DNA of 64,000 nucleotides from an uncultured Acidobacteriota bacterium (GTDB lineage Bacteria; Acidobacteriota; Thermoanaerobaculia; Multivoradales; UBA5704), in contig CAVYRF010000002.1 in NCBI GenBank assembly GCA_963770895.1, positions 320,001 to 384,000 of the forward strand, given 5' to 3'. The notes beneath the pieces were generated by a model. The model was not told where the DNA came from and did not search any database. It saw only the letters and a list, made by a program, of their open reading frames with translations. Shown here in pieces: positions 1-64,000 of the stretch (position 1 is the stretch's first letter; every line of letters starts with the position of its first letter). The position numbers were made by a program, and so were the translations under genes.

Positions 1-2
1 CC

Positions 3-959
3 ACCGGCTACCTGCCGCTGCGCAACGTGCCGGCGGTGCTGATCGAGACGCTCTCCTACAAGCCCTACAAGGAACGGGTGCTGGCGACGCGCGACTTCCT
101 GCTGTCGCTGATCGCCGAGGTGGGCAAGGACGGCGCCGGCCTGCGCCGCGCGCACTCCCTGGCCGATGCGGCCACCGTGGCGGCGGGAGCGCCGCACGCC
201 GCCGCCTCGCCGCTGACGCTCAACTTTGACGAGAGCCCGGCCGCCGACCGCATCCGTCTGCCGCTCTACGCCACCAGCCTGGAAACGTCGCAGGTGAGCG
301 GCCGGCCGCTGCTGCGCTACCAGCGCGGCACGGTGCACGAAATCGAGGTGCCGTGGTACCACGGCTCGCGGGCGACGCTCACCGTGCCGCGGCCGCGTGG
401 CTACCTGGTGCTCCCCGGCTGGCCGCAGATCGAAGAGCGGCTGCGCGCCCAGGGGCTGCGCGTGCTACAGCTGACGGTGCCGGCCGACCTGGACGTGGAA
501 GCCATGCGTGCGGCCAATCCCCACTTTGCCGCGGCGACCTACCAGGGCCTGACGCGGGTCAGCGCCGCGGTGACCCGCCGCGCCGAGCGCCACCACGTGC
601 CCGCCGGAGCGCTGTGGGTGCCCGCCGACCAGCCGGACTTCGCCGTCGCGGCGCAGCTCCTGGAGCCGGACGCCGACGATTCGCTGCTGTCGTGGGGGCT
701 GCTGTCGACGATCTTCGAACACAAGGAGGCGATCTCGCCGTGGGTCCTGGAGGACCGCGCCGCCGAGCTGCTGCGCGACCCCGCCGTCGCCGCCGAATGG
801 CGCCAGGCGCTCGCCGATCCGAAGTTGGCCGCCGACCCCCAGGCGCGCTACATGTGGTGGTTCCGCCACACGCCCTGGTGGGACGACACCGTGGGCCTGG
901 TCCCGATCTACCGCGTCATGGCTCCGCCGGAGCTGCAGACGCAACCCTGGCAGCCCTGA
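3..959 (+). CDS. M14-family zinc carboxypeptidase-like protein, C-terminal part (runs off window start)
   Basis: Open frame from position 3: TGYLPLRNVPAVLIET..KPYKERV and LLEP...DSL..WG, typical of long bacterial M14 peptidases. Confidence 0.6.
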   Translation, partial: TGYLPLRNVPAVLIETLSYKPYKERVLATRDFLLSLIAEVGKDGAGLRRAHSLADAATVAAGAPHAAASPLTLNFDESPAADRIRLPLYATSLETSQVSGRPLLRYQRGTVHEIEVPWYHGSRATLTVPRPRGYLVLPGWPQIEERLRAQGLRVLQLTVPADLDVEAMRAANPHFAAATYQGLTRVSAAVTRRAERHHVPAGALWVPADQPDFAVAAQLLEPDADDSLLSWGLLSTIFEHKEAISPWVLEDRAAELLRDPAVAAEWRQALADPKLAADPQARYMWWFRHTPWWDDTVGLVPIYRVMAPPELQTQPWQP

Positions 960-1080
960 TCCGGGAGCCAGGCTCCCGCGGCCGGAACCGGCCCGCGCGC
1001 AGGCGGGGACCAGCGCCGGTAGCAACTGCGCGAGCCGTGCCAGCGCACTCCCTATCGACCCTGGCCTTGAGCGCCGGCCG

Positions 1081-1533
1081 TCAACCGGCGGCCGCATCGC
1101 CGCCGGCGGCGGGCTCCGTCGCCAGCTGCGCGCGCAGCGCCTCGGGGATGGGGATCGGCAAGATGCCCTGGGGGGCGTTCAGCACCGAGCAGACGGTGGT
1201 GGTGCGCCCGCGCGCCACCGGCGTGCCGGCATGCGACAGCAGGAAGGAGAAGGTCAGCGAGGTGCGGCCCACGCGCTCGACGCGCAGGTGGACGTCCACC
1301 AGGTCGCCGAACCGCACCGGCGACAGAAACTCGCACGACGCGGCGACGCGCGGCCAGCCGACCACCCGGCCGTCGGGTTGCGGACCGGCGCCCGGATCGG
1401 CGCCCAGCGCGCGCAGCATGTCGTGCTCGCAGATCTCCATGAAGACAAAGAAACGCGAGAAGTGGGCGATGCCACCCGCGTCGGTGTCGGAAAACTCCAC
1501 TCTGCGGCGGATGCGATATTCATGAAGGGTCAT
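1081..1533 (-). CDS. Acyl-CoA thioesterase (4HBT/YbgC hotdog fold)
   Basis: RRVEFSDTDAGGIAHFSRFF motif; ATG at 1533. Confidence 0.88.
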   Translation of the reverse strand: MTLHEYRIRRRVEFSDTDAGGIAHFSRFFVFMEICEHDMLRALGADPGAGPQPDGRVVGWPRVAASCEFLSPVRFGDLVDVHLRVERVGRTSLTFSFLLSHAGTPVARGRTTTVCSVLNAPQGILPIPIPEALRAQLATEPAAGGDAAAG

Positions 1534-1557
1534 GACGGTGGTGCATAATACCGCCCC

Positions 1558-2193
1558 ATGCGCGTTTCCAGGCTGTGCGGCTTCGCGCTCGACGTGCTGG
1601 CCGTGGCGCTCGCCGTGCTGTTCTTCGCCGCCGCCATCCCGCCGGCGCTGCAGAGGACCTGTCAGCTGCTGCAAGCCGAAGCAGCGCTGGCCGGCGAAAG
1701 CCTGACCGCCTCGCGCGCCCGCATGTACGGTCCCGCCTACGTGCAGGCGATCGACCAGATCCGCGCCGCCATCGATCCCGACGAACCCTACCTGCTGGTC
1801 GAAGCAGGAGGCCCGCGCCAGGGCGGCGTCTACTGGGTGCGCTACGACCTGGCCCCGCGCCGCGCCATCTTTCTAGGCCGCCTTGACGAGCTGACGCCAC
1901 GCGATCTGCGGCGCATCCAGGGCGCCAACCTCCGCCACGTCGTCGTCGCCCTGGGTCCCGGCCCGCCCCCGCGCCTCTTCGACCGCTTCGCCTTCCGCGA
2001 CCTGCTGGACCGCCGCGCCGCGGCCATCGGCTCGGAGAGGCAGGACGCCGCGTCACCCGACAAGCCATCGACCGGCGGCACCCCGCAAGACACAGGGCCG
2101 CCAAGCGCGAATAAGCCACCGGCCGGTGGCGCCCCCCCCGCTGCCGCGGCGCGCGCCCCCGCCGCTGGCGCCACCGCCCCGCATGCTCCGTGA
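1558..2193 (+). CDS. Hypothetical membrane-anchored protein
   Basis: N-terminal hydrophobic helix, good codon bias, overlaps start of the next membrane glycosyltransferase gene. Confidence 0.6.
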   Translation: MRVSRLCGFALDVLAVALAVLFFAAAIPPALQRTCQLLQAEAALAGESLTASRARMYGPAYVQAIDQIRAAIDPDEPYLLVEAGGPRQGGVYWVRYDLAPRRAIFLGRLDELTPRDLRRIQGANLRHVVVALGPGPPPRLFDRFAFRDLLDRRAAAIGSERQDAASPDKPSTGGTPQDTGPPSANKPPAGGAPPAAAARAPAAGATAPHAP

Positions 2194-4093
2194 GGCGGCC
2201 CACGGCCTTCTCGCGCTGGCCGGTCCGCTGGGCGCGATCCTGCTGTTCGCCCTGCCGGGCTGGGCGCTGACCGAGCTCTTCCCCGCTTTGCGCCGGCGCG
2301 CGCCGGCACGCCGCGCCGCCTTTGGCTATCTGCTGGGCGTGGGCACGGTCGCGGCAGCACTGTTTCTGTTGTCGCACGTCTTCGGCGTCCCGCTGCGCCC
2401 GCCAGCGATCTGGGCGGCGGTGGCCGTGCCGACCGTGGCCGGCGCCACGGCTGCGGCGCTGAGGCGTGTCCTTGGCCGGGATCGGGGCCGGAACCGGGAC
2501 CAGCAACCGCATCCGCATGCCAGCCTGCCCCCTGAAGCGCATGCCACAGCCTCCGACGGCGCCGCGGCGATCCTCGCCGCCGCAGTCCGGGCAAACGCCC
2601 ACGACGACGCCGAGCGTGGCCACCCGCACCGCCCGCGCTTCGGCGCCGCCGGGGCGGCCCGCGGGCGCCGGTGGTCGCTCTGGTTGCAGGCGGCAGCGGC
2701 CGCCGCCGCGGCGCTCATCTGCTGCGGCGTGCTGGCGGAGGCGGCGATCAACCCGGTGCACGATTGGGACGGCCGCATGACCTGGGACACCCAGGCGCGC
2801 TACCTGCGGGCGGCGGCGACGGTCGATGCGCCGGTGCTGCAGAACGAGCGCTGGTTTGTCACCCATCCGCAGTACCCGCCGCTTCTGCCGCTGGCCCAGG
2901 TGGCGGTGCTGGAAGTCTTCCACGCCGACCCGGACAGCCACCTGATCCGCGCCGTCTATGCCGCCTTCCTGCCCGTCCTGCTGCTGCTGGTCTACGACGG
3001 CGCCCGGCCGGCCGCCGGCGCGACGCTCGCCGCCTGGACGGCCCTGGCGGCCGCCGTCATCCCCTTTTTCACCATCGGCGAGGGCGGAGCCTTCAGCACC
3101 TACAGCGACCTGCCGCTGGCCTGCTTCTACGGCGCCGCGCTGCTGCTGCTGCTGAGCCCGCGCCCGCGGATCGCCGACGGGGTGGCCGCCGGCCTGCTGC
3201 TCGCCGCCGCGACGCTCGCCAAGAACGAGGGGATCGCCCTTGCCGTGCTCGCCGTGGCGATCGGCTGGCGCGCCAGCGCCGCCGCGGCAAGGTCGGCCGC
3301 TTCTGCGGCCGCTGCTCGTGTCGCTGCTTCCCCTGTCGGTTCCTCCGCCTGCCCTCCCGCCGTTGCTTCTCCGGCTTCGGCTACTTCCGTTGCTGCTGCT
3401 GGCGCTGCCGATACTGCTGTCTTTGGCACTGCCATCGCTTCCGCCTCCGTCACCGCTCCCGCCAGACGGCGGCGGCGCGCCGCCTGGCGCGGCGGCCTGC
3501 CGCGCCATCTGGCGTTGGTGCGCATCGTCACTGCGGCCCTGGGCGTGGCGTTGGCGTTTGCGCTGCTAGCGTCGTGGCGCGCCGACATCCCCAACCGCCA
3601 GGACGAGGGGTACACCGACCTGTTGCGCACGTCCGACCTGGGCCGGGCAACGCTCACGCGGGTCGCGGTGTTCGGCCCGGTGCTGCTGCGCCAGATGCTG
3701 CGCATGCGCCAGTGGGCGGGGTTCTGGCTGATGGCTCCGGCGCTGCTGCTGGCCGGGCGCCGCGCCCTGCGGCACCCGCGCGCGCGGCGCTGGGCGGTGG
3801 CTGCGGCCGGGCCGCTGCTGCTGGGCTGCGCCGCCTATTCGGTCAGCGTCGAGCCGCGCATCGTCGCCGCCGTGACCTGGGAGCGGTTTCTGTTACAAGG
3901 GTCCGTACCGGTACTGCTGCTGCTCGCCGCCGCCGCCGCAGAAGTCGCCAGGCACCTTTCCAGACGACGGGCGGCGGCAGGCCCGGTGGCAGGGCCGGCG
4001 GCGGGGCCGGCGGCAAACGACGCCGCCACCGGCCCGAGCGCGCCGGCGGGCGATTACGGCGGGAAGGCGGAGTTGTCCAGCCCGCCGCAGTAG
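2183..4093 (+). CDS. GT-C fold (GT39/ArnT-like) polytopic glycosyltransferase
   Basis: Many TM helices; WDGRMTW, YPPLLP, YSDLPLA and KNEG motifs; ATG at 2183. Confidence 0.7.
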   Translation: MLREAAHGLLALAGPLGAILLFALPGWALTELFPALRRRAPARRAAFGYLLGVGTVAAALFLLSHVFGVPLRPPAIWAAVAVPTVAGATAAALRRVLGRDRGRNRDQQPHPHASLPPEAHATASDGAAAILAAAVRANAHDDAERGHPHRPRFGAAGAARGRRWSLWLQAAAAAAAALICCGVLAEAAINPVHDWDGRMTWDTQARYLRAAATVDAPVLQNERWFVTHPQYPPLLPLAQVAVLEVFHADPDSHLIRAVYAAFLPVLLLLVYDGARPAAGATLAAWTALAAAVIPFFTIGEGGAFSTYSDLPLACFYGAALLLLLSPRPRIADGVAAGLLLAAATLAKNEGIALAVLAVAIGWRASAAAARSAASAAAARVAASPVGSSACPPAVASPASATSVAAAGAADTAVFGTAIASASVTAPARRRRRAAWRGGLPRHLALVRIVTAALGVALAFALLASWRADIPNRQDEGYTDLLRTSDLGRATLTRVAVFGPVLLRQMLRMRQWAGFWLMAPALLLAGRRALRHPRARRWAVAAAGPLLLGCAAYSVSVEPRIVAAVTWERFLLQGSVPVLLLLAAAAAEVARHLSRRRAAAGPVAGPAAGPAANDAATGPSAPAGDYGGKAELSSPPQ

Positions 4094-6210
4094 GTCCCGG
4101 CGGGATTGGTGTAGGTCTTGGTGGTGCCGCCGATGGTGTCGGTGACGGTGATCGTGTACTGGTAGTCGGATAGCGCGCCGTAGTAGAAGGCGACCCGATC
4201 GGAGAACTCCACCACCTTCATCACCAGCTCGATGGTCGAAGGATCGGTGAAGGTGAAGAATCCCGACTGGTCGCTCAGCGACCCGGCCTGGCCGGTGCCG
4301 GAGGTGTCGTTGAACTGGTTCATCCAGGTCGTGGTCACCGCGAAGCGACGGTCGAGAAGGCAGAGCGTCCCCTTGCCCGGCACGCAGGTGCCGCGCGTGC
4401 TGGCCTGCGGCGCCGGCACGGTGCTCTTGGTGCCGATCTGCGGCGTGGCGCTGAAGGCGTTCTGGTCGATTGCGCCGCAATCGCCGGGGGTGTTGGAGTA
4501 GGTCTGGACCGTGCCGTCCAACGTGTCGGTCACCGTGATGGTGAACTGAAGGTCGGTCAGCTCGGTGTAGTAGACGTTGATCGAACCGTTGACGTTGAGG
4601 ATCTTGACCACCAGCTCGTAGTTGGACGGATCGAAAAAGTCGAAATAGCCGGTGTTGTCGGTGCCCCGGATCGCATTGCCGACGCCCGAGGTGTTGTTGA
4701 ACTGGTTGGTGTAGGTGACCTGCACCTGGAAGCGCTGGTCCAGCAGGCACAGGGTGGTCGAATTGGGAAAGCACACCGAAGGCCTGCCGCTGCCGCCCGG
4801 CGCCAGAAATGGCTGCAGCGCCGAAAAGCTGTACCAGAAGGCCCCGTCCAGCGTCCACTGCGCCGGGCTGCAATCGTTGTCGGAGCCGCAGCCGCCGTAC
4901 AGCTGGCCAACGACCGACCCGTCCGCCAGCATCGCCGCCGATCCCGAGCTGCCGCCGAAGGTGCCGCCGGTCACCAGGTCCGAATAGACAAAGTAAGGCC
5001 CCTGGCAAGCCGGATCGGTGGTGTCGACCTTGGTCACGTTGTAGTTCTGCGGCTCGCCGTTGGGGTTGGACAGCCGGTAGAGCAGCGTCCCGTTGGACAC
5101 CGCGTCCTGATCGGCGTCCCAGCCCAGGAAGCTGCGACCGGCGGGGATGGACGACAGCTTCATCAGGGTGAAGTCGCTGCTGGTGTTGGCGTCGCCGGTC
5201 GCCAGCAGGGTTGCGCCGCTCGCCGTGGGCAGCGTGCTCATGTCGGGAGCCGCGCCGTTGCAGCTGGGCGTGTAGTAGTCGAACCAGGCCTGCAGCGAAG
5301 CGGCGCCGCCGGAATCCGAAACGCAGTGGTTGGCGGTCAGCATGTAGGGGGTCTGGTCGTTCGCCGTGTCGTTGAGCAGCTCGCCGGTGCACTGCGCGCC
5401 CTCGCCCTGTTCGACGAACTCGATGATGGCGACCGCGTGCCGGGCGGCGTCGTAGCCGGAAAAGTCGCTGTCGTTGTAACAGCTGGCGTCCTGGTTGCAG
5501 CTGTCGTCCTTGGGTTTGGCGCCGGCCTGGTCGGCGCTGCCGGTCTGCACCAGCTCCAGCACCTGGTCGACTTTGAAGCCGAACGCCGCCTGCTTGCCGG
5601 CCAGCGCCTTGGCTGGCAGCTGCACGTCGACCGCGATCTCGTCGCCGGCGACGCTGGGGGTCCACAGACTGCCGTCGGGGGCGATCATCTCGCGCCCGAA
5701 GGGGCCGACCGTCTGGGCGGTGCCGTGCACCCAGATCTGGGCGCCGGCCGGCAGCCGCACGCCCGCCAGGTGCAGGCGCAGGCGATAGGCATCGTCGACG
5801 TGCACCGAGCCGCCCCACGCAACCGACGACAGCGACGTCTGCACCAGCAGGCCGCCGCCCTGCGGGCTGGTCGCCTTGGCGGCCAGCGCGGCGGTGATCT
5901 CGACCTGCTGCGGCGCCGGCAGCGCGCGCGCGAAGCCGTTGTGGAGCGGCCGGTGGTGCGCCTCGTTCCAGGCGCGCAGCGCCGCCACCTGGCCGGCCGC
6001 GGCGGTCGCCGAGGCCTGCAGGTGGGCGAGCGGCGCCAGGCCGTATTGCGCCGCGATGTGCGGCGCGGCGGCAGCGGCGGCGGCCTGCCCTGACGCCGCG
6101 GCGGCAGCCGGCGCGGCAGCGGCCTTGGGGACGAAGGTGGGGGCGCGCTGGGCGAACGCCAGCGACGGCAGCAGCAGGGTAAGGGCGAACAGAGCGATTC
6201 GTCGATTCAT
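4054..6210 (-). CDS. Secreted trypsin-like serine protease (lysyl endopeptidase-like) with two C-terminal Cys-containing repeat domains
   Basis: Signal peptide MNRRIALF; triad TANHC / DFTL / GGSSGS; two CxPxxxTLCLLDxRF repeats. Confidence 0.85.
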   Translation of the reverse strand: MNRRIALFALTLLLPSLAFAQRAPTFVPKAAAAPAAAAASGQAAAAAAAPHIAAQYGLAPLAHLQASATAAAGQVAALRAWNEAHHRPLHNGFARALPAPQQVEITAALAAKATSPQGGGLLVQTSLSSVAWGGSVHVDDAYRLRLHLAGVRLPAGAQIWVHGTAQTVGPFGREMIAPDGSLWTPSVAGDEIAVDVQLPAKALAGKQAAFGFKVDQVLELVQTGSADQAGAKPKDDSCNQDASCYNDSDFSGYDAARHAVAIIEFVEQGEGAQCTGELLNDTANDQTPYMLTANHCVSDSGGAASLQAWFDYYTPSCNGAAPDMSTLPTASGATLLATGDANTSSDFTLMKLSSIPAGRSFLGWDADQDAVSNGTLLYRLSNPNGEPQNYNVTKVDTTDPACQGPYFVYSDLVTGGTFGGSSGSAAMLADGSVVGQLYGGCGSDNDCSPAQWTLDGAFWYSFSALQPFLAPGGSGRPSVCFPNSTTLCLLDQRFQVQVTYTNQFNNTSGVGNAIRGTDNTGYFDFFDPSNYELVVKILNVNGSINVYYTELTDLQFTITVTDTLDGTVQTYSNTPGDCGAIDQNAFSATPQIGTKSTVPAPQASTRGTCVPGKGTLCLLDRRFAVTTTWMNQFNDTSGTGQAGSLSDQSGFFTFTDPSTIELVMKVVEFSDRVAFYYGALSDYQYTITVTDTIGGTTKTYTNPAGTYCGGLDNSAFPP

Positions 6211-6472
6211 GGTCTCTCCAAAAGGCCGGTCATCCCGCGACGGCGCATTTCTGATTGGCAAGCGGCAGATCGGAAGCGCTAATTTACCACTCCAATTGCC
6301 ATAGGAGCAAGATTCACTCACTCTGCAAATTCTGACGCTCCTGCTTGCCGCGCCCCGGCACGGATCCTCGATCCACTTCCACCCGACACAGCGAATGCAA
6401 CCTGGTTTGAGCCTGCAAGCCATGGACCAGCGGGCCGCCAGGGCGGGCGGCGCATGCTAGCATCCGGGCGCC

Positions 6473-8908
<2,436 letters not shown>

Positions 8909-8982
8909 TCAGAATCTCGCGGCCCGCGCCGGTCGCTGTTGCCGTGGCGGCGGCGCGGGTCTGGCCCCAGGAGGTGAGCTCG

Positions 8983-9816
8983 TTGGAATCGACCCTTGAC
9001 GTCGCGGACATCCGCCCGCGCCACTTCGGCTGGGAGGTCGCCGATCGCGTGGCGGTCGTCACCCTGGACCGGCCGGAGCGCCGCAACCCGCTCACCTTCG
9101 AGTCGTACCGCGAGCTGGCCGCCACCTTCCACGCCCTGGCCCACGTGCCCGCCGTGCGCGCCGTGGTGCTGACCGGCTCCGGCGGCAATTTCTGCTCCGG
9201 CGGCGACGTGCACGACATCATCGGCCCGCTGGTGGCGATGAAGCAGGCGGGGCGCATGGACCAGCTGCTCGACTTCACCCACCTGACCGGCGACCTGGTC
9301 AAGGCCATGCGCGGCTGCCCGCAGCCGATCGTCGCCGCGGTCGACGGCACCTGCGCCGGCGCCGGCGCCATCCTGGCCATGGCGGCCGACCTGCGGCTGG
9401 GCACCGCGCGCAGCAAGGTGGCGTTCCTGTTCACCCGCGTCGGCCTGTCCGGCGCCGACATGGGCGCCTGCGCCATCCTGCCGCGCATCGTCGGCCAGGG
9501 GCGCGCCGCCGAGCTGCTCTACACCGGCCGCGCCATGCCCGGCGAAGAGGCCGAGCGCTGGGGCTTCTACAACCGCCTGGCCGCGCCGGAATCCCTGCTG
9601 GCCGAAGCGCGCGAGCTGGCGGCGACGCTCGCCCACGGCCCCACCTTCGCCCACGCCATGACCAAGCGCGCCTTGGACCAGGAATGGAACATGGGCATCG
9701 CCGAAGCCATCGAAGCCGAGGCCCAGACCCAGGCCCTCTGCATGCAAACCGAAGACTTCGCCCGCGCTTACCGCGCCTTCGTGGCGCGCCAGAAGCCGGT
9801 CTTCGAAGGCAACTGA
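8983..9816 (+). CDS. Enoyl-CoA hydratase family protein
   Basis: [30 protein letters not shown]; GGAGG RBS before TTG 8983 (GTG 8974 is an alternative start). Confidence 0.9.
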
Positions 9817-9996
9817 CGACAAGGCTGCGCCAGTGGCCCGCCCGGTTCATTCGCTTGGTAGTCGCGCCGCAATCCGGTCCTCTGGCCAGGCGCGCCGACG
9901 CAGGCATAGTCGAACGTATGTCGAGGAGGCGCAACGCCGCCAGAGGGCCGGAGGGCAAGCGAATACCATGCGAATTAATCGGGCGGGACACTAGTC

Positions 9997-11340
9997 ATGG
10001 CCGACACCACCTTTCTTGCCTGGCCGTTTTTCGAAGACTCCCACCGCGCCCTGGCGCGCGACGTTGCCGCCTGGTGGCGGCAGCACGGCGCCGCGCTGCC
10101 CGACGGCGAGCCGCGCCACGACGACGGCGCGACCCGCGGCAGCGCGCCGCACGCCGGCGGGGCGGCCGATCCGCCGGCAGCGGGCGCCGGCGACGACGCC
10201 TGGACCGCCTGCCGGCAGATCGTGCGGCGGTTGGGCGAAGCGGGGTGGCTGCGCTACGCGGTGCCTTTGGCGGCCGCAGCGCACCCTGCGGGCACTGCGG
10301 ACAGTGCGGAGACCGCGACAGCGGCCGCCGCCGCAACCGTTCCATCGCAGCCCGGCGCGCTCGACGTGCGCACGCTGTGCCTGTTGCGCGAAACCCTGGC
10401 GCGCGGCTCGGCGCTGGCCGACTTCGCCTTTGCCCTGCAGGGGCTGGGGAGCGGTCCGCTGTCGCTCTTCGGGTCCGACGAACAGCGGCGGCGCTACCTG
10501 CCGGGGGTGGCCGCCGGCACCGCCATTCCGGCGTTCGCGCTGTCCGAGGCGGCGGCCGGCTCCGACGTCGCCGCCATGCGCACCACCGCGCGGCGCGCCG
10601 GCGACGGCTACGTGATCGACGGCGAGAAGACCTGGATCTCCAACGCCGGCATCGCCGATTTCTACGTCGTGTTCTGCCGCCTGCCCGAAGGCGGCGAAAG
10701 GTCGTACGCCGCCCTGCTGGTGGATGCCGCCAACCCCGGCTGCAAGGTCGTCGAGCGGCTGCACGTGATCTCCCCCCATCCGCTCGGCACCGTGGCCTTC
10801 ACCGGCTGCCAGGTGTCCGAAAGCGCCCTGGTCGGCGAGCCCGGCGGCGGCATGCGGGTGGCGCTGGCGACGCTCGACGTGTTTCGTCCCACCGTCGGCG
10901 CCGCCGCCCTGGGTCTGGCGCGCCGCGCCCTCGACGAGGCCGCGGCCCACGCCCGCACCCGCCAGGTCTTCGGCCAGGCGCTGGCCGCCCACCAGCTCAC
11001 CCAGGCCAAGCTGGCCGACATGGCCACAGCCGTCGACGCCAGCGCGCTGCTGGTCTACCGCGCCGCCTGGCTGCGCGATCGCGGCGGCGCCTCGCGAATC
11101 ACCCGCGAAGCGGCCATGGCCAAGCTCTTCGCCACCGAAGCGGCGCAGCGCGTCATCGACGACGCGGTGCAGATCCTGGGCGCCCGCGGCGTCGCGGCGG
11201 GCGCACCGGTCGAGCGCCTCTACCGCGAGATCCGCGCCCTGCGCATCTACGAAGGCGCCAGCGAGATCCAGCGCCTGGTCATCGCCGGCCAGCTGCTCAA
11301 GGCCTGCGCCGCGGAGGCACACGATGCCGACCCCCGCTGA
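9997..11340 (+). CDS. Acyl-CoA dehydrogenase
   Basis: [41 protein letters not shown]. Confidence 0.93.
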
Positions 11341-13084
11341 CCGCGATCGCCCGGCCGCCGCCGACCCGCCGGGCACTGCCGCGCCGAACACCGCGCCCGG
11401 CGGCCCCAGCGCGCACCGCGATCCGTTCTGCCGCCAGGCCCTGCCGCCGCGCGAGCTGTGGCCCGAGATGCGCTACGGCCTGCCCGAGCTGGCCTATCCC
11501 GACCGCCTCAACAGCGCCGTCGAGCTGCTCGACGCCCGCGTCGCCGCCGGCGACGGCGAGCGCATCGCCATCCACTCCCCCGGCGGCACCTGGACCTATC
11601 GCCAGCTGCTGGCGACTGCCAACCGCATCGCGCACGTGCTGGTCGAAGACCTGGGCGTCGTGCCGGGCAACCGCGTGCTGCTGCGCGGCGCCAACACGCC
11701 GATGCTGGCCGCCTGCTGGCTGGCGACGCTCAAGGCCGGCGCCGTGGCGGTCACCACCATGCCGCTGCTGCGCGTGCGCGAGCTGACCTACATCGCCGAC
11801 AAGGCCGAGGTCCAGCTGGCCCTGACCGACGCCCGCGTCGCCGCCGACTGCGAGCAGGCCATGCGCACCCGCGGCGACGGCGCCCCGCGCCCCGGCGCCC
11901 GCGTCGTCCACTTCGGCGGCGCCCAGCCTGAGCCGGCGGCTGACGGCAGCGACCCATCGGAATCGCCGGCAGCCGGCGGCTCCAGCCTGGACGACCTGGC
12001 CCGCGACAAGCCGGACGCCTTTACCAACTGCGACACCGCGGCCGACGACGTGGCGATCATCGCCTTCACCTCCGGCACCACCGGCAAGGGCAAGGGCACG
12101 ATGCACTTCCACCGCGACATCCTGGCCGCCGCCGACTGCTTTTCGGCCCACGTGCTGCGGCCGCGCCGCGACGACATCGTGTGCGGCTCGCCGCCGCTCG
12201 CCTTCACCTTCGGCCTGGGCGGCCTCATCCTCTTTCCGCTGCGCGTCGGCGCGGCCACCCTGCTGCTCGAGCAGGCGGCCCCGCCGCTGCTGCTGCAGGG
12301 CATCCAGCAGCACCGCGCCACCATCTGCTTTACCGCGCCCACCGCCTACCGCGCCATGTGCGCGCTGCTCGCCACCCACGACGTGTCGAGCCTGCGGGAA
12401 TGCGTCTCGGCTGGCGAAACGCTGCCTCGCGCCACCTTCGAAGCCTGGCAACAGGCCACCGGCATCAGGATCATCGACGGCATCGGCTCGACCGAGATGC
12501 TGCACATCTTCATCAGCGCCGCCGGCGACGACATCCGCCCCGGCTCGACCGGTAAGGCCGTCCCCGGCTACGAAGCCCGCGTCGTCGACGACGCCGGCCG
12601 CCCGCTGCCCCCCGGCACCGTCGGCCGCCTGGCAGTGCGCGGCCCCACCGGCTGCCGCTACCTGGACAACCTGGAGCGCCAGACCGCCTACGTCCAGGAC
12701 GGCTGGAACTTCACCGGCGACTCCTACCTCCAGGACGCCGACGGCTACTTCTGGTACCAGGCGCGCACCGACGACATGATCATTTCCGCCGGCCACAACA
12801 TCGCCGGCCCCGAGGTCGAAGCCGTCCTGCTGGAGCACCCCAAGGTCCGCGAATGCGGCGTCGTCGGCACCCCCGACCCCGACCGCGGCCACGTCGTCAC
12901 CGCCTTCGTCGTCCTGCAACCCGGCGCCGAGCCCGGCCCCGCCACCGTCAAAGAGCTGCAGGACTTCGTCAAGGCCGAGATCGCCCCCTACAAATACCCG
13001 CGCCGCATCGAGTTCCTGGAAGCCCTGCCGCGCACCGAAACCGGCAAGCTCCAGCGCTTCCGCCTGCGCGAGAGGCCCTCATGA
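11324..13084 (+). CDS. 2-aminobenzoate/benzoate-CoA ligase
   Basis: AMP-binding [33 protein letters not shown]; operon context. Confidence 0.9.
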
Positions 13085-13181
13085 CGCCGCGGCGCCGCCA
13101 CCGGCGCGCGCAACCTTTCCGCAGGCCGCGGCGCGTCCGTCGGCGCCAACGCCTCGATCTCGACCCATGCGAGCAGGTCCC

Positions 13182-13607
13182 ATGAAGCCGCCCACGCCCG
13201 ACCCCTTGCAGCTGCTGCAGCCCGCTGGATGGCCTCCGCCGCAAGGCTACGCCAACGGCATCGCCGGCCGCGGCCGCCTGCTCTTCATCGCCGGCCAGGT
13301 CGGCTGGAACCCCGTCACCTGCCTCTTTGAAACCGACGACCTCGCCGTCCAGACCGGCCAGGCCCTGGCCAACCTGGCCGCCGTCCTGCACGCCGGCGGC
13401 GCCCAGCCCCACCATCTGGCCCGCCTCACCTGGTACATCACCGACCGCGACGCCTACCTGTCCGCCCGCCCCGCCATCGGCGCCGCCTACCGCGCCCACC
13501 TGGGCCGCCACTACCCCTCCATGTCGCTGGTCGTCGTCGCCGCCCTGCTAGAGCCCCGCGCCAAGGTCGAGATCGAAGCCACCGCCCTCATCCCCGATCT
13601 GGCTTAG
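13182..13607 (+). CDS. RidA/YjgF family protein
   Basis: GYANG, FIAGQVGW, AKVEIEATA. Confidence 0.9.
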   Translation: MKPPTPDPLQLLQPAGWPPPQGYANGIAGRGRLLFIAGQVGWNPVTCLFETDDLAVQTGQALANLAAVLHAGGAQPHHLARLTWYITDRDAYLSARPAIGAAYRAHLGRHYPSMSLVVVAALLEPRAKVEIEATALIPDLA

Positions 13608-14917
13608 GAGTCGCGCCAAAATAAGTAGACTATATTTTGCGACGCTTGGGCCGAATGGAGTAGTTCCAATCGCCGTGAAAGCTGGCGCGCTTCAGGTTGA
13701 CGGAAGCGAGTTCCTCGTCAGCCACGGCAACGCCGGTTGGATAGCTCCCCCGGTCGAGCTCGGCTCGGATCTTCAGGCCAGTCTTGGTGGCCGTGCTGGC
13801 GATCAAGTTGATGATGATGTCGTGACTGATCAAGGGTTTGCCTCGCCAGTTCTCGGTGATATGGCAGAACATACGATGCTCGATCTTGTTCCATTTGCTG
13901 GTGCCAGGCGGGAAGTGGCAGACGTGGATGGTCAGGCCAAGTTGGGTCGCCAGGTCCTGCAGCGCCACCTTCCAGAGCCGGCAGCGACTGCCGTTGCTGC
14001 CGCCGCCATCGGCGGTGATCAGCAACCGGCGTGCGTTGGGGTAGCGAGGAGATCCCATCTTGCGCCACCAGCGGCGGATCGCTTCGACGGCGAACCGGGC
14101 TGTGTCGTGGTCCACGCCGACGCTCACCCAACCCTGATTCGAACTCAGGTCATACACGCCATAGGGAATGGCCTTGCCCAAATCCGGGTCCACGAAGTCA
14201 TAGATCTTGACCTTGTCGGGATCACCCTTCGGCTGCCATTCGCGGCCGACATTCTTGAATGCCCCGACCAGTTCCTTCTTTTTCGTGTCCACCGAGATGA
14301 CCGGTTGACCGTGCCTCTGAAACGCCTGCACTGTGTGGCTAATGTGCTCGAATTGGGCGTTGCGGTCCGGATGAGAGGCACCCTCCAGGGTCTTGCGGTT
14401 GCTTTGCAGGCTGTAACCTGCCGCGTTGAGAAGCCGACCTACGCTGCGCGGGCTCAGGGTGTGTCCCTGGCGCGTCAAGGCCGTGGCCAACTGGGTCGTA
14501 CTTTTGCAGGTCCACCGCAACGGAGATTCCGGGTCGCCGCGCGTCACCGGATCGACCAAGTGCTCCAACGCATCCAGCAGGGCAGGGTCATTCTCGGTCA
14601 GTGCCTTGCGCCCGCCACCCGGCCGACGAACCCGCAAGTCCAACGGCGCGTCAGGATGAGCTTGGCGGTTCTCCAACTCCGCCAAGCCTCGCCGGATCGT
14701 ATTCGGCGACATGCCAATCGCGCCGCTCACCGCACGCACTCCGCCCCAGCCATAGGCCCGGGCCTCTGAAGCCGCCCACTGGCGCCGCATTCGCTCATCC
14801 ATCATCGGCGCAAGCGAAAGGTACTTCACTGCGATCTGCTCCGCCGAGGCGGGATCTTGCATGCCCCACAGTAGAGCACAGTCCTACAATTTCGTCAAGT
14901 TATTTTGGCGCGACTCC
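13607..14917 (-). mobile_element. ISAzo13-family insertion sequence, apparently complete
   Basis: Perfect 18-bp terminal inverted repeats GGAGTCGCGCCAAAATAA (13607-13624) and TTATTTTGGCGCGACTCC (14900-14917), flanked by TTA direct repeats (13604-13606, 14918-14920). Confidence 0.92.
13630..14862 (-). CDS. ISAzo13-family DDE transposase
   Basis: GDPESPLRWTCKS, ISVDTKKKELVG, ITADGGGSNG, PPGTSKWNKIEHR motifs. Confidence 0.95.
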   Translation of the reverse strand: MQDPASAEQIAVKYLSLAPMMDERMRRQWAASEARAYGWGGVRAVSGAIGMSPNTIRRGLAELENRQAHPDAPLDLRVRRPGGGRKALTENDPALLDALEHLVDPVTRGDPESPLRWTCKSTTQLATALTRQGHTLSPRSVGRLLNAAGYSLQSNRKTLEGASHPDRNAQFEHISHTVQAFQRHGQPVISVDTKKKELVGAFKNVGREWQPKGDPDKVKIYDFVDPDLGKAIPYGVYDLSSNQGWVSVGVDHDTARFAVEAIRRWWRKMGSPRYPNARRLLITADGGGSNGSRCRLWKVALQDLATQLGLTIHVCHFPPGTSKWNKIEHRMFCHITENWRGKPLISHDIIINLIASTATKTGLKIRAELDRGSYPTGVAVADEELASVNLKRASFHGDWNYSIRPKRRKI

Positions 14918-14929
14918 TTAGGTCCCAAA

Positions 14930-14957
14930 CGCGCGGCTGGGCCGGCCCAGCCGCGCG
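14930..14957. terminator. Perfect 28-bp GC palindrome, probable original terminator of the aminobenzoate operon
   Basis: CGCGCGGCTGGGCC|GGCCCAGCCGCGCG, about 10 bp past the reconstituted ridA stop; no U-tract. Confidence 0.45.
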
Positions 14958-15202
14958 CCGCAGTGAACGGTCACTGCGCGCCGTGCCTCAGGTGTCGCAC
15001 GCCCCACTTTTGAAGATACTGCAGCGATCAAACCCCTGAGCGAGCGCAGCGGCACCGTTGGGAAAATCCGCGGCGTGTCCGTCTGAACCGTCATAGACCC
15101 GGGAGCGATAGGCGCCCAGGCTGACCACCACGCGAAATCAGGGTTGGTCTGCTCCGCTCGGACCCTTTCCGCTTCCTCCACTCCTTGAAGAGGGAGAGTG
15201 CG

Positions 15203-16069
15203 ATGCGATCATCCATGCGGTTGCTACTTCTGGCGTTTCTCGGAATCTACGGACTTGGGTGCGCCAGCCTGGGAGTGCAGCCTGCGCGACCGGTAGCTGC
15301 AGCAAAGGAACTGGATGGGCTGACGGGCTACTTCAATGAAGCCGCCGTCGGCACCTGCGCCGGCGAGGCTGATGCCAAGACGGCTCGCAACTGCCGCGAC
15401 AGCTTCGTGTATGGAAGAATCCACGCCTATGACCTGGAGCTGACCCTCTTCGAGGACAAAATCACCAAGCTCTCGCAGGATTACCACCTGATCGGCGATC
15501 TCCTGCTCGGCGGTCTAAGCGGAGCCGGAACGGTTGTAAAAGGTGCTCAAACCAAGAGCATTGTCGCCGCGCTGGCCACACTCGTCACCGGGGCAAAAAG
15601 CTCCGCCGACTCAGACCTGTTCTTTCAGAAATCGGTTTCTGCGTTGGTCAACCGAATGGAAGCACTGCGCAAGCAAGCTCTTTTGCCAATTCAAGCTGGA
15701 CTTGTCAAAGATGCCACGCTGTACCCTCTCCGCCAGGCCCTTCTCGACGTCGAGGACTACTACAAGGCAGTCAACCTGATGCAGGCGGTCGCAAGCATCG
15801 ACCAGGACTCAAAACAGATGGACTCTGCAGCCACATCGCAGAAGAACGCCATGCTTAACCTCACTTTTGGCGACGATCAGAACAGCACCTTGCTGCGGAA
15901 TTACTGGGCACCCAATGGTGTCCTGAACAAGGACCATGAGAAGGCCCTGAATGACTGGCTCTCCAAGAACGTAACCTCACCACCGGACATCGCGAGCTTC
16001 ATACACGGCAGCATCTACACCACCTCTCGCGCCAAGGCGGTAGCCGAGGTCGTCAATAAGACCCCATAA
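15203..16069 (+). CDS. Hypothetical lipoprotein
   Basis: Signal peptide with lipobox-like GLGC, GGAG RBS, atypical codon usage. Confidence 0.7.
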   Translation: MRSSMRLLLLAFLGIYGLGCASLGVQPARPVAAAKELDGLTGYFNEAAVGTCAGEADAKTARNCRDSFVYGRIHAYDLELTLFEDKITKLSQDYHLIGDLLLGGLSGAGTVVKGAQTKSIVAALATLVTGAKSSADSDLFFQKSVSALVNRMEALRKQALLPIQAGLVKDATLYPLRQALLDVEDYYKAVNLMQAVASIDQDSKQMDSAATSQKNAMLNLTFGDDQNSTLLRNYWAPNGVLNKDHEKALNDWLSKNVTSPPDIASFIHGSIYTTSRAKAVAEVVNKTP

Positions 16070-16084
16070 CCAGGAGGATCGAAA

Positions 16085-16324
16085 ATGGCTCACACAGTTG
16101 TCATGCGAGACGTGCCACCAGACCAGCTCGATACTGTCACGAGCGACTACCAGCTTGAGAACGCTACGGTGACCAAAACTCAGCAGGCCGACGGCAACTA
16201 CACCGTCACAGCCGTCTTCCCGGATGACAGCTCCAACTCCCCCGCGCAGCACGGTTCGCTCGACGCCGCGGTGATGACCTTCCGCCCCCGAAGCGCCGCC
16301 AAGGCAGGCCACGGCCACAAATAG
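16085..16324 (+). CDS. Small hypothetical protein
   Basis: AGGAGG RBS; 15 bp after the lipoprotein gene. Confidence 0.65.
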
Positions 16325-16377
16325 CAATTCCATTCCTGCTGGCCGCGCTCCAGACAACGGCGGTCGCGGAGCAGAGT

Positions 16378-17106
16378 TCAGACGGTCAGACCGAAGGTGC
16401 GTTGCAGGCCGCGGCGGCCGGCGGCGGTGACCTGGACGGCGCGGCTTTCGGGCGTGCGCGCAATCCAGCCGCGGTCGAACAGGACGGCGAGCACGGCGGC
16501 GCCCAGGGCGCCGGCCAAGTGGGGGACGCGCTCGCTCCAGTCCAGGCAGGCGGGCGCGAAGGCGCGGCGGCGGGCGCGCTCGGCGGCCAGGTCCAGGCCC
16601 AGGCCGGTAAAGAAGCGGGCGCCGGCGGCGGTCACTTCGAACTGCCCGGCCGCGGGGCGCACGACGGTGCGCGCGCTGAGCTGCCCCTCCTGGGCGGGGC
16701 GCAGGGCGCCGCGCTCGACCAGGGATTGGGTGAGGCCGACGCCCAGCCTGCCCGCCAGGTGGTCGTAGCAGGTGCGCGCGGCGCGCACGGCGCGGCCGAT
16801 GCGGGCCTGGCGGTGGGTGCGCGGCTGCGCTTCGGGTGCCAGCACCGCCAGCGCTTCCATGGCATGCATCAGCTCCGGCCGGGCGAGGTGGTACAGGCGG
16901 TGGCGGCCCTGCGGCCGCATCGCGACCAGGCCCGCATCGGCCAGCTTTGCCAGGTGGACGCTGGCGGTGGAAGCGGTGACGCCGGCCGCCAGGGCCAGGT
17001 CGCTGGCGGCGACTTCCCGCCCGTCGGAGAGGGCCATGACGATGGCGACGCGCGCCGGATCGGCGAGCAGCGATGCAATCGGGGCGATGTCGGCATCTGC
17101 AAGCAT
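16378..17106 (-). CDS. ArsR/SmtB family transcriptional regulator
   Basis: LADPAR..w[18 protein letters not shown], and [10 protein letters not shown] / CLDWSER C-terminal motifs. Confidence 0.92.
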
Positions 17107-17244
17107 AGTTTGATGATACTACAACTGTCCCTGGGCTATGCTACCGCGCATGACAGGGCACACTGCACGTCACCATCCATCGATCGCAGCCGGCAAACAG
17201 CGCCACGCCGCGCGCCGCGCTGCGCAGGAACGGAGGCAGCTGCC

Positions 17245-17814
17245 ATGGCGATGAATCGCCGCGAAGCGATCACATTGGTTGCCGCGGCAGGCGCGGCGCT
17301 CAGCCTGGGCGGCGAAGCGCTGGACCAGGCCGCGGCGGCGACGTCCGATGCGGCCGCGTCCGACGCCGCCGGTGGCACCGACGGCGCCGATGCCGCCAAC
17401 GGCGCCGCCCCTGCTTCCACCGCCGCCCCCACTTCGGAATCCACCACCGCAGCCACCAGGAGAGGGTCCATGACGATCACCTGCTTCATCCGCTACCAGA
17501 TCGATCCGTTCCAACGCGACGCGTTCAAGCAATATGCCGAAACGTGGGGGCGCATCATCCCGCGCCACGGCGGCCACCTGGTGGGGTATTTCCTGCCCTA
17601 TGAAGGCACCAACGACATCGCCTGGGGGCTGATCGCGTTCGACAGCCTGGCATCCTATGAAGCCTACCGGGCGCGGCTGCGCACCGATCCGGAGGCCCGC
17701 GAAAACTTCGCCATGGCCCAATCCAAGCGCCTGATCCTGCGCGAAGAGCGCAACTTCGTCGAAGTGGTGGACGGCACCTTCGAGCTGCCCGCCAAGATGG
17801 CGCCCGCCAAGTAA
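17245..17814 (+). CDS. NIPSNAP family protein; core starts at ATG 17470, optional Tat-like leader from 17245
   Basis: [36 protein letters not shown]; RBSs precede both ATG 17245 and ATG 17470. Confidence 0.85.
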
Positions 17815-17966
17815 ACGGTTTCCGGCGCTACACCGCCAGCGCCGGCGGCTGCACGGCCGGCGCGCCCGGCGGCCGGTAGAGGACGCGGACGTCCCGCGGC
17901 GCGGCGTGGTGTCCACCATCGACACCACCGCCGCGGCACGCCGCCGCCGCGCCGCCGCGCCGGCCG

Positions 17967-20918
17967 TCACGCGATCGCGGCGGCCGGCGGTGCGGGCGGC
18001 GGCATGGGGCCGCTCACCGGAATGGTGGTCGCGGCGCCGCTCGCCTTCTGCTCCTCCAGGTATTCCTTGATGCGCTCGATGTAGTCGTCAAAGTCGTCGG
18101 GGGCCGCGCTGCCCCGCCCCGCCATCGCCTGCACCGCGTCGTCGCCCAGGGCGCGATAGCTTTCGAACTGCGATTCGCTGAACCACTGGTCGGCGGTCGA
18201 CTCGTGCGGGAAGGGCTTGGATTCGCGGGCGTAGTTTTCCACGTCGAAGGGCGAGCCGTCGACGATCGAGGGCTTGATGTAGATGAGCGTGCCGTCGACG
18301 CCGGTGGGGTCGACCGCGCTGTACTGGATCCTGGCCACCGCGCAGTAGCGGCCGCCTTCGGCCGGCTGCCCGCTCTCCTGCTTGGGATAGATGCGGACGC
18401 GGCTGTCGAACACGATCGGCACGCCGAAGTCGATACGGATCTTGCGAATGGCGTTGCCGAGATCGTCAAAGGCATAGGACGGATCGGCGCCGGCATCGCT
18501 GACGATGATCGTGTGACAGCGCCGGCGCACCATCTCGTAGATGCCAAGGTCTTCGAAATGGCCGCCGTCCGACAGGCTGACGTACGGATGCTGGTCGTTG
18601 GTCAGGCCGAACGCCTCGGCGATCAGCACCAGCGCCGAAAACCGCGGCCCCGTGCGTTTGTAGGTCGGCATCCGCCCGACGTCTTTGGGATTGCCCAGCC
18701 AGATTCCCAGCCGCACGTTGAACAGCGCCATGATGAAGGTGATCGCCGGCGACGTGGTGTACATGCCCATGTTGGGATTGGCGGCGGCGCCCGAGGTGGC
18801 GACCGCGGTGCCCAGCGTCAAACCTTTCTGGCCGCCGTATTCGACGGTGTCGCGGTAACCCAGCTCGGCGGAGCCGCAATGCAGCGGCGTGGCGGTAAAG
18901 CTTTCGGCCTTGCGCTGCTGCCACGCCAGGTCGGAGCCCGACACCAGATTGAGCGAGATGTTGACCACCGGGAACGGCCGGTTGGCGGCGAGCGACGCCA
19001 TCGTCACGTTGTCGTCCGGATCGAAGCCGGTGAAGGGGTTCGGCCGGCGGTCGGGGTTGCTGGCGCCGGGGTAGGCGCGGATCAGCCGGTTGCGGTAGCC
19101 CGCCTGCATCGAAAAGCGGTTGACGTTGACCGGATAGCTGATGGCGACCCCCGCCACCAGCAGCGCGATCACCGCGATCAGCAGGTGGGCGGGCGTACCG
19201 GTGTAGGGCGGCACGTAGAGCCACCCCGGCGCCGTCGGGTCCAGCAGGCTCGCCGCCGTCGCGACGCCATCCGGCCAGATGAAGCCGAGCAGCGCCTGGC
19301 CGCCCCACGACAGGCAGAGGATGAGCGCCACCACGAACAGCGGCGCCGCCAGCGCGAAGACCATCTTGCTGACCAGGCTCGGCTCGCCCTTCTCCTTGTT
19401 GGCAGGGGTCGAGCCGGCCATGCCGAACTTCGCCACCAGCGCCCCCAGACCGCCGGCCGAAATGAGCGCGCTCAGCTGTGCCGCGGCGGTGGTCAGCAGC
19501 GAGGATGCGAACAGCACCAGGCTGCTCGCCGCCATCCATACCACCAGCACGATCAGCGTCCAGGCGGACCAGCGGGCAAACCACTCGCGGTCGGAATCGC
19601 CGTCGACGACCATCCAGTGCTCGGCCATGCTCGACACCGCGACCAGCACGGTCCTGCCCAGCAGCATCACGCCCATGATCACCGCCGGTCCGAAGATCAC
19701 GAACAGCGGCATCTCATTTTCAAACAGCGGCCGCAGCATGCCCTTGAGCACCAGCTTGTAGATGAGCGTATCGACGGCGCCGGCGGCGAGCACCGAAAAG
19801 ACGTCCCACAGAAACACCTTGAAGCGGCGGTGCATGAACAGGGCGGAAGCGAGCAACGCCGCCAGCGGCAGCACCAGCGCCCAATAGGCGCAATAACGGA
19901 GCAGCACCAGCGTCGGCACGTTCGGCAGGTCCTCGGCGTACGCCTGCACACACCCGAGCAGCAGCGGCAGCGCCGCCAGCCTGGGCAGCAGCGCCAGCGT
20001 CAGGTAGTGCGTGGTCCACTTGCCATGCGGGCCCTTGCCCCTGCCGCCGCTGTCGCGCAACAGGCTCATGAAGAACAGGCCGATGAACTCGAAAGCTCCG
20101 GCGATGTAAAGCAGGTGCAGCGGCTGCTGCGACGTCGGCCAAGTGGCCACGGCCAGCAGCGGCAGCAGCAACGGCGCCGTCAGCAGCGGCAGCAACACCG
20201 CCCAATTGAGCAGGATGTTGCGCAGCACGATGGCGACCATCGTCCAGGTGTCGGCCGACAGCACACCCAGGCGCGGCGTCAGGTAGTTGCTGTACTGCCG
20301 CAGGTGGGTGAGCGGCTCCGGTTCCGGCTGGGAGGGGTCGGTCGGCCGTTCGGTCAACCGGGTGGTCACCGTGTCGATGCCCTCTTCCCGCACCCAGCGC
20401 GCCAGCCAGCTGGAAATGTAGCCACCCCCCGAGACGCTCGACAGGTAGTCGAACTGGCCCAGCAGCCCGAGCCGCGCCATGCCCTGCAGCACGCCCAGGT
20501 TGAAGGTGGCGCTGCGGATGCCGCCGCCCGAAAAACACAACGCCGCCAGCGGCCCTTTCGGCGCCGGCTTGGGAGGCCGCTTTGGCGCCGCCGTCCCGGC
20601 GCCGGCTGCCGCTGGCGCCGCCGGCTTTGCCGCTGTTCCTTGCCCCGTTGCCGCTGGTTCTGCCGGCTTTGCCGCTGTTTCTCGCGCCGCCGTTGCCGCC
20701 GGTGCGTCCGGCATCGCCGCCAGGCGGTGGGTGACCCGGTAGACTGCGGCCTGCTGGGCCGCATCGCTCCCCGGCGGCAGCCCGGACGCCTCGGCCGCCA
20801 CCGCGGCTACGGAGTCCGGCTCGGTCAAGGCAGGGCTGCCGGGCCGCAGGTGCTCCAGCTCGGCCCGCAGCACTTCCCACAGACGCAGGGGCGGTACGCC
20901 CTTCGCGGATTTCGCCAT
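17967..20918 (-). CDS. Patatin/cPLA2-like phospholipase with large multi-TM insert
   Basis: SGGGIRSATF oxyanion loop, SSVSGGGY nucleophile, LSDGGHFEDLG catalytic Asp. Confidence 0.88.
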   Translation of the reverse strand: MAKSAKGVPPLRLWEVLRAELEHLRPGSPALTEPDSVAAVAAEASGLPPGSDAAQQAAVYRVTHRLAAMPDAPAATAARETAAKPAEPAATGQGTAAKPAAPAAAGAGTAAPKRPPKPAPKGPLAALCFSGGGIRSATFNLGVLQGMARLGLLGQFDYLSSVSGGGYISSWLARWVREEGIDTVTTRLTERPTDPSQPEPEPLTHLRQYSNYLTPRLGVLSADTWTMVAIVLRNILLNWAVLLPLLTAPLLLPLLAVATWPTSQQPLHLLYIAGAFEFIGLFFMSLLRDSGGRGKGPHGKWTTHYLTLALLPRLAALPLLLGCVQAYAEDLPNVPTLVLLRYCAYWALVLPLAALLASALFMHRRFKVFLWDVFSVLAAGAVDTLIYKLVLKGMLRPLFENEMPLFVIFGPAVIMGVMLLGRTVLVAVSSMAEHWMVVDGDSDREWFARWSAWTLIVLVVWMAASSLVLFASSLLTTAAAQLSALISAGGLGALVAKFGMAGSTPANKEKGEPSLVSKMVFALAAPLFVVALILCLSWGGQALLGFIWPDGVATAASLLDPTAPGWLYVPPYTGTPAHLLIAVIALLVAGVAISYPVNVNRFSMQAGYRNRLIRAYPGASNPDRRPNPFTGFDPDDNVTMASLAANRPFPVVNISLNLVSGSDLAWQQRKAESFTATPLHCGSAELGYRDTVEYGGQKGLTLGTAVATSGAAANPNMGMYTTSPAITFIMALFNVRLGIWLGNPKDVGRMPTYKRTGPRFSALVLIAEAFGLTNDQHPYVSLSDGGHFEDLGIYEMVRRRCHTIIVSDAGADPSYAFDDLGNAIRKIRIDFGVPIVFDSRVRIYPKQESGQPAEGGRYCAVARIQYSAVDPTGVDGTLIYIKPSIVDGSPFDVENYARESKPFPHESTADQWFSESQFESYRALGDDAVQAMAGRGSAAPDDFDDYIERIKEYLEEQKASGAATTIPVSGPMPPPAPPAAAIA

Positions 20919-20936
20919 CGCTCCTCCCGTTCAAAG

Positions 20937-22181
20937 CTACGGCTTGGGCGCCAGCCACGGGCGCTTGGCGCCAGGGTAGAAGACCTCTTCGCCGGTCGGC
21001 TCGAAGCGCTGGTTGCCGTTCTCGCGCAGGCGCACGTCCTGCATCGCCTGCATGACGTCGCGGCGGGCGCGGTTGAGGCTGCCCAGCGGCATGTGGGCCT
21101 GGAGGCCGTGCCACGGATTGAAGGTCAGGTTCTGACAGAAGGCGTACTGCTCGGGCGACTGGAAATCCTGCGGTGGGAACTCCATGCGCGCCACCTGGCG
21201 CCAGGGGGAATCCTTGGGGTCCCAGGCGACCAGCGTGTTGTCCAGCGGCTGGCTGTCGCGGCTGCGGATCTGCGCCTTGATGTCGAGGCACATGCCGATG
21301 CCGCCCGCCGGGGCCAGGTCGTCGGCCAGCCGCTCGGCCAGATAGTTGGGATGCGTGTTGTCGTCGGGCGGGGGCGACGTCCAGCGGATCTTGCGGCCGG
21401 CGCAGGGAAAGGCGCCGTACTTGACCGCGTTCTGCGGCCCCTGCGTCGCCTGGATGGCGAACGGCGCCACCGAAAACCAGGTGATGTCGGCGATGCTGGG
21501 GAAGACGTTTTTCCGCTGCACCTGCAGGATGTTATAGAAGCCGCGCGGGTGGCGCAGCAGGTCCCACAGCAGGCGCGGATTGGCCATTGGGTCGGCGCTG
21601 TAGCCGCCGGCGCGGACGGCGGCGAAGAAGTCGTGGAAGTGCCTGACGTTGCCGGCAAAGAAGGCGTTGTGGGCGATGAAGAAGAGGTCCTGGGTGTGCT
21701 GCTCGTCGCCCGGCACCGGCAGGCGCGCGCCGCTCACTCCCACCAGCTTGACCACCATGCCGCGGAAGTCGGGGACGTGATCGTCGGTGACGTGGTTGGC
21801 CGAATTGGAAAAGCGCACCCACGCCTTGTAGACGCGGCCGCCGTCGGGCTTGCCGGCATAGATGCCCAGCCGCAGGTTGGGCGGCAGGTCCGGCTCGACG
21901 GTGAAGTTGGCGCGCACGCAGGCGTTGGCCTTGGGATGGGTGTCGCGCAGGAACTTGGTGGCCCGCCAGTTCTCGTCCGGCTTGATCGTGTCGTTTTGAT
22001 ATTCGTGGTGCAGGATGTCGGTCAGGATGACGACCGTGTCTTCGATCACCGCCGCCTCTTCGTCCTGCGGCAGCGGCCGGCTCTCGGTGTAGAGCGACAC
22101 CAGGATAACCAGCCCAAGCAGCACCACCAATACCACGACCAGCCGCAGAACGATCCGCAACAATTTCTTCCAGCCGCTCAT
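20937..22181 (-). CDS. Membrane-anchored short catalase-related heme protein
   Basis: RDTHPKA, AWVRFSN, DFRGMVVK, FNPWH..PLGSLNRAR; N-terminal TM helix. Confidence 0.82.
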   Translation of the reverse strand: MSGWKKLLRIVLRLVVVLVVLLGLVILVSLYTESRPLPQDEEAAVIEDTVVILTDILHHEYQNDTIKPDENWRATKFLRDTHPKANACVRANFTVEPDLPPNLRLGIYAGKPDGGRVYKAWVRFSNSANHVTDDHVPDFRGMVVKLVGVSGARLPVPGDEQHTQDLFFIAHNAFFAGNVRHFHDFFAAVRAGGYSADPMANPRLLWDLLRHPRGFYNILQVQRKNVFPSIADITWFSVAPFAIQATQGPQNAVKYGAFPCAGRKIRWTSPPPDDNTHPNYLAERLADDLAPAGGIGMCLDIKAQIRSRDSQPLDNTLVAWDPKDSPWRQVARMEFPPQDFQSPEQYAFCQNLTFNPWHGLQAHMPLGSLNRARRDVMQAMQDVRLRENGNQRFEPTGEEVFYPGAKRPWLAPKP

Positions 22182-22220
22182 CGCTCCATCCTCCCGCGAA
22201 AGCCCGCGCCGGCCGCCCGA

Positions 22221-24125
22221 TTACGAGGCGCCGCGCTTGGCGTCCTTAAGAATCACGTCGGCCGCCTTTTCGCCGATCATGTAGACAGACGTGACGATAA
22301 AAAAGCCCGGAATGCGGGGAAACACCGAGGCGTCGACCACCCGCAGGCCGGATACGCCGTGGACGCGAAAATCGCTGCCCACGACGCCGCCCTGATCGCG
22401 GGCGCCGATCGGGCAGGTGCACGATGCGTGGTGACCCCAGGCGTTGTTGCGCACGAACGTCCTGAGCTCGTCGTCCGTCTGCACGTCGTCGCCCGGCAGC
22501 TCCTCCTTGGCGATCAGGTTGCGCTTCTTCAGGTCGGCGGTCAGGGTGCGCACGTACTTGATGCCTTCGACGACCGAAGCCAGGTCGTCGCCCGCGGTGT
22601 CGGTGCCCTCTTCGAAATAGTGGAAGTTGATCAGCGGCGCCTGGCGCGGATCGGTCGAGCGCAGCACCACCTCGCCGGCGTGGTTCTGGGTGTGCGCCTT
22701 GAGGATCGCCCAGGTCAGGTAGTTGAGGTTCTCGGCGAACAGCGTCGAGTAGGTCGGGAAGTACCCCTTGAACAGGCCGAGCAGCGCAAAGCAGAACAGG
22801 TCGGGCAGCGGCCGCTGCGGCAGCGACTTCTTGATGATCGCCAGGACCGCGCCGTTGGTCGTATAGACCCCCTTGCGCGGCGTCTGCGCCCACTGCTCGT
22901 ATTGCGGATCGCCCTTGGAAAACTTGGCGCCCTTGAGCACCCACCAGGCGGAAAAATTCATCCGGTTGACGACGCCCACCTCGTAACGGTCCTGCAGGTT
23001 CTTGCCCACCGGCAGGTCCACCCGCACCGCGATGCCGAACTGGTCGAGCACGGCGCGCGGCCCGATGCCCGAAAGCATCAGCAGCTGCGGCGTGTTGAAG
23101 GCGCCGCCGCACAGGATCACCTCGCGCGAGGCGCGCACCGTGCGCAGCTCGCCGGCGGCCGTCGCCGCGGCGCCATCGGCCCGGTACAGCCGCTCGCCCT
23201 TCAAGTATTCGACGCCGACGGCGCGCCCGCCGTCGTCGAACAGCACCCGCGTCGCCAGGGCGTCCAGCTCGATGCGCAGCCGGTCCGGGTACTTCTGCGC
23301 CACGTCCAGCAGCCGCTCGCGCGAACCATGGCGCTGGTGGCCGTTGGTGGCGAGCGGCGGATAGCGGATGCCCACGGCGTTGGCTTCGTTCAGCCGCCAG
23401 TCGTTGGGGTCCGCCTGGCCCTGGATCAGCCAGCGCACGCGCTCGAACTTGTCACCCCCTTCGTCCGCGGCGTGGTTGATCGATTCGAGCAGGCATTCCA
23501 CCAGGTCGCGGTCGTCGAAGGCGGCTTCGGGGATCGCCTTTTCGGTGTGCAGCCAGCCCTTCCAGCCGTGCCGCGTGGGGTTGATGCCGAGCTTGCTCAG
23601 CCACCGGTAGGGAATGCGGTGATGGCAGTTTTCCAGGCGCTCGAAGTAGCGGCGCATGGCGTCGGCCTTCCACGAATCGTCACCGGTCGCCGCGGCGATC
23701 TGGTTCCAATCGTCGTTGTGCGGGTAGACGGTGATCATGGCGTTGTGCGCCGTGCAGCCGCCCAACGTGCCGGCGCGGGGATAGAACACGCCGTCGACGT
23801 TGACGCCCTCCCAGGTCTGCCGGTACTTTTCGTCGCGGCGCTGCTGCTCCAGGTCGGCGTAGTGGCGAACGTAAAAGTCCCACTTCATCGCCACGTTCTC
23901 GGTCGAGATGGCGTGGAACACCGGCACGTCGTAGTCGTCCGGCAGGCGGTTGCCGGTCGGATCCAGGGCGTCGCCGCCGGCGAGCCGCCGCGGGTCGCCG
24001 CCGGCCTCCAGCAGCACCACCTTGTGGCCGCTCTCGGCCAAGCGCGCCGCCAGCGTGCCGCCGCCGGCGCCCGAGCCGACGACGACGTATTCGCAATCAG
24101 CCTGGCCTGCGATCTGGTCGCTCAT
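22221..24125 (-). CDS. GMC-family flavin oxidoreductase
   Basis: GSGAGGG, GTLGGCTAHN, TPQLLMLSGIGP, WGHHASCTC, LRVVDASVFP. Confidence 0.93.
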   Translation of the reverse strand: MSDQIAGQADCEYVVVGSGAGGGTLAARLAESGHKVVLLEAGGDPRRLAGGDALDPTGNRLPDDYDVPVFHAISTENVAMKWDFYVRHYADLEQQRRDEKYRQTWEGVNVDGVFYPRAGTLGGCTAHNAMITVYPHNDDWNQIAAATGDDSWKADAMRRYFERLENCHHRIPYRWLSKLGINPTRHGWKGWLHTEKAIPEAAFDDRDLVECLLESINHAADEGGDKFERVRWLIQGQADPNDWRLNEANAVGIRYPPLATNGHQRHGSRERLLDVAQKYPDRLRIELDALATRVLFDDGGRAVGVEYLKGERLYRADGAAATAAGELRTVRASREVILCGGAFNTPQLLMLSGIGPRAVLDQFGIAVRVDLPVGKNLQDRYEVGVVNRMNFSAWWVLKGAKFSKGDPQYEQWAQTPRKGVYTTNGAVLAIIKKSLPQRPLPDLFCFALLGLFKGYFPTYSTLFAENLNYLTWAILKAHTQNHAGEVVLRSTDPRQAPLINFHYFEEGTDTAGDDLASVVEGIKYVRTLTADLKKRNLIAKEELPGDDVQTDDELRTFVRNNAWGHHASCTCPIGARDQGGVVGSDFRVHGVSGLRVVDASVFPRIPGFFIVTSVYMIGEKAADVILKDAKRGAS

Positions 24126-24135
24126 CGCTCCCCCC

Positions 24136-26595
24136 TTAGAACGTCTTCAGGAACTCGATCAGCGCCCGCTTGTCGTCGTCGCTCAAGGCGGGCTCTTCCT
24201 TGAAGAAGCTGGTGCCGAAGTAGTGGCCGCGATTGACCACGAAGTCGGGACACTTGCTGAGCCCCAGAAGCGGCTGCGCCAGCGGCTTGAACGCGGCCAG
24301 CGCCTGCTCCTCCGTGGGGTTGGCCGGCAGCGTCAGCAGCGCCTTGTTCAGCTTGCCGAGCACGTCGATCAGCTGCGCGTCGTGCCTGGCCTTGGCGTCG
24401 GGGCTCATGTCCTCGGGCACCAGGTCGATGTTGGCGATCAGGTTGACCGGCGTGCCCTTGGGGATCGGCCCGATCTGGATGCCGCCGTTGCCGACGAGCG
24501 ACGGGAACAGCGCCTTGACGATCGGCGCCAGGTCGGGCGCGAAGGACGGCAGGTAGCCGGCGGCGACGCGGAAGTAGCTGGGGACGGTGGTGCGATCGAT
24601 GGTGCCCGGCACCTTGTCGCCCAGCACGCTGTCCTTGTCGCGCTTTTCGGGCCACAGCATCTGTTCGATCGAATCCTGGAAGGAGTCCATGCGCCCGGCG
24701 ACCGACGGCGACGGGTTGAACTTGCCGACGCTGTTGTTGAGCAGGAAGGGGGCCGTGGACCAGGCGCTGATCAGCGAAGCCGGCCGCGTATAGCCGCGCC
24801 CGCCGGCCGGCATCTTGAACTGCCACGGCTCGCCGGTGAAGGGGTTGTGCACCGTGATCTCGCCCACCGAGGGCAGGTCCTTGTAGCTCTGCGAGCTGAA
24901 GTTGTCCCAGATGTTGCCGGCCACGGCGTTGGTCGCCAGCGGGCTGCAGGCGTTGGTCTGCAGCAGCGTCACCGGGATCCGCTGCTCAGTTGACAGGAAG
25001 TTGTCGGTGAGGAAGTCGTCGGCCAGCACGATGTCGCGCATCTGCTTCTTGAACTCGTCGGTCTTGGTCCACGTCCAGTAGCGGTTCCAGCAGTCCAGGT
25101 AGCCGGCGCCGGCGCAGCCGTCGGGATCCAGGCCCTGGGCGGGCTTGGGCAGCTTGCTGGAATGGCAGCGGGCGCAGGTTTCGGCGAACACCACCTTGCC
25201 GCGCGTCAGCTTGGCGGCGTCGGTCGTCAGGTAGGCGGCGCCGCCCGGAGCGTCCTTGAGCAGGTGCGGCGCGGTGGTCGCCAGGAAGAACTGCGCCAGG
25301 CCCACGGTCTGCGCCTCGGTCGCCTGCCAGTAGGAGGAGTTCTTTTCCGCCTTGGCGATCTCGATCGGGCTGATCGGCTTGCCACCCACCAGCGGATTGA
25401 AGTGCAGCAGCCACTCTTCGCTGAACAGGCCGATGTTGATGAAGACGCGGTTGAGGGCTCCCAGCGCCCCCACCGAGTCGCTGCCGTCCTTGAGCACGCG
25501 CGGCGTCCATACCGTGTCCGGCGCCTTGTACAGCTCGGTCAGCGGCCCGTCCTTCACATAGTCGTTGAACTGTTTGTTGCTCAGGTTGCCGCCGGCGATC
25601 GTCTCCTTGCCCCAGCGCTTGGCCATCCCCAGGCGGGCGCTCAAGCCGTAGATGGCATTCATCGTGCGCGGGTTGTTGATGTAGTCGGTCGACACCAGCG
25701 AGGTGTCCAGCGCGCCGGGCCGGGCGGTGTGGAACAGCTGCCACGGGAAGCTGGAAGGATCCTGCTGCCAGCCCAGCACGCGGTCGACCCAGAAGTACTG
25801 CGCGCCGACGTTCGAGCTCAGCTCTTCCCACTTGGGGTGGTTGGGGTCCGCGGGCGGCTGCACCGGGTTCGGCCCGACGTGGCAGAAGCCGCAGGACATG
25901 CCGACCCGGTAGGGCTTCACCAGGCTGTTGGAGTTGTAGTAGGTAGGGTCGTTGTAGTACCGCTCCGCCGACCAGGCTTGCGCCGCCTTCTCGTCGAAGT
26001 CGGGGTTGGGGAACAGGCGCAGGCCGACGATGCCGGTGCCCCAACCGTAGTAGGACCCGACCGGGACGTTCTTGCCGCGGGCGCCGATCTCAACCCCCGG
26101 ATACTTCTTGGCATCTTCGAACGGATCCGGCGGACAGTCGGAACGGCGCTTGTCCAGCCGCAGGCCGTAGCGGTCGGGGTCGGGTCCGGCCGGGGTGTCG
26201 TAGCAGGGCTCGTTGACCAAGCCGAACCAATCCCAGCGGTTGTCGCGGCCGCCCGCGAGCTTGCCCGGATAGGTGGAGACCACCTTCAGCATGTCGAGCG
26301 TGCCGACGCTCGCCTTGGCGATGTAATCCCAGAAGCGGTCGTTGCCGGCGGTCCAGACGATCCAGGTGTTGCGGCCCTGGATCTCCGCCGGCTGCAGGTG
26401 CCGCACGACGGCGCCGTTGCGGCAGCCGCCATCCATGCACTGGAAGTAATCCTCGTCGGCCCCCTTGAGCGAAGCCGCGTCGCGGCCGGCGCGCATCGCT
26501 TCGTCCGTCACATCCTGTTTTTTGGGGCAACCGAAAAGGGCGATCAGGCAGAGCGGCAAGACACAGCAGAATACGCGCGCGACGAAACGAGTCAT
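24136..26595 (-). CDS. Large di-heme c-type cytochrome lipoprotein (RoxA/MauG-like)
   Basis: CGFCH and CARCH heme motifs, lipobox LFGC, WSTAPFLLNNSV, C-terminal NRGHYFG..LIEFLKTF. Confidence 0.75.
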   Translation of the reverse strand: MTRFVARVFCCVLPLCLIALFGCPKKQDVTDEAMRAGRDAASLKGADEDYFQCMDGGCRNGAVVRHLQPAEIQGRNTWIVWTAGNDRFWDYIAKASVGTLDMLKVVSTYPGKLAGGRDNRWDWFGLVNEPCYDTPAGPDPDRYGLRLDKRRSDCPPDPFEDAKKYPGVEIGARGKNVPVGSYYGWGTGIVGLRLFPNPDFDEKAAQAWSAERYYNDPTYYNSNSLVKPYRVGMSCGFCHVGPNPVQPPADPNHPKWEELSSNVGAQYFWVDRVLGWQQDPSSFPWQLFHTARPGALDTSLVSTDYINNPRTMNAIYGLSARLGMAKRWGKETIAGGNLSNKQFNDYVKDGPLTELYKAPDTVWTPRVLKDGSDSVGALGALNRVFINIGLFSEEWLLHFNPLVGGKPISPIEIAKAEKNSSYWQATEAQTVGLAQFFLATTAPHLLKDAPGGAAYLTTDAAKLTRGKVVFAETCARCHSSKLPKPAQGLDPDGCAGAGYLDCWNRYWTWTKTDEFKKQMRDIVLADDFLTDNFLSTEQRIPVTLLQTNACSPLATNAVAGNIWDNFSSQSYKDLPSVGEITVHNPFTGEPWQFKMPAGGRGYTRPASLISAWSTAPFLLNNSVGKFNPSPSVAGRMDSFQDSIEQMLWPEKRDKDSVLGDKVPGTIDRTTVPSYFRVAAGYLPSFAPDLAPIVKALFPSLVGNGGIQIGPIPKGTPVNLIANIDLVPEDMSPDAKARHDAQLIDVLGKLNKALLTLPANPTEEQALAAFKPLAQPLLGLSKCPDFVVNRGHYFGTSFFKEEPALSDDDKRALIEFLKTF

Positions 26596-26856
26596 GGCAT
26601 CGCTCCTCTGGCTGGACCACAGATGGGCAGCGCCTGGCGTGACAGGGTGGACCGTCCCCCGGCTTTGCCCGATCTTGCGTTCTTGGCTTGTCCAGAACAT
26701 TACCATATCCGCGCGATCACTGCAAGAGGATCTGCACGACAGCAAGGCAGGCAAGACAGCTACACCACGCGGGCGGTGCGAACCCCCCGGCGGGCACCCG
26801 GCGTCGGCGCAGGCCGCCGGGCCGCGCCGCCCGCGCGGCGAACGACGGGCGAACGG

Positions 26857-29013
26857 TCAGTCGAGGCGGACGGTGAGGCTGGCGGCCAGGCGCCGGAACT
26901 GGTCGACCCAGGCGACCGCCGCGGCATCGCCGGAGCGGCCGTCGCCGTCGCCCTGGGCGGCGGCGCGCCAGGCGGGATAGACGGTGTCGCGCAGCTCGCA
27001 GCAGAGGTGCTGCGCCTCCCAGAGGTTGACCGGGAAGGGCGCGTTGCGGGCCAGGGCGGCGCGGCCGGCGGCGGCGCCCAGCAGCTCCGGCGCGTCCGCG
27101 TCCTGCGCCTCGCCGGCGCGGTCGAGCAGCTGGCTGATGGATCGATCCAGGGCGGCGGCCAGCCCCGCGGCGTCCAACGCCACGCCCAGCTGCACGGCAC
27201 GCTGCAGGCAAAGGTCGATCTGGTCGGTGTCCGCCGCCGGGTCGGCGATCGCCGCGCGCAGCTCGCTGCCGACGGCGAAGCTGACCGCGGCGCCGTGCAG
27301 GGAGCGGTCGCGGTGGGCGGCGCGATCGAGCCGCGCCGGCAGCGCCGCGTGGCGGCGGACCACCGCCTCCAGCTCCTCCTCCAGCTGGCGCAGGGAGCCG
27401 GCCAGGGCGCCGGTCTGTTCGCCGGCGGCGGCCGCCGCCGGGCGCACACGCGCGTCGTACAGGTCGCGCCCGTTGCCGGCGGCGGGATCGTTGCTCCTGG
27501 CCCAGGCCAGGCGGCGGCGCAGCTCGCCTTCGCAGCGGCTGCCGCAGAGCTGGTCGGCAAGCTGCGCGGCGCGGCCGGCGTAGCGCATCACCTGCACCGG
27601 CTCGATGCCCGCGAGGTCGTCGAAGAACCAGCCGCAGCTGGTGAACATCAGCATGGCGTGGCGCTGCATCTCCAGCAGGGCCAGCCCGCGGGCGCGCCGG
27701 TCGCCGTCCGGGGTGACGCCGGCGGCGTGGCTTTCGAAAAAGGCGTCCATCGCCTCGGGCGACCGGTCCAGCACCAGCGCGATGTAGTCGTCGCGCGCCT
27801 GCCAGGGGTCGGCGAACAGCTCCCCCGCCGCCTGCTCGTAGAGCGGCGCCAGCTCGTCGCGCAGCTCGTCGAGCGCCTGGCGCAACGGCGCCCGCCAGGC
27901 CTGGTTCCAACCCGCGCCGCCGCCGATGCGGCAGCCGCAATCCTCGCGCCAGCGATCGATGCCGTGCACGCAGCTCCACGAGCTGTTCTCGACGATCTCG
28001 ACCTCGTCGAGCGGCGGCTGGCCGGCCAGGAACTCGGCGTAGTTGGTGAGGCGCGCGTAGCCGCTCTCTTCGATCTTTTGCAGCGCGTACGCCAGCGCCA
28101 TTTCGCCGTGCCGGTGGTGGTGGCCGTAGGTTTCGCCGTCGGAAGCGATGTGCACCAACCTGCTGGCGGCGCCCGCCGCGCCCGCCGCGGCGCCGGCCGC
28201 ACCACAGTGGTCGAACGCCGCCAGCAGACGGCCGGCAAAGCCTTCGCCGCTGGCCAGCAAGCGTTCGAACGCCACCCCGCGGGCGATCGGACCGTCGTAG
28301 AAGAACACCGCGATGCTGCGCCCCGAGGGCAGCCGCACGCGGTAGGGCAGCGTCGTGTCGATGCGCCCGCCGCTCACGTCGCGCCAGGCGCGCCCGTCGC
28401 CCTCGCTGCCGGCGCTACCGGCGGACGCCGCGGTCTGACCGCCGGCGGGCGGCGGCAGGGCGCGCACCCGCCGCGCCTGGTGCGGCTCGAGCACGGTGAA
28501 GCGCACGCCGTTCGCCGCCATCAGGTCCAGGCTCGCCAGGTCGACCGCCGTTTCGGGCAGCCACAGGCCGGCGGCGGGGCGGCCGAAGCGCTGCTCGAAA
28601 TCGCCCAGCCCCCAGACGATCTGCGTCTGCTTGTCGCGCCGGTTGGCGAGCGGCAGGATCATGTGGTTGTACGCCTGCGCCAGGGCCGACCCATGGCCCG
28701 CAAAGCGCTCGCGGCTGGCGCGGTCGGCCGCGAGCACCGCGGCGTACACCGCCGGCGCCGCCGCCTGCATCCAGGCCAGCAGCGTCGGCCCGAAGTTGAA
28801 GCTGATGCGGGCGTAGTTGTTGACCACGGCGGCGATCCAGCCGTCGCCGTCCAGGATGCGCGACGCCGCGTTGGGCGCGTAGCACTCGGCGGTGATGCGC
28901 TCGTTCCAATCGTGGTACGGCCGCGCCGACGCCTCGGGCTCGATCGCGTCCAGCCAGGGGTTGTCGCGCGGCGGCTGGTAGAAGTGGCCGTGGATGCAGA
29001 CGAACCGGTTCAT
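26857..29013 (-). CDS. GH57 / DUF3536 glycoside hydrolase
   Basis: CIHGHFYQPPR, WLPETAVD, DGETYGHH, MFTSCGWFFD. Confidence 0.9.
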   Translation of the reverse strand: MNRFVCIHGHFYQPPRDNPWLDAIEPEASARPYHDWNERITAECYAPNAASRILDGDGWIAAVVNNYARISFNFGPTLLAWMQAAAPAVYAAVLAADRASRERFAGHGSALAQAYNHMILPLANRRDKQTQIVWGLGDFEQRFGRPAAGLWLPETAVDLASLDLMAANGVRFTVLEPHQARRVRALPPPAGGQTAASAGSAGSEGDGRAWRDVSGGRIDTTLPYRVRLPSGRSIAVFFYDGPIARGVAFERLLASGEGFAGRLLAAFDHCGAAGAAAGAAGAASRLVHIASDGETYGHHHRHGEMALAYALQKIEESGYARLTNYAEFLAGQPPLDEVEIVENSSWSCVHGIDRWREDCGCRIGGGAGWNQAWRAPLRQALDELRDELAPLYEQAAGELFADPWQARDDYIALVLDRSPEAMDAFFESHAAGVTPDGDRRARGLALLEMQRHAMLMFTSCGWFFDDLAGIEPVQVMRYAGRAAQLADQLCGSRCEGELRRRLAWARSNDPAAGNGRDLYDARVRPAAAAAGEQTGALAGSLRQLEEELEAVVRRHAALPARLDRAAHRDRSLHGAAVSFAVGSELRAAIADPAADTDQIDLCLQRAVQLGVALDAAGLAAALDRSISQLLDRAGEAQDADAPELLGAAAGRAALARNAPFPVNLWEAQHLCCELRDTVYPAWRAAAQGDGDGRSGDAAAVAWVDQFRRLAASLTVRLD

Positions 29014-29015
29014 CG

Positions 29016-31085
29016 TCAAGCGGCGCCGGAATCGTCGGGCCGCGGCTGCCGCGCGGCCGGCTGGCACTGCAGGAAGACCGCCGCCAGCGGCGGCAGCGTC
29101 AGCGTCAGCGAATGGGCGCGGCCGTGCAGCGGCAGCGGCGACGCCTCCACCCCGCCCATGTTGCCCAAGCCGCCGCCGCCGTAGTGGCGGGCGTCGCTGT
29201 TGAGCAGTTCGCGCCAGAAGCCGCCGCTCGGCACGCCGATGCGATAGTTGTCGCGCGGCACCGGCGTGAAGTTGAACACCACGGCGACCGGCGCCGTGCC
29301 GGGTTCGCCCTGGCGCAGGAACGCCACGACGCTGTTTTCGGCGTCGTTGCCGTCGATCCACGCAAAGCCCGCCGCGGCGCAGTCCAGCTGGTGCATCGCC
29401 GGCTCGCCGCGATACAGGCGGTTGAGGTCCTCGACCCAGCGCGCCACCGCCGCGTGGTCGGGGTCGTCGAGCAGGTGCCAATCCAGGCTCCCCTCGTGGG
29501 TCCATTCGCTCTCCTGCGCCAGCTCGCCGCCCATGAACACCAGCTTCTTGCCGGGCTGGGCATACATCCAGGCGAACAGCAGGCGGAGATTGGCGAAGCG
29601 CTGCCAGCGGTCGCCCGGCATCTTGCCGAGCAGCGACCCCTTGCCGTACACCACCTCGTCGTGCGACAGCGGCAGCACGAAGTTTTCGCTCCAGGCATAG
29701 ATGCCGCGGAACGTCAGCTCGTTCTGGTGGAAGCGGCGGAACACCGGGTCCTTGGCCAGGTACGACAGCGAGTCGTGCATCCAGCCCATGTCCCACTTGT
29801 AGCCGAAGCCCAGCCCGCCCAGGTAGATCGGGCGCGACACCATCGGCCAGGCGGTGGACTCTTCGGCGATCGTCTGCACGCCGGGAAACTCGCGATAGAC
29901 GGCGCCGTTGAGCTCGCGCAGAAACTGGATCGCCTCCAGGTTCTCGCGCCCGCCGTGCTCGTTGGGCAGCCATTCGCCTTCCTGGCGCGAATAGTCCAGG
30001 TAGAGCATCGACGCCACGGCGTCCAGCCGCAGGCCGTCCGCATGGTAGTGATCGAGCCAGAACAGAGCGCTGCTGATCAGGAAGCTGCGCACTTCGCGGC
30101 GGCCGTAGTTGAAGATCAGGCTGCCCCAGTCCGGCTGGTAGCCCTTGCGCGGGTCGGCGTGCTCGAACAGGTGCGTGCCGTCGAAGAACGCCAGCCCGTG
30201 CTCGTCGGTCGGAAAGTGCGACGGCACCCAGTCGAGCAGCACGCCGATGCCGCGGCCGTGCAGGTAGTCGATCAGGTACATCAGGTCCTGCGGCGTGCCG
30301 TAGCGGCTGGTGGGAGAGAAGAAGCCGGTGTCCTGGTATCCCCACGAACCGTAGAAGGGGTGCTCCATGAGCGGCATCAGCTCGACGTGGGTGAAGCCCA
30401 TGCGCTCCACGTGGTCGGCCAGCCAGGGCGCGATCTCGCGGTAGCCGAGCGACCGGTTGCCCTCTTCGGGCACGCGCCGGAACGACCCCAGGTGCACCTC
30501 GTAGATCGACATCGGCGCGCCCAGCGCCTGGCGGGCGGCGCGGCCGGCCATCCACTCGCCGTCGCCCCAGGTGTACGCCAGGTCCCACACCACCGACGCC
30601 TGGCGCGGCGGCACCTCGCCGTGAAACGCCAGCGGATCGGCCTTGTCGACGCGGTAGGAACGGTAGAGCGACGCGATGTGGAACTTGTAGCGCGCCCCCT
30701 GGCCGACGCCCGGCACGAAGCCGTCCCACACCCCGGATTCGCCGCGCGCCGTCAGGCGGTTGGCGCCCTTGTCCCAGCCGTTCCAGTCGCCGATCACCGA
30801 GACCGTCTGGGCGTTGGGCGCCCACACGGCGAAACGCGTGCCGGCCGGGCTCGGGTGGGCGCCCAGGTGGCGGTACAGGCGATATTGGGTGCCCTCGTTG
30901 AAGAGGTAGAGATCGTCGGCGGTAATTTCCGGCAGTGCCGGCAGTGCCGGTGGTGCCGCCGGCGGCGACGCGATCGGCGCGATCGGTGCGACCGGCGGCG
31001 GCGCGATCGGCGCGATCGGCACGGCAGGCGACGGCGACGAAGGCATAGCCGGCGGCGCGGGCGCCCCGGACGTCAGGTCGGTCAT
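29016..31085 (-). CDS. glgB: 1,4-alpha-glucan branching enzyme
   Basis: [44 protein letters not shown]. Confidence 0.95.
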
Positions 31086-33190
31086 GCTTCCCCCTTGCGC
31101 CGCAGCTGGTTGATGCGCTGCAGCGGTTCCACCACCTCCGGGCGGCGGCTGAGCTCCTCGAAGGACAGCCGCGCCTTGCGGCGCCAGTTGGGGCGCTCGT
31201 CGTAGGTGCCGGGCACGTTTTGCGGCGCGGTCTCCCCCCAGAGGTCTTCCAGGTTGACCAGCACGACGCGTGCCGGGCTCTCCGCCAGGTGCTCCAGGCG
31301 GTCGCGCAGCACCAGCGGGTAGGGGTCGCTGCGCCCGTCCCATTCGCCGGGATGGCGCGCCGCCGCCATGGCGGCCATCTGGTGGCGCTCGCCGGCGCGC
31401 CGCTGGCGGTCGTCGCGCACCCGCGCCGCATCCAGAAAGCCCAGCGCCTCCAGGTCGTCCAGGTCGCGCCCCTCCCAGAAACCGCGGAAGGTCGGCATGT
31501 CGTGGGTGTTCAGGCTGGCCACCGACGGCGGCGGCGGCTCGCGCTGCAGGCCGCCGCCTCCCGGCGCCAGCTCGTACTGCATGACGTACATCCCCAGGAT
31601 GCCGTGGCGCTCCATCGACTCGCTCACCTCGGGCGGCACGGTGCCCAGGTTCTCGCCGACGATGAGCGCCTGGTGGCGGTGCGATTCGAGCGCCAGCACG
31701 GCGTACATCTCTTCGGCCGGATAGCGCACGTAGACGCCCTGCGCCGCCAGGCCGCCGCGCGGCACCCAGAACAGGCGATGCAGCTGCATCACGTGGTCCA
31801 GGCGCAGCACGCCGGCATGGCGCAGGTGGTGGCGCAGCGCCGCGATCAGATAGTCGTAGCCGCGCTCGCGCAGGCGCTCGGGGCGCAGCGGCGGAAAGCC
31901 CCAGTTCTGCCCCTTGGTGAAGAACGCGTCGGGCGGCGCGCCGGCCGTGGCGCCGTCGGCGAACAGATCGCGCTCCCGCCACACGTCGTAGGCGCTGCCG
32001 TGCGCCCCCAGCGGCATGTCCAGGTAGAGGCCGGGGCCGTGGCGGCGGGCCTCGCCGGCGGCGTGCTCCATCTGCTGCTCCATCGCCCACTGCACCCACA
32101 GGTGGTAGCGCAGGTCCTCTTCGTCGTAGTCGGCCGGCGCCAGGTGGCCCTCGCGCAGCCGTTCCGGCCACGCCTGCCAGCTTTCGCCCCGGCGGTCGCC
32201 GACGGCGCGGAAGGCGGCGTAGTCGGCCAGGCTGGGGCGCGCCGCGACGAAGCTGTCCAGCTCCTGGCGGCGCGGTCCGGGATTGGCGAACACCCACGCC
32301 GCCATCTCGTCGAGCACCCGCCGCTTGAGCGCCAGCACCCGCGGATAGTCCACCAGCGGCTGGGCGGCCAGCGCCCGCACCTCCGCCTCCAGCTCGGCCG
32401 ATTCCAGCAGGCGCCGCGCCGCCGGACACAGGGTCGCCTCGGGCAGGCGCCGCGGGTCCAGAAAGATCTCGTTCCAGAAGCGGCGCGAGGCCGGAGCGTA
32501 GGGGCTGGGGTCACACGGCACGTCCAGAAACGTGGCGAGCAGCGGCAGCGTCGCCACCACGCCGCCGCCCAGCCCCGCCGTCCACTGCGCCAGCGCCTCC
32601 AGGTCGGTCAGGTCGCCGACGCCCCACGAGCGCGCGCTGTGCAGCGCGTAGAGCGGCAGAAACACCCCCCACAGCGGTGGGCCGCCGTCGCCCCAGGCGC
32701 GCACCGGCGCGGCGATCACCGTGCCGCGCGCCGAGCGGCTGCCGATCTTCACCTCCAGCCGGTGGTAGCCGGGCGGCAGCGCCTCGGGCAGCACCAGGCG
32801 GCGCGCCGTGGGCGACACGGCGGGCAGATTTTCCAGGTCCCAGGTCCAGGCGCGCCGCTCGCCGCCCGACTCCATGTCGAGGTGACAGACCACCTCGCCG
32901 GCGCCGCCGCCCTGCGGCACCTGCAGCACCACGTCGCGCAGGTGGCCGTCCCAGGCGATCAGCACCGGCTCCACCAGCCGCGACTCCAGCTCGTCGCGGC
33001 GCGCGGCGAGCATCTCAGGCACGTCGCCCATACCGTCGAAGGGGCCGGCCAGGGCGCCCACCGCGGCCAGCAGCGATTCGGCGCTCGCCTCGACGTAGTT
33101 GCCCAGGATGTCGTGGTAGGCGGGCTGCACGCCGTACAGGCGGGCCAGCTCCACCAGGTCCTGGCGCTCGCGCTCGCTGCCGGCGCTCAC
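31082..33190 (-). CDS. malQ: 4-alpha-glucanotransferase (GH77)
   Basis: [45 protein letters not shown]; GTG start overlaps the treS stop. Confidence 0.93.
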
Positions 33191-36100
33191 CGCGCACCGC
33201 CGCTGGCGGCGGCGCCACCGGCCGCGGGGTCGGCGGGCGCCGCCGGCCGCGGCAGGTCGAGGATCTGGCGGATGCCGGCGAGCGGGATGCCCACCCAGCC
33301 GGGCCGGTGGTTGAGCTCGTAGGCCAGCTCGTAGACGGCCTTTTCCAGCGTGTAGGCGTCCAGCAGGCTGGCCAGGTCGCCGCGGTCGGCGGGGATGAAC
33401 GAGGCGCCGGCGGTGCGCGCCAGGTAGGCGGCCAGGAACGTCGCCGCGACCCAGCGCTCCCAGTAGAGCGCCCAGCTTTCGAACATCGGCAGGTCGGTCG
33501 GCGGAATGATGCCGGTCGCCGACTCCTCGAACAGCCAGGCGAAGGCGGCGTACTGGAACGAGCGCAGCATGCCGGCCACGTCGCGCAGCGGCGACCGCTT
33601 GAGGCGGCGCTCCGACAGCGACCGCGCCGGCTCGCCCTCGAAATCGAGGATCACGAAATCCTTGCCGGTGTGGAGCACCTGCCCCAGGTGGTAGTCGCCG
33701 TGGGTGCGGATGCGGGTCGCCGCGATCTTGGGACCCAGCAAGGTGCCAAAGCGGGCCCGCACCTGGTCGGCGGCGGCGAGCACCGCCTCCGCCTGGTCGC
33801 GCACCTCGGGCGCCAGGTCGCCCAGCTGGCGGCGCAGCAGGTCGAAGGTGCGCGCGGTCAGGGTGCGCATCGACTCGTAGAGCGAGCGCTGGTGCAGGGT
33901 GGAGAACGGCTCGGGAGCAAAGGCGGCGTTGTCCGGCGGCGCCGAGGCGAGCGCCAGGTGGAGGTCGGCGGTGCGCTCGCCGAGCAGGCGCGCCGCTGGC
34001 AGGTAGGTGCCGATGCGCTCGTACAGGTCCGCCGGCGCACCCGCGCCGTCCGTCGCCGCGGCCGCGGCGGCCAGGTCGAGCAACGGCGCCGCCACCGCGT
34101 CGTGCGGCGCCGGGCCGAAGTCGCCGCGCCCCCAGCCGGTGCGCACCCGCTCGAAGTAGCGGCCCAGCGCCTCCAGGGTGAAGCTCCAGGCGTCCCCTTC
34201 GTTGGCGACGAAGCCGGTGAGCAGGGCGAGCGTCACCGGTTCCGCGCCGCGGCCGGCGCGCGAGGACGCGACGGCGGTGGCGGCGGCCGCCGCCGGCGAG
34301 GCAGTGCCGTGGGCGGCGTGGATGTCCAGGCCGCCGGCCAGCGGCGGCAGGTTGCGGAACGACGTCGATTCCAGCAGGAACCGCGCCACCTCCAGGTCGG
34401 GGTTGACGCCCGGCTCCAGCTTGCGCAGGAGCTTGAGCACCAGGCGGTCGCCGAAGCGCACCGAGCTGTTGCTCTGCTCGGTCGACAGCGGCCGCGGCGT
34501 CAGCTCGGCCGCCGTCTCGCCGCCGCCAACACCGCCGGCACCGCCACCGGCGAGGGCCGCAAACGACCGGTCCGTCCAGCTCGCCACCTCGCTTGCCGCA
34601 CCGGCGAAGCGGCGGCCGCCGCCGATCGCGGCCAGCAGGCCCAGGTCGAACGCCGGGTCGTCGAGCGGGTCGTAGAGCACCCCCAGGCCGGCCGGCGCCG
34701 CCGCGCCGGAGGTGGCGACGCGCGCCAGCCACCCCTGCGGGCGGCCGGGAGGGCGCGTGCCGGGCGTCTCTGCGGCCCAGGCCACCGGCACGGCGTAGCG
34801 TTCCGCTTCGCCCTGCTCGTAGGTGACGTCGAGCAGCAGCAGGTACGCCTCCGGCAGCGGCGGCGCGGCCGGCGTCAGCGGGATCACCTCGCCGATCGTC
34901 ACCGTGCGCAGGGTGCGCGCCTTGCCGGCGAACCAGCGCAGCGCCGGCAGGCGCGCGGCGATCGCCGCTTCGAATGCCGTCCTGCCGGTGCCCGCCAGGC
35001 AGGCGCGCCAGTCGCCGCCCGCCACCTGGAACTGCGGCACCTCCGCCGGCTCGCCGGCCTGGACGCGGCGGCGCGCGCGGCGCGACGGCTCGCGCACCAG
35101 CGAAAACCAGAAGAAGTTGTGCGGCCCCAGGGTGAGCGGATAGAGGCGCCCGGCGGCGATCGGCGGAAAGGCCGTGCCGCCGAACAGCTCGACCGGCGTC
35201 AGGCCGTCGTACGCCGCCAGGTCCAGCTCGATCGGCTGCACGAAGCGCGACAGGTTGGCGACCACCAGCAGCGTCTCTTCGGCCGACTGGCGCAGAAAGG
35301 CCAGCACGTGGTGGTTTTCGGGCTGCAGGAACTCCAGGCTGCCGCGGCTGAAGGCGCGGTGGCGCTTGCGCAGCGCGATCAGGCGCCGCGTCCACCACAG
35401 CAGCGAATGGGGATTGCCCTGCTGGGTCTCGACGTTGATCGCCTGGTAGTTGAATTCGGGATCGATGATCACCGGCAGGTAGAGGCGCTGCGGATTGGCG
35501 TTGGAAAAGCCGGCGTTGCGGTCGCCGTTCCACTGCATCGGCGTGCGCACCCCGTTGCGGTCGCCGATGTAGATGTTGTCGCCCATGCCGATCTCGTCGC
35601 CGTAATAGAGCACCGGCGCCCCCGGCAACGAGAACAGCAGGCTGTTGAGCAGCTCGATGCGCCGGCGGTCCTTGCCCAGCAGCGGCGCCAGCCGGCGGCG
35701 GATGCCGACGTTGATGCGCGCCTGCGCGTCCTGGGCGTAGACGCGATACATGTAGTCGCGGTCCTCGTCGGTCACCATCTCCAGCGTCAGCTCGTCGTGG
35801 TTGCGCAGGAAGGTCGCCCACTGGCAGCTGGCCGGGATGGCCGGCGTCTGCTCCAGGATGTCCACCACCGGGTAGCGGTCCTCCAGGCGCAGCGCCATGT
35901 ACAGGCGCGGCATCACCGGGAAGTGAAACGCCATGTGGCACTCGCCGGCGCCGTTTTCGGGGTCGCCAAAATAGGCGATCGAATCTTCCGGCCACTGGTT
36001 GGCTTCGGCGAGCAGCATGCGGTCGGAGAACTTGGCGTCGACGTGGGCGCGCAGCTGGCGCAGGAAGACGTGGGTTTCGGGAAGGTTTTCGCAGTTGGTG

Positions 36101-36804
36101 CCGTCGCGCTCGTACAGGTACGGCACCGCGTCCAGGCGCATGCCGTCGACCCCCATCTCCATCCAGAAATCGAGCGCCGCGTAGAGCGCCGCCTGGACGT
36201 CGGGGCTTTCGAAGTTGAGATCGGGCTGGTGCGAAAAGAAGCGGTGCCAGTAGTACGCCTTGGCCACCGGGTCCCAGGTCCAGTTGGAGGTCTCGGTGTC
36301 GGTGAAGATGATGCGCGCGTCGGCGTAGAGGCTGGGCGTGTCGCTCCACACGTAGAAGTTGCGCTCGGGCGTTCCCGGAGCGGCGCGGCGGGCGCGCTCG
36401 AACCAGGGGTGGCGGTCGGAGGTGTGGTTGACCACCAGCTCGGTCACCACCTTGAGACCGCGGCGGTGCGCCTCGTCCAGGAACACCTTGAAATCGTCGA
36501 GCGTGCCGTACGCCGGGTGGATGCTGGTGTAGTCGGCGATGTCGTAGCCGTCGTCGCGCCACGGCGAGGGATAGAACGGCAGCAGCCAGATCGCCGTGAT
36601 CCCCAGGTCGCGCAGGTAGTCCAGCTTGCCGGTCAGGCCGCGAAAGTCCCCCATGCCGTCGCCGTCGGAATCGGCGAACGCCCGCACGTGGATCTCGTAG
36701 AGGACGGCGTCCTTGTACCACAACGGATCGCCGCCGCTCCCCTGGCGCACCGCTCCCGTGTCGTCTTCATCCTGCTTTGTCGTCTTCGCGTCTCGAACGG
36801 CCAT
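33187..36804 (-). CDS. treS: Trehalose synthase / maltokinase fusion
   Basis: [30 protein letters not shown]; C-terminal [20 protein letters not shown]. Confidence 0.95.
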
Positions 36805-36861
36805 CGATACCGCACTCCTTGCGCCGCCGCCGCGATGCGCCGCGGCAGCGCCGGACAGTTG

Positions 36862-38859
36862 CTATTGGAAGTAGTCGAAATCGTGCTCCGAGCGCACCCG
36901 ACGCCGCACGCGGAACAGATGCGCCGGCGTCTGCTGCGGATCCAGCTGGACGAAGTTGCGCGCCCCGGTCCACAGGTAGCGCGCGCCGGTCAGCAGGTCG
37001 TGGACCTGGAACGAGCGGCCGACCTCCAGCCCCAGCCGCGCCAGGTCCAGCTCCACCCAGCCCGACTGCACGTGGTGCGGGTCCAGGTTGACCACGGCGA
37101 CCACCGTGTTGTCGGTCCCCGCGGCCGATTTGCTGTAGCACAGCAGCTGCTCGTTGTCGCTCGGGTGGAACAGCAGGCCGGCATTGCTGCGCAGCGCCGC
37201 GTTTTCGCGCCGCACCCGGTTGAGCAGCGCGATCAGGTCGCGCAGGCTGTGCGGCGCCGCCAGGTCCCAGTGGCGCAGCTGGTACTTTTCCGAATCCAGG
37301 TACTCTTCGCTGCCGCGCTCGCGCGGCTGGCTTTCCAGCAGCTCGTAGGGCGGCCCGTAGATGCCGTAGCTGGCCCCCAGGGTCGCCGCCAGCACCAGCC
37401 GCTGGATGAACATCGGCCGGCCGCCGAACTGCAGCTGCTCGGTCAGGATGTCCGGCGTATTGGGCCACAGGCTGGGGCGGAAGAACTCCGCCACCTCGCT
37501 GCGCGTCAGCTCGGTGAAGTACTCCACCAGCTCCCAGCGCTGGGTGCGCCAGGGGAAGTAGTTGTACGACTGGGTGAAGCCCAGCTTCGCCAGGCGGTAC
37601 ATCAGCTTGGGACGGGTGAACGCCTCGGCCAGAAACAGCACGTCGGGATGGGCGGCCTTGATCTCGCCGATCAGCCACTCCCAGAATCCGAACGGCTTGG
37701 TATGCGGGTTGTCGACGCGGAAGATGCGCACGCCGACGTCGATCCAGTGCTCGAAAATACTCTTGAGCTCCTGCCACAGCTCGCGCCAGGCGTCGCACTC
37801 GAAGTCGAACGGATAGATGTCCTCGTACTTCTTGGGCGGATTTTCGGCGTACTGGATGCTGCCGTCCGGCCGCTTGCGGAACCATTCCGGGTGCTCGCGC
37901 ACGTAGGGGTGGTCGGGCGAACATTGAAACGCGATGTCCAGGGCGATCTCCATGCCGTGCTCGCGCGCCTGGGCGACGAACCAGCGGAAGTCGTCCAGCG
38001 TCCCCAGCTGCCGGTGCACCGCCTTGTGGCCGCCGCTCGCGTCGCCGATCGCCCAGGGGCTGCCGACGTCGCCGGCCTCGGCCTGGGGCTGGTTGTTGCG
38101 CCCCTTGCGATGGCTCACGCCGATCGGGTGGATGGGCGGCAGGTACAGCACGTCGAAGCCCATCTCGGCGATATACGGCAGCCGCTCGGCCGCGTCGCGC
38201 AGGCTGCCGTGGCGGCCCGGCTCGCGCCCGCACGAGCGCGGGAACATCTCATACCAGCTCGAAAAGCGCGCCCGCTCGCGGTCCACCACCACCGCCAGCT
38301 CGCGCCACGTGGCCGCATGCGCGCGGTCCGCGTGGCGGTCCATCAGCTGCGCCAGCTCCTCGTCGAGCGCCAGCTGCAGCCGCGCCGCAGGCTCCTTGCC
38401 CTGCTCCAAAGCCCGCGCCAGCCCCGCCAGCACCCGCCCATCCGCCTTGCGCCCGGCGGCGCGCGCCCGATCCGCGGCGCGGTTGATGAACGCGGCGCCG
38501 GCCAGCAGCTCGATCGCCACGTCCTGGCGCGCATCCACCCGCTTCTGCAGGTCGCGGCGCCAGGTCTTGAACGGGTCCACCCAGGCGGTCACCGTGTAGC
38601 GCCACCGCCCGACCGACGTCACCGTCACCTCTCCCCGGTAGCGGTCGTTGCCCAGCGCCTCCATCGCCACCTCGGTCCAGCCCGCGGCCCGCTCGTCGCG
38701 CACCAGCAGCAGGCAGCGCACCGCGTCGTGCCCGTCGACGAACAGGTCCGCCTCGACGGTCAGCCGCTCCCCCACCACCCGCTTCACCGCGAACCGCCCG
38801 CCGTCGAGCTCAGGCCGCACCCGGTCGATCACCACCCGCTGCCTGCCCTGGTCGTTCAT
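36862..38859 (-). CDS. glgE: Alpha-1,4-glucan:maltose-1-phosphate maltosyltransferase
   Basis: WYEMFPRS, YAENPPKKYEDIYP, FRVDNPHTKP, LAEAFTRP; start may be 38922. Confidence 0.95.
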   Translation of the reverse strand: MNDQGRQRVVIDRVRPELDGGRFAVKRVVGERLTVEADLFVDGHDAVRCLLLVRDERAAGWTEVAMEALGNDRYRGEVTVTSVGRWRYTVTAWVDPFKTWRRDLQKRVDARQDVAIELLAGAAFINRAADRARAAGRKADGRVLAGLARALEQGKEPAARLQLALDEELAQLMDRHADRAHAATWRELAVVVDRERARFSSWYEMFPRSCGREPGRHGSLRDAAERLPYIAEMGFDVLYLPPIHPIGVSHRKGRNNQPQAEAGDVGSPWAIGDASGGHKAVHRQLGTLDDFRWFVAQAREHGMEIALDIAFQCSPDHPYVREHPEWFRKRPDGSIQYAENPPKKYEDIYPFDFECDAWRELWQELKSIFEHWIDVGVRIFRVDNPHTKPFGFWEWLIGEIKAAHPDVLFLAEAFTRPKLMYRLAKLGFTQSYNYFPWRTQRWELVEYFTELTRSEVAEFFRPSLWPNTPDILTEQLQFGGRPMFIQRLVLAATLGASYGIYGPPYELLESQPRERGSEEYLDSEKYQLRHWDLAAPHSLRDLIALLNRVRRENAALRSNAGLLFHPSDNEQLLCYSKSAAGTDNTVVAVVNLDPHHVQSGWVELDLARLGLEVGRSFQVHDLLTGARYLWTGARNFVQLDPQQTPAHLFRVRRRVRSEHDFDYFQ

Positions 38860-39113
38860 AGGCCCTGTCACGCCTCCCGCTTCAGCCCGTGCTGCCGCTG
38901 CCGCCTGCGAATCGCCTGCCATCCGGCAGCCCCGGGGCCGTCCGGCCGCCGTGGGCTACCGTGGGCCACCCCGGCCCGCGGGGGCATCATGCTACACCGG
39001 GCGGCGGCTGTGAAACCTCCCGGCCGTCCGCCTCGTCTCGGTAGAAGACCGGCGGCGGCAGGGAGGCGGCACCCCGCCCCACCCCCGCCACCCGGACCCG
39101 AAGGAGCACTGCA

Positions 39114-39677
39114 ATGCTGACCTGGAAAACGATGATGGGCTGGTCCCTGATGATCTTCGGCGCCGCCGCGGCGCAGGCCAGGGCCGACCTGTGGCTGCAC
39201 ATCAAGGTGCGCGACGCCAACGAAGGCAGCAAGGTCACCCTGGACCTGCCGCTCTCCGTCGTCGAAGCCGCCATGCCCTTCCTGCCCGCAGACGCCCGCT
39301 GCTCCGGCAGCCTGCGCGTCGGCGACCGCGACCTCTCCGTGGCCGACCTCCGCCACCTCTGGCGCGCCCTCTCCGAGCGCCCGGACGCCACCTACCTCAC
39401 CGTCCAGGGCTCCGACGGCAAGGTCCGCCTGGGCCGTGAATCCAACCACCTCATCATCCGCGCCACGGATCAGAGCGCCCACCACGGCGAGCGCATCGAC
39501 ATGCGCATCCCCGCCCCCGTCGTCGACGCCCTCCTCACCGGCGCCGACGACCAGCTCAACCTGGCCGCCGCCATGACAGCGTTGTCCCGCGCCGGCGAAG
39601 GCGACCTGGTCACCGTCAACAGCCACCACGAGACCGTCCACATGTGGGTCGACGCCGACAGCAACGGCGGCCGGTAG
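39114..39677 (+). CDS. Hypothetical exported protein
   Basis: AAGGAG RBS, signal peptide, core-like codon bias. Confidence 0.7.
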   Translation: MLTWKTMMGWSLMIFGAAAAQARADLWLHIKVRDANEGSKVTLDLPLSVVEAAMPFLPADARCSGSLRVGDRDLSVADLRHLWRALSERPDATYLTVQGSDGKVRLGRESNHLIIRATDQSAHHGERIDMRIPAPVVDALLTGADDQLNLAAAMTALSRAGEGDLVTVNSHHETVHMWVDADSNGGR

Positions 39678-39693
39678 CCGCACGCCGGTCCTT

Positions 39694-39877
39694 CAAGAAA
39701 ACCCAAGGCGGCACCTCCGGGGCGGCCGTCGGGAGGACTCCCCTTGTCGTCGCGCTGCGGGCTCGCGGGCCGGCAAGCGGCTTGGCGGTGAGCCGTATCG
39801 CCAGCGGCTCCCGCATTTGCCTCGCCCCAGAGCGCCGCCAAGTGGACCCTCCCGCCATCCGCCCCTCCCCGGACTGC
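39694..39877 (-). repeat. Structured dispersed repeat, copy A (inverted relative to copy C)
   Basis: Reverse complement closely matches 51720-51904. Confidence 0.9.
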
Positions 39878-40031
39878 GGTCCGTACCAGAGCCGCTAAAC
39901 CCCGGGGGTTCGGCGGTGGGATTCAGGCCTGGGCCAGCGTGGGCAGTGAGAACTTTGGATTCGTGTCCGTCTAGCGAGTAATAAGTGCGCAGGGCCTGCC
40001 GCCCTGCCCAAACTCAAAAGGCGGTGCGATC

Positions 40032-42056
40032 ATGCGGCGGCTGTGGCTTCTGCTCGGCCTCATCTCATTCATCCTTGGAGTAGGCATGCCCTTGGGGGCG
40101 AATGATCTGTGCGGTACCGTTAGCCCGGAGCTTTCATTGAACCCCAACGCCTGGACTGCCGTCGCCAGGTTGCCAGCCGCCCGCTTCGTGGTTTTCGATC
40201 CGGTTTCGAACTCTTTTGCGTTTGTTTCACCGTGCGTCCCCACCGGCGGCAAAGTCTTATCCTCGGACGAGAAGAACGTGGAAAGGCTCGATCGGCGACG
40301 CCTTGCCTTAACGACGCAGAAGATCAGCCTGCTGATCATGCCCTACAACCCACTCAACGGCGTCGTCACCTTGATATCCACTCTTGGCACCGGAACCGAG
40401 ATCGACGAAACGGTCAAGCAAGACCAGTCCACCACCACCAATACTTCGCCCGCGAATACCGCCAAATCCGGCAAAGGCACTCAGACCGACAAGAAGACGC
40501 CGCGGGCAAGCGACACGAAGCCAAGCGATCAGCATACAGCTCAGGCAGCTACGGGCGCCGGCAAAGTGCTGCAGGATGTGCAGACGAAGGCTGAGAGCGG
40601 CACGTCGCCCTCGCAGACAGCAAGCCAGAACAGGATCAAGTACGCCCCCAAGCAGAGCGGCAGGAGGGTTGGCAAGAATGCGGCCCAGTCCCAGGCAACC
40701 AGCGAGAACACGTCGGACGATGCAGCGCTTACCACTCTGTCCCAAAACGCCGGCAAGGCAGCATTTCGTCAAATGTACCAGAACACTCCTGGTACCAGTC
40801 CCGATTCCAAGGGCAAGGCAGATTACTGGGCCGAGTTGGTCTTCCTTGGCGCCCACGATTTTGACGAGCAATCCAAAGCGGCAGTTCCGGTTCTGGCGAC
40901 GTTGCATCAACATGTTGACTGCGCGACGCAACATGTCGCGGAGATGCCTATTGAGGTCAGCCGGCAATTCAGGAACGATGGTTTCAACCTGGCAAACGAC
41001 ATCACGCTCAAGCAGATCGAGGACGAGGCAAAGAAGCGCCTTGGCGTTCTGAAAAATGCGAGTACCTTCTATAAAGCGTGCACCGATGCAACCGGTGACA
41101 ATGCGCTGGAAGCCGATATCGCGGCTCTCCAGGCGAGACTGAACGCTAGCACCCAAGCGATCGACAGCCTGGCACAGGTTGCGGCCACACAGTCCAGGTA
41201 CCTTGAAATCGCCGCCGCCCTCCCAACTCCGAAAACGCTTTATGATGCTCCGATCACCGCGGATCAATGGAACAGCTGGATCAGTGCCACTCGCGCCGAC
41301 ATCAAGAACGAGCAGTCCGAGGCCCAGGCGCTGCAAACGGAGTTGCAAGACGTGTCCACTGAGGTTGGCAAGTTGCGCAGCGCCGGTGACACGTTCCTGA
41401 GCGCGGTAGCTTCACCTGCGTCGGAGATCCAGCGCTTCAACTTCGTACCGCTGCGCATGAACCAGTCAATCACGTTCAAAATCAGTCGCGGTGCGGCGCA
41501 GAAAGCCGATGGTGACAATGCGGACATCCCGGAACGGGTGAACTCGCTCACCCTGCTGTCGGCTCCAGCCTACCGGGTGCGGTTGGGGGCGGGCGCCGTA
41601 GATTCCTGGCTGGCCAACCCGACTTTCAAGGCGGGGGAGAAGGTAGGCTCGGGGGCGAATGCCAAGACGATCATCTCTGCCGACGACACCGGCGGCAGCG
41701 TTCTGCCCGCGGCCTTCGCCTATCACCATTGGGGCTATCGCTGCCCGTTCCTCGAAGCGACAACGATGGAGCGCCTGCTGCCGACCTTCTCGGTCGGCGT
41801 GGCCGCGGACGGATCCAAGACTTTGCAGCAGGTGCTGCTCGGTCTCACTTGGCCGTTAGCCGACGGTTTTGCGCTCAATGCCGGGTGGCATTGGGGAGAC
41901 GTCAACGGCCTTGAAAAGGGCCTGCACCTGGGCGATGCGGTACCGTCAAGCACCGACGTTTCCACCCTGGTGAGCAAGCGCTATACGGGCAGGGCTTACG
42001 TCGGCATTATCCTCAACTCGGACACGTTCCAGGGGCTGCGCGGCAGTAACAAGTAA
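40032..42056 (+). CDS. Hypothetical secreted protein with coiled-coil middle and possible C-terminal beta-barrel
   Basis: 674-aa ORF, signal peptide, heptad-like helices, amphipathic beta-strands at C-terminus; lower GC. Confidence 0.7.
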   Translation: MRRLWLLLGLISFILGVGMPLGANDLCGTVSPELSLNPNAWTAVARLPAARFVVFDPVSNSFAFVSPCVPTGGKVLSSDEKNVERLDRRRLALTTQKISLLIMPYNPLNGVVTLISTLGTGTEIDETVKQDQSTTTNTSPANTAKSGKGTQTDKKTPRASDTKPSDQHTAQAATGAGKVLQDVQTKAESGTSPSQTASQNRIKYAPKQSGRRVGKNAAQSQATSENTSDDAALTTLSQNAGKAAFRQMYQNTPGTSPDSKGKADYWAELVFLGAHDFDEQSKAAVPVLATLHQHVDCATQHVAEMPIEVSRQFRNDGFNLANDITLKQIEDEAKKRLGVLKNASTFYKACTDATGDNALEADIAALQARLNASTQAIDSLAQVAATQSRYLEIAAALPTPKTLYDAPITADQWNSWISATRADIKNEQSEAQALQTELQDVSTEVGKLRSAGDTFLSAVASPASEIQRFNFVPLRMNQSITFKISRGAAQKADGDNADIPERVNSLTLLSAPAYRVRLGAGAVDSWLANPTFKAGEKVGSGANAKTIISADDTGGSVLPAAFAYHHWGYRCPFLEATTMERLLPTFSVGVAADGSKTLQQVLLGLTWPLADGFALNAGWHWGDVNGLEKGLHLGDAVPSSTDVSTLVSKRYTGRAYVGIILNSDTFQGLRGSNK

Positions 42057-42092
42057 TCGATCACCGGCGGCGCACTGCTGCAGGACCCTCGG

Positions 42093-42124
42093 CGGCGCTC
42101 CCAGGAGCGCCGGCGTTTGCTTTT
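42093..42124 (+). terminator. Putative intrinsic terminator
   Basis: CGGCGCTC-ccag-GAGCGCCG hairpin followed by GCGTTTGCTTTT. Confidence 0.5.
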
Positions 42125-42146
42125 ATCCCGCAAAAACGGTCAGCGC

Positions 42147-43120
42147 GCCGCAGCCGGCGCGGTGCAGGTCGGTGGGGGCCAGGGTGGGGAGCAGGCGACG
42201 GAGGTCGCGCAGGACCAGGGGCGGGGACAGCGAGCGGCGGATCTCGGCCAGGCCGGTGCGCCAGTGGCGGGCGGCGAAGCGCCAGAAGCCGCGGTAGGTG
42301 AGGATGTCCAGGGTGTCGCGCAGGGAAAAGCTGCCGCGGCGGTAGCCCTCCCGCTTCCAGGCGAGGAGCGCATTGGGGCCGGCTTCGACCTGGCCGCTGG
42401 TCATGCGGGTGAGGTGGAAGCCCAGGAAGGGGAAGCTGGGGTCGGGGACCGGGTAGATCAGGCCGCGGACGCGGCTGCGGGCAGCAGGGTCCAGGTCCCA
42501 ATATTCGCCGCGGACGGGGACGATGCGGATATCCGGCCGGTGGCCGCACAGGCGGGGCACGCGGTCGGCTTGCAGGCCGGCGCAGTTGATCAGCAGCGCG
42601 CAGCTCAGGGGGCCGCGGCGGGTGTCCAGGCGCAGGGCGCCGGGGCGGTTGGGGTCGGGGCGCGCGGCCAGCAGGCGGGCGCCGGTCACAACGTGGCTGC
42701 CGGCGGCGGCGATGCGCCGGGCATAGGCGTTGGCGACGGCGGGATAGTCGACGATGCCGGTTTCGGGCACCCACAGGGCGGCCAGGCCGCCGGCCTGGGG
42801 CTCGAAGTTGCGGATGTCCGCGGCGTCCACAAGCTGCAGGCCCGCCAGGCCGTTGTCGCGGCCGCGGCGCTCCAGGGCGGCCAGCGCCGGCAGCTCTGCG
42901 GGGGTGACCGCCACCACCAGCTTGCCGCAGCGCTCGTGCGCGACGCCCTCTTCGGCGCAGAAGCGATATAGCGCTTCGCGGCCGGCGACGCACAGGGACG
43001 CCTTGAGCAAGCCGGGCTTGTAGTACAGCCCCGAATGAATGACGCCGCTGTTGTGGCCGCTCTGGTGGGCGGCCAGGCGGTCTTCGGCTTCCAGCACGGT
43101 GACCCGCAGGTCGCCGCGCG
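42147..43120 (-). pseudogene. lhgO: Internal 974-bp duplicate of lhgO lacking both the N-terminal FAD-binding motif and the C-terminus
   Basis: Colinear with 52083-53056, same length, scattered substitutions. Confidence 0.9.
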
Positions 43121-43239
43121 GGCCATAATCATTCTGTGCTCCGATCTGCACGAGGCGATCGGCAGCCGGCTGTCGATGCGCCAGCCGGAGCACCGTAAGT
43201 CGCAAGATTCTCCCGGCTGCGAGGGAAAGAGGTCCCCGA

Positions 43240-44562
43240 GTGCCTTCCGAAAATGATGCCGAGGATGTCTGGCTGTTCCTGCGCAGCCTTCTGCTCCTTG
43301 GCCTCTTGCTGGTCGTTCTCGTCTCCGCCTGGCCTGTTGCCCCTCTTCTCGCCGTCGCGCTGGCCGGTTGGCGGCTGACCAGGGGACGCTACGCCGTCGG
43401 CTGGATGACCTTACACGAGTTCCTTGGCCCGGTTGCCGCGGGTCTTTCGGTGCTCTGCGCATCGCTGCTCCTGCTCAACGCCTTCGCACTTGGCCAATCC
43501 TGGCCCTTGGCGATCGAAGACTGGGTCGTGCGTATGAGCCTGCGCCTGTGTGATGTGCTGAAGATTCGCCCCGTGGCGGTGATCAGCGGCCTCGCCTGCC
43601 TGCTGCTCGTCAGCTTTGCCGCGCCTCGTCTCAAGCTCGTCAGGAAGATGATCGAGCTGAGAGGTATCCTGGACAAGGTCTGCCTCTTCCTCATGGTGAT
43701 CACCTCCTTTTCTCTCAGCTCGGCGCTCCCGATTAACCATTGGCAACTGGACTCTTCCATCGGGAGGTTCGCCTCCTATGAGGCGAACCTCAACCGTGAG
43801 CGCCGCGCGGCCGACCGAAGAAGGGTTCTGGCGGCGCTCGACGCGGGCGCACATCGGTTGACGTCTACCGATCTGGCCAACCTGCAGCAGCTGTTGGCAT
43901 CGATCGCGGCGCACGTGCCAAGCGGCGACGAACAAGAGGTCGTTCGCGGCGTCCTGCGGGCCGGCCTGGGAAAGGATGTTGAGGCCGCTGCCCCCGGAGC
44001 CGGTGAGACCGGCGAGCCAGCGTTGTCCGACGACACCGCGAAGCTGCGAGACGAACCCGTACCCCATGCCGTCCTCCAGGTGCCCACCAGCGAAGCAGAG
44101 TTGGACGAGGCCGAACGCCAGGTGCACGAAGAAGAACAGCGCGCCGACCAAGCGGAGCGCCGCATGCAGGAAAGCCGCGCCGCGCTGGCTGAATTTCTCA
44201 GTACGGTCGTGAGCGCCGCAATTCCCGAGCTCCATCCCGTCTTAAATGCATACATTGACGATCTGATAGACGTTGCGATCAAGCGGGGCATGGGCGCCGA
44301 TGCCGAGGAAGTCGCAGCCGACAAGGCGAAGAAGATCCTGCGGGCCTCGACCGCGCCTGACGACTCCCAAGCGCCGGAGGAACCCGCCCTGCGGGCCGCG
44401 AGAATGAGAGACTTGGTGGGGAATGTCGCGACTGAGGTCAGGACCGAAAAGCGAGCCGACGCCGCCGCGGCCGCCGCAGCAACAGCGGCCGAGGCCGCAC
44501 GCGAAGCAGTGGAGAGAGAGCAGGCCAGGGCGAGGGAAAGAGCTGTAGAAACAATTCGCTAG
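43240..44562 (+). CDS. Hypothetical membrane protein with C-terminal coiled-coil region
   Basis: About 4 N-terminal TM segments, E/R/A-rich helices; start uncertain. Confidence 0.6.
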   Translation: MPSENDAEDVWLFLRSLLLLGLLLVVLVSAWPVAPLLAVALAGWRLTRGRYAVGWMTLHEFLGPVAAGLSVLCASLLLLNAFALGQSWPLAIEDWVVRMSLRLCDVLKIRPVAVISGLACLLLVSFAAPRLKLVRKMIELRGILDKVCLFLMVITSFSLSSALPINHWQLDSSIGRFASYEANLNRERRAADRRRVLAALDAGAHRLTSTDLANLQQLLASIAAHVPSGDEQEVVRGVLRAGLGKDVEAAAPGAGETGEPALSDDTAKLRDEPVPHAVLQVPTSEAELDEAERQVHEEEQRADQAERRMQESRAALAEFLSTVVSAAIPELHPVLNAYIDDLIDVAIKRGMGADAEEVAADKAKKILRASTAPDDSQAPEEPALRAARMRDLVGNVATEVRTEKRADAAAAAAATAAEAAREAVEREQARARERAVETIR

Positions 44563-44682
44563 AACCATGCAGATTGCATACGAAATTACGCAACATGCGA
44601 TACGCTGCTGTCCTCATCAGGAATCCCCTATGGGAGCACAGCCTTGGCACAGCAGCCCTGAGGACCCGCAGCGTGCGCGGCG

Positions 44683-44796
44683 ACTTGGCGGCGCTCTGGG
44701 GCGAGGCAATGCGGGGACCCGCTGGCGATACGGCTCACCGCCAAGCCGCTTGCAGCCCCGCGAGCCCGCAGCGCGACGACAAGGGGAGCCCTCCCG
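44683..44796 (+). repeat. Structured dispersed repeat, copy B (core only)
   Basis: ACTTGGCGGCGCTCTGGGG...GACAAGGGGAGCCCTCCCG matches 51754-51867. Confidence 0.88.
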
Positions 44797-45280
44797 GCAG
44801 GCCGCGGACGACTACAAGACGGGGATCTTTGTGCGGCGCGACGGCGCCGAGGCGAAGGGCTGCGACAGCGCACTCCGCGGTCTCACCGGGCGGGCAGTAA
44901 CCCTCATCTGGCCATTTCGCCCGCGTCTTTCGCCTGCGCCTGCTGTGCGTCGTGCGACGGGAAATCCGCTGGCCTTCCAGGTTGAGTCGCAACCGCGGGA
45001 CGGCACCGAAGAGCCGCGGCAAACGTGGCGACGCTTGCGCGCATGGTGGTCACCAATTGCAGATCGAACGCAGCAGCCATCTCAACTGCTTGCTGCGTTA
45101 ACAACCAGGATCTTTGCGAACAGGCTCTCTTCGCGCACACCATGCGGACTACCGGCAGCAACACGCCCTCCAAAAGCGGCAGTGAGATACCGGCAGCTTC
45201 GCCCAGGCGCGCGCGTTGCGGCGAGCCGCCCTGTCGCGTGGAAGGCTCAGCGGGGGGGCAGCTGCCGCGCGTAAGCGGAT

Positions 45281-45553
45281 TCAGCCGCCGTAGGGGTCAG
45301 GTGCTGATCCTTCGTCGGTTTGCGGGTTGGAAGAGGTGCTGGCCGGCCGCCGGATCATCCCCTTGGCAGGTGCTGCCGTGGTCTGCCGCAGCGGCGCCAC
45401 TTCGCCGGAGAGCCATCCCCAGAGCCGGATCAACGGCTCCCAGACCGCGACTGGCCTGCTGCTCTGCGCCTGGAGCGATAAGGCGAAGGATGAAGTGGAG
45501 GCCACTGTCAAGGCAAGGAGTAGGGCGAGGGCGATGATGCGAGGGATACGCAT
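45281..45553 (-). CDS. Small secreted peptide precursor ending TDEGSAPDPYGG
   Basis: AAGGAG RBS, signal peptide MRIPRIIALALLLAL..SFA, Trp-rich amphipathic helix, acidic DxGxxxDPxG tail. Confidence 0.7.
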   Translation of the reverse strand: MRIPRIIALALLLALTVASTSSFALSLQAQSSRPVAVWEPLIRLWGWLSGEVAPLRQTTAAPAKGMIRRPASTSSNPQTDEGSAPDPYGG

Positions 45554-45581
45554 GCGGGACTCCTTCCGCGGAGGCGATGCG

Positions 45582-45920
45582 GCCGGCCTGGGGCGAACCG
45601 ACCAGGCGCTTGCCATCCTGCTGCAGGTGCGCGCCGACTTCATCGCCACGGACAACTTCTACGTTGCAGCGCTGGTGACTCTGGAGCTGGCGGAGGTCCA
45701 CGCCGGCCTGGGCCACACGGCCGAGGTCAAGGCGTTGGCCCGCGAGTCGGAGCCGGTGTTCGAGAACCAGCAGGTGCATCGCGAGGCGCAGCGGGCGCTG
45801 GCGCTGTTCCGCCAAGCAGCCGAGGAGGAGAGGGCCAGCGGCGAGCTGCTCCGTCAGCTCATCGTCTACCTCCCCCGTGCACGCCACGATCCGCAGCTGA
45901 GCTTCGCCGCGAGGGCATGA
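45582..45920 (+). pseudogene. C-terminal fragment of a TPR-like helical-repeat protein
   Basis: AGLGRTDQALAIL..AALVTLELAEVHAGLGHTAEVKALA..VHREAQRALALF; no plausible start or N-terminus. Confidence 0.65.
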
Positions 45921-46066
45921 GCGTCGTGCCAGCACCGTAGCGGCAAAGCGCGGCCCATGCCCGTCAGGGGTGCCGCCTGAATATCCTATGCAGGCGAAGT
46001 ATATTTTTGATCTCGCCACTCGGTCGTCCCACGAAGGGATTGCCTTCATGCATCGCGCCAGGAAAC

Positions 46067-46121
46067 AGGCGACCGAGGCGCCGCTGGAACCGTTGCTGGC
46101 AGTCCGACGAGGGGCGGATGG
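46067..46121 (+). repeat. Structured dispersed repeat, copy D (5' part)
   Basis: CAGGCGACCGAGGCGCCGCTGGA..GCTGGCAGTCCG..GAGGGGCGGATGGC matches 51687-51742. Confidence 0.85.
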
Positions 46122-46260
46122 CACGACCTGGGAGTGCCGCCCGGGCGAGCTCTTCTCCCGGGTGTCGCCGCCGATCGGTGCGCCGCTGCCGAACCAGCGC
46201 GCCTACGTCCTGGCCGGCGAGCTGGAGCCGTCGCCCGTCGGCGTCGAGGGCGAGCTTGGT
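46122..46260 (+). pseudogene. Relic of an NRPS adenylation domain
   Basis: TTWEC..PPIGAPLPNQRAYVLAGELEPSPVGVEGEL resembles the A-domain consensus PIGRPLPNTRAYVLD..L.PVPVGVPGEL. Confidence 0.7.
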
Positions 46261-46546
46261 GCGGCGCTCACTCCGCCGAACGCAGGAAATCCAGGAAGCG
46301 CTCGAAACTGCGCCGCGGCAAGCCGGCGATCGCGCCCAGGACAGCCGACGCGCAGCATGGCCGCTTGACGGCCCCCCACGGCACGCAATAGCATTCCAGC
46401 AATCCACCGAGTTCCCTTCGTCGAGGAGGCGTCGCATGCGGCCTTTCGTCAGTAGAGAGCGCCCGCCAGGGATTCTGCACCGGGCAGCGCTGAAGTTGCT
46501 TGCGGAAGGCAGCCGATGGCCACGTCGGCGATGCGTTTGATTTGCC

Positions 46547-48613
46547 ATGGACCCCTTCGTACGCCAGGTCATGCTGGGCTCCGCTCGGTGGTTCATACCG
46601 CCCAACGCCGGGCTGTTTCAAAGCTGCGCCCTTCGCCCCCTTGATCGCGAAGCCGCGTCAAGCGATGAAGCCGCCGATTCCCTGCAGATCATCGCTTTTC
46701 CGGTGGCCGTACGACCGCGCTCCGTGATCGGGCAAGATCCTCTGGCACTGAAACGTCTGTTCTTTTCCCCACTGGTGGTACGCCTACATTACGTGGCCCA
46801 GCTCGCCACCACCTATCTACGAGCCAATATCGACGCGCGCCACTGTCGGCTTTCTCATGCCCTGGGCACTCTCTGTACCCTGAGTTATCTTTGCGACATG
46901 CTTGTCGCAAGGATTGCGAGTGATCCCAAAATCGCCAGCGTCTGCATGCCCACGACGGACGAAGTCATCTTCGCCTTCACCTACGCGGCGTTGCATGACG
47001 CATTTCAAGGGCCCTTCGGCCATACCCTTGATGCCTTGCGCGAAGAGCTGATCGGCGGCCTGGACGCCAGCCGGCGATTGGACAAGACCCTGCTGAACTT
47101 CATCGTCGGCAGTGCGCTCGAACTCAAAGAAACCGGCACAATACCGGGCATGCCGGAGCCGCCGAAGGCGATAAGCGCGCTCTGCGAGGTCCTTGACCAG
47201 GCAGTCGCCGCGCCACTTGGTCTGGATACCACTGCGCTGCTGCGCTGGGTCCACAATGCGAGCCTGCGCGACCCCTCGTCATTGAGCGCCAGCGCGCGGG
47301 AGCGGAGGCGCCAACTGGGATGGCTCTACAGCCTGCTCGAGGGACCGGTGGACGCGGATCGCTGGGACTATCTTTGGCGCGATACTCTCCATCTCGGCTT
47401 CACTCGCGATCACGATTTGATCTCTGAACTGCTGAGGGACTTTTGCGACGATCTCAGGGTGCATTGGGATGGCGAGCAATCGCGCCTGACGGTAAGCCAG
47501 CCGATCGCAAGACGCCTGGACGCAAATTTCTTCGCGCTGCGCAACGAGCTCTATCGCAATGTTTATGAGAATCCAGAGAAGCGGATCATCGACGGCATCC
47601 TATTGCGCTGTATCTATCTTGGCCTCCTCAGACATGCCCCCAAGCCGGCGCGATGGCCGTTTTGGGCACAGGATTTTCACTATTTTGAGTTCCTGCTCAA
47701 CTTTGTCCATTTGACCGACGCCGACCTTCTGTCCATTCTGGAGCAGATCGATAACCCTCTGCTGGCGCTATTCGCGCGCGACATCAGGACCTATCCCGCG
47801 ATCCGGCTCTTCTGGCAAATGATGCTGCCCAGCGAGGAAATCAAAACCACGCTCATCACGTCGTCGCAGAAGCTGACGGCCTTTAAGTACACCGGCATTC
47901 AGCCGCCATCCTGGGCGTCGCCGGACAAGCCCGATTGCACTCCCGCGGAGCGCGTCATCGACGCGCTTACCGCGACCAAGCAGCACCTGCTGGCGCAAGG
48001 CGAGGTGGCGACGATTGGCGGAGACCGGCTCAGATCCCTGCTCCTGCACTGCTCGATCCTCCCCAAGCGACCGGCTCGAGTGCTGCAATTCGAGCGTCTC
48101 GCCTGGAAACTGGTCAAAGCGTTGCTCGCGGGCGCGGGCATTGTCGAATTAATTCACGGCTCGTTCTTGCAAGCCTTGGCGACGACGAGACTTGCGGCTA
48201 ACCAGGCCGGCCAGGAGGACATCGCTTCGCTGCTCGACGAATGCCCGCCATTGTTCGTGTCGTTTCCGTGGATTGCGAGCCTCTCTGAGATGTCGATCAG
48301 CGAGATGTCGCGCGAGCCGGACGAAGAGACGCAGCTTTATGTGCGCACCGACAACGGCCACGTGCAGGCTCGCAAGGCCAAGCCCCTGGACAATGACCCC
48401 GCCATGTACGTAGCCGTGGCTGGCTATCCGTTACACGCCACGAGTCAGTTGAATCCCAGGCAGATCGAGCGGTTCGAGTTCGCGGCGTGCTGGGCGTTGA
48501 ACCTCCTGCTGGACAGTGGCTGTGAGCTTGCGTTGCCGCGCGACCTGGTGACCCCTGAAATGGATTCGGTGATCATCGACTTTCTGTCGCCCGCAGGCCT
48601 GTTCACGGAGTGA
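46547..48613 (+). CDS. SAMHD1/dNTP triphosphohydrolase-like HD protein with unknown C-terminal extension
   Basis: RLHYVAQLA, ARHCRLSHALG, AALHDAFQGPFGH, DADRWDYLWRD, RNELYRNVY. Confidence 0.82.
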   Translation: MDPFVRQVMLGSARWFIPPNAGLFQSCALRPLDREAASSDEAADSLQIIAFPVAVRPRSVIGQDPLALKRLFFSPLVVRLHYVAQLATTYLRANIDARHCRLSHALGTLCTLSYLCDMLVARIASDPKIASVCMPTTDEVIFAFTYAALHDAFQGPFGHTLDALREELIGGLDASRRLDKTLLNFIVGSALELKETGTIPGMPEPPKAISALCEVLDQAVAAPLGLDTTALLRWVHNASLRDPSSLSASARERRRQLGWLYSLLEGPVDADRWDYLWRDTLHLGFTRDHDLISELLRDFCDDLRVHWDGEQSRLTVSQPIARRLDANFFALRNELYRNVYENPEKRIIDGILLRCIYLGLLRHAPKPARWPFWAQDFHYFEFLLNFVHLTDADLLSILEQIDNPLLALFARDIRTYPAIRLFWQMMLPSEEIKTTLITSSQKLTAFKYTGIQPPSWASPDKPDCTPAERVIDALTATKQHLLAQGEVATIGGDRLRSLLLHCSILPKRPARVLQFERLAWKLVKALLAGAGIVELIHGSFLQALATTRLAANQAGQEDIASLLDECPPLFVSFPWIASLSEMSISEMSREPDEETQLYVRTDNGHVQARKAKPLDNDPAMYVAVAGYPLHATSQLNPRQIERFEFAACWALNLLLDSGCELALPRDLVTPEMDSVIIDFLSPAGLFTE

Positions 48614-48619
48614 GCGGCG

Positions 48620-49084
48620 ATGAGATGCCACTACTGCGGCGGTGAATCGCGCGTGGTGGATTCGCGGCCGCTGCAAGATGGCATCCGTAGGCGACGGCAA
48701 TGCATTAGCTGCGGCAAGAGGTTCACGACCCACGAGCGCTTGGCGGCGCTTGAGCTCAAGGTCGCCAAGGCGCGCGGCCGTCCGCCTGAGGAGTTTCAGG
48801 CGGCGAAGATTGCGGCCACCATCAAGCGGGTGTGCAAAGGGCTGGAGGTGCCGCCCGGATGCGCCGAGCAAATCGCCAGAAAGATCGAGCGCGAGCTGGC
48901 GGACAAAAACGTCGCCATGATCAGGACGGCTGAGATCGCCGCGATCCTCATGAATGAGTTAGGCGCTGTCAGCGAGGCGGCGCTGGAACGATTTGCCATC
49001 AATTACGCCTTGGATGGGGACGCGGCCCAGAGGCGGCCGGCGTCTTCCATGGAACAGCAGATCCCTCTCTTCGGAGAGGAGTAG
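48620..49084 (+). CDS. nrdR: NrdR-like transcriptional regulator (Zn ribbon plus divergent ATP cone)
   Basis: MRCHYC..SRVVDSR..IRRRRQCISCGKRFTTHER; 6 bp after the HD gene. Confidence 0.85.
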   Translation: MRCHYCGGESRVVDSRPLQDGIRRRRQCISCGKRFTTHERLAALELKVAKARGRPPEEFQAAKIAATIKRVCKGLEVPPGCAEQIARKIERELADKNVAMIRTAEIAAILMNELGAVSEAALERFAINYALDGDAAQRRPASSMEQQIPLFGEE

Positions 49085-49098
49085 CGGGCAACGTGAGG

Positions 49099-49365
49099 TC
49101 AGCGGATTTCGACGCTGCCGATTTCGACCAGCCGCTGTTTGCTGCTGACAAGGTAGACGATCACGAAGGGGTCGGGATCCCATACGCGCTCTCCCGCGGT
49201 GCCGGCGGTGAGGCTGGGAGCGAGCTCCCTGGAGCCGGCAGGCTTGGGATCGTGCTCCAGGCTGAGCAAACGCAGGGCCAGCTCCCTGGCCAACGCGACG
49301 TCGCGCTTCGCCAGCGACCGTACGGCCTCGGCGGCGGGCTCCAGCACTGTAACCTTATAGATCAA
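49099..49365 (-). CDS. RelE/ParE-family toxin
   Basis: YKVTVLEPAAE..L..DPKPAGSREL..ERV...FVIVY; TTG start overlaps the antitoxin stop. Confidence 0.7.
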   Translation of the reverse strand: MIYKVTVLEPAAEAVRSLAKRDVALARELALRLLSLEHDPKPAGSRELAPSLTAGTAGERVWDPDPFVIVYLVSSKQRLVEIGSVEIR

Positions 49366-49627
49366 GGTCGATGGACGCCAGGAAGTCGCGCAGATCGTAG
49401 CGGGGGCCCTGCAGGGCGCGCCGCAGCTGCTCGGCTCGTATACTGTCTTCGATCCCCTGCAAGCGCTTGAAGGTTTCGGCCTCGACCAGGTACGCGGCCG
49501 TTTGATCGCGCTTGCGGATCTCGATCGGCCGGCGGGAAGTGCGCACCTCGTCGACCAGGGAAGAAAACTGCGACTTAGCCTCTGCAATGGCCACAGACCT
49601 GATTCCACCGTCACGCGCTCGACTCAT
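49355..49627 (-). CDS. Phd/YefM-family antitoxin
   Basis: SVAIAEAKSQFSSLVDEV...PIEIRKR..AAYLV; GGAGG RBS. Confidence 0.85.
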   Translation of the reverse strand: MSRARDGGIRSVAIAEAKSQFSSLVDEVRTSRRPIEIRKRDQTAAYLVEAETFKRLQGIEDSIRAEQLRRALQGPRYDLRDFLASIDLDL

Positions 49628-49668
49628 CTGCAGACCTCCCTCGGACTTGCGGTGGACGGGTGATGACC

Positions 49669-49719
49669 TGACCAGAAAGCCCAGATGGACAGTTTAGACC
49701 AAAAAGCCTAACATGGTCA
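49669..49719. promoter_or_regulatory. Tandem operator-like repeats between the divergent TA and cyclase genes
   Basis: TGACCA-gaaagcccaga-TGGACA and AGACCA-aaaagcctaaca-TGGTCA. Confidence 0.45.
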
Positions 49720-49720
49720 A

Positions 49721-50530
49721 ATGGATCATGGCGTAGTCGTCTTTGCAGATGTCCTCGGCTTTGGGCGCCTTTCGGAGACGGTGCCGGCTGGTGCGGAGGA
49801 TTCTCTGGCGGCTATCGCGAGCCTCCTGTCGCGCACCGATGTCCTGGGCGACGTGCTCAACCGCCAGAGATGGGCGGCACGTTACGGCCTGAGCGATTCG
49901 CTTTTCCTCGTGGCCACGGACGCCGGAGAAGCCGTCGCGGCGGCAGCGGAGCTCTTCTTCAACCTCGCTTACGTGACGCACGGCGGCCCGACCCCGGTGT
50001 TGATCCGCGGCGGGATCGCGGCCGGAGAGATCCTGCAAGTGGGTCCGCTGTTCCCCGAGTCAGCCATGGCAAACCTCGTCGGACCGGCGGTCGTTCAGGC
50101 GGTGGGCCTGGAGAAGACCTCTCTCAAGGGGCCGCGGCTTTTCATCACCAGCGCACTCGCGGTGGAGATAGAGCGACGCGGCTCCGGGTTGGGCTGGTTG
50201 CTGGATCACCAAGGGAGCACGTGGGAGATCCTTTGGCCGCTGCCGCCGCAACCCGATGCCGCAAACGGCCGCCTGATCGGCGAGCTGTGCGACAAAGCGC
50301 TTGGGCTGGTGGAGCGCAACGCCGGCAACCCGGATGCCGGCAAGCACTACCTTGGATATCTGGATTTGACGATCCGTTCGCTGTCGCGCCTGCTCGCGAC
50401 CCGCCGGGAGCAGGCGATGATTGCCATCGACGCCTCCCGGCTCAAGCAAAGAGCCAACCTGCTTGAGGCGCTCCTGATGTCGCCAGAGTTGGCCTTGGCA
50501 AAGATGCTCGGCAGGCTTGCCGGTCTGTGA
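49721..50530 (+). CDS. Class III nucleotide cyclase-like protein
   Basis: VFADVLGF, LSDSLF, IRGGIAAGE, GPAVVQAVGLEK..GPRLFI. Confidence 0.7.
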   Translation: MDHGVVVFADVLGFGRLSETVPAGAEDSLAAIASLLSRTDVLGDVLNRQRWAARYGLSDSLFLVATDAGEAVAAAAELFFNLAYVTHGGPTPVLIRGGIAAGEILQVGPLFPESAMANLVGPAVVQAVGLEKTSLKGPRLFITSALAVEIERRGSGLGWLLDHQGSTWEILWPLPPQPDAANGRLIGELCDKALGLVERNAGNPDAGKHYLGYLDLTIRSLSRLLATRREQAMIAIDASRLKQRANLLEALLMSPELALAKMLGRLAGL

Positions 50531-50890
50531 TCCTGCGCTGGCGGAGCGCTGGGGAGTGCGAGAAGCGGGCACCAATCCGAGCCGCTGCGTCGACAAGTTA
50601 CCGGAAAAGCGCTGCGAGCGCTTCCTTGTGGGCGCCGAGCTGACCCGTCTCGGCGAAGTGTACGCTGCGGCCGAGCGCAGCGACGCCGAGCGCCGGCGGT
50701 CATCGCCGTTCTCCGGCTCTTGGTCCTGACCGGCTGCCGGAAGTCCGAGATGCTGACCCTACGCTGGGAGGACGCGGACCTTGAGCGCGGTGCCCTGCAC
50801 CTGCCGGATTCCGGGACCGGCCCGAAAAGCGTGCCGCCGGGCGCCGCCGCGGCCGAGATCCTGGCCAACCTCGCGCGTCGCCGGCAACCC
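50527..50890 (+). pseudogene. Frameshifted tyrosine integrase remnant
   Basis: AERWGVR..NP..VDKLPEKRCERFL..EL.RLG, then in another frame LTGCRKSEMLTLRWEDADLE..LPDSGTGPK. Confidence 0.8.
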
Positions 50891-50940
50891 GCACGTCGTT
50901 CCTGGCGAGCGCCCGGGTTCGCATTGGGTCAACGTCGACC

Positions 50941-51098
50941 CTTGGCTTACCAGTGCGAGGAACACTCGGAATCGTGTTGCTCGGCAAGAACACGGAATGC
51001 TTGTCGCAGCTCGCCCCTTGCTCGAATCTCTTCGACAAGCTGGGGTGTACCTGTCCGACTCAGTGATGAATCGCGCTCTGAGGCTCGTAGGAGAATAG
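50941..51098 (+). pseudogene. DUF3368 (PIN-like) C-terminal fragment
   Basis: LGLPVRGTLGIVLLGK, frameshift, then GMLVAARPLLESLRQAGVYLSDSVMNRALRLVGE*. Confidence 0.7.
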
Positions 51099-51197
51099 CG
51101 CGGACCGATGGCTGGCAGCTCGTTGCGATGAGGCGCAGTCACCAGCAATGCCTGCGTCGGGCACGCCGGGAATTCCGCGGCAAGGCGCACGCGGCTG

Positions 51198-51685
51198 TTA
51201 CTTCCGCCTGGAATAAGCCTGCCACAACACCCACAACACCGCGGTCAGGGCGATTGCGGCGACGAGTGCGAGAAAGGCGAGCGTGAGGCTCCCGTGCCCC
51301 CGGTCGTACCGCATCGGCTCGAGGCAGGATTTGGTCGGGTGCTGCGGATCGTACGCCACCCGCACCTCCCTGCCAACTGGATATTGGGCGGCGATGCGCC
51401 GCGCCTCGTAGAGCCCTTCGTAGATTTCGTCGAAGCAGAGGCCCTCGCTCTCGTAGTACGTGCTGCTGCCCGGCTCGAGCTGATAGCTATAGATCAGGTC
51501 CAGATGGTAAAGCGCCGTAGAGTTGCCAAAACGGGCACGGCGGTAGTGGGAAAAGTGGATGCTCGACTGCAGGATCAGGCCTTCGCCTTGGGCCAACCCG
51601 TCGCCTCATGGTGGAGCCGTAGGTTCCGCGCCTCCGAGAAGGCCAGGATGGCCACGTAGAGGAACGCGCAGGCCATTTCGATTTC
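51198..51685 (-). pseudogene. DUF3592-family membrane protein with a frameshift near 51590; 5' end abuts repeat C
   Basis: TM helix..EATGWP in one frame, GEGLILQS..YSY..YPVGREVRVAYDPQHP..S.LE plus TM helix in another. Confidence 0.65.
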
Positions 51686-51686
51686 G

Positions 51687-51904
51687 CAGGCGACCGAGGC
51701 GCCGCTGGAGCCGTCGCTGGCAGTCCGGGGAGGGGCGGATGGCGGGAGGGTCCACTTGGCGGCGCTCTGGGGGCGAGGCAATGCGGGAGCCGCTGGCGAT
51801 ACCGGCTCACCGCCAAGCCGCTTGCCGCCCCGCGAGCCCGCAGCGCGACGACAAGGGAGCCCTCCCGTCATCCGGCCCCGGAGCCGCCGCCTGGGGTTTT
51901 CTTG
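51687..51904 (+). repeat. Structured dispersed repeat, copy C (longest)
   Basis: Contains the segments found in copies A, B and D; nested self-complementary arms. Confidence 0.9.
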
Positions 51905-51911
51905 CCGCAGG

Positions 51912-53159
51912 CTACGCGTGGGCCAGCGCGCCGGCGGCGATTCCGGCGATGTGCTGGCCGATGCTCAGGGAGGCCGTGGCGGCGGGAGAGGGGGCGTTGA
52001 GGATGTGGAGGGTGGGGGGGGTCGAGATGACGTGGAAGTCGTCGATCAGGTTGCCCTGGGGGTCCAGTTCCATGGCGCGGATGCCGCAGCCGGCGCGGTG
52101 CAGGTCGGTGGGGGCCAGGGTGGGCAGCAGGCGGCGGAGATCGCGCAGGACCAGGGGCGGGGACAGCGAGCGGCGGATCTCGGCCAGACCGGTGCGCCAG
52201 TGGCGGGCGGCGAAGCGCCAGAAGCCGCGGTAGGTGAGGATGTCCAGGGTGTCGCGCAGGGAAAAGCTGCCGCGGCGGTAGCCCTCCCGCTTCCAGGCGA
52301 GGAGCGCGTTGGGACCGGCTTCGACCTGGCCGCTGGTCATGCGGGTGAGGTGGAAGCCCAGGAAGGGGAAGCTGGGGTCGGGGACCGGGTAGATCAGGCC
52401 GCGGACGCGGCTGCGGGCGGCGGGGTCCAGGTCCCAATACTCGCCGCGGAAGGGGACGATGCGGGTATCTGGCCGGTGGCCGCAGAGGCGGGCGACGCGG
52501 TCGGCTTGCAGGCCGGCGCAGTTGATCAGCAGCGCGCAGCTCAGGGGGCCGCGGCGGGTGTCCAGGCGCAGGCCGCCGGGGCGGCTGGGGTCGGGGCGCG
52601 CGGCGAGCAGGCGGGCGCCGGTCACAACGTGGCTGCCGGCGGCGGCGATGCGCCGGGCATAGGCGTTGGCGACGGCGGGATAGTCGACGATGCCGGTTTC
52701 GGGGACCCACAGGGCGGCCAGGCCGGCGGCCTGGGGCTCGAAGTTGTGGATGTCCGCGGCGTCCAGCAGCTGCAGGCCGGCCAGGCCGTTGTCGCGGCCG
52801 CGGCGCTCCAGGGCGGCCAGCGCCGGCAGCTCTTCGGGTGTGACCGCCACCACCAGCTTGCCGCAGCGCTCGTGCGCGACGCCCTCTTCGGCGCAGAAGC
52901 GGTACAGGGCTTCGCGGCCGGCGACGCACAGGGACGCCTTGAGCGAGCCAGGCTTGTAGTACAGCCCCGAATGGATGACACCGCTGTTGCGGCCGCTCTG
53001 GTGGGCGGCCAGGCGGTCTTCGGCCTCCAGCACGGTGACCCGCAGGTCGCCGCGCGCGGCTAGCGCCATGGCGGTGGCCAAGCCGACCAGGCCGCCGCCC
53101 ACGACGGCGACGTCGCAAGCGGCCGGCAGTTCCGATGACCGGTTGGCCGGGCCGCTCAC
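51912..53159 (-). CDS. lhgO: L-2-hydroxyglutarate oxidase
   Basis: VVGGGLVG, QSGRNSGVIHSGLYY, INCAGLQADR, PFRGEY, NAPSPAATASL. Confidence 0.92.
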   Translation of the reverse strand: MSGPANRSSELPAACDVAVVGGGLVGLATAMALAARGDLRVTVLEAEDRLAAHQSGRNSGVIHSGLYYKPGSLKASLCVAGREALYRFCAEEGVAHERCGKLVVAVTPEELPALAALERRGRDNGLAGLQLLDAADIHNFEPQAAGLAALWVPETGIVDYPAVANAYARRIAAAGSHVVTGARLLAARPDPSRPGGLRLDTRRGPLSCALLINCAGLQADRVARLCGHRPDTRIVPFRGEYWDLDPAARSRVRGLIYPVPDPSFPFLGFHLTRMTSGQVEAGPNALLAWKREGYRRGSFSLRDTLDILTYRGFWRFAARHWRTGLAEIRRSLSPPLVLRDLRRLLPTLAPTDLHRAGCGIRAMELDPQGNLIDDFHVISTPPTLHILNAPSPAATASLSIGQHIAGIAAGALAHA

Positions 53160-53211
53160 CGGCACGCAACCGCTCCCGGCGCGCCGGCCAGGGAGGGGCG
53201 GCTGGCCGGGG

Positions 53212-53934
53212 TCAGGGCTGGAGCCTTTCGATCGTCCATTCTTCACCACCGGCGCCACCATCGCCACCATCACCGCCAGCGCTGCTAGCGCTGCCGTCGC
53301 CGCCGGCGGCGGCTTCGCCGCGAGGGCCGGCGTCGCGGCGGCGGTAGACCAGGCGGTCGTGGAGGCGATTGCGGCGGCCCTGCCAGAATTCCACCCGGAT
53401 GGGGCGAAGGCGGTAGCCGCCCCAGAAGTCGGGCGCCGGGATGTCGCCGCCGGCGAAGCGCTGGGCGGCGGCGGCGTAGGCGTGCTCCAGGTCGGCGCGG
53501 CCGGCGACCGGTTGGCTCTGGCGCGAGGCCCAGGCGCCGAGCCGCGAGGCGGCGGGGCGGGTGGCGAAGTAGGCGGCGGTTTCGGCGCGGCTGGTCTGCT
53601 CGACCTGGCCTTCGATGCGCACTTGGCGGTCGAGCGCCGGCCAGTGGAAGGCCAGCGCCGCGTGGGGATTGGCGGCCAGGTCGCGCGCCTTGCGGCTGCC
53701 GTAGTTGGTGAAGAAGACAAATCCGCGCTGGTCGTATCCCTTGAGCAGAACGGTGCGGGCGGAGGGCCGCCCCTGGGGATCGACGGTGGCGAGCGTCATC
53801 GCCGTGGGGTCCAGCACGTCGGCGGCAAGGGCCTGCTCCATCCAGGCGCGGAACTGCGCGACCGGCTCGGGCGCCAGGTCGCGCTCGTCCAGGCCGCCCA
53901 GGGTGTAGTCGCGGCGCAGGTCGGAGACGTCCAT
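53212..53934 (-). CDS. pdxH: Pyridoxamine 5'-phosphate oxidase
   Basis: LRRDY, PSARTVLLK, FFTNYGSRKA, EFWQGRRNRLHDR, WTIERLQP. Confidence 0.95.
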   Translation of the reverse strand: MDVSDLRRDYTLGGLDERDLAPEPVAQFRAWMEQALAADVLDPTAMTLATVDPQGRPSARTVLLKGYDQRGFVFFTNYGSRKARDLAANPHAALAFHWPALDRQVRIEGQVEQTSRAETAAYFATRPAASRLGAWASRQSQPVAGRADLEHAYAAAAQRFAGGDIPAPDFWGGYRLRPIRVEFWQGRRNRLHDRLVYRRRDAGPRGEAAAGGDGSASSAGGDGGDGGAGGEEWTIERLQP

Positions 53935-53975
53935 AAGCGGGGGGTGCGGGGCGGGGGCGCCGGGCGGGTTGGGGT

Positions 53976-54686
53976 TTATTGTCCGCTCTTCTGCTTCTGG
54001 TAGGTGCCGACCAGCTGGGCGCGGGCGACGACGTGGCCCTGGATGGCCTGCTCCAGGTGCTTCTTGTCGGGGGTGCCGAGGTCGGGGAGCGGGGTGTCCA
54101 GGGCGTACAGCTTGAAGAAGTAGCGGTGGCGGCCGACCGGCGGGCAGGGCGCGCCGTAGCCGGTGCGGCCCCAATCGTTGTTGCCCTGGCGCGTGCCGGC
54201 GAGCAGCGCTGCCGCCGCCACCCCTTCGGTCAGGCCGCGGGCGGTGGACGGCAGGTCGTACAGCACCCAATGCACCCAGGTGGTCTTGGGTGCCTGCGGA
54301 TCGGGGGCGTCGGGATCGTCGACGATCAGGACCAGGCTGCGGGCGTTGCCCGGCACCCCGCTCCACGCCAGGGGCGGCGAGACTTCCGCGCTACCTCCCG
54401 CCACCTCGCAGCTGTAGCGGGCCGGGATCTCACCCTGGTTGGCGAACGCGGTCGAGGTCAGGATGAGAGGCACGGGGGCGCCTGGCGGTGCGGCAGCGCC
54501 GGCGGCTCCTGGCGGCGCGGCGGCACTGGCGGCGCCGGCGGAGATCGCCGCCGGCGCCAGGGCAAAGGCCAGGGCCAGGGCCAGGCGCAGGGCCGCCGGC
54601 ACGATCCGGGCGCGGGCCGCAATGGCCACGATGGGCACGATGGGCGCGATGGGCGCGATCGGGGTCTGTCGAGTGTGGGTTCGCAC
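53976..54686 (-). CDS. YbhB/YbcL (PEBP/RKIP) family protein with export signal
   Basis: SPPLAW, VDDPDAP, WVHWVLY, YGAPCPP.G.HRYFFKLYALD; start approximate. Confidence 0.9.
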   Translation of the reverse strand: MRTHTRQTPIAPIAPIVPIVAIAARARIVPAALRLALALAFALAPAAISAGAASAAAPPGAAGAAAPPGAPVPLILTSTAFANQGEIPARYSCEVAGGSAEVSPPLAWSGVPGNARSLVLIVDDPDAPDPQAPKTTWVHWVLYDLPSTARGLTEGVAAAALLAGTRQGNNDWGRTGYGAPCPPVGRHRYFFKLYALDTPLPDLGTPDKKHLEQAIQGHVVARAQLVGTYQKQKSGQ

Positions 54687-54927
54687 GGGCCGATTGTATG
54701 CCGAAGTGACGGCCAGACAGGACGGCCGGGGGACCGGCGCGCGGCCGTGGTTCGTCCACGGCGCTACTTCTGACATCTCCCGAAGGGATTTGATAACGCG
54801 GCCGGGACAGCACTCCGCAACCGGTGATCGAATCACGTCCAAATAGCTGTAGCAAAGCGATTTGCAGGATTGATCAGATTTCTCGCGCAACTTGACTTAC
54901 GCCTCTTTAACGCCTTACATTCAGGCC

Positions 54928-56109
54928 ATGCCGAGCGCCTCCCAAGCCCTTGAACGCGTGCGCGACGCCCTGGCGCGATCGTCCGCGCCGCTGCCCGCGC
55001 ACGCGCCGCTGATCGCCCAGCTGCGCAGCGCCCGCGACTTCGGCCGGACGGCCGTTGAAGCGGCGGCCGAGGCGCCGGCCCCGCTTGCCACCACCGTCGC
55101 CGCCGTGGACGATCTACTGGCCGGCGGCCTGCCGCGCGGCCAGCTGGTCGAGCTGATCGGCGGGCGCTCCAGCGGCCGCTTCTCGACCGTCCTGGCCGCC
55201 CTGGCCGCCGCCACCGCGGCGGGCGAAGCGGCGGCGCTGGTCGATCTCGGCGACGGGCTCGACCCGCAGGCCGCCATCACCCTGGGGGTGGACCTGCCGC
55301 GGCTCCTCTGGCTGCGCCCCTCCACCCTCAAGCAGGCCCTGGCCTGCGCCGAAATCCTCATCGGCGGCGGCTTCTCCCTGGTGGCCCTCGAGCTCGGCCC
55401 TCCCCCGGTGCCCGGCGGCCGGGGGCTGGAGGCCGCCTGGCTGCGCCTGGCCCGCGCCGCCCAGGCCCACCACACCGCCCTGCTCATCGCCAGCCCCTAC
55501 CGCGTCAGCGGCACCGCCGCCGCCGCCGTCCTGCAGGCTACCCGCTCCCGCGTCCTGTGGCACGGCCTCGCTCCTTGCCACCACACCCTTGCCGCGGAAA
55601 CGGGTGCGCCGGCGGCAGGGATGCAATGGACGCCCCGGGACCAGGCAGCGGACCGGGCCGCATCTCCCCTGCTTTCGGGACTGGCAGCCGCCGTGACGCT
55701 CGAAAAGCGCCGCAACCAGGCGCCCTCCACCGCCCAAACCGCCAGCCCCCTGACGCTGTGGCTGCCCGAAGCCGCCGCCCTGCTCGATCCCCTGCCCTCG
55801 CACCGGCGCGCGGCACCGCCGGCAAGCGCCAGAGCGGCGATCGGCAAAGCCGCCAGACCCGCCGGGGTGGTCGCCGCCATGTCACCTTCGCCGGCGGGGC
55901 CGGCATCCCTGCCGGAGGAGGTGGCGGCGACACCGCCGATGCCGCTCCTGTCGCCGGCCGCGACGCGGTATCGGCGGCGGACGTCCGACCGGGTGTCGCC
56001 GCGCGCGGCGCTCGCCCAGCCGCCCGCGGCCCCGGCGGCGGCGGCCGGCGGCGACCTTCCGGCGCCCCGCGCCGTCGCCTCGGGGTACCGGCGTGCTCGC
56101 CGGGGTTGA
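54928..56109 (+). CDS. imuA: ImuA/RecA-like translesion cassette protein
   Basis: VDDLLAGGLPRGQLVELIG..SSGR, ALVD..DGLDP; directly upstream of imuB. Confidence 0.78.
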   Translation: MPSASQALERVRDALARSSAPLPAHAPLIAQLRSARDFGRTAVEAAAEAPAPLATTVAAVDDLLAGGLPRGQLVELIGGRSSGRFSTVLAALAAATAAGEAAALVDLGDGLDPQAAITLGVDLPRLLWLRPSTLKQALACAEILIGGGFSLVALELGPPPVPGGRGLEAAWLRLARAAQAHHTALLIASPYRVSGTAAAAVLQATRSRVLWHGLAPCHHTLAAETGAPAAGMQWTPRDQAADRAASPLLSGLAAAVTLEKRRNQAPSTAQTASPLTLWLPEAAALLDPLPSHRRAAPPASARAAIGKAARPAGVVAAMSPSPAGPASLPEEVAATPPMPLLSPAATRYRRRTSDRVSPRAALAQPPAAPAAAAGGDLPAPRAVASGYRRARRG

Positions 56110-57919
56110 GGTTGAGGGTCGCGTCGTGGTTGCCTCCCGGCTTGCCTGCGTCGTCGTCTCGCTCTTCCCGCTGGCGGCCCGTCTGCGCAGCGAACCCGAG
56201 CTGACGCGGGAGGCGCTGGTCATCGTCGAAGGCAACGGCGGCGGCGCCGGCGTGGTCGCCGCTTCCCGTTTGGCGCGCCGCGCCGGCGTGCGGCCCGGCC
56301 TCAGCCTGACCCAGGCGCGGGCGCTCATCCCCAAGCTGGTGGCGCGGCCGCGCGACGTGGAATGCGAGCGCGCGGCCCAGGAAGCTCTGCTGGAAGCCGC
56401 CGACCGCTTCTCGCCGCGCGTCGAGGATGCCGGCGGCGGCATCGCCTACCTCGACATCGACGGCATCGACCGCCGCTTCCGCCGCACCATCGCCGCCGCG
56501 TTGACCGCGTCCGCCGCGTCGACCGCGTCGGCGGCGCCGGCGGCGGCCGCCGAGCTGGAGCTGGGGCGCGCGCTGCTCGCCGCCACGGCGGCGGCAAGCC
56601 TGCCGGCCAAGGCCGGGATCGCCTCCAGCAAGCTGGCCGCCATGGTGGCCGCCGGCCTGGCGGACTCTCCCGGCATCGTCGCGGCGGGCCAGGAGGCGGC
56701 TTTTCTGGCGCCGCTGCCGCTCGATTGCCTGCTGCCCAGCCTGGAGCTGGTCCCCCTGCGCGGGTCCGCCGCCACCGGCCCCGAGGCCCCCGGCGGCGCC
56801 GGCATCCTGCAGATCGCGGCGACCCTGGAGCGCTGGGGGATTCGCACCATCGGCGATTTTGCCGGCCTGCCCGCGGCGCGCGTGAGCAGTCGCCTGGGGA
56901 GCCTCGGCCGTGCGCTGCATGCCACGGCCCGCGGCATCGATTCCCGTCCCCTGGTGCCCCGCCAGCCGCCGCCCGCCTTTCATGAAGGCATGGACCTGGA
57001 ATGGCCGCTGGTGACGCTGGAGCCCTTTCTGTTCGTCGGCCGGCCGGCGCTCGAGCGGCTGTGCGGGCGCCTGGAGGGGCACGGACTCGCCTGTTCGCGG
57101 CTGGAGCTGGCGCTGCGCCTGGACCCGGAAGGGCACCAGCTGCGCACCATCGACCTGCCCGCCCCGACCCGCGACGTCAAGACGCTCCTGACGCTGCTCC
57201 GCCTGGAGCTGGAAGCGCATCCGCCGGGGGCCCCGGTGGCCGGCTTCACCCTCGCCGCCCGCCCGGACCGCCCCCGCGAGGCCCAGCTGTCCCTGTACGG
57301 CCCGGCGGCGCTCTCACCGGACAAGCTGGCCGCCACCCTGGCGCGGCTGTTCGCCCTGTTGGGGCCGGACCGCATCGGCTCGCCGCGGCCGGTCGCGGGG
57401 CACCGCCCCGAGCGGCTGGCGCTGGTCGCCTACGCTCCCCCGCCGCCGCCCGAGGTGCGGCGCGACCCCAGGCGCACCACCGGCCGCGGCCTGCTGTCGA
57501 TCCGGGTGGTGCGGCCGGCGCTCGCCATCGAAGTGATCGTGGAGGAGCCGCAGCAGCTCGGGGCGCCCGCACCCCAGCCGGCGCGACAACCCCAGCCGCT
57601 GCCGGCGGACGCGGCCGTGCCCGCACCCGAAGACGCGGCGGCGCCCGCGCCCGCGGCCGCGGACATGGGCACCGGCGAGCCCTGCATGCTGCCGCCCGTC
57701 GAGATCCTGCCCGTGGTCAGCGAGGACACCGCGGGGCGGCCGCGGATTGCCGGACGGGTGAAGGTGGCCGCCGGCCCCTGGGGGCTGGAAGACGAATGGT
57801 GGACTCCCAACCCGACAGGCCGCGACTATTGGGACGTCGAGCTGGCCACAGGCGGCCTGTATCGCATCTTCCGCGACCGGGCCTCCAGCTGCTGGTACGC
57901 CGACGGGATCTACGACTGA
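56093..57919 (+). CDS. imuB: ImuB-like inactive Y-family DNA polymerase
   Basis: A.RAGVRPGLSLTQARAL, FSPRVED, QLSL clamp-binding motif, GPW....EWW..RDYWDV..LYRIF..W..GIYD; start may be 56126. Confidence 0.88.
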   Translation: MLAGVEVEGRVVVASRLACVVVSLFPLAARLRSEPELTREALVIVEGNGGGAGVVAASRLARRAGVRPGLSLTQARALIPKLVARPRDVECERAAQEALLEAADRFSPRVEDAGGGIAYLDIDGIDRRFRRTIAAALTASAASTASAAPAAAAELELGRALLAATAAASLPAKAGIASSKLAAMVAAGLADSPGIVAAGQEAAFLAPLPLDCLLPSLELVPLRGSAATGPEAPGGAGILQIAATLERWGIRTIGDFAGLPAARVSSRLGSLGRALHATARGIDSRPLVPRQPPPAFHEGMDLEWPLVTLEPFLFVGRPALERLCGRLEGHGLACSRLELALRLDPEGHQLRTIDLPAPTRDVKTLLTLLRLELEAHPPGAPVAGFTLAARPDRPREAQLSLYGPAALSPDKLAATLARLFALLGPDRIGSPRPVAGHRPERLALVAYAPPPPPEVRRDPRRTTGRGLLSIRVVRPALAIEVIVEEPQQLGAPAPQPARQPQPLPADAAVPAPEDAAAPAPAAADMGTGEPCMLPPVEILPVVSEDTAGRPRIAGRVKVAAGPWGLEDEWWTPNPTGRDYWDVELATGGLYRIFRDRASSCWYADGIYD

Positions 57920-57948
57920 CAGGACTGGGCTGGACTGGAAACCGGGGG

Positions 57949-58003
57949 AAAAACAAAACCGGCGGGCGCCGGCCTCAACTGCGAGAGAGGCCGGCGCCCG
58001 CCG
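57949..58003 (-). terminator. Intrinsic terminator of the 58028-59320 gene
   Basis: 17-bp stem CGGCGGGCGCCGGCCTC / GAGGCCGGCGCCCGCCG followed on the minus strand by a U-rich tail. Confidence 0.85.
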
Positions 58004-58027
58004 AAGGGCTTACGGAGGGCTACGTGC

Positions 58028-59320
58028 TTACGGCACGAAGTGGTTGGCGGCGCAAGCGCTGTCAAGCCGGATCGCGTCGATACCGACCGCGTACTGGCCG
58101 TTCTGCGACAACGTTGCAACCACCCACGCCTGCGCCGCGGCCGGGTCGACCGGCGGCAAACCAGGCGCCGCGACCGGCTCGGTCACGTTCAGGTCGAGGT
58201 ACAACCAACCGAACGAGAACGGCACCGCCAGGTTCGGACCACCGACAACCGTCCGCTGCGTTTCCGCCGGGAACGGCGACTGCGTCGTGGTGGGCGGCGG
58301 CGGCGAGATCGGGATCGTGGTCGGCGTGACCGGGTGCTCCTGCTCGTCGAAGATCACCAGGCCTTCTTCAGCCAACGGATACCAGATCGGAGTGACCCCC
58401 GGGTTGACCGGGCAGGTGAACGCGCCCTGGGCAACCTTCGAGTCGCGCCACACCAGCAGCGAGGTGCCACCGTTGAAGCCGCCACCGTTGAGGAAACGGG
58501 TGGCAAACGTGGTGGCCAACGGCTCACGGTTATCGACCGCGGTGAAGGCGTCGTACCGGCCGTAGAACGTGTACCGACCCGAGGTCGAGGTCGCCGGGTT
58601 GGTGGCATCCGCTTCGATGTGCACCAGGTCGCCGCCCTCGGCAAAGTTCTCGGTCGAGTTGACGATGAACCAGTCGCCCCACAGCACGTTCTGGTTGGTC
58701 ACGTCGCCCGTGCCGCCGGCAGCGAAGTAGCCGGTGTCGCCGGGGAACCGCAGGGTGCAGTTGTTGACCGTGTCCATCGTGATGTAGCCACGGGCGATGT
58801 TGTCACCCAGCGCCTGGGCGGAGCAGTTGCCGCCCAGAATCGCCGACGGCAGACCGGTCAGCGACTCCTGAAGGTGGGTGGTGTAGGCCGCCGGCAGCTG
58901 GGGCGGAGGCAGTACGTTGGTGCAGCTGGCGAAGTTGATGTCCTGCGAGAAGCTGCCCTTCGGGCTGATGGTGTCGTCCGGATCCTGCCCCGCCGAGGCG
59001 GTCTGCGGCAGGTTGCCGTTGATGATGATGTCGCGCAGGTTGACCGACTGAACGTCATAGCCGGTCAGATAGATGTTGAAGTCGAGGACGGGCACCGACA
59101 GGTCGGTCCAGATGACGGCGTGGACCAATACCGCGGTCGCCGACGCGTTGTTCACCGAGAACAACGTGGTCAACCCGTTCGGGTTGTTCAAATCCACCTC
59201 GAAGTAGGGCAGCAGCAGCGTCGCCGCCGGCACCGCATCGATGGTGCAGATCACCGCCGACATTGGTGCGGCAAGAGCCAACGCTCCTACCAACGCTAGA
59301 CACAAGACCACGCGACTCAT
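58028..59320 (-). CDS. Secreted Cys-containing surface protein, paralogue 1
   Basis: AAGGAGG RBS, signal peptide, mature N-terminus ICTIDAVPAATLLLPYFEV. Confidence 0.8.
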   Translation of the reverse strand: MSRVVLCLALVGALALAAPMSAVICTIDAVPAATLLLPYFEVDLNNPNGLTTLFSVNNASATAVLVHAVIWTDLSVPVLDFNIYLTGYDVQSVNLRDIIINGNLPQTASAGQDPDDTISPKGSFSQDINFASCTNVLPPPQLPAAYTTHLQESLTGLPSAILGGNCSAQALGDNIARGYITMDTVNNCTLRFPGDTGYFAAGGTGDVTNQNVLWGDWFIVNSTENFAEGGDLVHIEADATNPATSTSGRYTFYGRYDAFTAVDNREPLATTFATRFLNGGGFNGGTSLLVWRDSKVAQGAFTCPVNPGVTPIWYPLAEEGLVIFDEQEHPVTPTTIPISPPPPTTTQSPFPAETQRTVVGGPNLAVPFSFGWLYLDLNVTEPVAAPGLPPVDPAAAQAWVVATLSQNGQYAVGIDAIRLDSACAANHFVP

Positions 59321-59573
59321 CTAGAACCTCCTTTTTTTTTCGACCAAAAGTGGTCAGCGTCGGGGTGACGCAATCTCCTCTTCCGGTACCGGCGGCGACC
59401 ATCCTGGTGGCCGCCAGCAGCCGGAGACATTCCTAGACGCCAATTGCCGGAGGCGCCGATCGCGAAGCGACCGCCGACCAGACCGGCAACAGGTGCGACT
59501 TGACCAGGGTCCGCCCTCGGACCCAAACCGCTGGTGGTACTAGACTTACGGCAATCAGACGAATAGCGCCGGT

Positions 59574-59602
59574 ACTATATAACTGACGCTCCGCTAATGC
59601 AA
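59574..59602 (-). promoter_or_regulatory. Sigma70-type promoter TTGCAT-N17-TATAGT
   Basis: Near-consensus -35 and -10 with a 17-bp spacer, about 250 nt upstream of ATG 59320. Confidence 0.65.
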
Positions 59603-59661
59603 GCCCGCGCCGGCGCAAGCCGCCCGCCAGGTCCCCCCGGCGGCGGCTGCGGTGCCGGAGC

Positions 59662-60984
59662 TCAGAAGATGGCAGAACCAGGCACGGCATGATTGGCGGC
59701 ACAGGCGCTGTCCAGGCGGATGGCTTCGATGCCGACGGCAAACCGGCCGCTGGTCTCGAAGAAGCCGGTCACGAAAGCCTGGGCGGCGGCAGGGTCGACC
59801 GGCGGATTGTTACCGGCGGCGGCGACCGTGGTGTTGAGGTCGAGATATAACCAACCGAAGGCGAACGGCACGGGAAATGGTCCGGTGCCTCCGACCAGCG
59901 TGCGCTGCGCTTCCGCCGGGAAGGGGACGATGCTCTCGGTCGGCGGCTGCGGCGAAATCGGCAGCGTGGTAATCACCGCCGGATGCTCCTGCTCGTCGAA
60001 GATCACGATGCCTTCCTGTCCGAGCGGATACCAGGCCGGCCGCACGCCCAAGGTCGCCGGGCAGGTGAAGGCGCCCTGCGCCACCTTGGAATCGCGCCAC
60101 ACCGCGAGCGTCGAGCCGCCGGTGAAGGCGCCGCCGTTGAAGAAGCGGATGGCGAAGTTGGTCGCCAGCGGTTCGCGGTTGTCCACCGCGGTCCAGGCGT
60201 CGTAGCGGCCATAGAAGGTGTAGCGGCCGGCCGTCGACGTGGCGGGATTGGTGGCGTCGGCTTCGATATGGACCAGCGTGCCCGATTCGGCGGCAATCGA
60301 CTTGTCCCGCACCCAGTCGCCCCAGAGGACGTTCTGGTTGGTGGCGTCGCCGGTGCCCCCGGCCGCGAAGTAGCCCACGTCGCCGGGGAAGCGCAGGGTG
60401 CAGTTGCTGACCGTGTCGACCGTGACGTAGCCGCGGGCGATGTTGTCGCCCAGCGCCTGGCCGGCGCAGTTGCCGCCCAGGATCGCCGAAGGCTGGCCGG
60501 TCAGCGACGCCTGCAGGTGGGTAATGTAGGTCGCCGGCAGCTGTGGCGGCGGCAGGACGCCGGTGCAGCTGGCGAAGTTGATGTCCTGCGAGAAGCTCCC
60601 CTTGGGGCTGATGGTGTCGGTCGGGTCCTGCCCCGCCGAGGCGGTCTGCGGCAGGTTGCCGTACACGATGATGTCGCGCAGGTTGATCGTCTGCACGTCG
60701 TAGCCGGTGAGGTAGACGTTGAAGTCGAGCACCGGCACCGACAGATCCGACCAGATGACGACATGCGTCAACACCGCCGTCGCCGACGCGTTGTTGATCG
60801 AAAACAGCGTCTGCGTGCCGCTGGGGTTTTGCAGGTCCACTTCAAAGTACGGCAGCAGCAGCGTCGCCGCCGGCACCGCGTCGATGGTGCAGATGATGGC
60901 GCCCGCAGGCGCCGGGGCCACCACCAGCAGGCCCGCGACGGTCAGCAGGCCCGCCACGGCGAACCAGCACCTTCCCGTCTCCAT
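59662..60984 (-). CDS. Secreted Cys-containing surface protein, paralogue 2
   Basis: Long identical blocks with paralogue 1, e.g. LPQTASAGQDP.DTISPKGSFSQDINFASCT. Confidence 0.8.
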   Translation of the reverse strand: METGRCWFAVAGLLTVAGLLVVAPAPAGAIICTIDAVPAATLLLPYFEVDLQNPSGTQTLFSINNASATAVLTHVVIWSDLSVPVLDFNVYLTGYDVQTINLRDIIVYGNLPQTASAGQDPTDTISPKGSFSQDINFASCTGVLPPPQLPATYITHLQASLTGQPSAILGGNCAGQALGDNIARGYVTVDTVSNCTLRFPGDVGYFAAGGTGDATNQNVLWGDWVRDKSIAAESGTLVHIEADATNPATSTAGRYTFYGRYDAWTAVDNREPLATNFAIRFFNGGAFTGGSTLAVWRDSKVAQGAFTCPATLGVRPAWYPLGQEGIVIFDEQEHPAVITTLPISPQPPTESIVPFPAEAQRTLVGGTGPFPVPFAFGWLYLDLNTTVAAAGNNPPVDPAAAQAFVTGFFETSGRFAVGIEAIRLDSACAANHAVPGSAIF

Positions 60985-61127
60985 CCTCAAGTCCTCCAAA
61001 CCCCGCTCGATCGACGCAGCGCTCCTGGCGGGGTGAACGCACCAGAAATGACGACAACACCGTGAGTATATGCCGGGCTCGCCCCGGCTGTCACGCGCCG
61101 GGGCGGCCACGGCGGAGGCCGTCGCCC

Positions 61128-62150
61128 TCAATGGCCGGTTGTAAGGACCACCCGGAACCGCGCCTTGCCGCTCATCATGCGCTCGTAGGCCTCGGGCGCG
61201 CGCTCCAGGGGGAAGGTCTCGATCATGGCCCGCACCCCGGTCAGGACGCTGAACGCCAGCGTGTCCTGCGAATCGATCGACGTGCCGGAGGGCCAGCCCT
61301 GGACCGACCGCCGGCCGCCGATGAGCAGCAGCGCGGGCACCGCCAGCGGTTCCATGGCGGCGCCCAGGACGATCAGCTTGCCATCGATGCCCAGGCCGCC
61401 GAGCGCCGCGGTCATCGCGTCGCCGTTGGTCACGGTCGCCAGGATGACCTTGGCGCCGCCCAGGCGGGTCAGCTCGGCGGCGACGTCCGTGGCCTGGCTG
61501 TCGATGTAGTGGGCGGCGCCGAGCTGCCTGGCCAGGGCCTCCTTGTCCGCCCCGCGCGCCACGGCGACGGTGCGCAGGCCCGACCTGGCGGCGAACTGGA
61601 TGCCCAGGTGCCCCAGGCCGCCCACACCGAGCACGGCGACCAGATCGCCCGGTCGCGCGCCGCTGTGGCGCAAGGCGTTGAACATCGTGATCCCGGCACA
61701 CATGAGCGGCCCGGCGTCGGCGGCGGACAGGTCGTCCGGGACCAGCGCCAGGGCGCCGGCGGGAGCGATCATGTAGTCGGCGTAGCCGCCGTCGTAGGTG
61801 ATCCCCGGAATCTGCGGCGCCACCCGGCAGGTGACGAAGTCGCCGCGGCGGCACGAGTCGCAGTGGCCGCAGTGGCCGCCATGCCAGCCCACGCCGACCC
61901 GCTGGCCGGGGTCCCAACCGACGACGCCCGCGCCCACCTCGTCGACGATCCCGGCCACTTCGTGACCCGGCACGCGCGGGTAGGCGATGCCCGGCCAGTG
62001 GCCCTCCTTGGTCAGCGAATCGCTATGGCAGATGCCGCAGGCCTGTACCTTGATCCGCACGGTGCCGGCGCCCGGCCGCGGGATCTCCCGCTCGACAAGC
62101 TGCAGCGGTCCGCCCGCCTGGGGAACTTCAACGACGCGCATCGTGGTCAT
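61128..62150 (-). CDS. Zinc-dependent alcohol dehydrogenase
   Basis: CGICHSD, PGHEVAG, CGHCDSC..C, GVGGLGH. Confidence 0.95.
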   Translation of the reverse strand: MTTMRVVEVPQAGGPLQLVEREIPRPGAGTVRIKVQACGICHSDSLTKEGHWPGIAYPRVPGHEVAGIVDEVGAGVVGWDPGQRVGVGWHGGHCGHCDSCRRGDFVTCRVAPQIPGITYDGGYADYMIAPAGALALVPDDLSAADAGPLMCAGITMFNALRHSGARPGDLVAVLGVGGLGHLGIQFAARSGLRTVAVARGADKEALARQLGAAHYIDSQATDVAAELTRLGGAKVILATVTNGDAMTAALGGLGIDGKLIVLGAAMEPLAVPALLLIGGRRSVQGWPSGTSIDSQDTLAFSVLTGVRAMIETFPLERAPEAYERMMSGKARFRVVLTTGH

Positions 62151-62169
62151 GGCATCTCCTCTCTCGGGT

Positions 62170-63978
62170 CTATTTGCGGCGGTTGGCGGCCAGGGTGCGC
62201 TTGCGCAGGCGCACCGCCTCGGGGGTCACCTCGACCAGCTCGTCCTCGCGGATGAACTCCAGCGCCTGCTCGAGGTTCATCAGCCGCGGCGGGATCAGGC
62301 GGATCATGTCGTCGGAGCCCGAGGCGCGCATGTTGGAGAGCTTCTTTTCCTTGGTGACGTTGACGTCCAGGTCGTTGCCGCGGGCGTGCTCGCCGATCAC
62401 CATGCCCTCGTACACCTCGTCGCCCGGCGACAGGAAGAGCACGCCGCGCGGCTGCAGGTTCTCGATCGAATAGGCGGTGGCGCGCCCCTGGCGGTCGGCG
62501 ACCAGGGCGCCGGTGGCGCGATGCTCGATGTCGCCCTGCCACGGCTCCCAGCCGTCGAACAGGTGGTTCATGATGCCGGTGCCGCGAGTTTCGGTCAGGA
62601 ACTCGGCGCGGAAACCGATCAGGCCGCGGGACGGGACGCGAAACTCGATGCGCACGCGGCCCGATCCGTGATTGCTCATCTTCATCATGCGGCCGCGGCG
62701 AGCGCCCATCTTCTGCGTCACCACGCCGATGAACTCTTCGGGACAATCGATCACCAGCATCTCCATCGGCTCGTGCAGGCGCCCGTCCACCGTGCGGGTG
62801 ATCGCCTGCGGCTTGCCGACCGACAGCTCGAAACCTTCCCGCCGCATCATTTCGATCAGGATCGCCAGCTGCAGCTCGCCGCGCCCCGAGACGCGGAAGG
62901 CGTCCGCCGTCTCGGTCATGTCGACGCGGATCGAAACGTTGATCAGGCGCTCGCGCTCCAGCCGTTCCTTCAGTTTGCGCGAGGTGACGTGCTTGCCCTC
63001 GCGGCCCGAAAACGGCGAGTCGTTGATCGACAGCACCATGGTGATGGTCGGCTCGTCCACCTGGATCGGCGGCAGCGGCCGGGGATTGTCGCGCTCCGAC
63101 AGGGTTTCGCCGATCTCCATCTCCTCCAGGCCCGCCACCGCCACGATGTCGCCGGGACCGGCCTCGCTCACTTCGACGCGGCGCAGGCCGTCGTAGCCGT
63201 ACAGCACGCTCACCTTGGCCGGCGCCGCCTGACCGTCGAGCCGGCAGAGCGCAATCTCCTGCGCCTTGCGCAGGCGGCCGTTGAAAATGCGGCCGATGGC
63301 CAGCCGCCCCACGTAGTCGTCGTAGTCGAGGGTCGTCACCAGCATCTGCAGCGGCATGGCGGGATCGTAGGACGGCGCCGGCACCGTGCGCAGGATCTCT
63401 TCGAACAGCGGCGCCAGCGTTTCGTCCTCGCCCTGCGGCGTACGCCGGCAGGTGCCGGCGCGGGCGTTGCAATACAGCACGGGGAAATCGAGCTGCTCCT
63501 CGCCGGCTTCCAGGTCGATGAACAGATCGAAGACCTCGTTGAGCACCTCGGCGGGACGGGCGTCGGAGCGGTCGATCTTGTTGATCACGACGATCGGCGG
63601 CAGGTGCGCTTCGAGCGCCTTCTTGAGGACGAAGCGGGTCTGCGGCAGCGGCCCTTCCGACGCGTCCACCAGCAGCAGGACGCCATCCACCATCTTGAGC
63701 GTGCGCTCCACCTCGCCGCCGAAATCGGCGTGGCCCGGCGTGTCGACGATGTTGATGCGGGTGCCGTGATAGAGGATGGCGGTGTTCTTCGCCATGATCG
63801 TGATGCCCTTTTCGCGCTCCAGATCGATCGAATCCATCACCCGCTCCGCCACCGTCTGGTGCTCGCGGAAAATGCCGCTCTGCCACAACATGGCGTCCAC
63901 CAAGGTGGTCTTTCCGTGATCGACGTGGGCGATGATCGCCAGGTTGCGTACGTCGTCGCGTCTCTCGATCCTCTGCAT
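62170..63978 (-). CDS. typA: Translational GTPase TypA/BipA
   Basis: [43 protein letters not shown]. Confidence 0.97.
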
Positions 63979-64000
63979 CAGGGCATGACCTCGTCAGGCA

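Follow-up and report, generated by a model that had tools for sequence, protein, structure and literature searches.

The 64-kb stretch of DNA analysed here, referred to as the window, contains a pair of genes that is best interpreted as an accessory operon composed of a SAMHD1-type dNTPase and a dedicated regulator, NrdR2, which would lower dNTP pools, plausibly for defence; the probability of this reading is estimated at about 0.5. The first gene (46547..48613, plus strand) encodes P0001, an HD phosphohydrolase of 688 aa with SAMHD1 fold and a predicted dNTP triphosphohydrolase. The second gene (48620..49084, plus strand) encodes P0002 (NrdR2), a NrdR paralogue of 154 aa composed of a Zn ribbon, an ATP-cone and an acidic tail. 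Both reading frames of the initial annotation are present, on the same strand and separated by 6 bp. Regulated depletion of dNTPs is an emerging theme of immunity, represented by SAMHD1 in humans and by dGTPases and Clover in bacteria, while to our knowledge the restraint of these toxic enzymes is understood in few cases only. The locus described here suggests a different candidate brake. At a distance of 6 bp, the gene for the SAMHD1-fold enzyme is followed by that for a paralogue of the repressor of dNTP synthesis.

Unlike SAMHD1 and EF1143 enzymes, P0001 escapes the models of Pfam, NCBIfam and PADLOC, with zero matches at E<=1. The relationship becomes visible at the level of structure. The AF2 model of P0001 (pLDDT 92.9, pTM 0.94) aligns with residues 25–684 to the core of human SAMHD1 (residues 113–599, 4bzc_B) with a Z-score of 28.1 and an r.m.s.d. 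of 5.6 over 440 residues, and to EF1143 of E. faecalis (2o6i) with a Z-score of 26.0. All of the best 50 structural matches are SAMHD1 or EF1143, the Foldseek match to a SAMHD1-type fold has an E-value of 6.9e-10, and the profile of the HD family retrieves SAMHD1 chains from the PDB with an E-value of 1.9e-8. The SAMHD1-type motifs reported in the initial annotation are indeed found throughout the family (RLSHALG, HDAFQGPFGH and DADRWDYLWRD). By contrast, its proposal of an unrecognised C-terminal region of about 280 aa as a domain of its own did not hold. In the model this region is the C-terminal lobe of SAMHD1 enlarged by insertions, and since the SAMHD1 core extends over nearly the whole of P0001 and the catalytic residues are kept, P0001 contains no additional, novel domain at its C-terminus. 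Compared to the SAMHD1 core, P0001 is about 200 residues longer owing to these insertions. It lacks the SAM domain and shares 14–18% identity with SAMHD1 and EF1143.

Active site residues were assigned by HMM alignment to SAMHD1 in combination with a 13-row alignment of the HD family. As described for SAMHD1 in PMC7311409, the HD metal ligands are H167, H206, D207 and D311, H215 is the general acid with D218 as its partner, Q149, L150 and Y374 confer deoxyribose selectivity, and R164, K312 and R366 bind phosphate. The metal ligands correspond to H104, H150, D151 and D271 of P0001, which are invariant or near-invariant in the 13 rows. The acid pair, H159 and D162, is located in the sequence GPFGHTLD; H159 is near-invariant, and one of the 12 full-length rows carries Asn instead of D162. 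Also conserved in the family are the deoxyribose gate (Q85, L86 and Y340, equivalent to Q149, L150 and Y374) and the phosphate-binding residues R101, R272 and R332, corresponding to R164, K312 and R366, with an exchange of Lys for Arg at the second position. A further difference concerns H210 of SAMHD1, which is replaced by Gln (Q154) in the HD family, and no residue was assigned as equivalent to H233. P0001 thus shares with SAMHD1 and EF1143 the fold, the metal ligands, the His/Asp acid pair, the Gln-Leu and Tyr gate and the phosphate-binding Arg residues. From fold and active site residues, the dNTP hydrolase identity already assumed for the HD protein appears credible, and P0001 is predicted to act as a dNTP triphosphohydrolase.

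P0002 matches the Zn_ribbon_NrdR (E 2.8e-15) and ATP-cone (E 2.1e-8) families. On TIGR00244 it reaches 78.9 bits and stays below the curated cut-off of 124.65, which characterizes it as a divergent NrdR. The same genome encodes a canonical NrdR scoring 194.2 bits on this model (C2:2532492-2532932, 2.2 Mb away), so that P0002 is a second copy and not the only nrdR of the genome. NrdR2 proteins form a subfamily of about 30 members, mostly from Acidobacteriota MAGs, which separates as a clade with 100/99 support from nine canonical rows.

Both NrdR (TIGR00244; S. coelicolor, PDB 7p37) and NrdR2 combine a Zn ribbon with an ATP-cone and share the CxxC pairs (C3, C6, C28 and C31 in NrdR2), the DNA-binding elements VVDSR and RRRR and most nucleotide-contacting residues. 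Among the conserved DNA-reading residues D14, R16 and R23–R26, the first two correspond to D15 and R17 of S. coelicolor NrdR, which are required for box binding according to PMC9110341. Residues V48, K50, E57, F59, K63, F125 and Y129 of NrdR2 are equivalent to the nucleotide-contacting V48, K50, E56, F58, K62, F124 and Y128. With S. coelicolor NrdR as reference, the inner ATP site retains K50, E57 and F59 with R51 changed to A51, and the outer ATP/dATP site retains K63, F125 and Y129 with V127 changed to N128 and Q72 to K73. Because of these three exchanges, the ligand logic of NrdR2 may differ from that of NrdR. Besides its altered dATP-discriminating site, NrdR2 differs from NrdR by a loop before GIRRRR that is shorter by two residues, by a conserved C-terminal Q-x-x-L-F tail, and by its occurrence away from nrd genes and alongside a canonical NrdR. 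The subfamily thereby points to a reuse of the NrdR scaffold outside nrd regulation.

The C-terminal tail of NrdR2 consists of an acidic variable linker followed by Q-[IFLYM]-x-L-F, which lies within 0–14 residues of the C-terminus. In P0002 the motif comprises Q147-I-P-L-F151 (codons at 49058..49072, plus strand). Across 27 rows of the subfamily, Q147 and L150 never vary and F151 is near-invariant, and 26 of the 27 NrdR2 proteins carry a Q..[LM]F pattern within their last 30 aa, versus one of 85 canonical-type matches. The tail resembles the motif of β-clamp-binding proteins, whose conserved C-terminal Qxx[LM]F-type sequence it shares and for which PMC9690074 gives the C-terminal consensus QL(S/D)LF. 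Prediction of a complex between NrdR2 and the DnaN of its own genome resulted in a score of 0.56 versus 0.01 for the best control, a pass that solved clamp-peptide complexes may explain. The runs agreed in at least 56% of contacts, with a partner pLDDT of at least 43. The prediction lends weak support to binding of NrdR2 to DnaN. Titles and abstract openings retrieved by a literature search for NrdR and sliding clamp report no clamp binding by an NrdR-type protein. That NrdR2 is a clamp-tethered ATP/dATP sensor, which docks by Q-x-x-L-F and controls a SAMHD1-type dNTPase in the HD-linked lineages, seems rather unlikely. If true, dNTP destruction would be coupled to the state of the replication fork of either host or invader, providing a bacterial counterpart of the replication link of SAMHD1 and the first NrdR-type protein acting through the replisome, beyond nrd promoters.

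In the accessory operon envisaged here, NrdR2 would sense adenine nucleotides through its ATP-cone and would restrain or time the destruction of dNTPs by P0001. This could be achieved by transcriptional repression of the HD operon through a putative operator or, alternatively, by repression at the RNR promoter, whose NrdR box NrdR2 should be able to read; the Q-x-x-L-F tail may in addition tie NrdR2 to the replication clamp. The module would thereby lower dNTP pools, most plausibly as a defence directed at phages or other DNA that invades the cell, as with bacterial dGTPases and Clover. Neither the NrdR-box consensus nor the genome's own RNR-promoter box has a match in the 64-kb window at <=3 mismatches, which leaves autoregulation of the HD operon by way of a canonical operator unsupported. 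In agreement with the initial annotation, nrd genes are not found nearby. The single gene for an RNR large subunit is located 2.2 Mb away and is preceded by the perfect NrdR-type palindrome CACTAGATATTGTG, the only zero-mismatch site of this type in the genome. With its DNA-reading residues conserved, NrdR2 could in principle bind CACTAGATATTGTG, which would be compatible with a two-fold action in which the enzyme destroys dNTPs and NrdR2 silences RNR genes of host or phage, blocking the refill. However, the canonical NrdR already serves the RNR promoter and the outer nucleotide site of NrdR2 is altered (V127 to N128). Moreover, NrdR2 occurs without the enzyme in five out of five genomes searched and the enzyme apparently also occurs without NrdR2, so that the two activities do not form a fixed system. 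Such a concerted action is considered improbable.

The pairing of both genes is real but optional. HD and NrdR2 genes are found together on four of the 13 contigs of the HD family. Besides the window, the pair was read in sequence at the metagenome locus L005, where the gap amounts to 3 bp, whereas two further pairs were deduced from contigs of equal length in bp. HD relatives with 70, 53 and 46% identity to P0001 are accompanied by NrdR2 proteins with 68, 50–55 and 42–44% identity to P0002, indicating that HD proteins and their paired NrdR2 diverge in parallel. Conversely, NrdR2 stands alone at seven loci of six Acidobacteriota MAGs, and a HD relative is absent from all five NrdR2-bearing MAG genomes searched. 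Three HD contigs (4756, 22249 and 86526 bp, matched by equal bp) list a cyclase-like neighbour and no NrdR2; with at least three such contigs, the regulator appears dispensable for the enzyme. Around eight more distant HD relatives from a sample of the phylum, no gene resembling NrdR or the cyclase lies closer than about 1.5 kb. Conservation of the pair, as initially expected, is thus confirmed with respect to its recurrence, including L005, but not as the obligate co-occurrence expected of a toxin-antitoxin pair with HD as toxin and NrdR2 as antitoxin, each gene being found without the other. This independence, together with the surrounding patchwork of orphan genes, would also agree with HD and NrdR2 being functionally unlinked neighbours that met by chance on a mosaic mobile segment. 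The same-strand gaps of 3–6 bp in both readable loci, the divergence in parallel of all four pairs to as low as 42–46% identity and the position of the HD-linked NrdR2 proteins on basal branches of the subfamily tree render this explanation very improbable.

Both families are rare and so far confined to uncultured soil Acidobacteriota-type genomes. The HD family comprises 13 proteins among 5.8 billion searched, or eight clusters among 1.84 billion representatives at E<=1e-30, and is absent from every other species-representative genome searched. A profile of the wider HD family gave no match in two genomes sampled from the same family. Full-length NrdR2 was found solely in the source genome among 201 genomes of the class and in none of four same-family genomes sampled. 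The segment itself is distinguished by its composition, with a GC content of 0.60–0.64 at 46–50 kb compared to 0.71–0.78 at 52–58 kb, which corroborates the lower-GC island noted before. The integrase relic reported within it corresponds to a possible integrase fragment at 50720..51286 (plus strand), which matches the PHROG integrase family phrog_1 weakly (E 3.2e-6, residues 1–55 only) and has no match in Pfam. The HD/NrdR2 pair is probably an accessory operon acquired horizontally. The region around it is a patchwork of orphan genes.

Alternatively, P0001 could trim dNTP pools as a housekeeping enzyme of a slow-growing soil bacterium, with NrdR2 as a lineage-specific second sensor that is co-transcribed in some strains. 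The structural match to EF1143 (Z 26.0), a SAMHD1-type dNTPase with a housekeeping, non-defence role, is in line with such a function, as are the ordinary chromosomal contexts of NrdR2 at four of the seven MAG loci, where mscL and a sortilin/BNR gene are its neighbours, its coexistence with canonical NrdR in two of five MAG genomes and the lack of a known defence gene among the adjacent genes. A housekeeping function would, however, be expected in close relatives, and HD is found in none of two and full-length NrdR2 in none of four genomes of the same family. Extreme rarity and patchiness of the HD family (13 in 5.8 billion) and the location in a low-GC segment with a toxin-antitoxin pair and an integrase fragment likewise argue against this possibility, which is regarded as doubtful.

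Downstream of the HD/NrdR2 genes, the window encodes a toxin-antitoxin pair on the minus strand and a cyclase-like protein, both anticipated by the initial annotation. Convergent with P0002 lies a gene for a ParE/RelE-like toxin (about 49099..49365, start approximate). The copy in the window has no family match and was assigned via its counterpart at L005 (4528-4794), which matches ParE_toxin weakly (E 0.0055). The adjacent antitoxin of the Phd/YefM family (49355..49627) is identified by Pfam PF02604 (E 3.9e-11) and TIGR01552 (E 1.2e-6) and is 77% identical to the L005 copy over 83 aa. P0270 (49721..50530, plus strand, 269 aa) is transcribed divergently from the toxin-antitoxin pair, which separates it from the HD/NrdR2 genes. 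It belongs to a family of 79 proteins and matches no model in Pfam, NCBIfam or PADLOC. Its profile, however, retrieves an adenylate cyclase from the PDB (E 0.002) with both metal-binding Asp residues aligned, and its model (pLDDT 92.9) matches Rv1625c (7yzk) in Foldseek with an E-value of 1.7e-6. D10, D59 and R96 are invariant in the family, and D10 and D59 align to the Asp residues of FADIVGF and GDSYM. By predicted fold and the two metal-binding Asp residues, P0270 is class III nucleotidyl-cyclase-like, with a C-terminal helical bundle. The gene is present in two of 401 genomes of the class. The recurrent link of the HD gene to the ParE/Phd pair and the cyclase-like gene, like the Q-x-x-L-F tail, goes beyond the initial annotation; these neighbours might belong to the module as additional components or simply travel with it.

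These neighbours raise the question whether the functional unit is formed by the HD enzyme and the cyclase-like protein, with or without ParE/Phd, as a signal-controlled dNTPase similar to Clover, NrdR2 being an optional addition. Against such an arrangement, P0270 is encoded by a separately transcribed gene beyond the toxin-antitoxin pair and lacks the Asn and Arg of what we take to be the cyclase catalytic motif. The cyclase-like family, with 79 members versus 13 HD proteins, is too large for most of its members to be accompanied by HD, and in genome G164 the ParE-like/Phd/cyclase-like trio stands without HD, flanked by a two-component system and a permease. The cyclase-like gene nevertheless accompanies six of the 13 HD members compared to four of 13 for NrdR2, where the six comprise the window and L005 by sequence and the contigs of 6995, 4756, 22249 and 86526 bp, which were matched by equal bp. 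Retention of the class III fold with both metal-binding Asp residues would suit a signalling role, and Clover provides a precedent for a nucleotide-synthesising partner that restrains a dNTPase (PMC12265719). On balance, a unit of this kind is judged unlikely, and the operon of dNTPase and dedicated NrdR2 regulator is preferred.

No known defence gene was found near the pair. P0001 and P0002 gave zero matches at E<=1, and 14 neighbouring ORFs zero matches at E<=0.01, to the known defence models of PADLOC-DB v2.0.0 (2023), a release that precludes recognition of Clover since it contains no model for it. An anti-phage role of the locus is proposed by analogy, for which Clover, composed of the dNTPase CloA and the nucleotidyltransferase CloB, offers the closest known system, compared here on the basis of its published description. 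Clover is anti-phage, and its nucleotide-synthesising partner can restrain the dNTPase, as described in PMC12265719. In both systems a dNTPase of the HD superfamily would be restrained by a co-encoded partner, which senses or produces a nucleotide signal, and a cyclase-like gene of nucleotide-synthesising type is often located near the HD gene. In contrast to Clover, the partner in the HD/NrdR2 locus is a Zn-ribbon/ATP-cone protein and not a Pol-β nucleotidyltransferase, and P0270 displays a class III cyclase fold, not that of a nucleotidyltransferase, and is transcribed separately. Bacterial dGTPases that act in defence on their own (PADLOC 'dGTPase'; Tal et al. 2022, cited in PMC12265719 and PMC13519002) resemble P0001 in predicted dNTP hydrolysis and in a patchy accessory distribution, but P0001 belongs to the SAMHD1/EF1143 branch instead of the Dgt type, has no PADLOC match and is accompanied by its own regulator gene.

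A candidate promoter resembling the sigma-70 consensus (46365..46394, plus strand; TTGACG, 18-nt spacer, TAGCAT; assigned by consensus match) precedes the HD gene by about 150 nt and is the one promoter-like site in front of the HD/NrdR2 pair. In total, the consensus scan yielded four promoter-like sites between 45800 and 50700, compared to a mean of 0.6 in shuffled sequences. An element similar to the candidate promoter of the HD operon, TAGCATTC, is found upstream of the stand-alone NrdR2 gene in locus L030.

According to the best-supported reading, the locus forms an accessory operon for the regulated destruction of dNTPs, which combines a SAMHD1-type enzyme with a dedicated nucleotide sensor derived from NrdR. 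The enzyme, P0001, is encoded by an ORF of 688 aa (46547–48613), which is separated by an intergenic gap of 6 bp from the same-strand ORF of the 154-aa NrdR paralogue P0002 (48620–49084). A sigma-70-like site (TTGACG, 18-nt spacer, TAGCAT) is situated at 46365–46394, and the GC content is 0.60–0.64 over 46–50 kb of the window compared to 0.71–0.78 over 52–58 kb.

P0001 has no match in Pfam, NCBIfam or PADLOC at E≤1 and none in PHROGs. A search of 5.8 billion clusters delineated an HD family of 13 proteins including P0001; among 1.84 billion representatives, its relatives comprise 8 clusters at E≤1e-30, whereas the 321 obtained at E≤0.001 have mainly the HD core in common. Compared with the PDB, the family profile matches SAMHD1 (E 1.9e-8) and EF1143 of E. 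faecalis (E 7.8e-8). An AlphaFold2 model of P0001 built from 80 sequences reached a pLDDT of 92.9 and a pTM of 0.94, and 34 of the 35 Foldseek matches listed out of at least 500 are SAMHD1 chains, the remaining one being E. faecalis EF1143 (4lrl). Residues 25–684 of the model can be aligned with residues 113–599 of human SAMHD1 (Z 28.1, rmsd 5.6, 440 residues aligned). Therefore, the C-terminal 280 aa, which the initial annotation had described as an unrecognised region, do not form a new domain and represent the C-terminal lobe of the SAMHD1 core with insertions.

The roles of the active site residues, as described for SAMHD1 in PMC7311409, were transferred to P0001 via the HD family alignment and a profile alignment to SAMHD1. 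By this assignment, the metal ligands (H104, H150, D151, D271), the general acid pair (H159, D162), the deoxyribose gate (Q85, L86, Y340) and the phosphate binders (R101, R272, R332) are kept, SAMHD1 H210 is changed to Gln (Q154 in P0001), and H233 of SAMHD1 has no assigned counterpart. We read P0001 as a putatively competent dNTP triphosphohydrolase.

P0002 is composed of an NrdR zinc ribbon and an ATP-cone and scores 78.9 bits on TIGR00244, the cut-off of which is 124.65. Since the canonical nrdR of the genome is located elsewhere (C2:2532492–2532932, 194.2 bits), P0002 represents a second, divergent copy. A search of 5.8 billion proteins yielded 26 close relatives of P0002 at 95–208 bits, compared to 86 bits at most for canonical NrdRs, and in a tree of 33 subfamily and 9 canonical rows this subfamily, named NrdR2, forms a single clade with 100/99 support. 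NrdR2 keeps the two CxxC pairs, the RRRR motif and D14/R16, the equivalents of which (D15 and R17) are required for box binding by NrdR of S. coelicolor according to PMC9110341. Likewise kept are the nucleotide-site residues V48, K50, E57, F59, K63, F125 and Y129. Changes are found at the equivalents of R51 (to Ala), of Q72 (altered) and of V127 (to Asn or Asp), the position within the site that tells dATP from ATP. Within the tree, HD-linked NrdR2 rows branch at the base, with the stand-alone rows nested above them as a crown group (84/86 support), a topology compatible with an older HD-linked state, given moderate support and a root assumed on the canonical branch.

The single RNR large-subunit gene of the genome (C2:2578804) is preceded by a perfect NrdR-type palindrome, unique in the genome at zero mismatches, which is positioned just 5′ of a TTGACA −35 element (866–881 of the RNR locus L066; G000:C2:2578169–2578182). 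No clear second box was seen in this promoter at a distance of about 31 bp, as would be usual; the start of the 860-aa ORF, called at L066 796, is probably placed too far upstream. The window gave 0 matches to two consensus forms of the NrdR box with up to 3 mismatches, and no box was found in the locus of the canonical nrdR (L001). Upstream of the stand-alone NrdR2 genes and two HD operons, no shared palindrome was obvious by eye.

Behind a variable acidic linker, the C-terminus of NrdR2 carries a conserved Q-x-x-L-F motif. The C-terminal 30 residues contain the pattern Q..[LM]F in 26 of the 27 subfamily proteins versus 1 of 85 canonical-type matches, and the motif matches the consensus QL(S/D)LF given for beta-clamp binding at C-termini in PMC9690074. 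A complex prediction with the P0002 tail (residues 105–154) and DnaN of the same genome gave 0.56 compared to 0.01 for the best control, which weakly supports an interaction: of 80 solved complexes 58 pass the mark applied, and of 110 mismatched pairs 2 pass; values up to 0.60 account for only 7 of the 80 solved complexes and for both passing mismatches. Between runs at least 56% of the contacts agree, with a partner pLDDT of at least 43. Because clamp-peptide complexes have already been solved, the pass may reflect no more than likeness to these structures. A link between NrdR and the sliding clamp was named in no title or opening of an abstract in the literature searched, which also yielded no account of the tail.

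The conservation of the HD/NrdR2 pair, for which the initial annotation had proposed a search, holds in part: NrdR2 accompanies 4 of the 13 HD family members, but it also stands alone in 7 loci, and HD family members occur for which no NrdR2 is listed. In the metagenome locus L005, a 698-aa HD relative (53% identical) is followed after 3 bp by a 154-aa NrdR2 (55% identical) and, as in the window, by a ParE-like/Phd pair and a cyclase-like gene downstream; upstream of the HD gene there is no synteny with the window. Two further pairs were assigned by contigs of the same size, 6995 bp (P0003/P0017) and 2247 bp (P0014/P0039). HD and NrdR2 identities drop in parallel (70/68, 53/50–55 and 46/42–44%). 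By the same, indirect kind of matching, a cyclase-like protein and no NrdR2 are listed for the HD contigs of P0005 (4756 bp), P0008 (22249 bp) and P0004 (86526 bp); the status of P0007 and P0009 (contigs of 2080720 and 59853 bp) is likewise derived from contig size. L005 is the only HD family member among the five loci of the metagenome scan; the other four (L006–L009) were discarded as ordinary HD proteins of 483–488 aa with 23–24% identity. Similarly, none of 16 pattern matches to the HD alignment in species-representative genomes proved to be a relative.

When 185,579 species-representative genomes were scanned with a DNA pattern, 21 loci were obtained, 7 of which, in 6 MAGs of Acidobacteriota/Thermoanaerobaculia, encode a true NrdR2. 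No HD relative is present in the flanking stretch examined of these 7 loci, and none of the five NrdR2 genomes searched contains an HD family member anywhere (0/5); their single HD-profile match (26.2 bits, E 4.7e-6, positions 74–180 of 695) covers only the HD core, lies far below family scores and was rejected. Four of the 7 loci adjoin mscL and a sortilin/BNR gene, and a canonical NrdR (about 192 bits) is also present in two of the five genomes. One Acidobacteriota MAG carries near-identical loci of mscL, NrdR2 and a 287-aa gene on two contigs (L017 5299–6111, L020 5315–5800), attributable to a duplication or else to a bin of heterogeneous strains.

When 201 genomes of the class were searched, including three flagged as unpublished (G140, G009 and G109, each with one canonical-type match), only the host genome yielded a full-length NrdR2 match (213 bits). 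NrdR-type matches were obtained in 192 of the other 200 (191 once, G041 twice) and 8 had none; those listed, 150 of the 195 matches, have scores of about 110–129 bits and end before the tail. A wide HD profile detected 9 of 401 genomes of the phylum, and no NrdR-like or cyclase-like gene is found within about 1.5 kb at the 8 loci outside the window. P0001 had no tblastn match in plasmids and phages, and viral contigs contained no relative of the HD or the cyclase-like family.

Downstream of the HD/NrdR2 pair and convergent with it are genes for a ParE-like toxin (about 49099–49365) and a Phd antitoxin (49355–49627, Pfam E 3.9e-11). Divergently transcribed from these is the gene for the 269-aa protein P0270 (49721–50530), beyond which a weak integrase fragment is located (50720–51286). 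The model of P0270 (pLDDT 92.9) has the fold of class III cyclases, with Rv1625c as a Foldseek match (E 1.7e-6), and a C-terminal helical bundle; both metal-binding Asp residues are invariant, and the protein belongs to an unnamed family of 79. Two of 401 genomes of the class yielded the cyclase-like gene, which accompanies 6 of the 13 HD family members, with the window and L005 counted and the others assigned by the same contig size. Since the ParE-like/Phd/cyclase-like trio occurs by itself in genome G164, flanked by a two-component system and a permease and without HD or NrdR genes, it is a separate module, frequently found together with the HD gene. The trio was seen in three unrelated contexts (window 49099–50530; L064 8008–9311 in G164; L005 4528–5931), and this association of a cyclase with a toxin-antitoxin pair may constitute an independent system. 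PADLOC and NCBIfam searches on 14 neighbour ORFs gave nothing useful.

By analogy, bacterial dGTPases and Clover make defence by dNTP starvation, as put forward in the initial annotation, a plausible function. Clover is an anti-phage system of the CloA dNTPase and the CloB nucleotidyltransferase, in which the partner enzyme restrains the dNTPase (PMC12265719; for the analogy also PMC13519002). PADLOC returned no match in or around the HD/NrdR2 pair. Literature searches found no report linking NrdR with anti-phage and dNTP; likewise, the literature searched yielded no account of the pairing itself, considered novel in the initial annotation.

All or part of the stretch is contained in five sequencing runs of two studies; four come from soil metagenomes and are marked 'DNA?', one is of unrecorded kind, and none of those listed is an RNA run. 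In the complete same-family genomes G070 and G370 the GlgE and ImuB homologues are 0.7–0.8 Mb apart, and thus local synteny is not conserved and no insertion site can be defined.

Immediately 5′ of the HD operon, same-strand ORFs without family matches (440, 235, 197 and 132/177 aa) occupy 43240–46540 of the window, none of which is syntenic with L005. The ORF at 45970–46368, with a faint match to an NRPS adenylation domain (E about 1e-4), may be a gene fragment. A 674-aa ORF (40032–42056) in the lowest-GC part of the window (0.585–0.614) has no match in Pfam, NCBIfam, PADLOC or PHROG and in the Protein Atlas only unnamed clusters from Myxococcota and Acidobacteriota. Two minus-strand genes for FAD-dependent oxidoreductases (DAO; 42123–43205 and 51912–53720) bracket the low-GC segment, and both regions are alike in their tblastx matches to other loci. 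At 54892–57919, a RecA-like ORF (Pfam RecA E 2.1e-14, residues 71–160) runs into the beginning of a Y-family polymerase-like ORF with an IMS domain, a pair which resembles an ImuA/ImuB mutagenesis cassette. A plus-strand ORF of 2147 aa (32677–39120) overlaps the GlgE gene (36862–38922, minus strand) and a 1205-aa minus-strand gene; in all likelihood it is a spurious open frame in antisense, of the kind typically seen in high-GC DNA.
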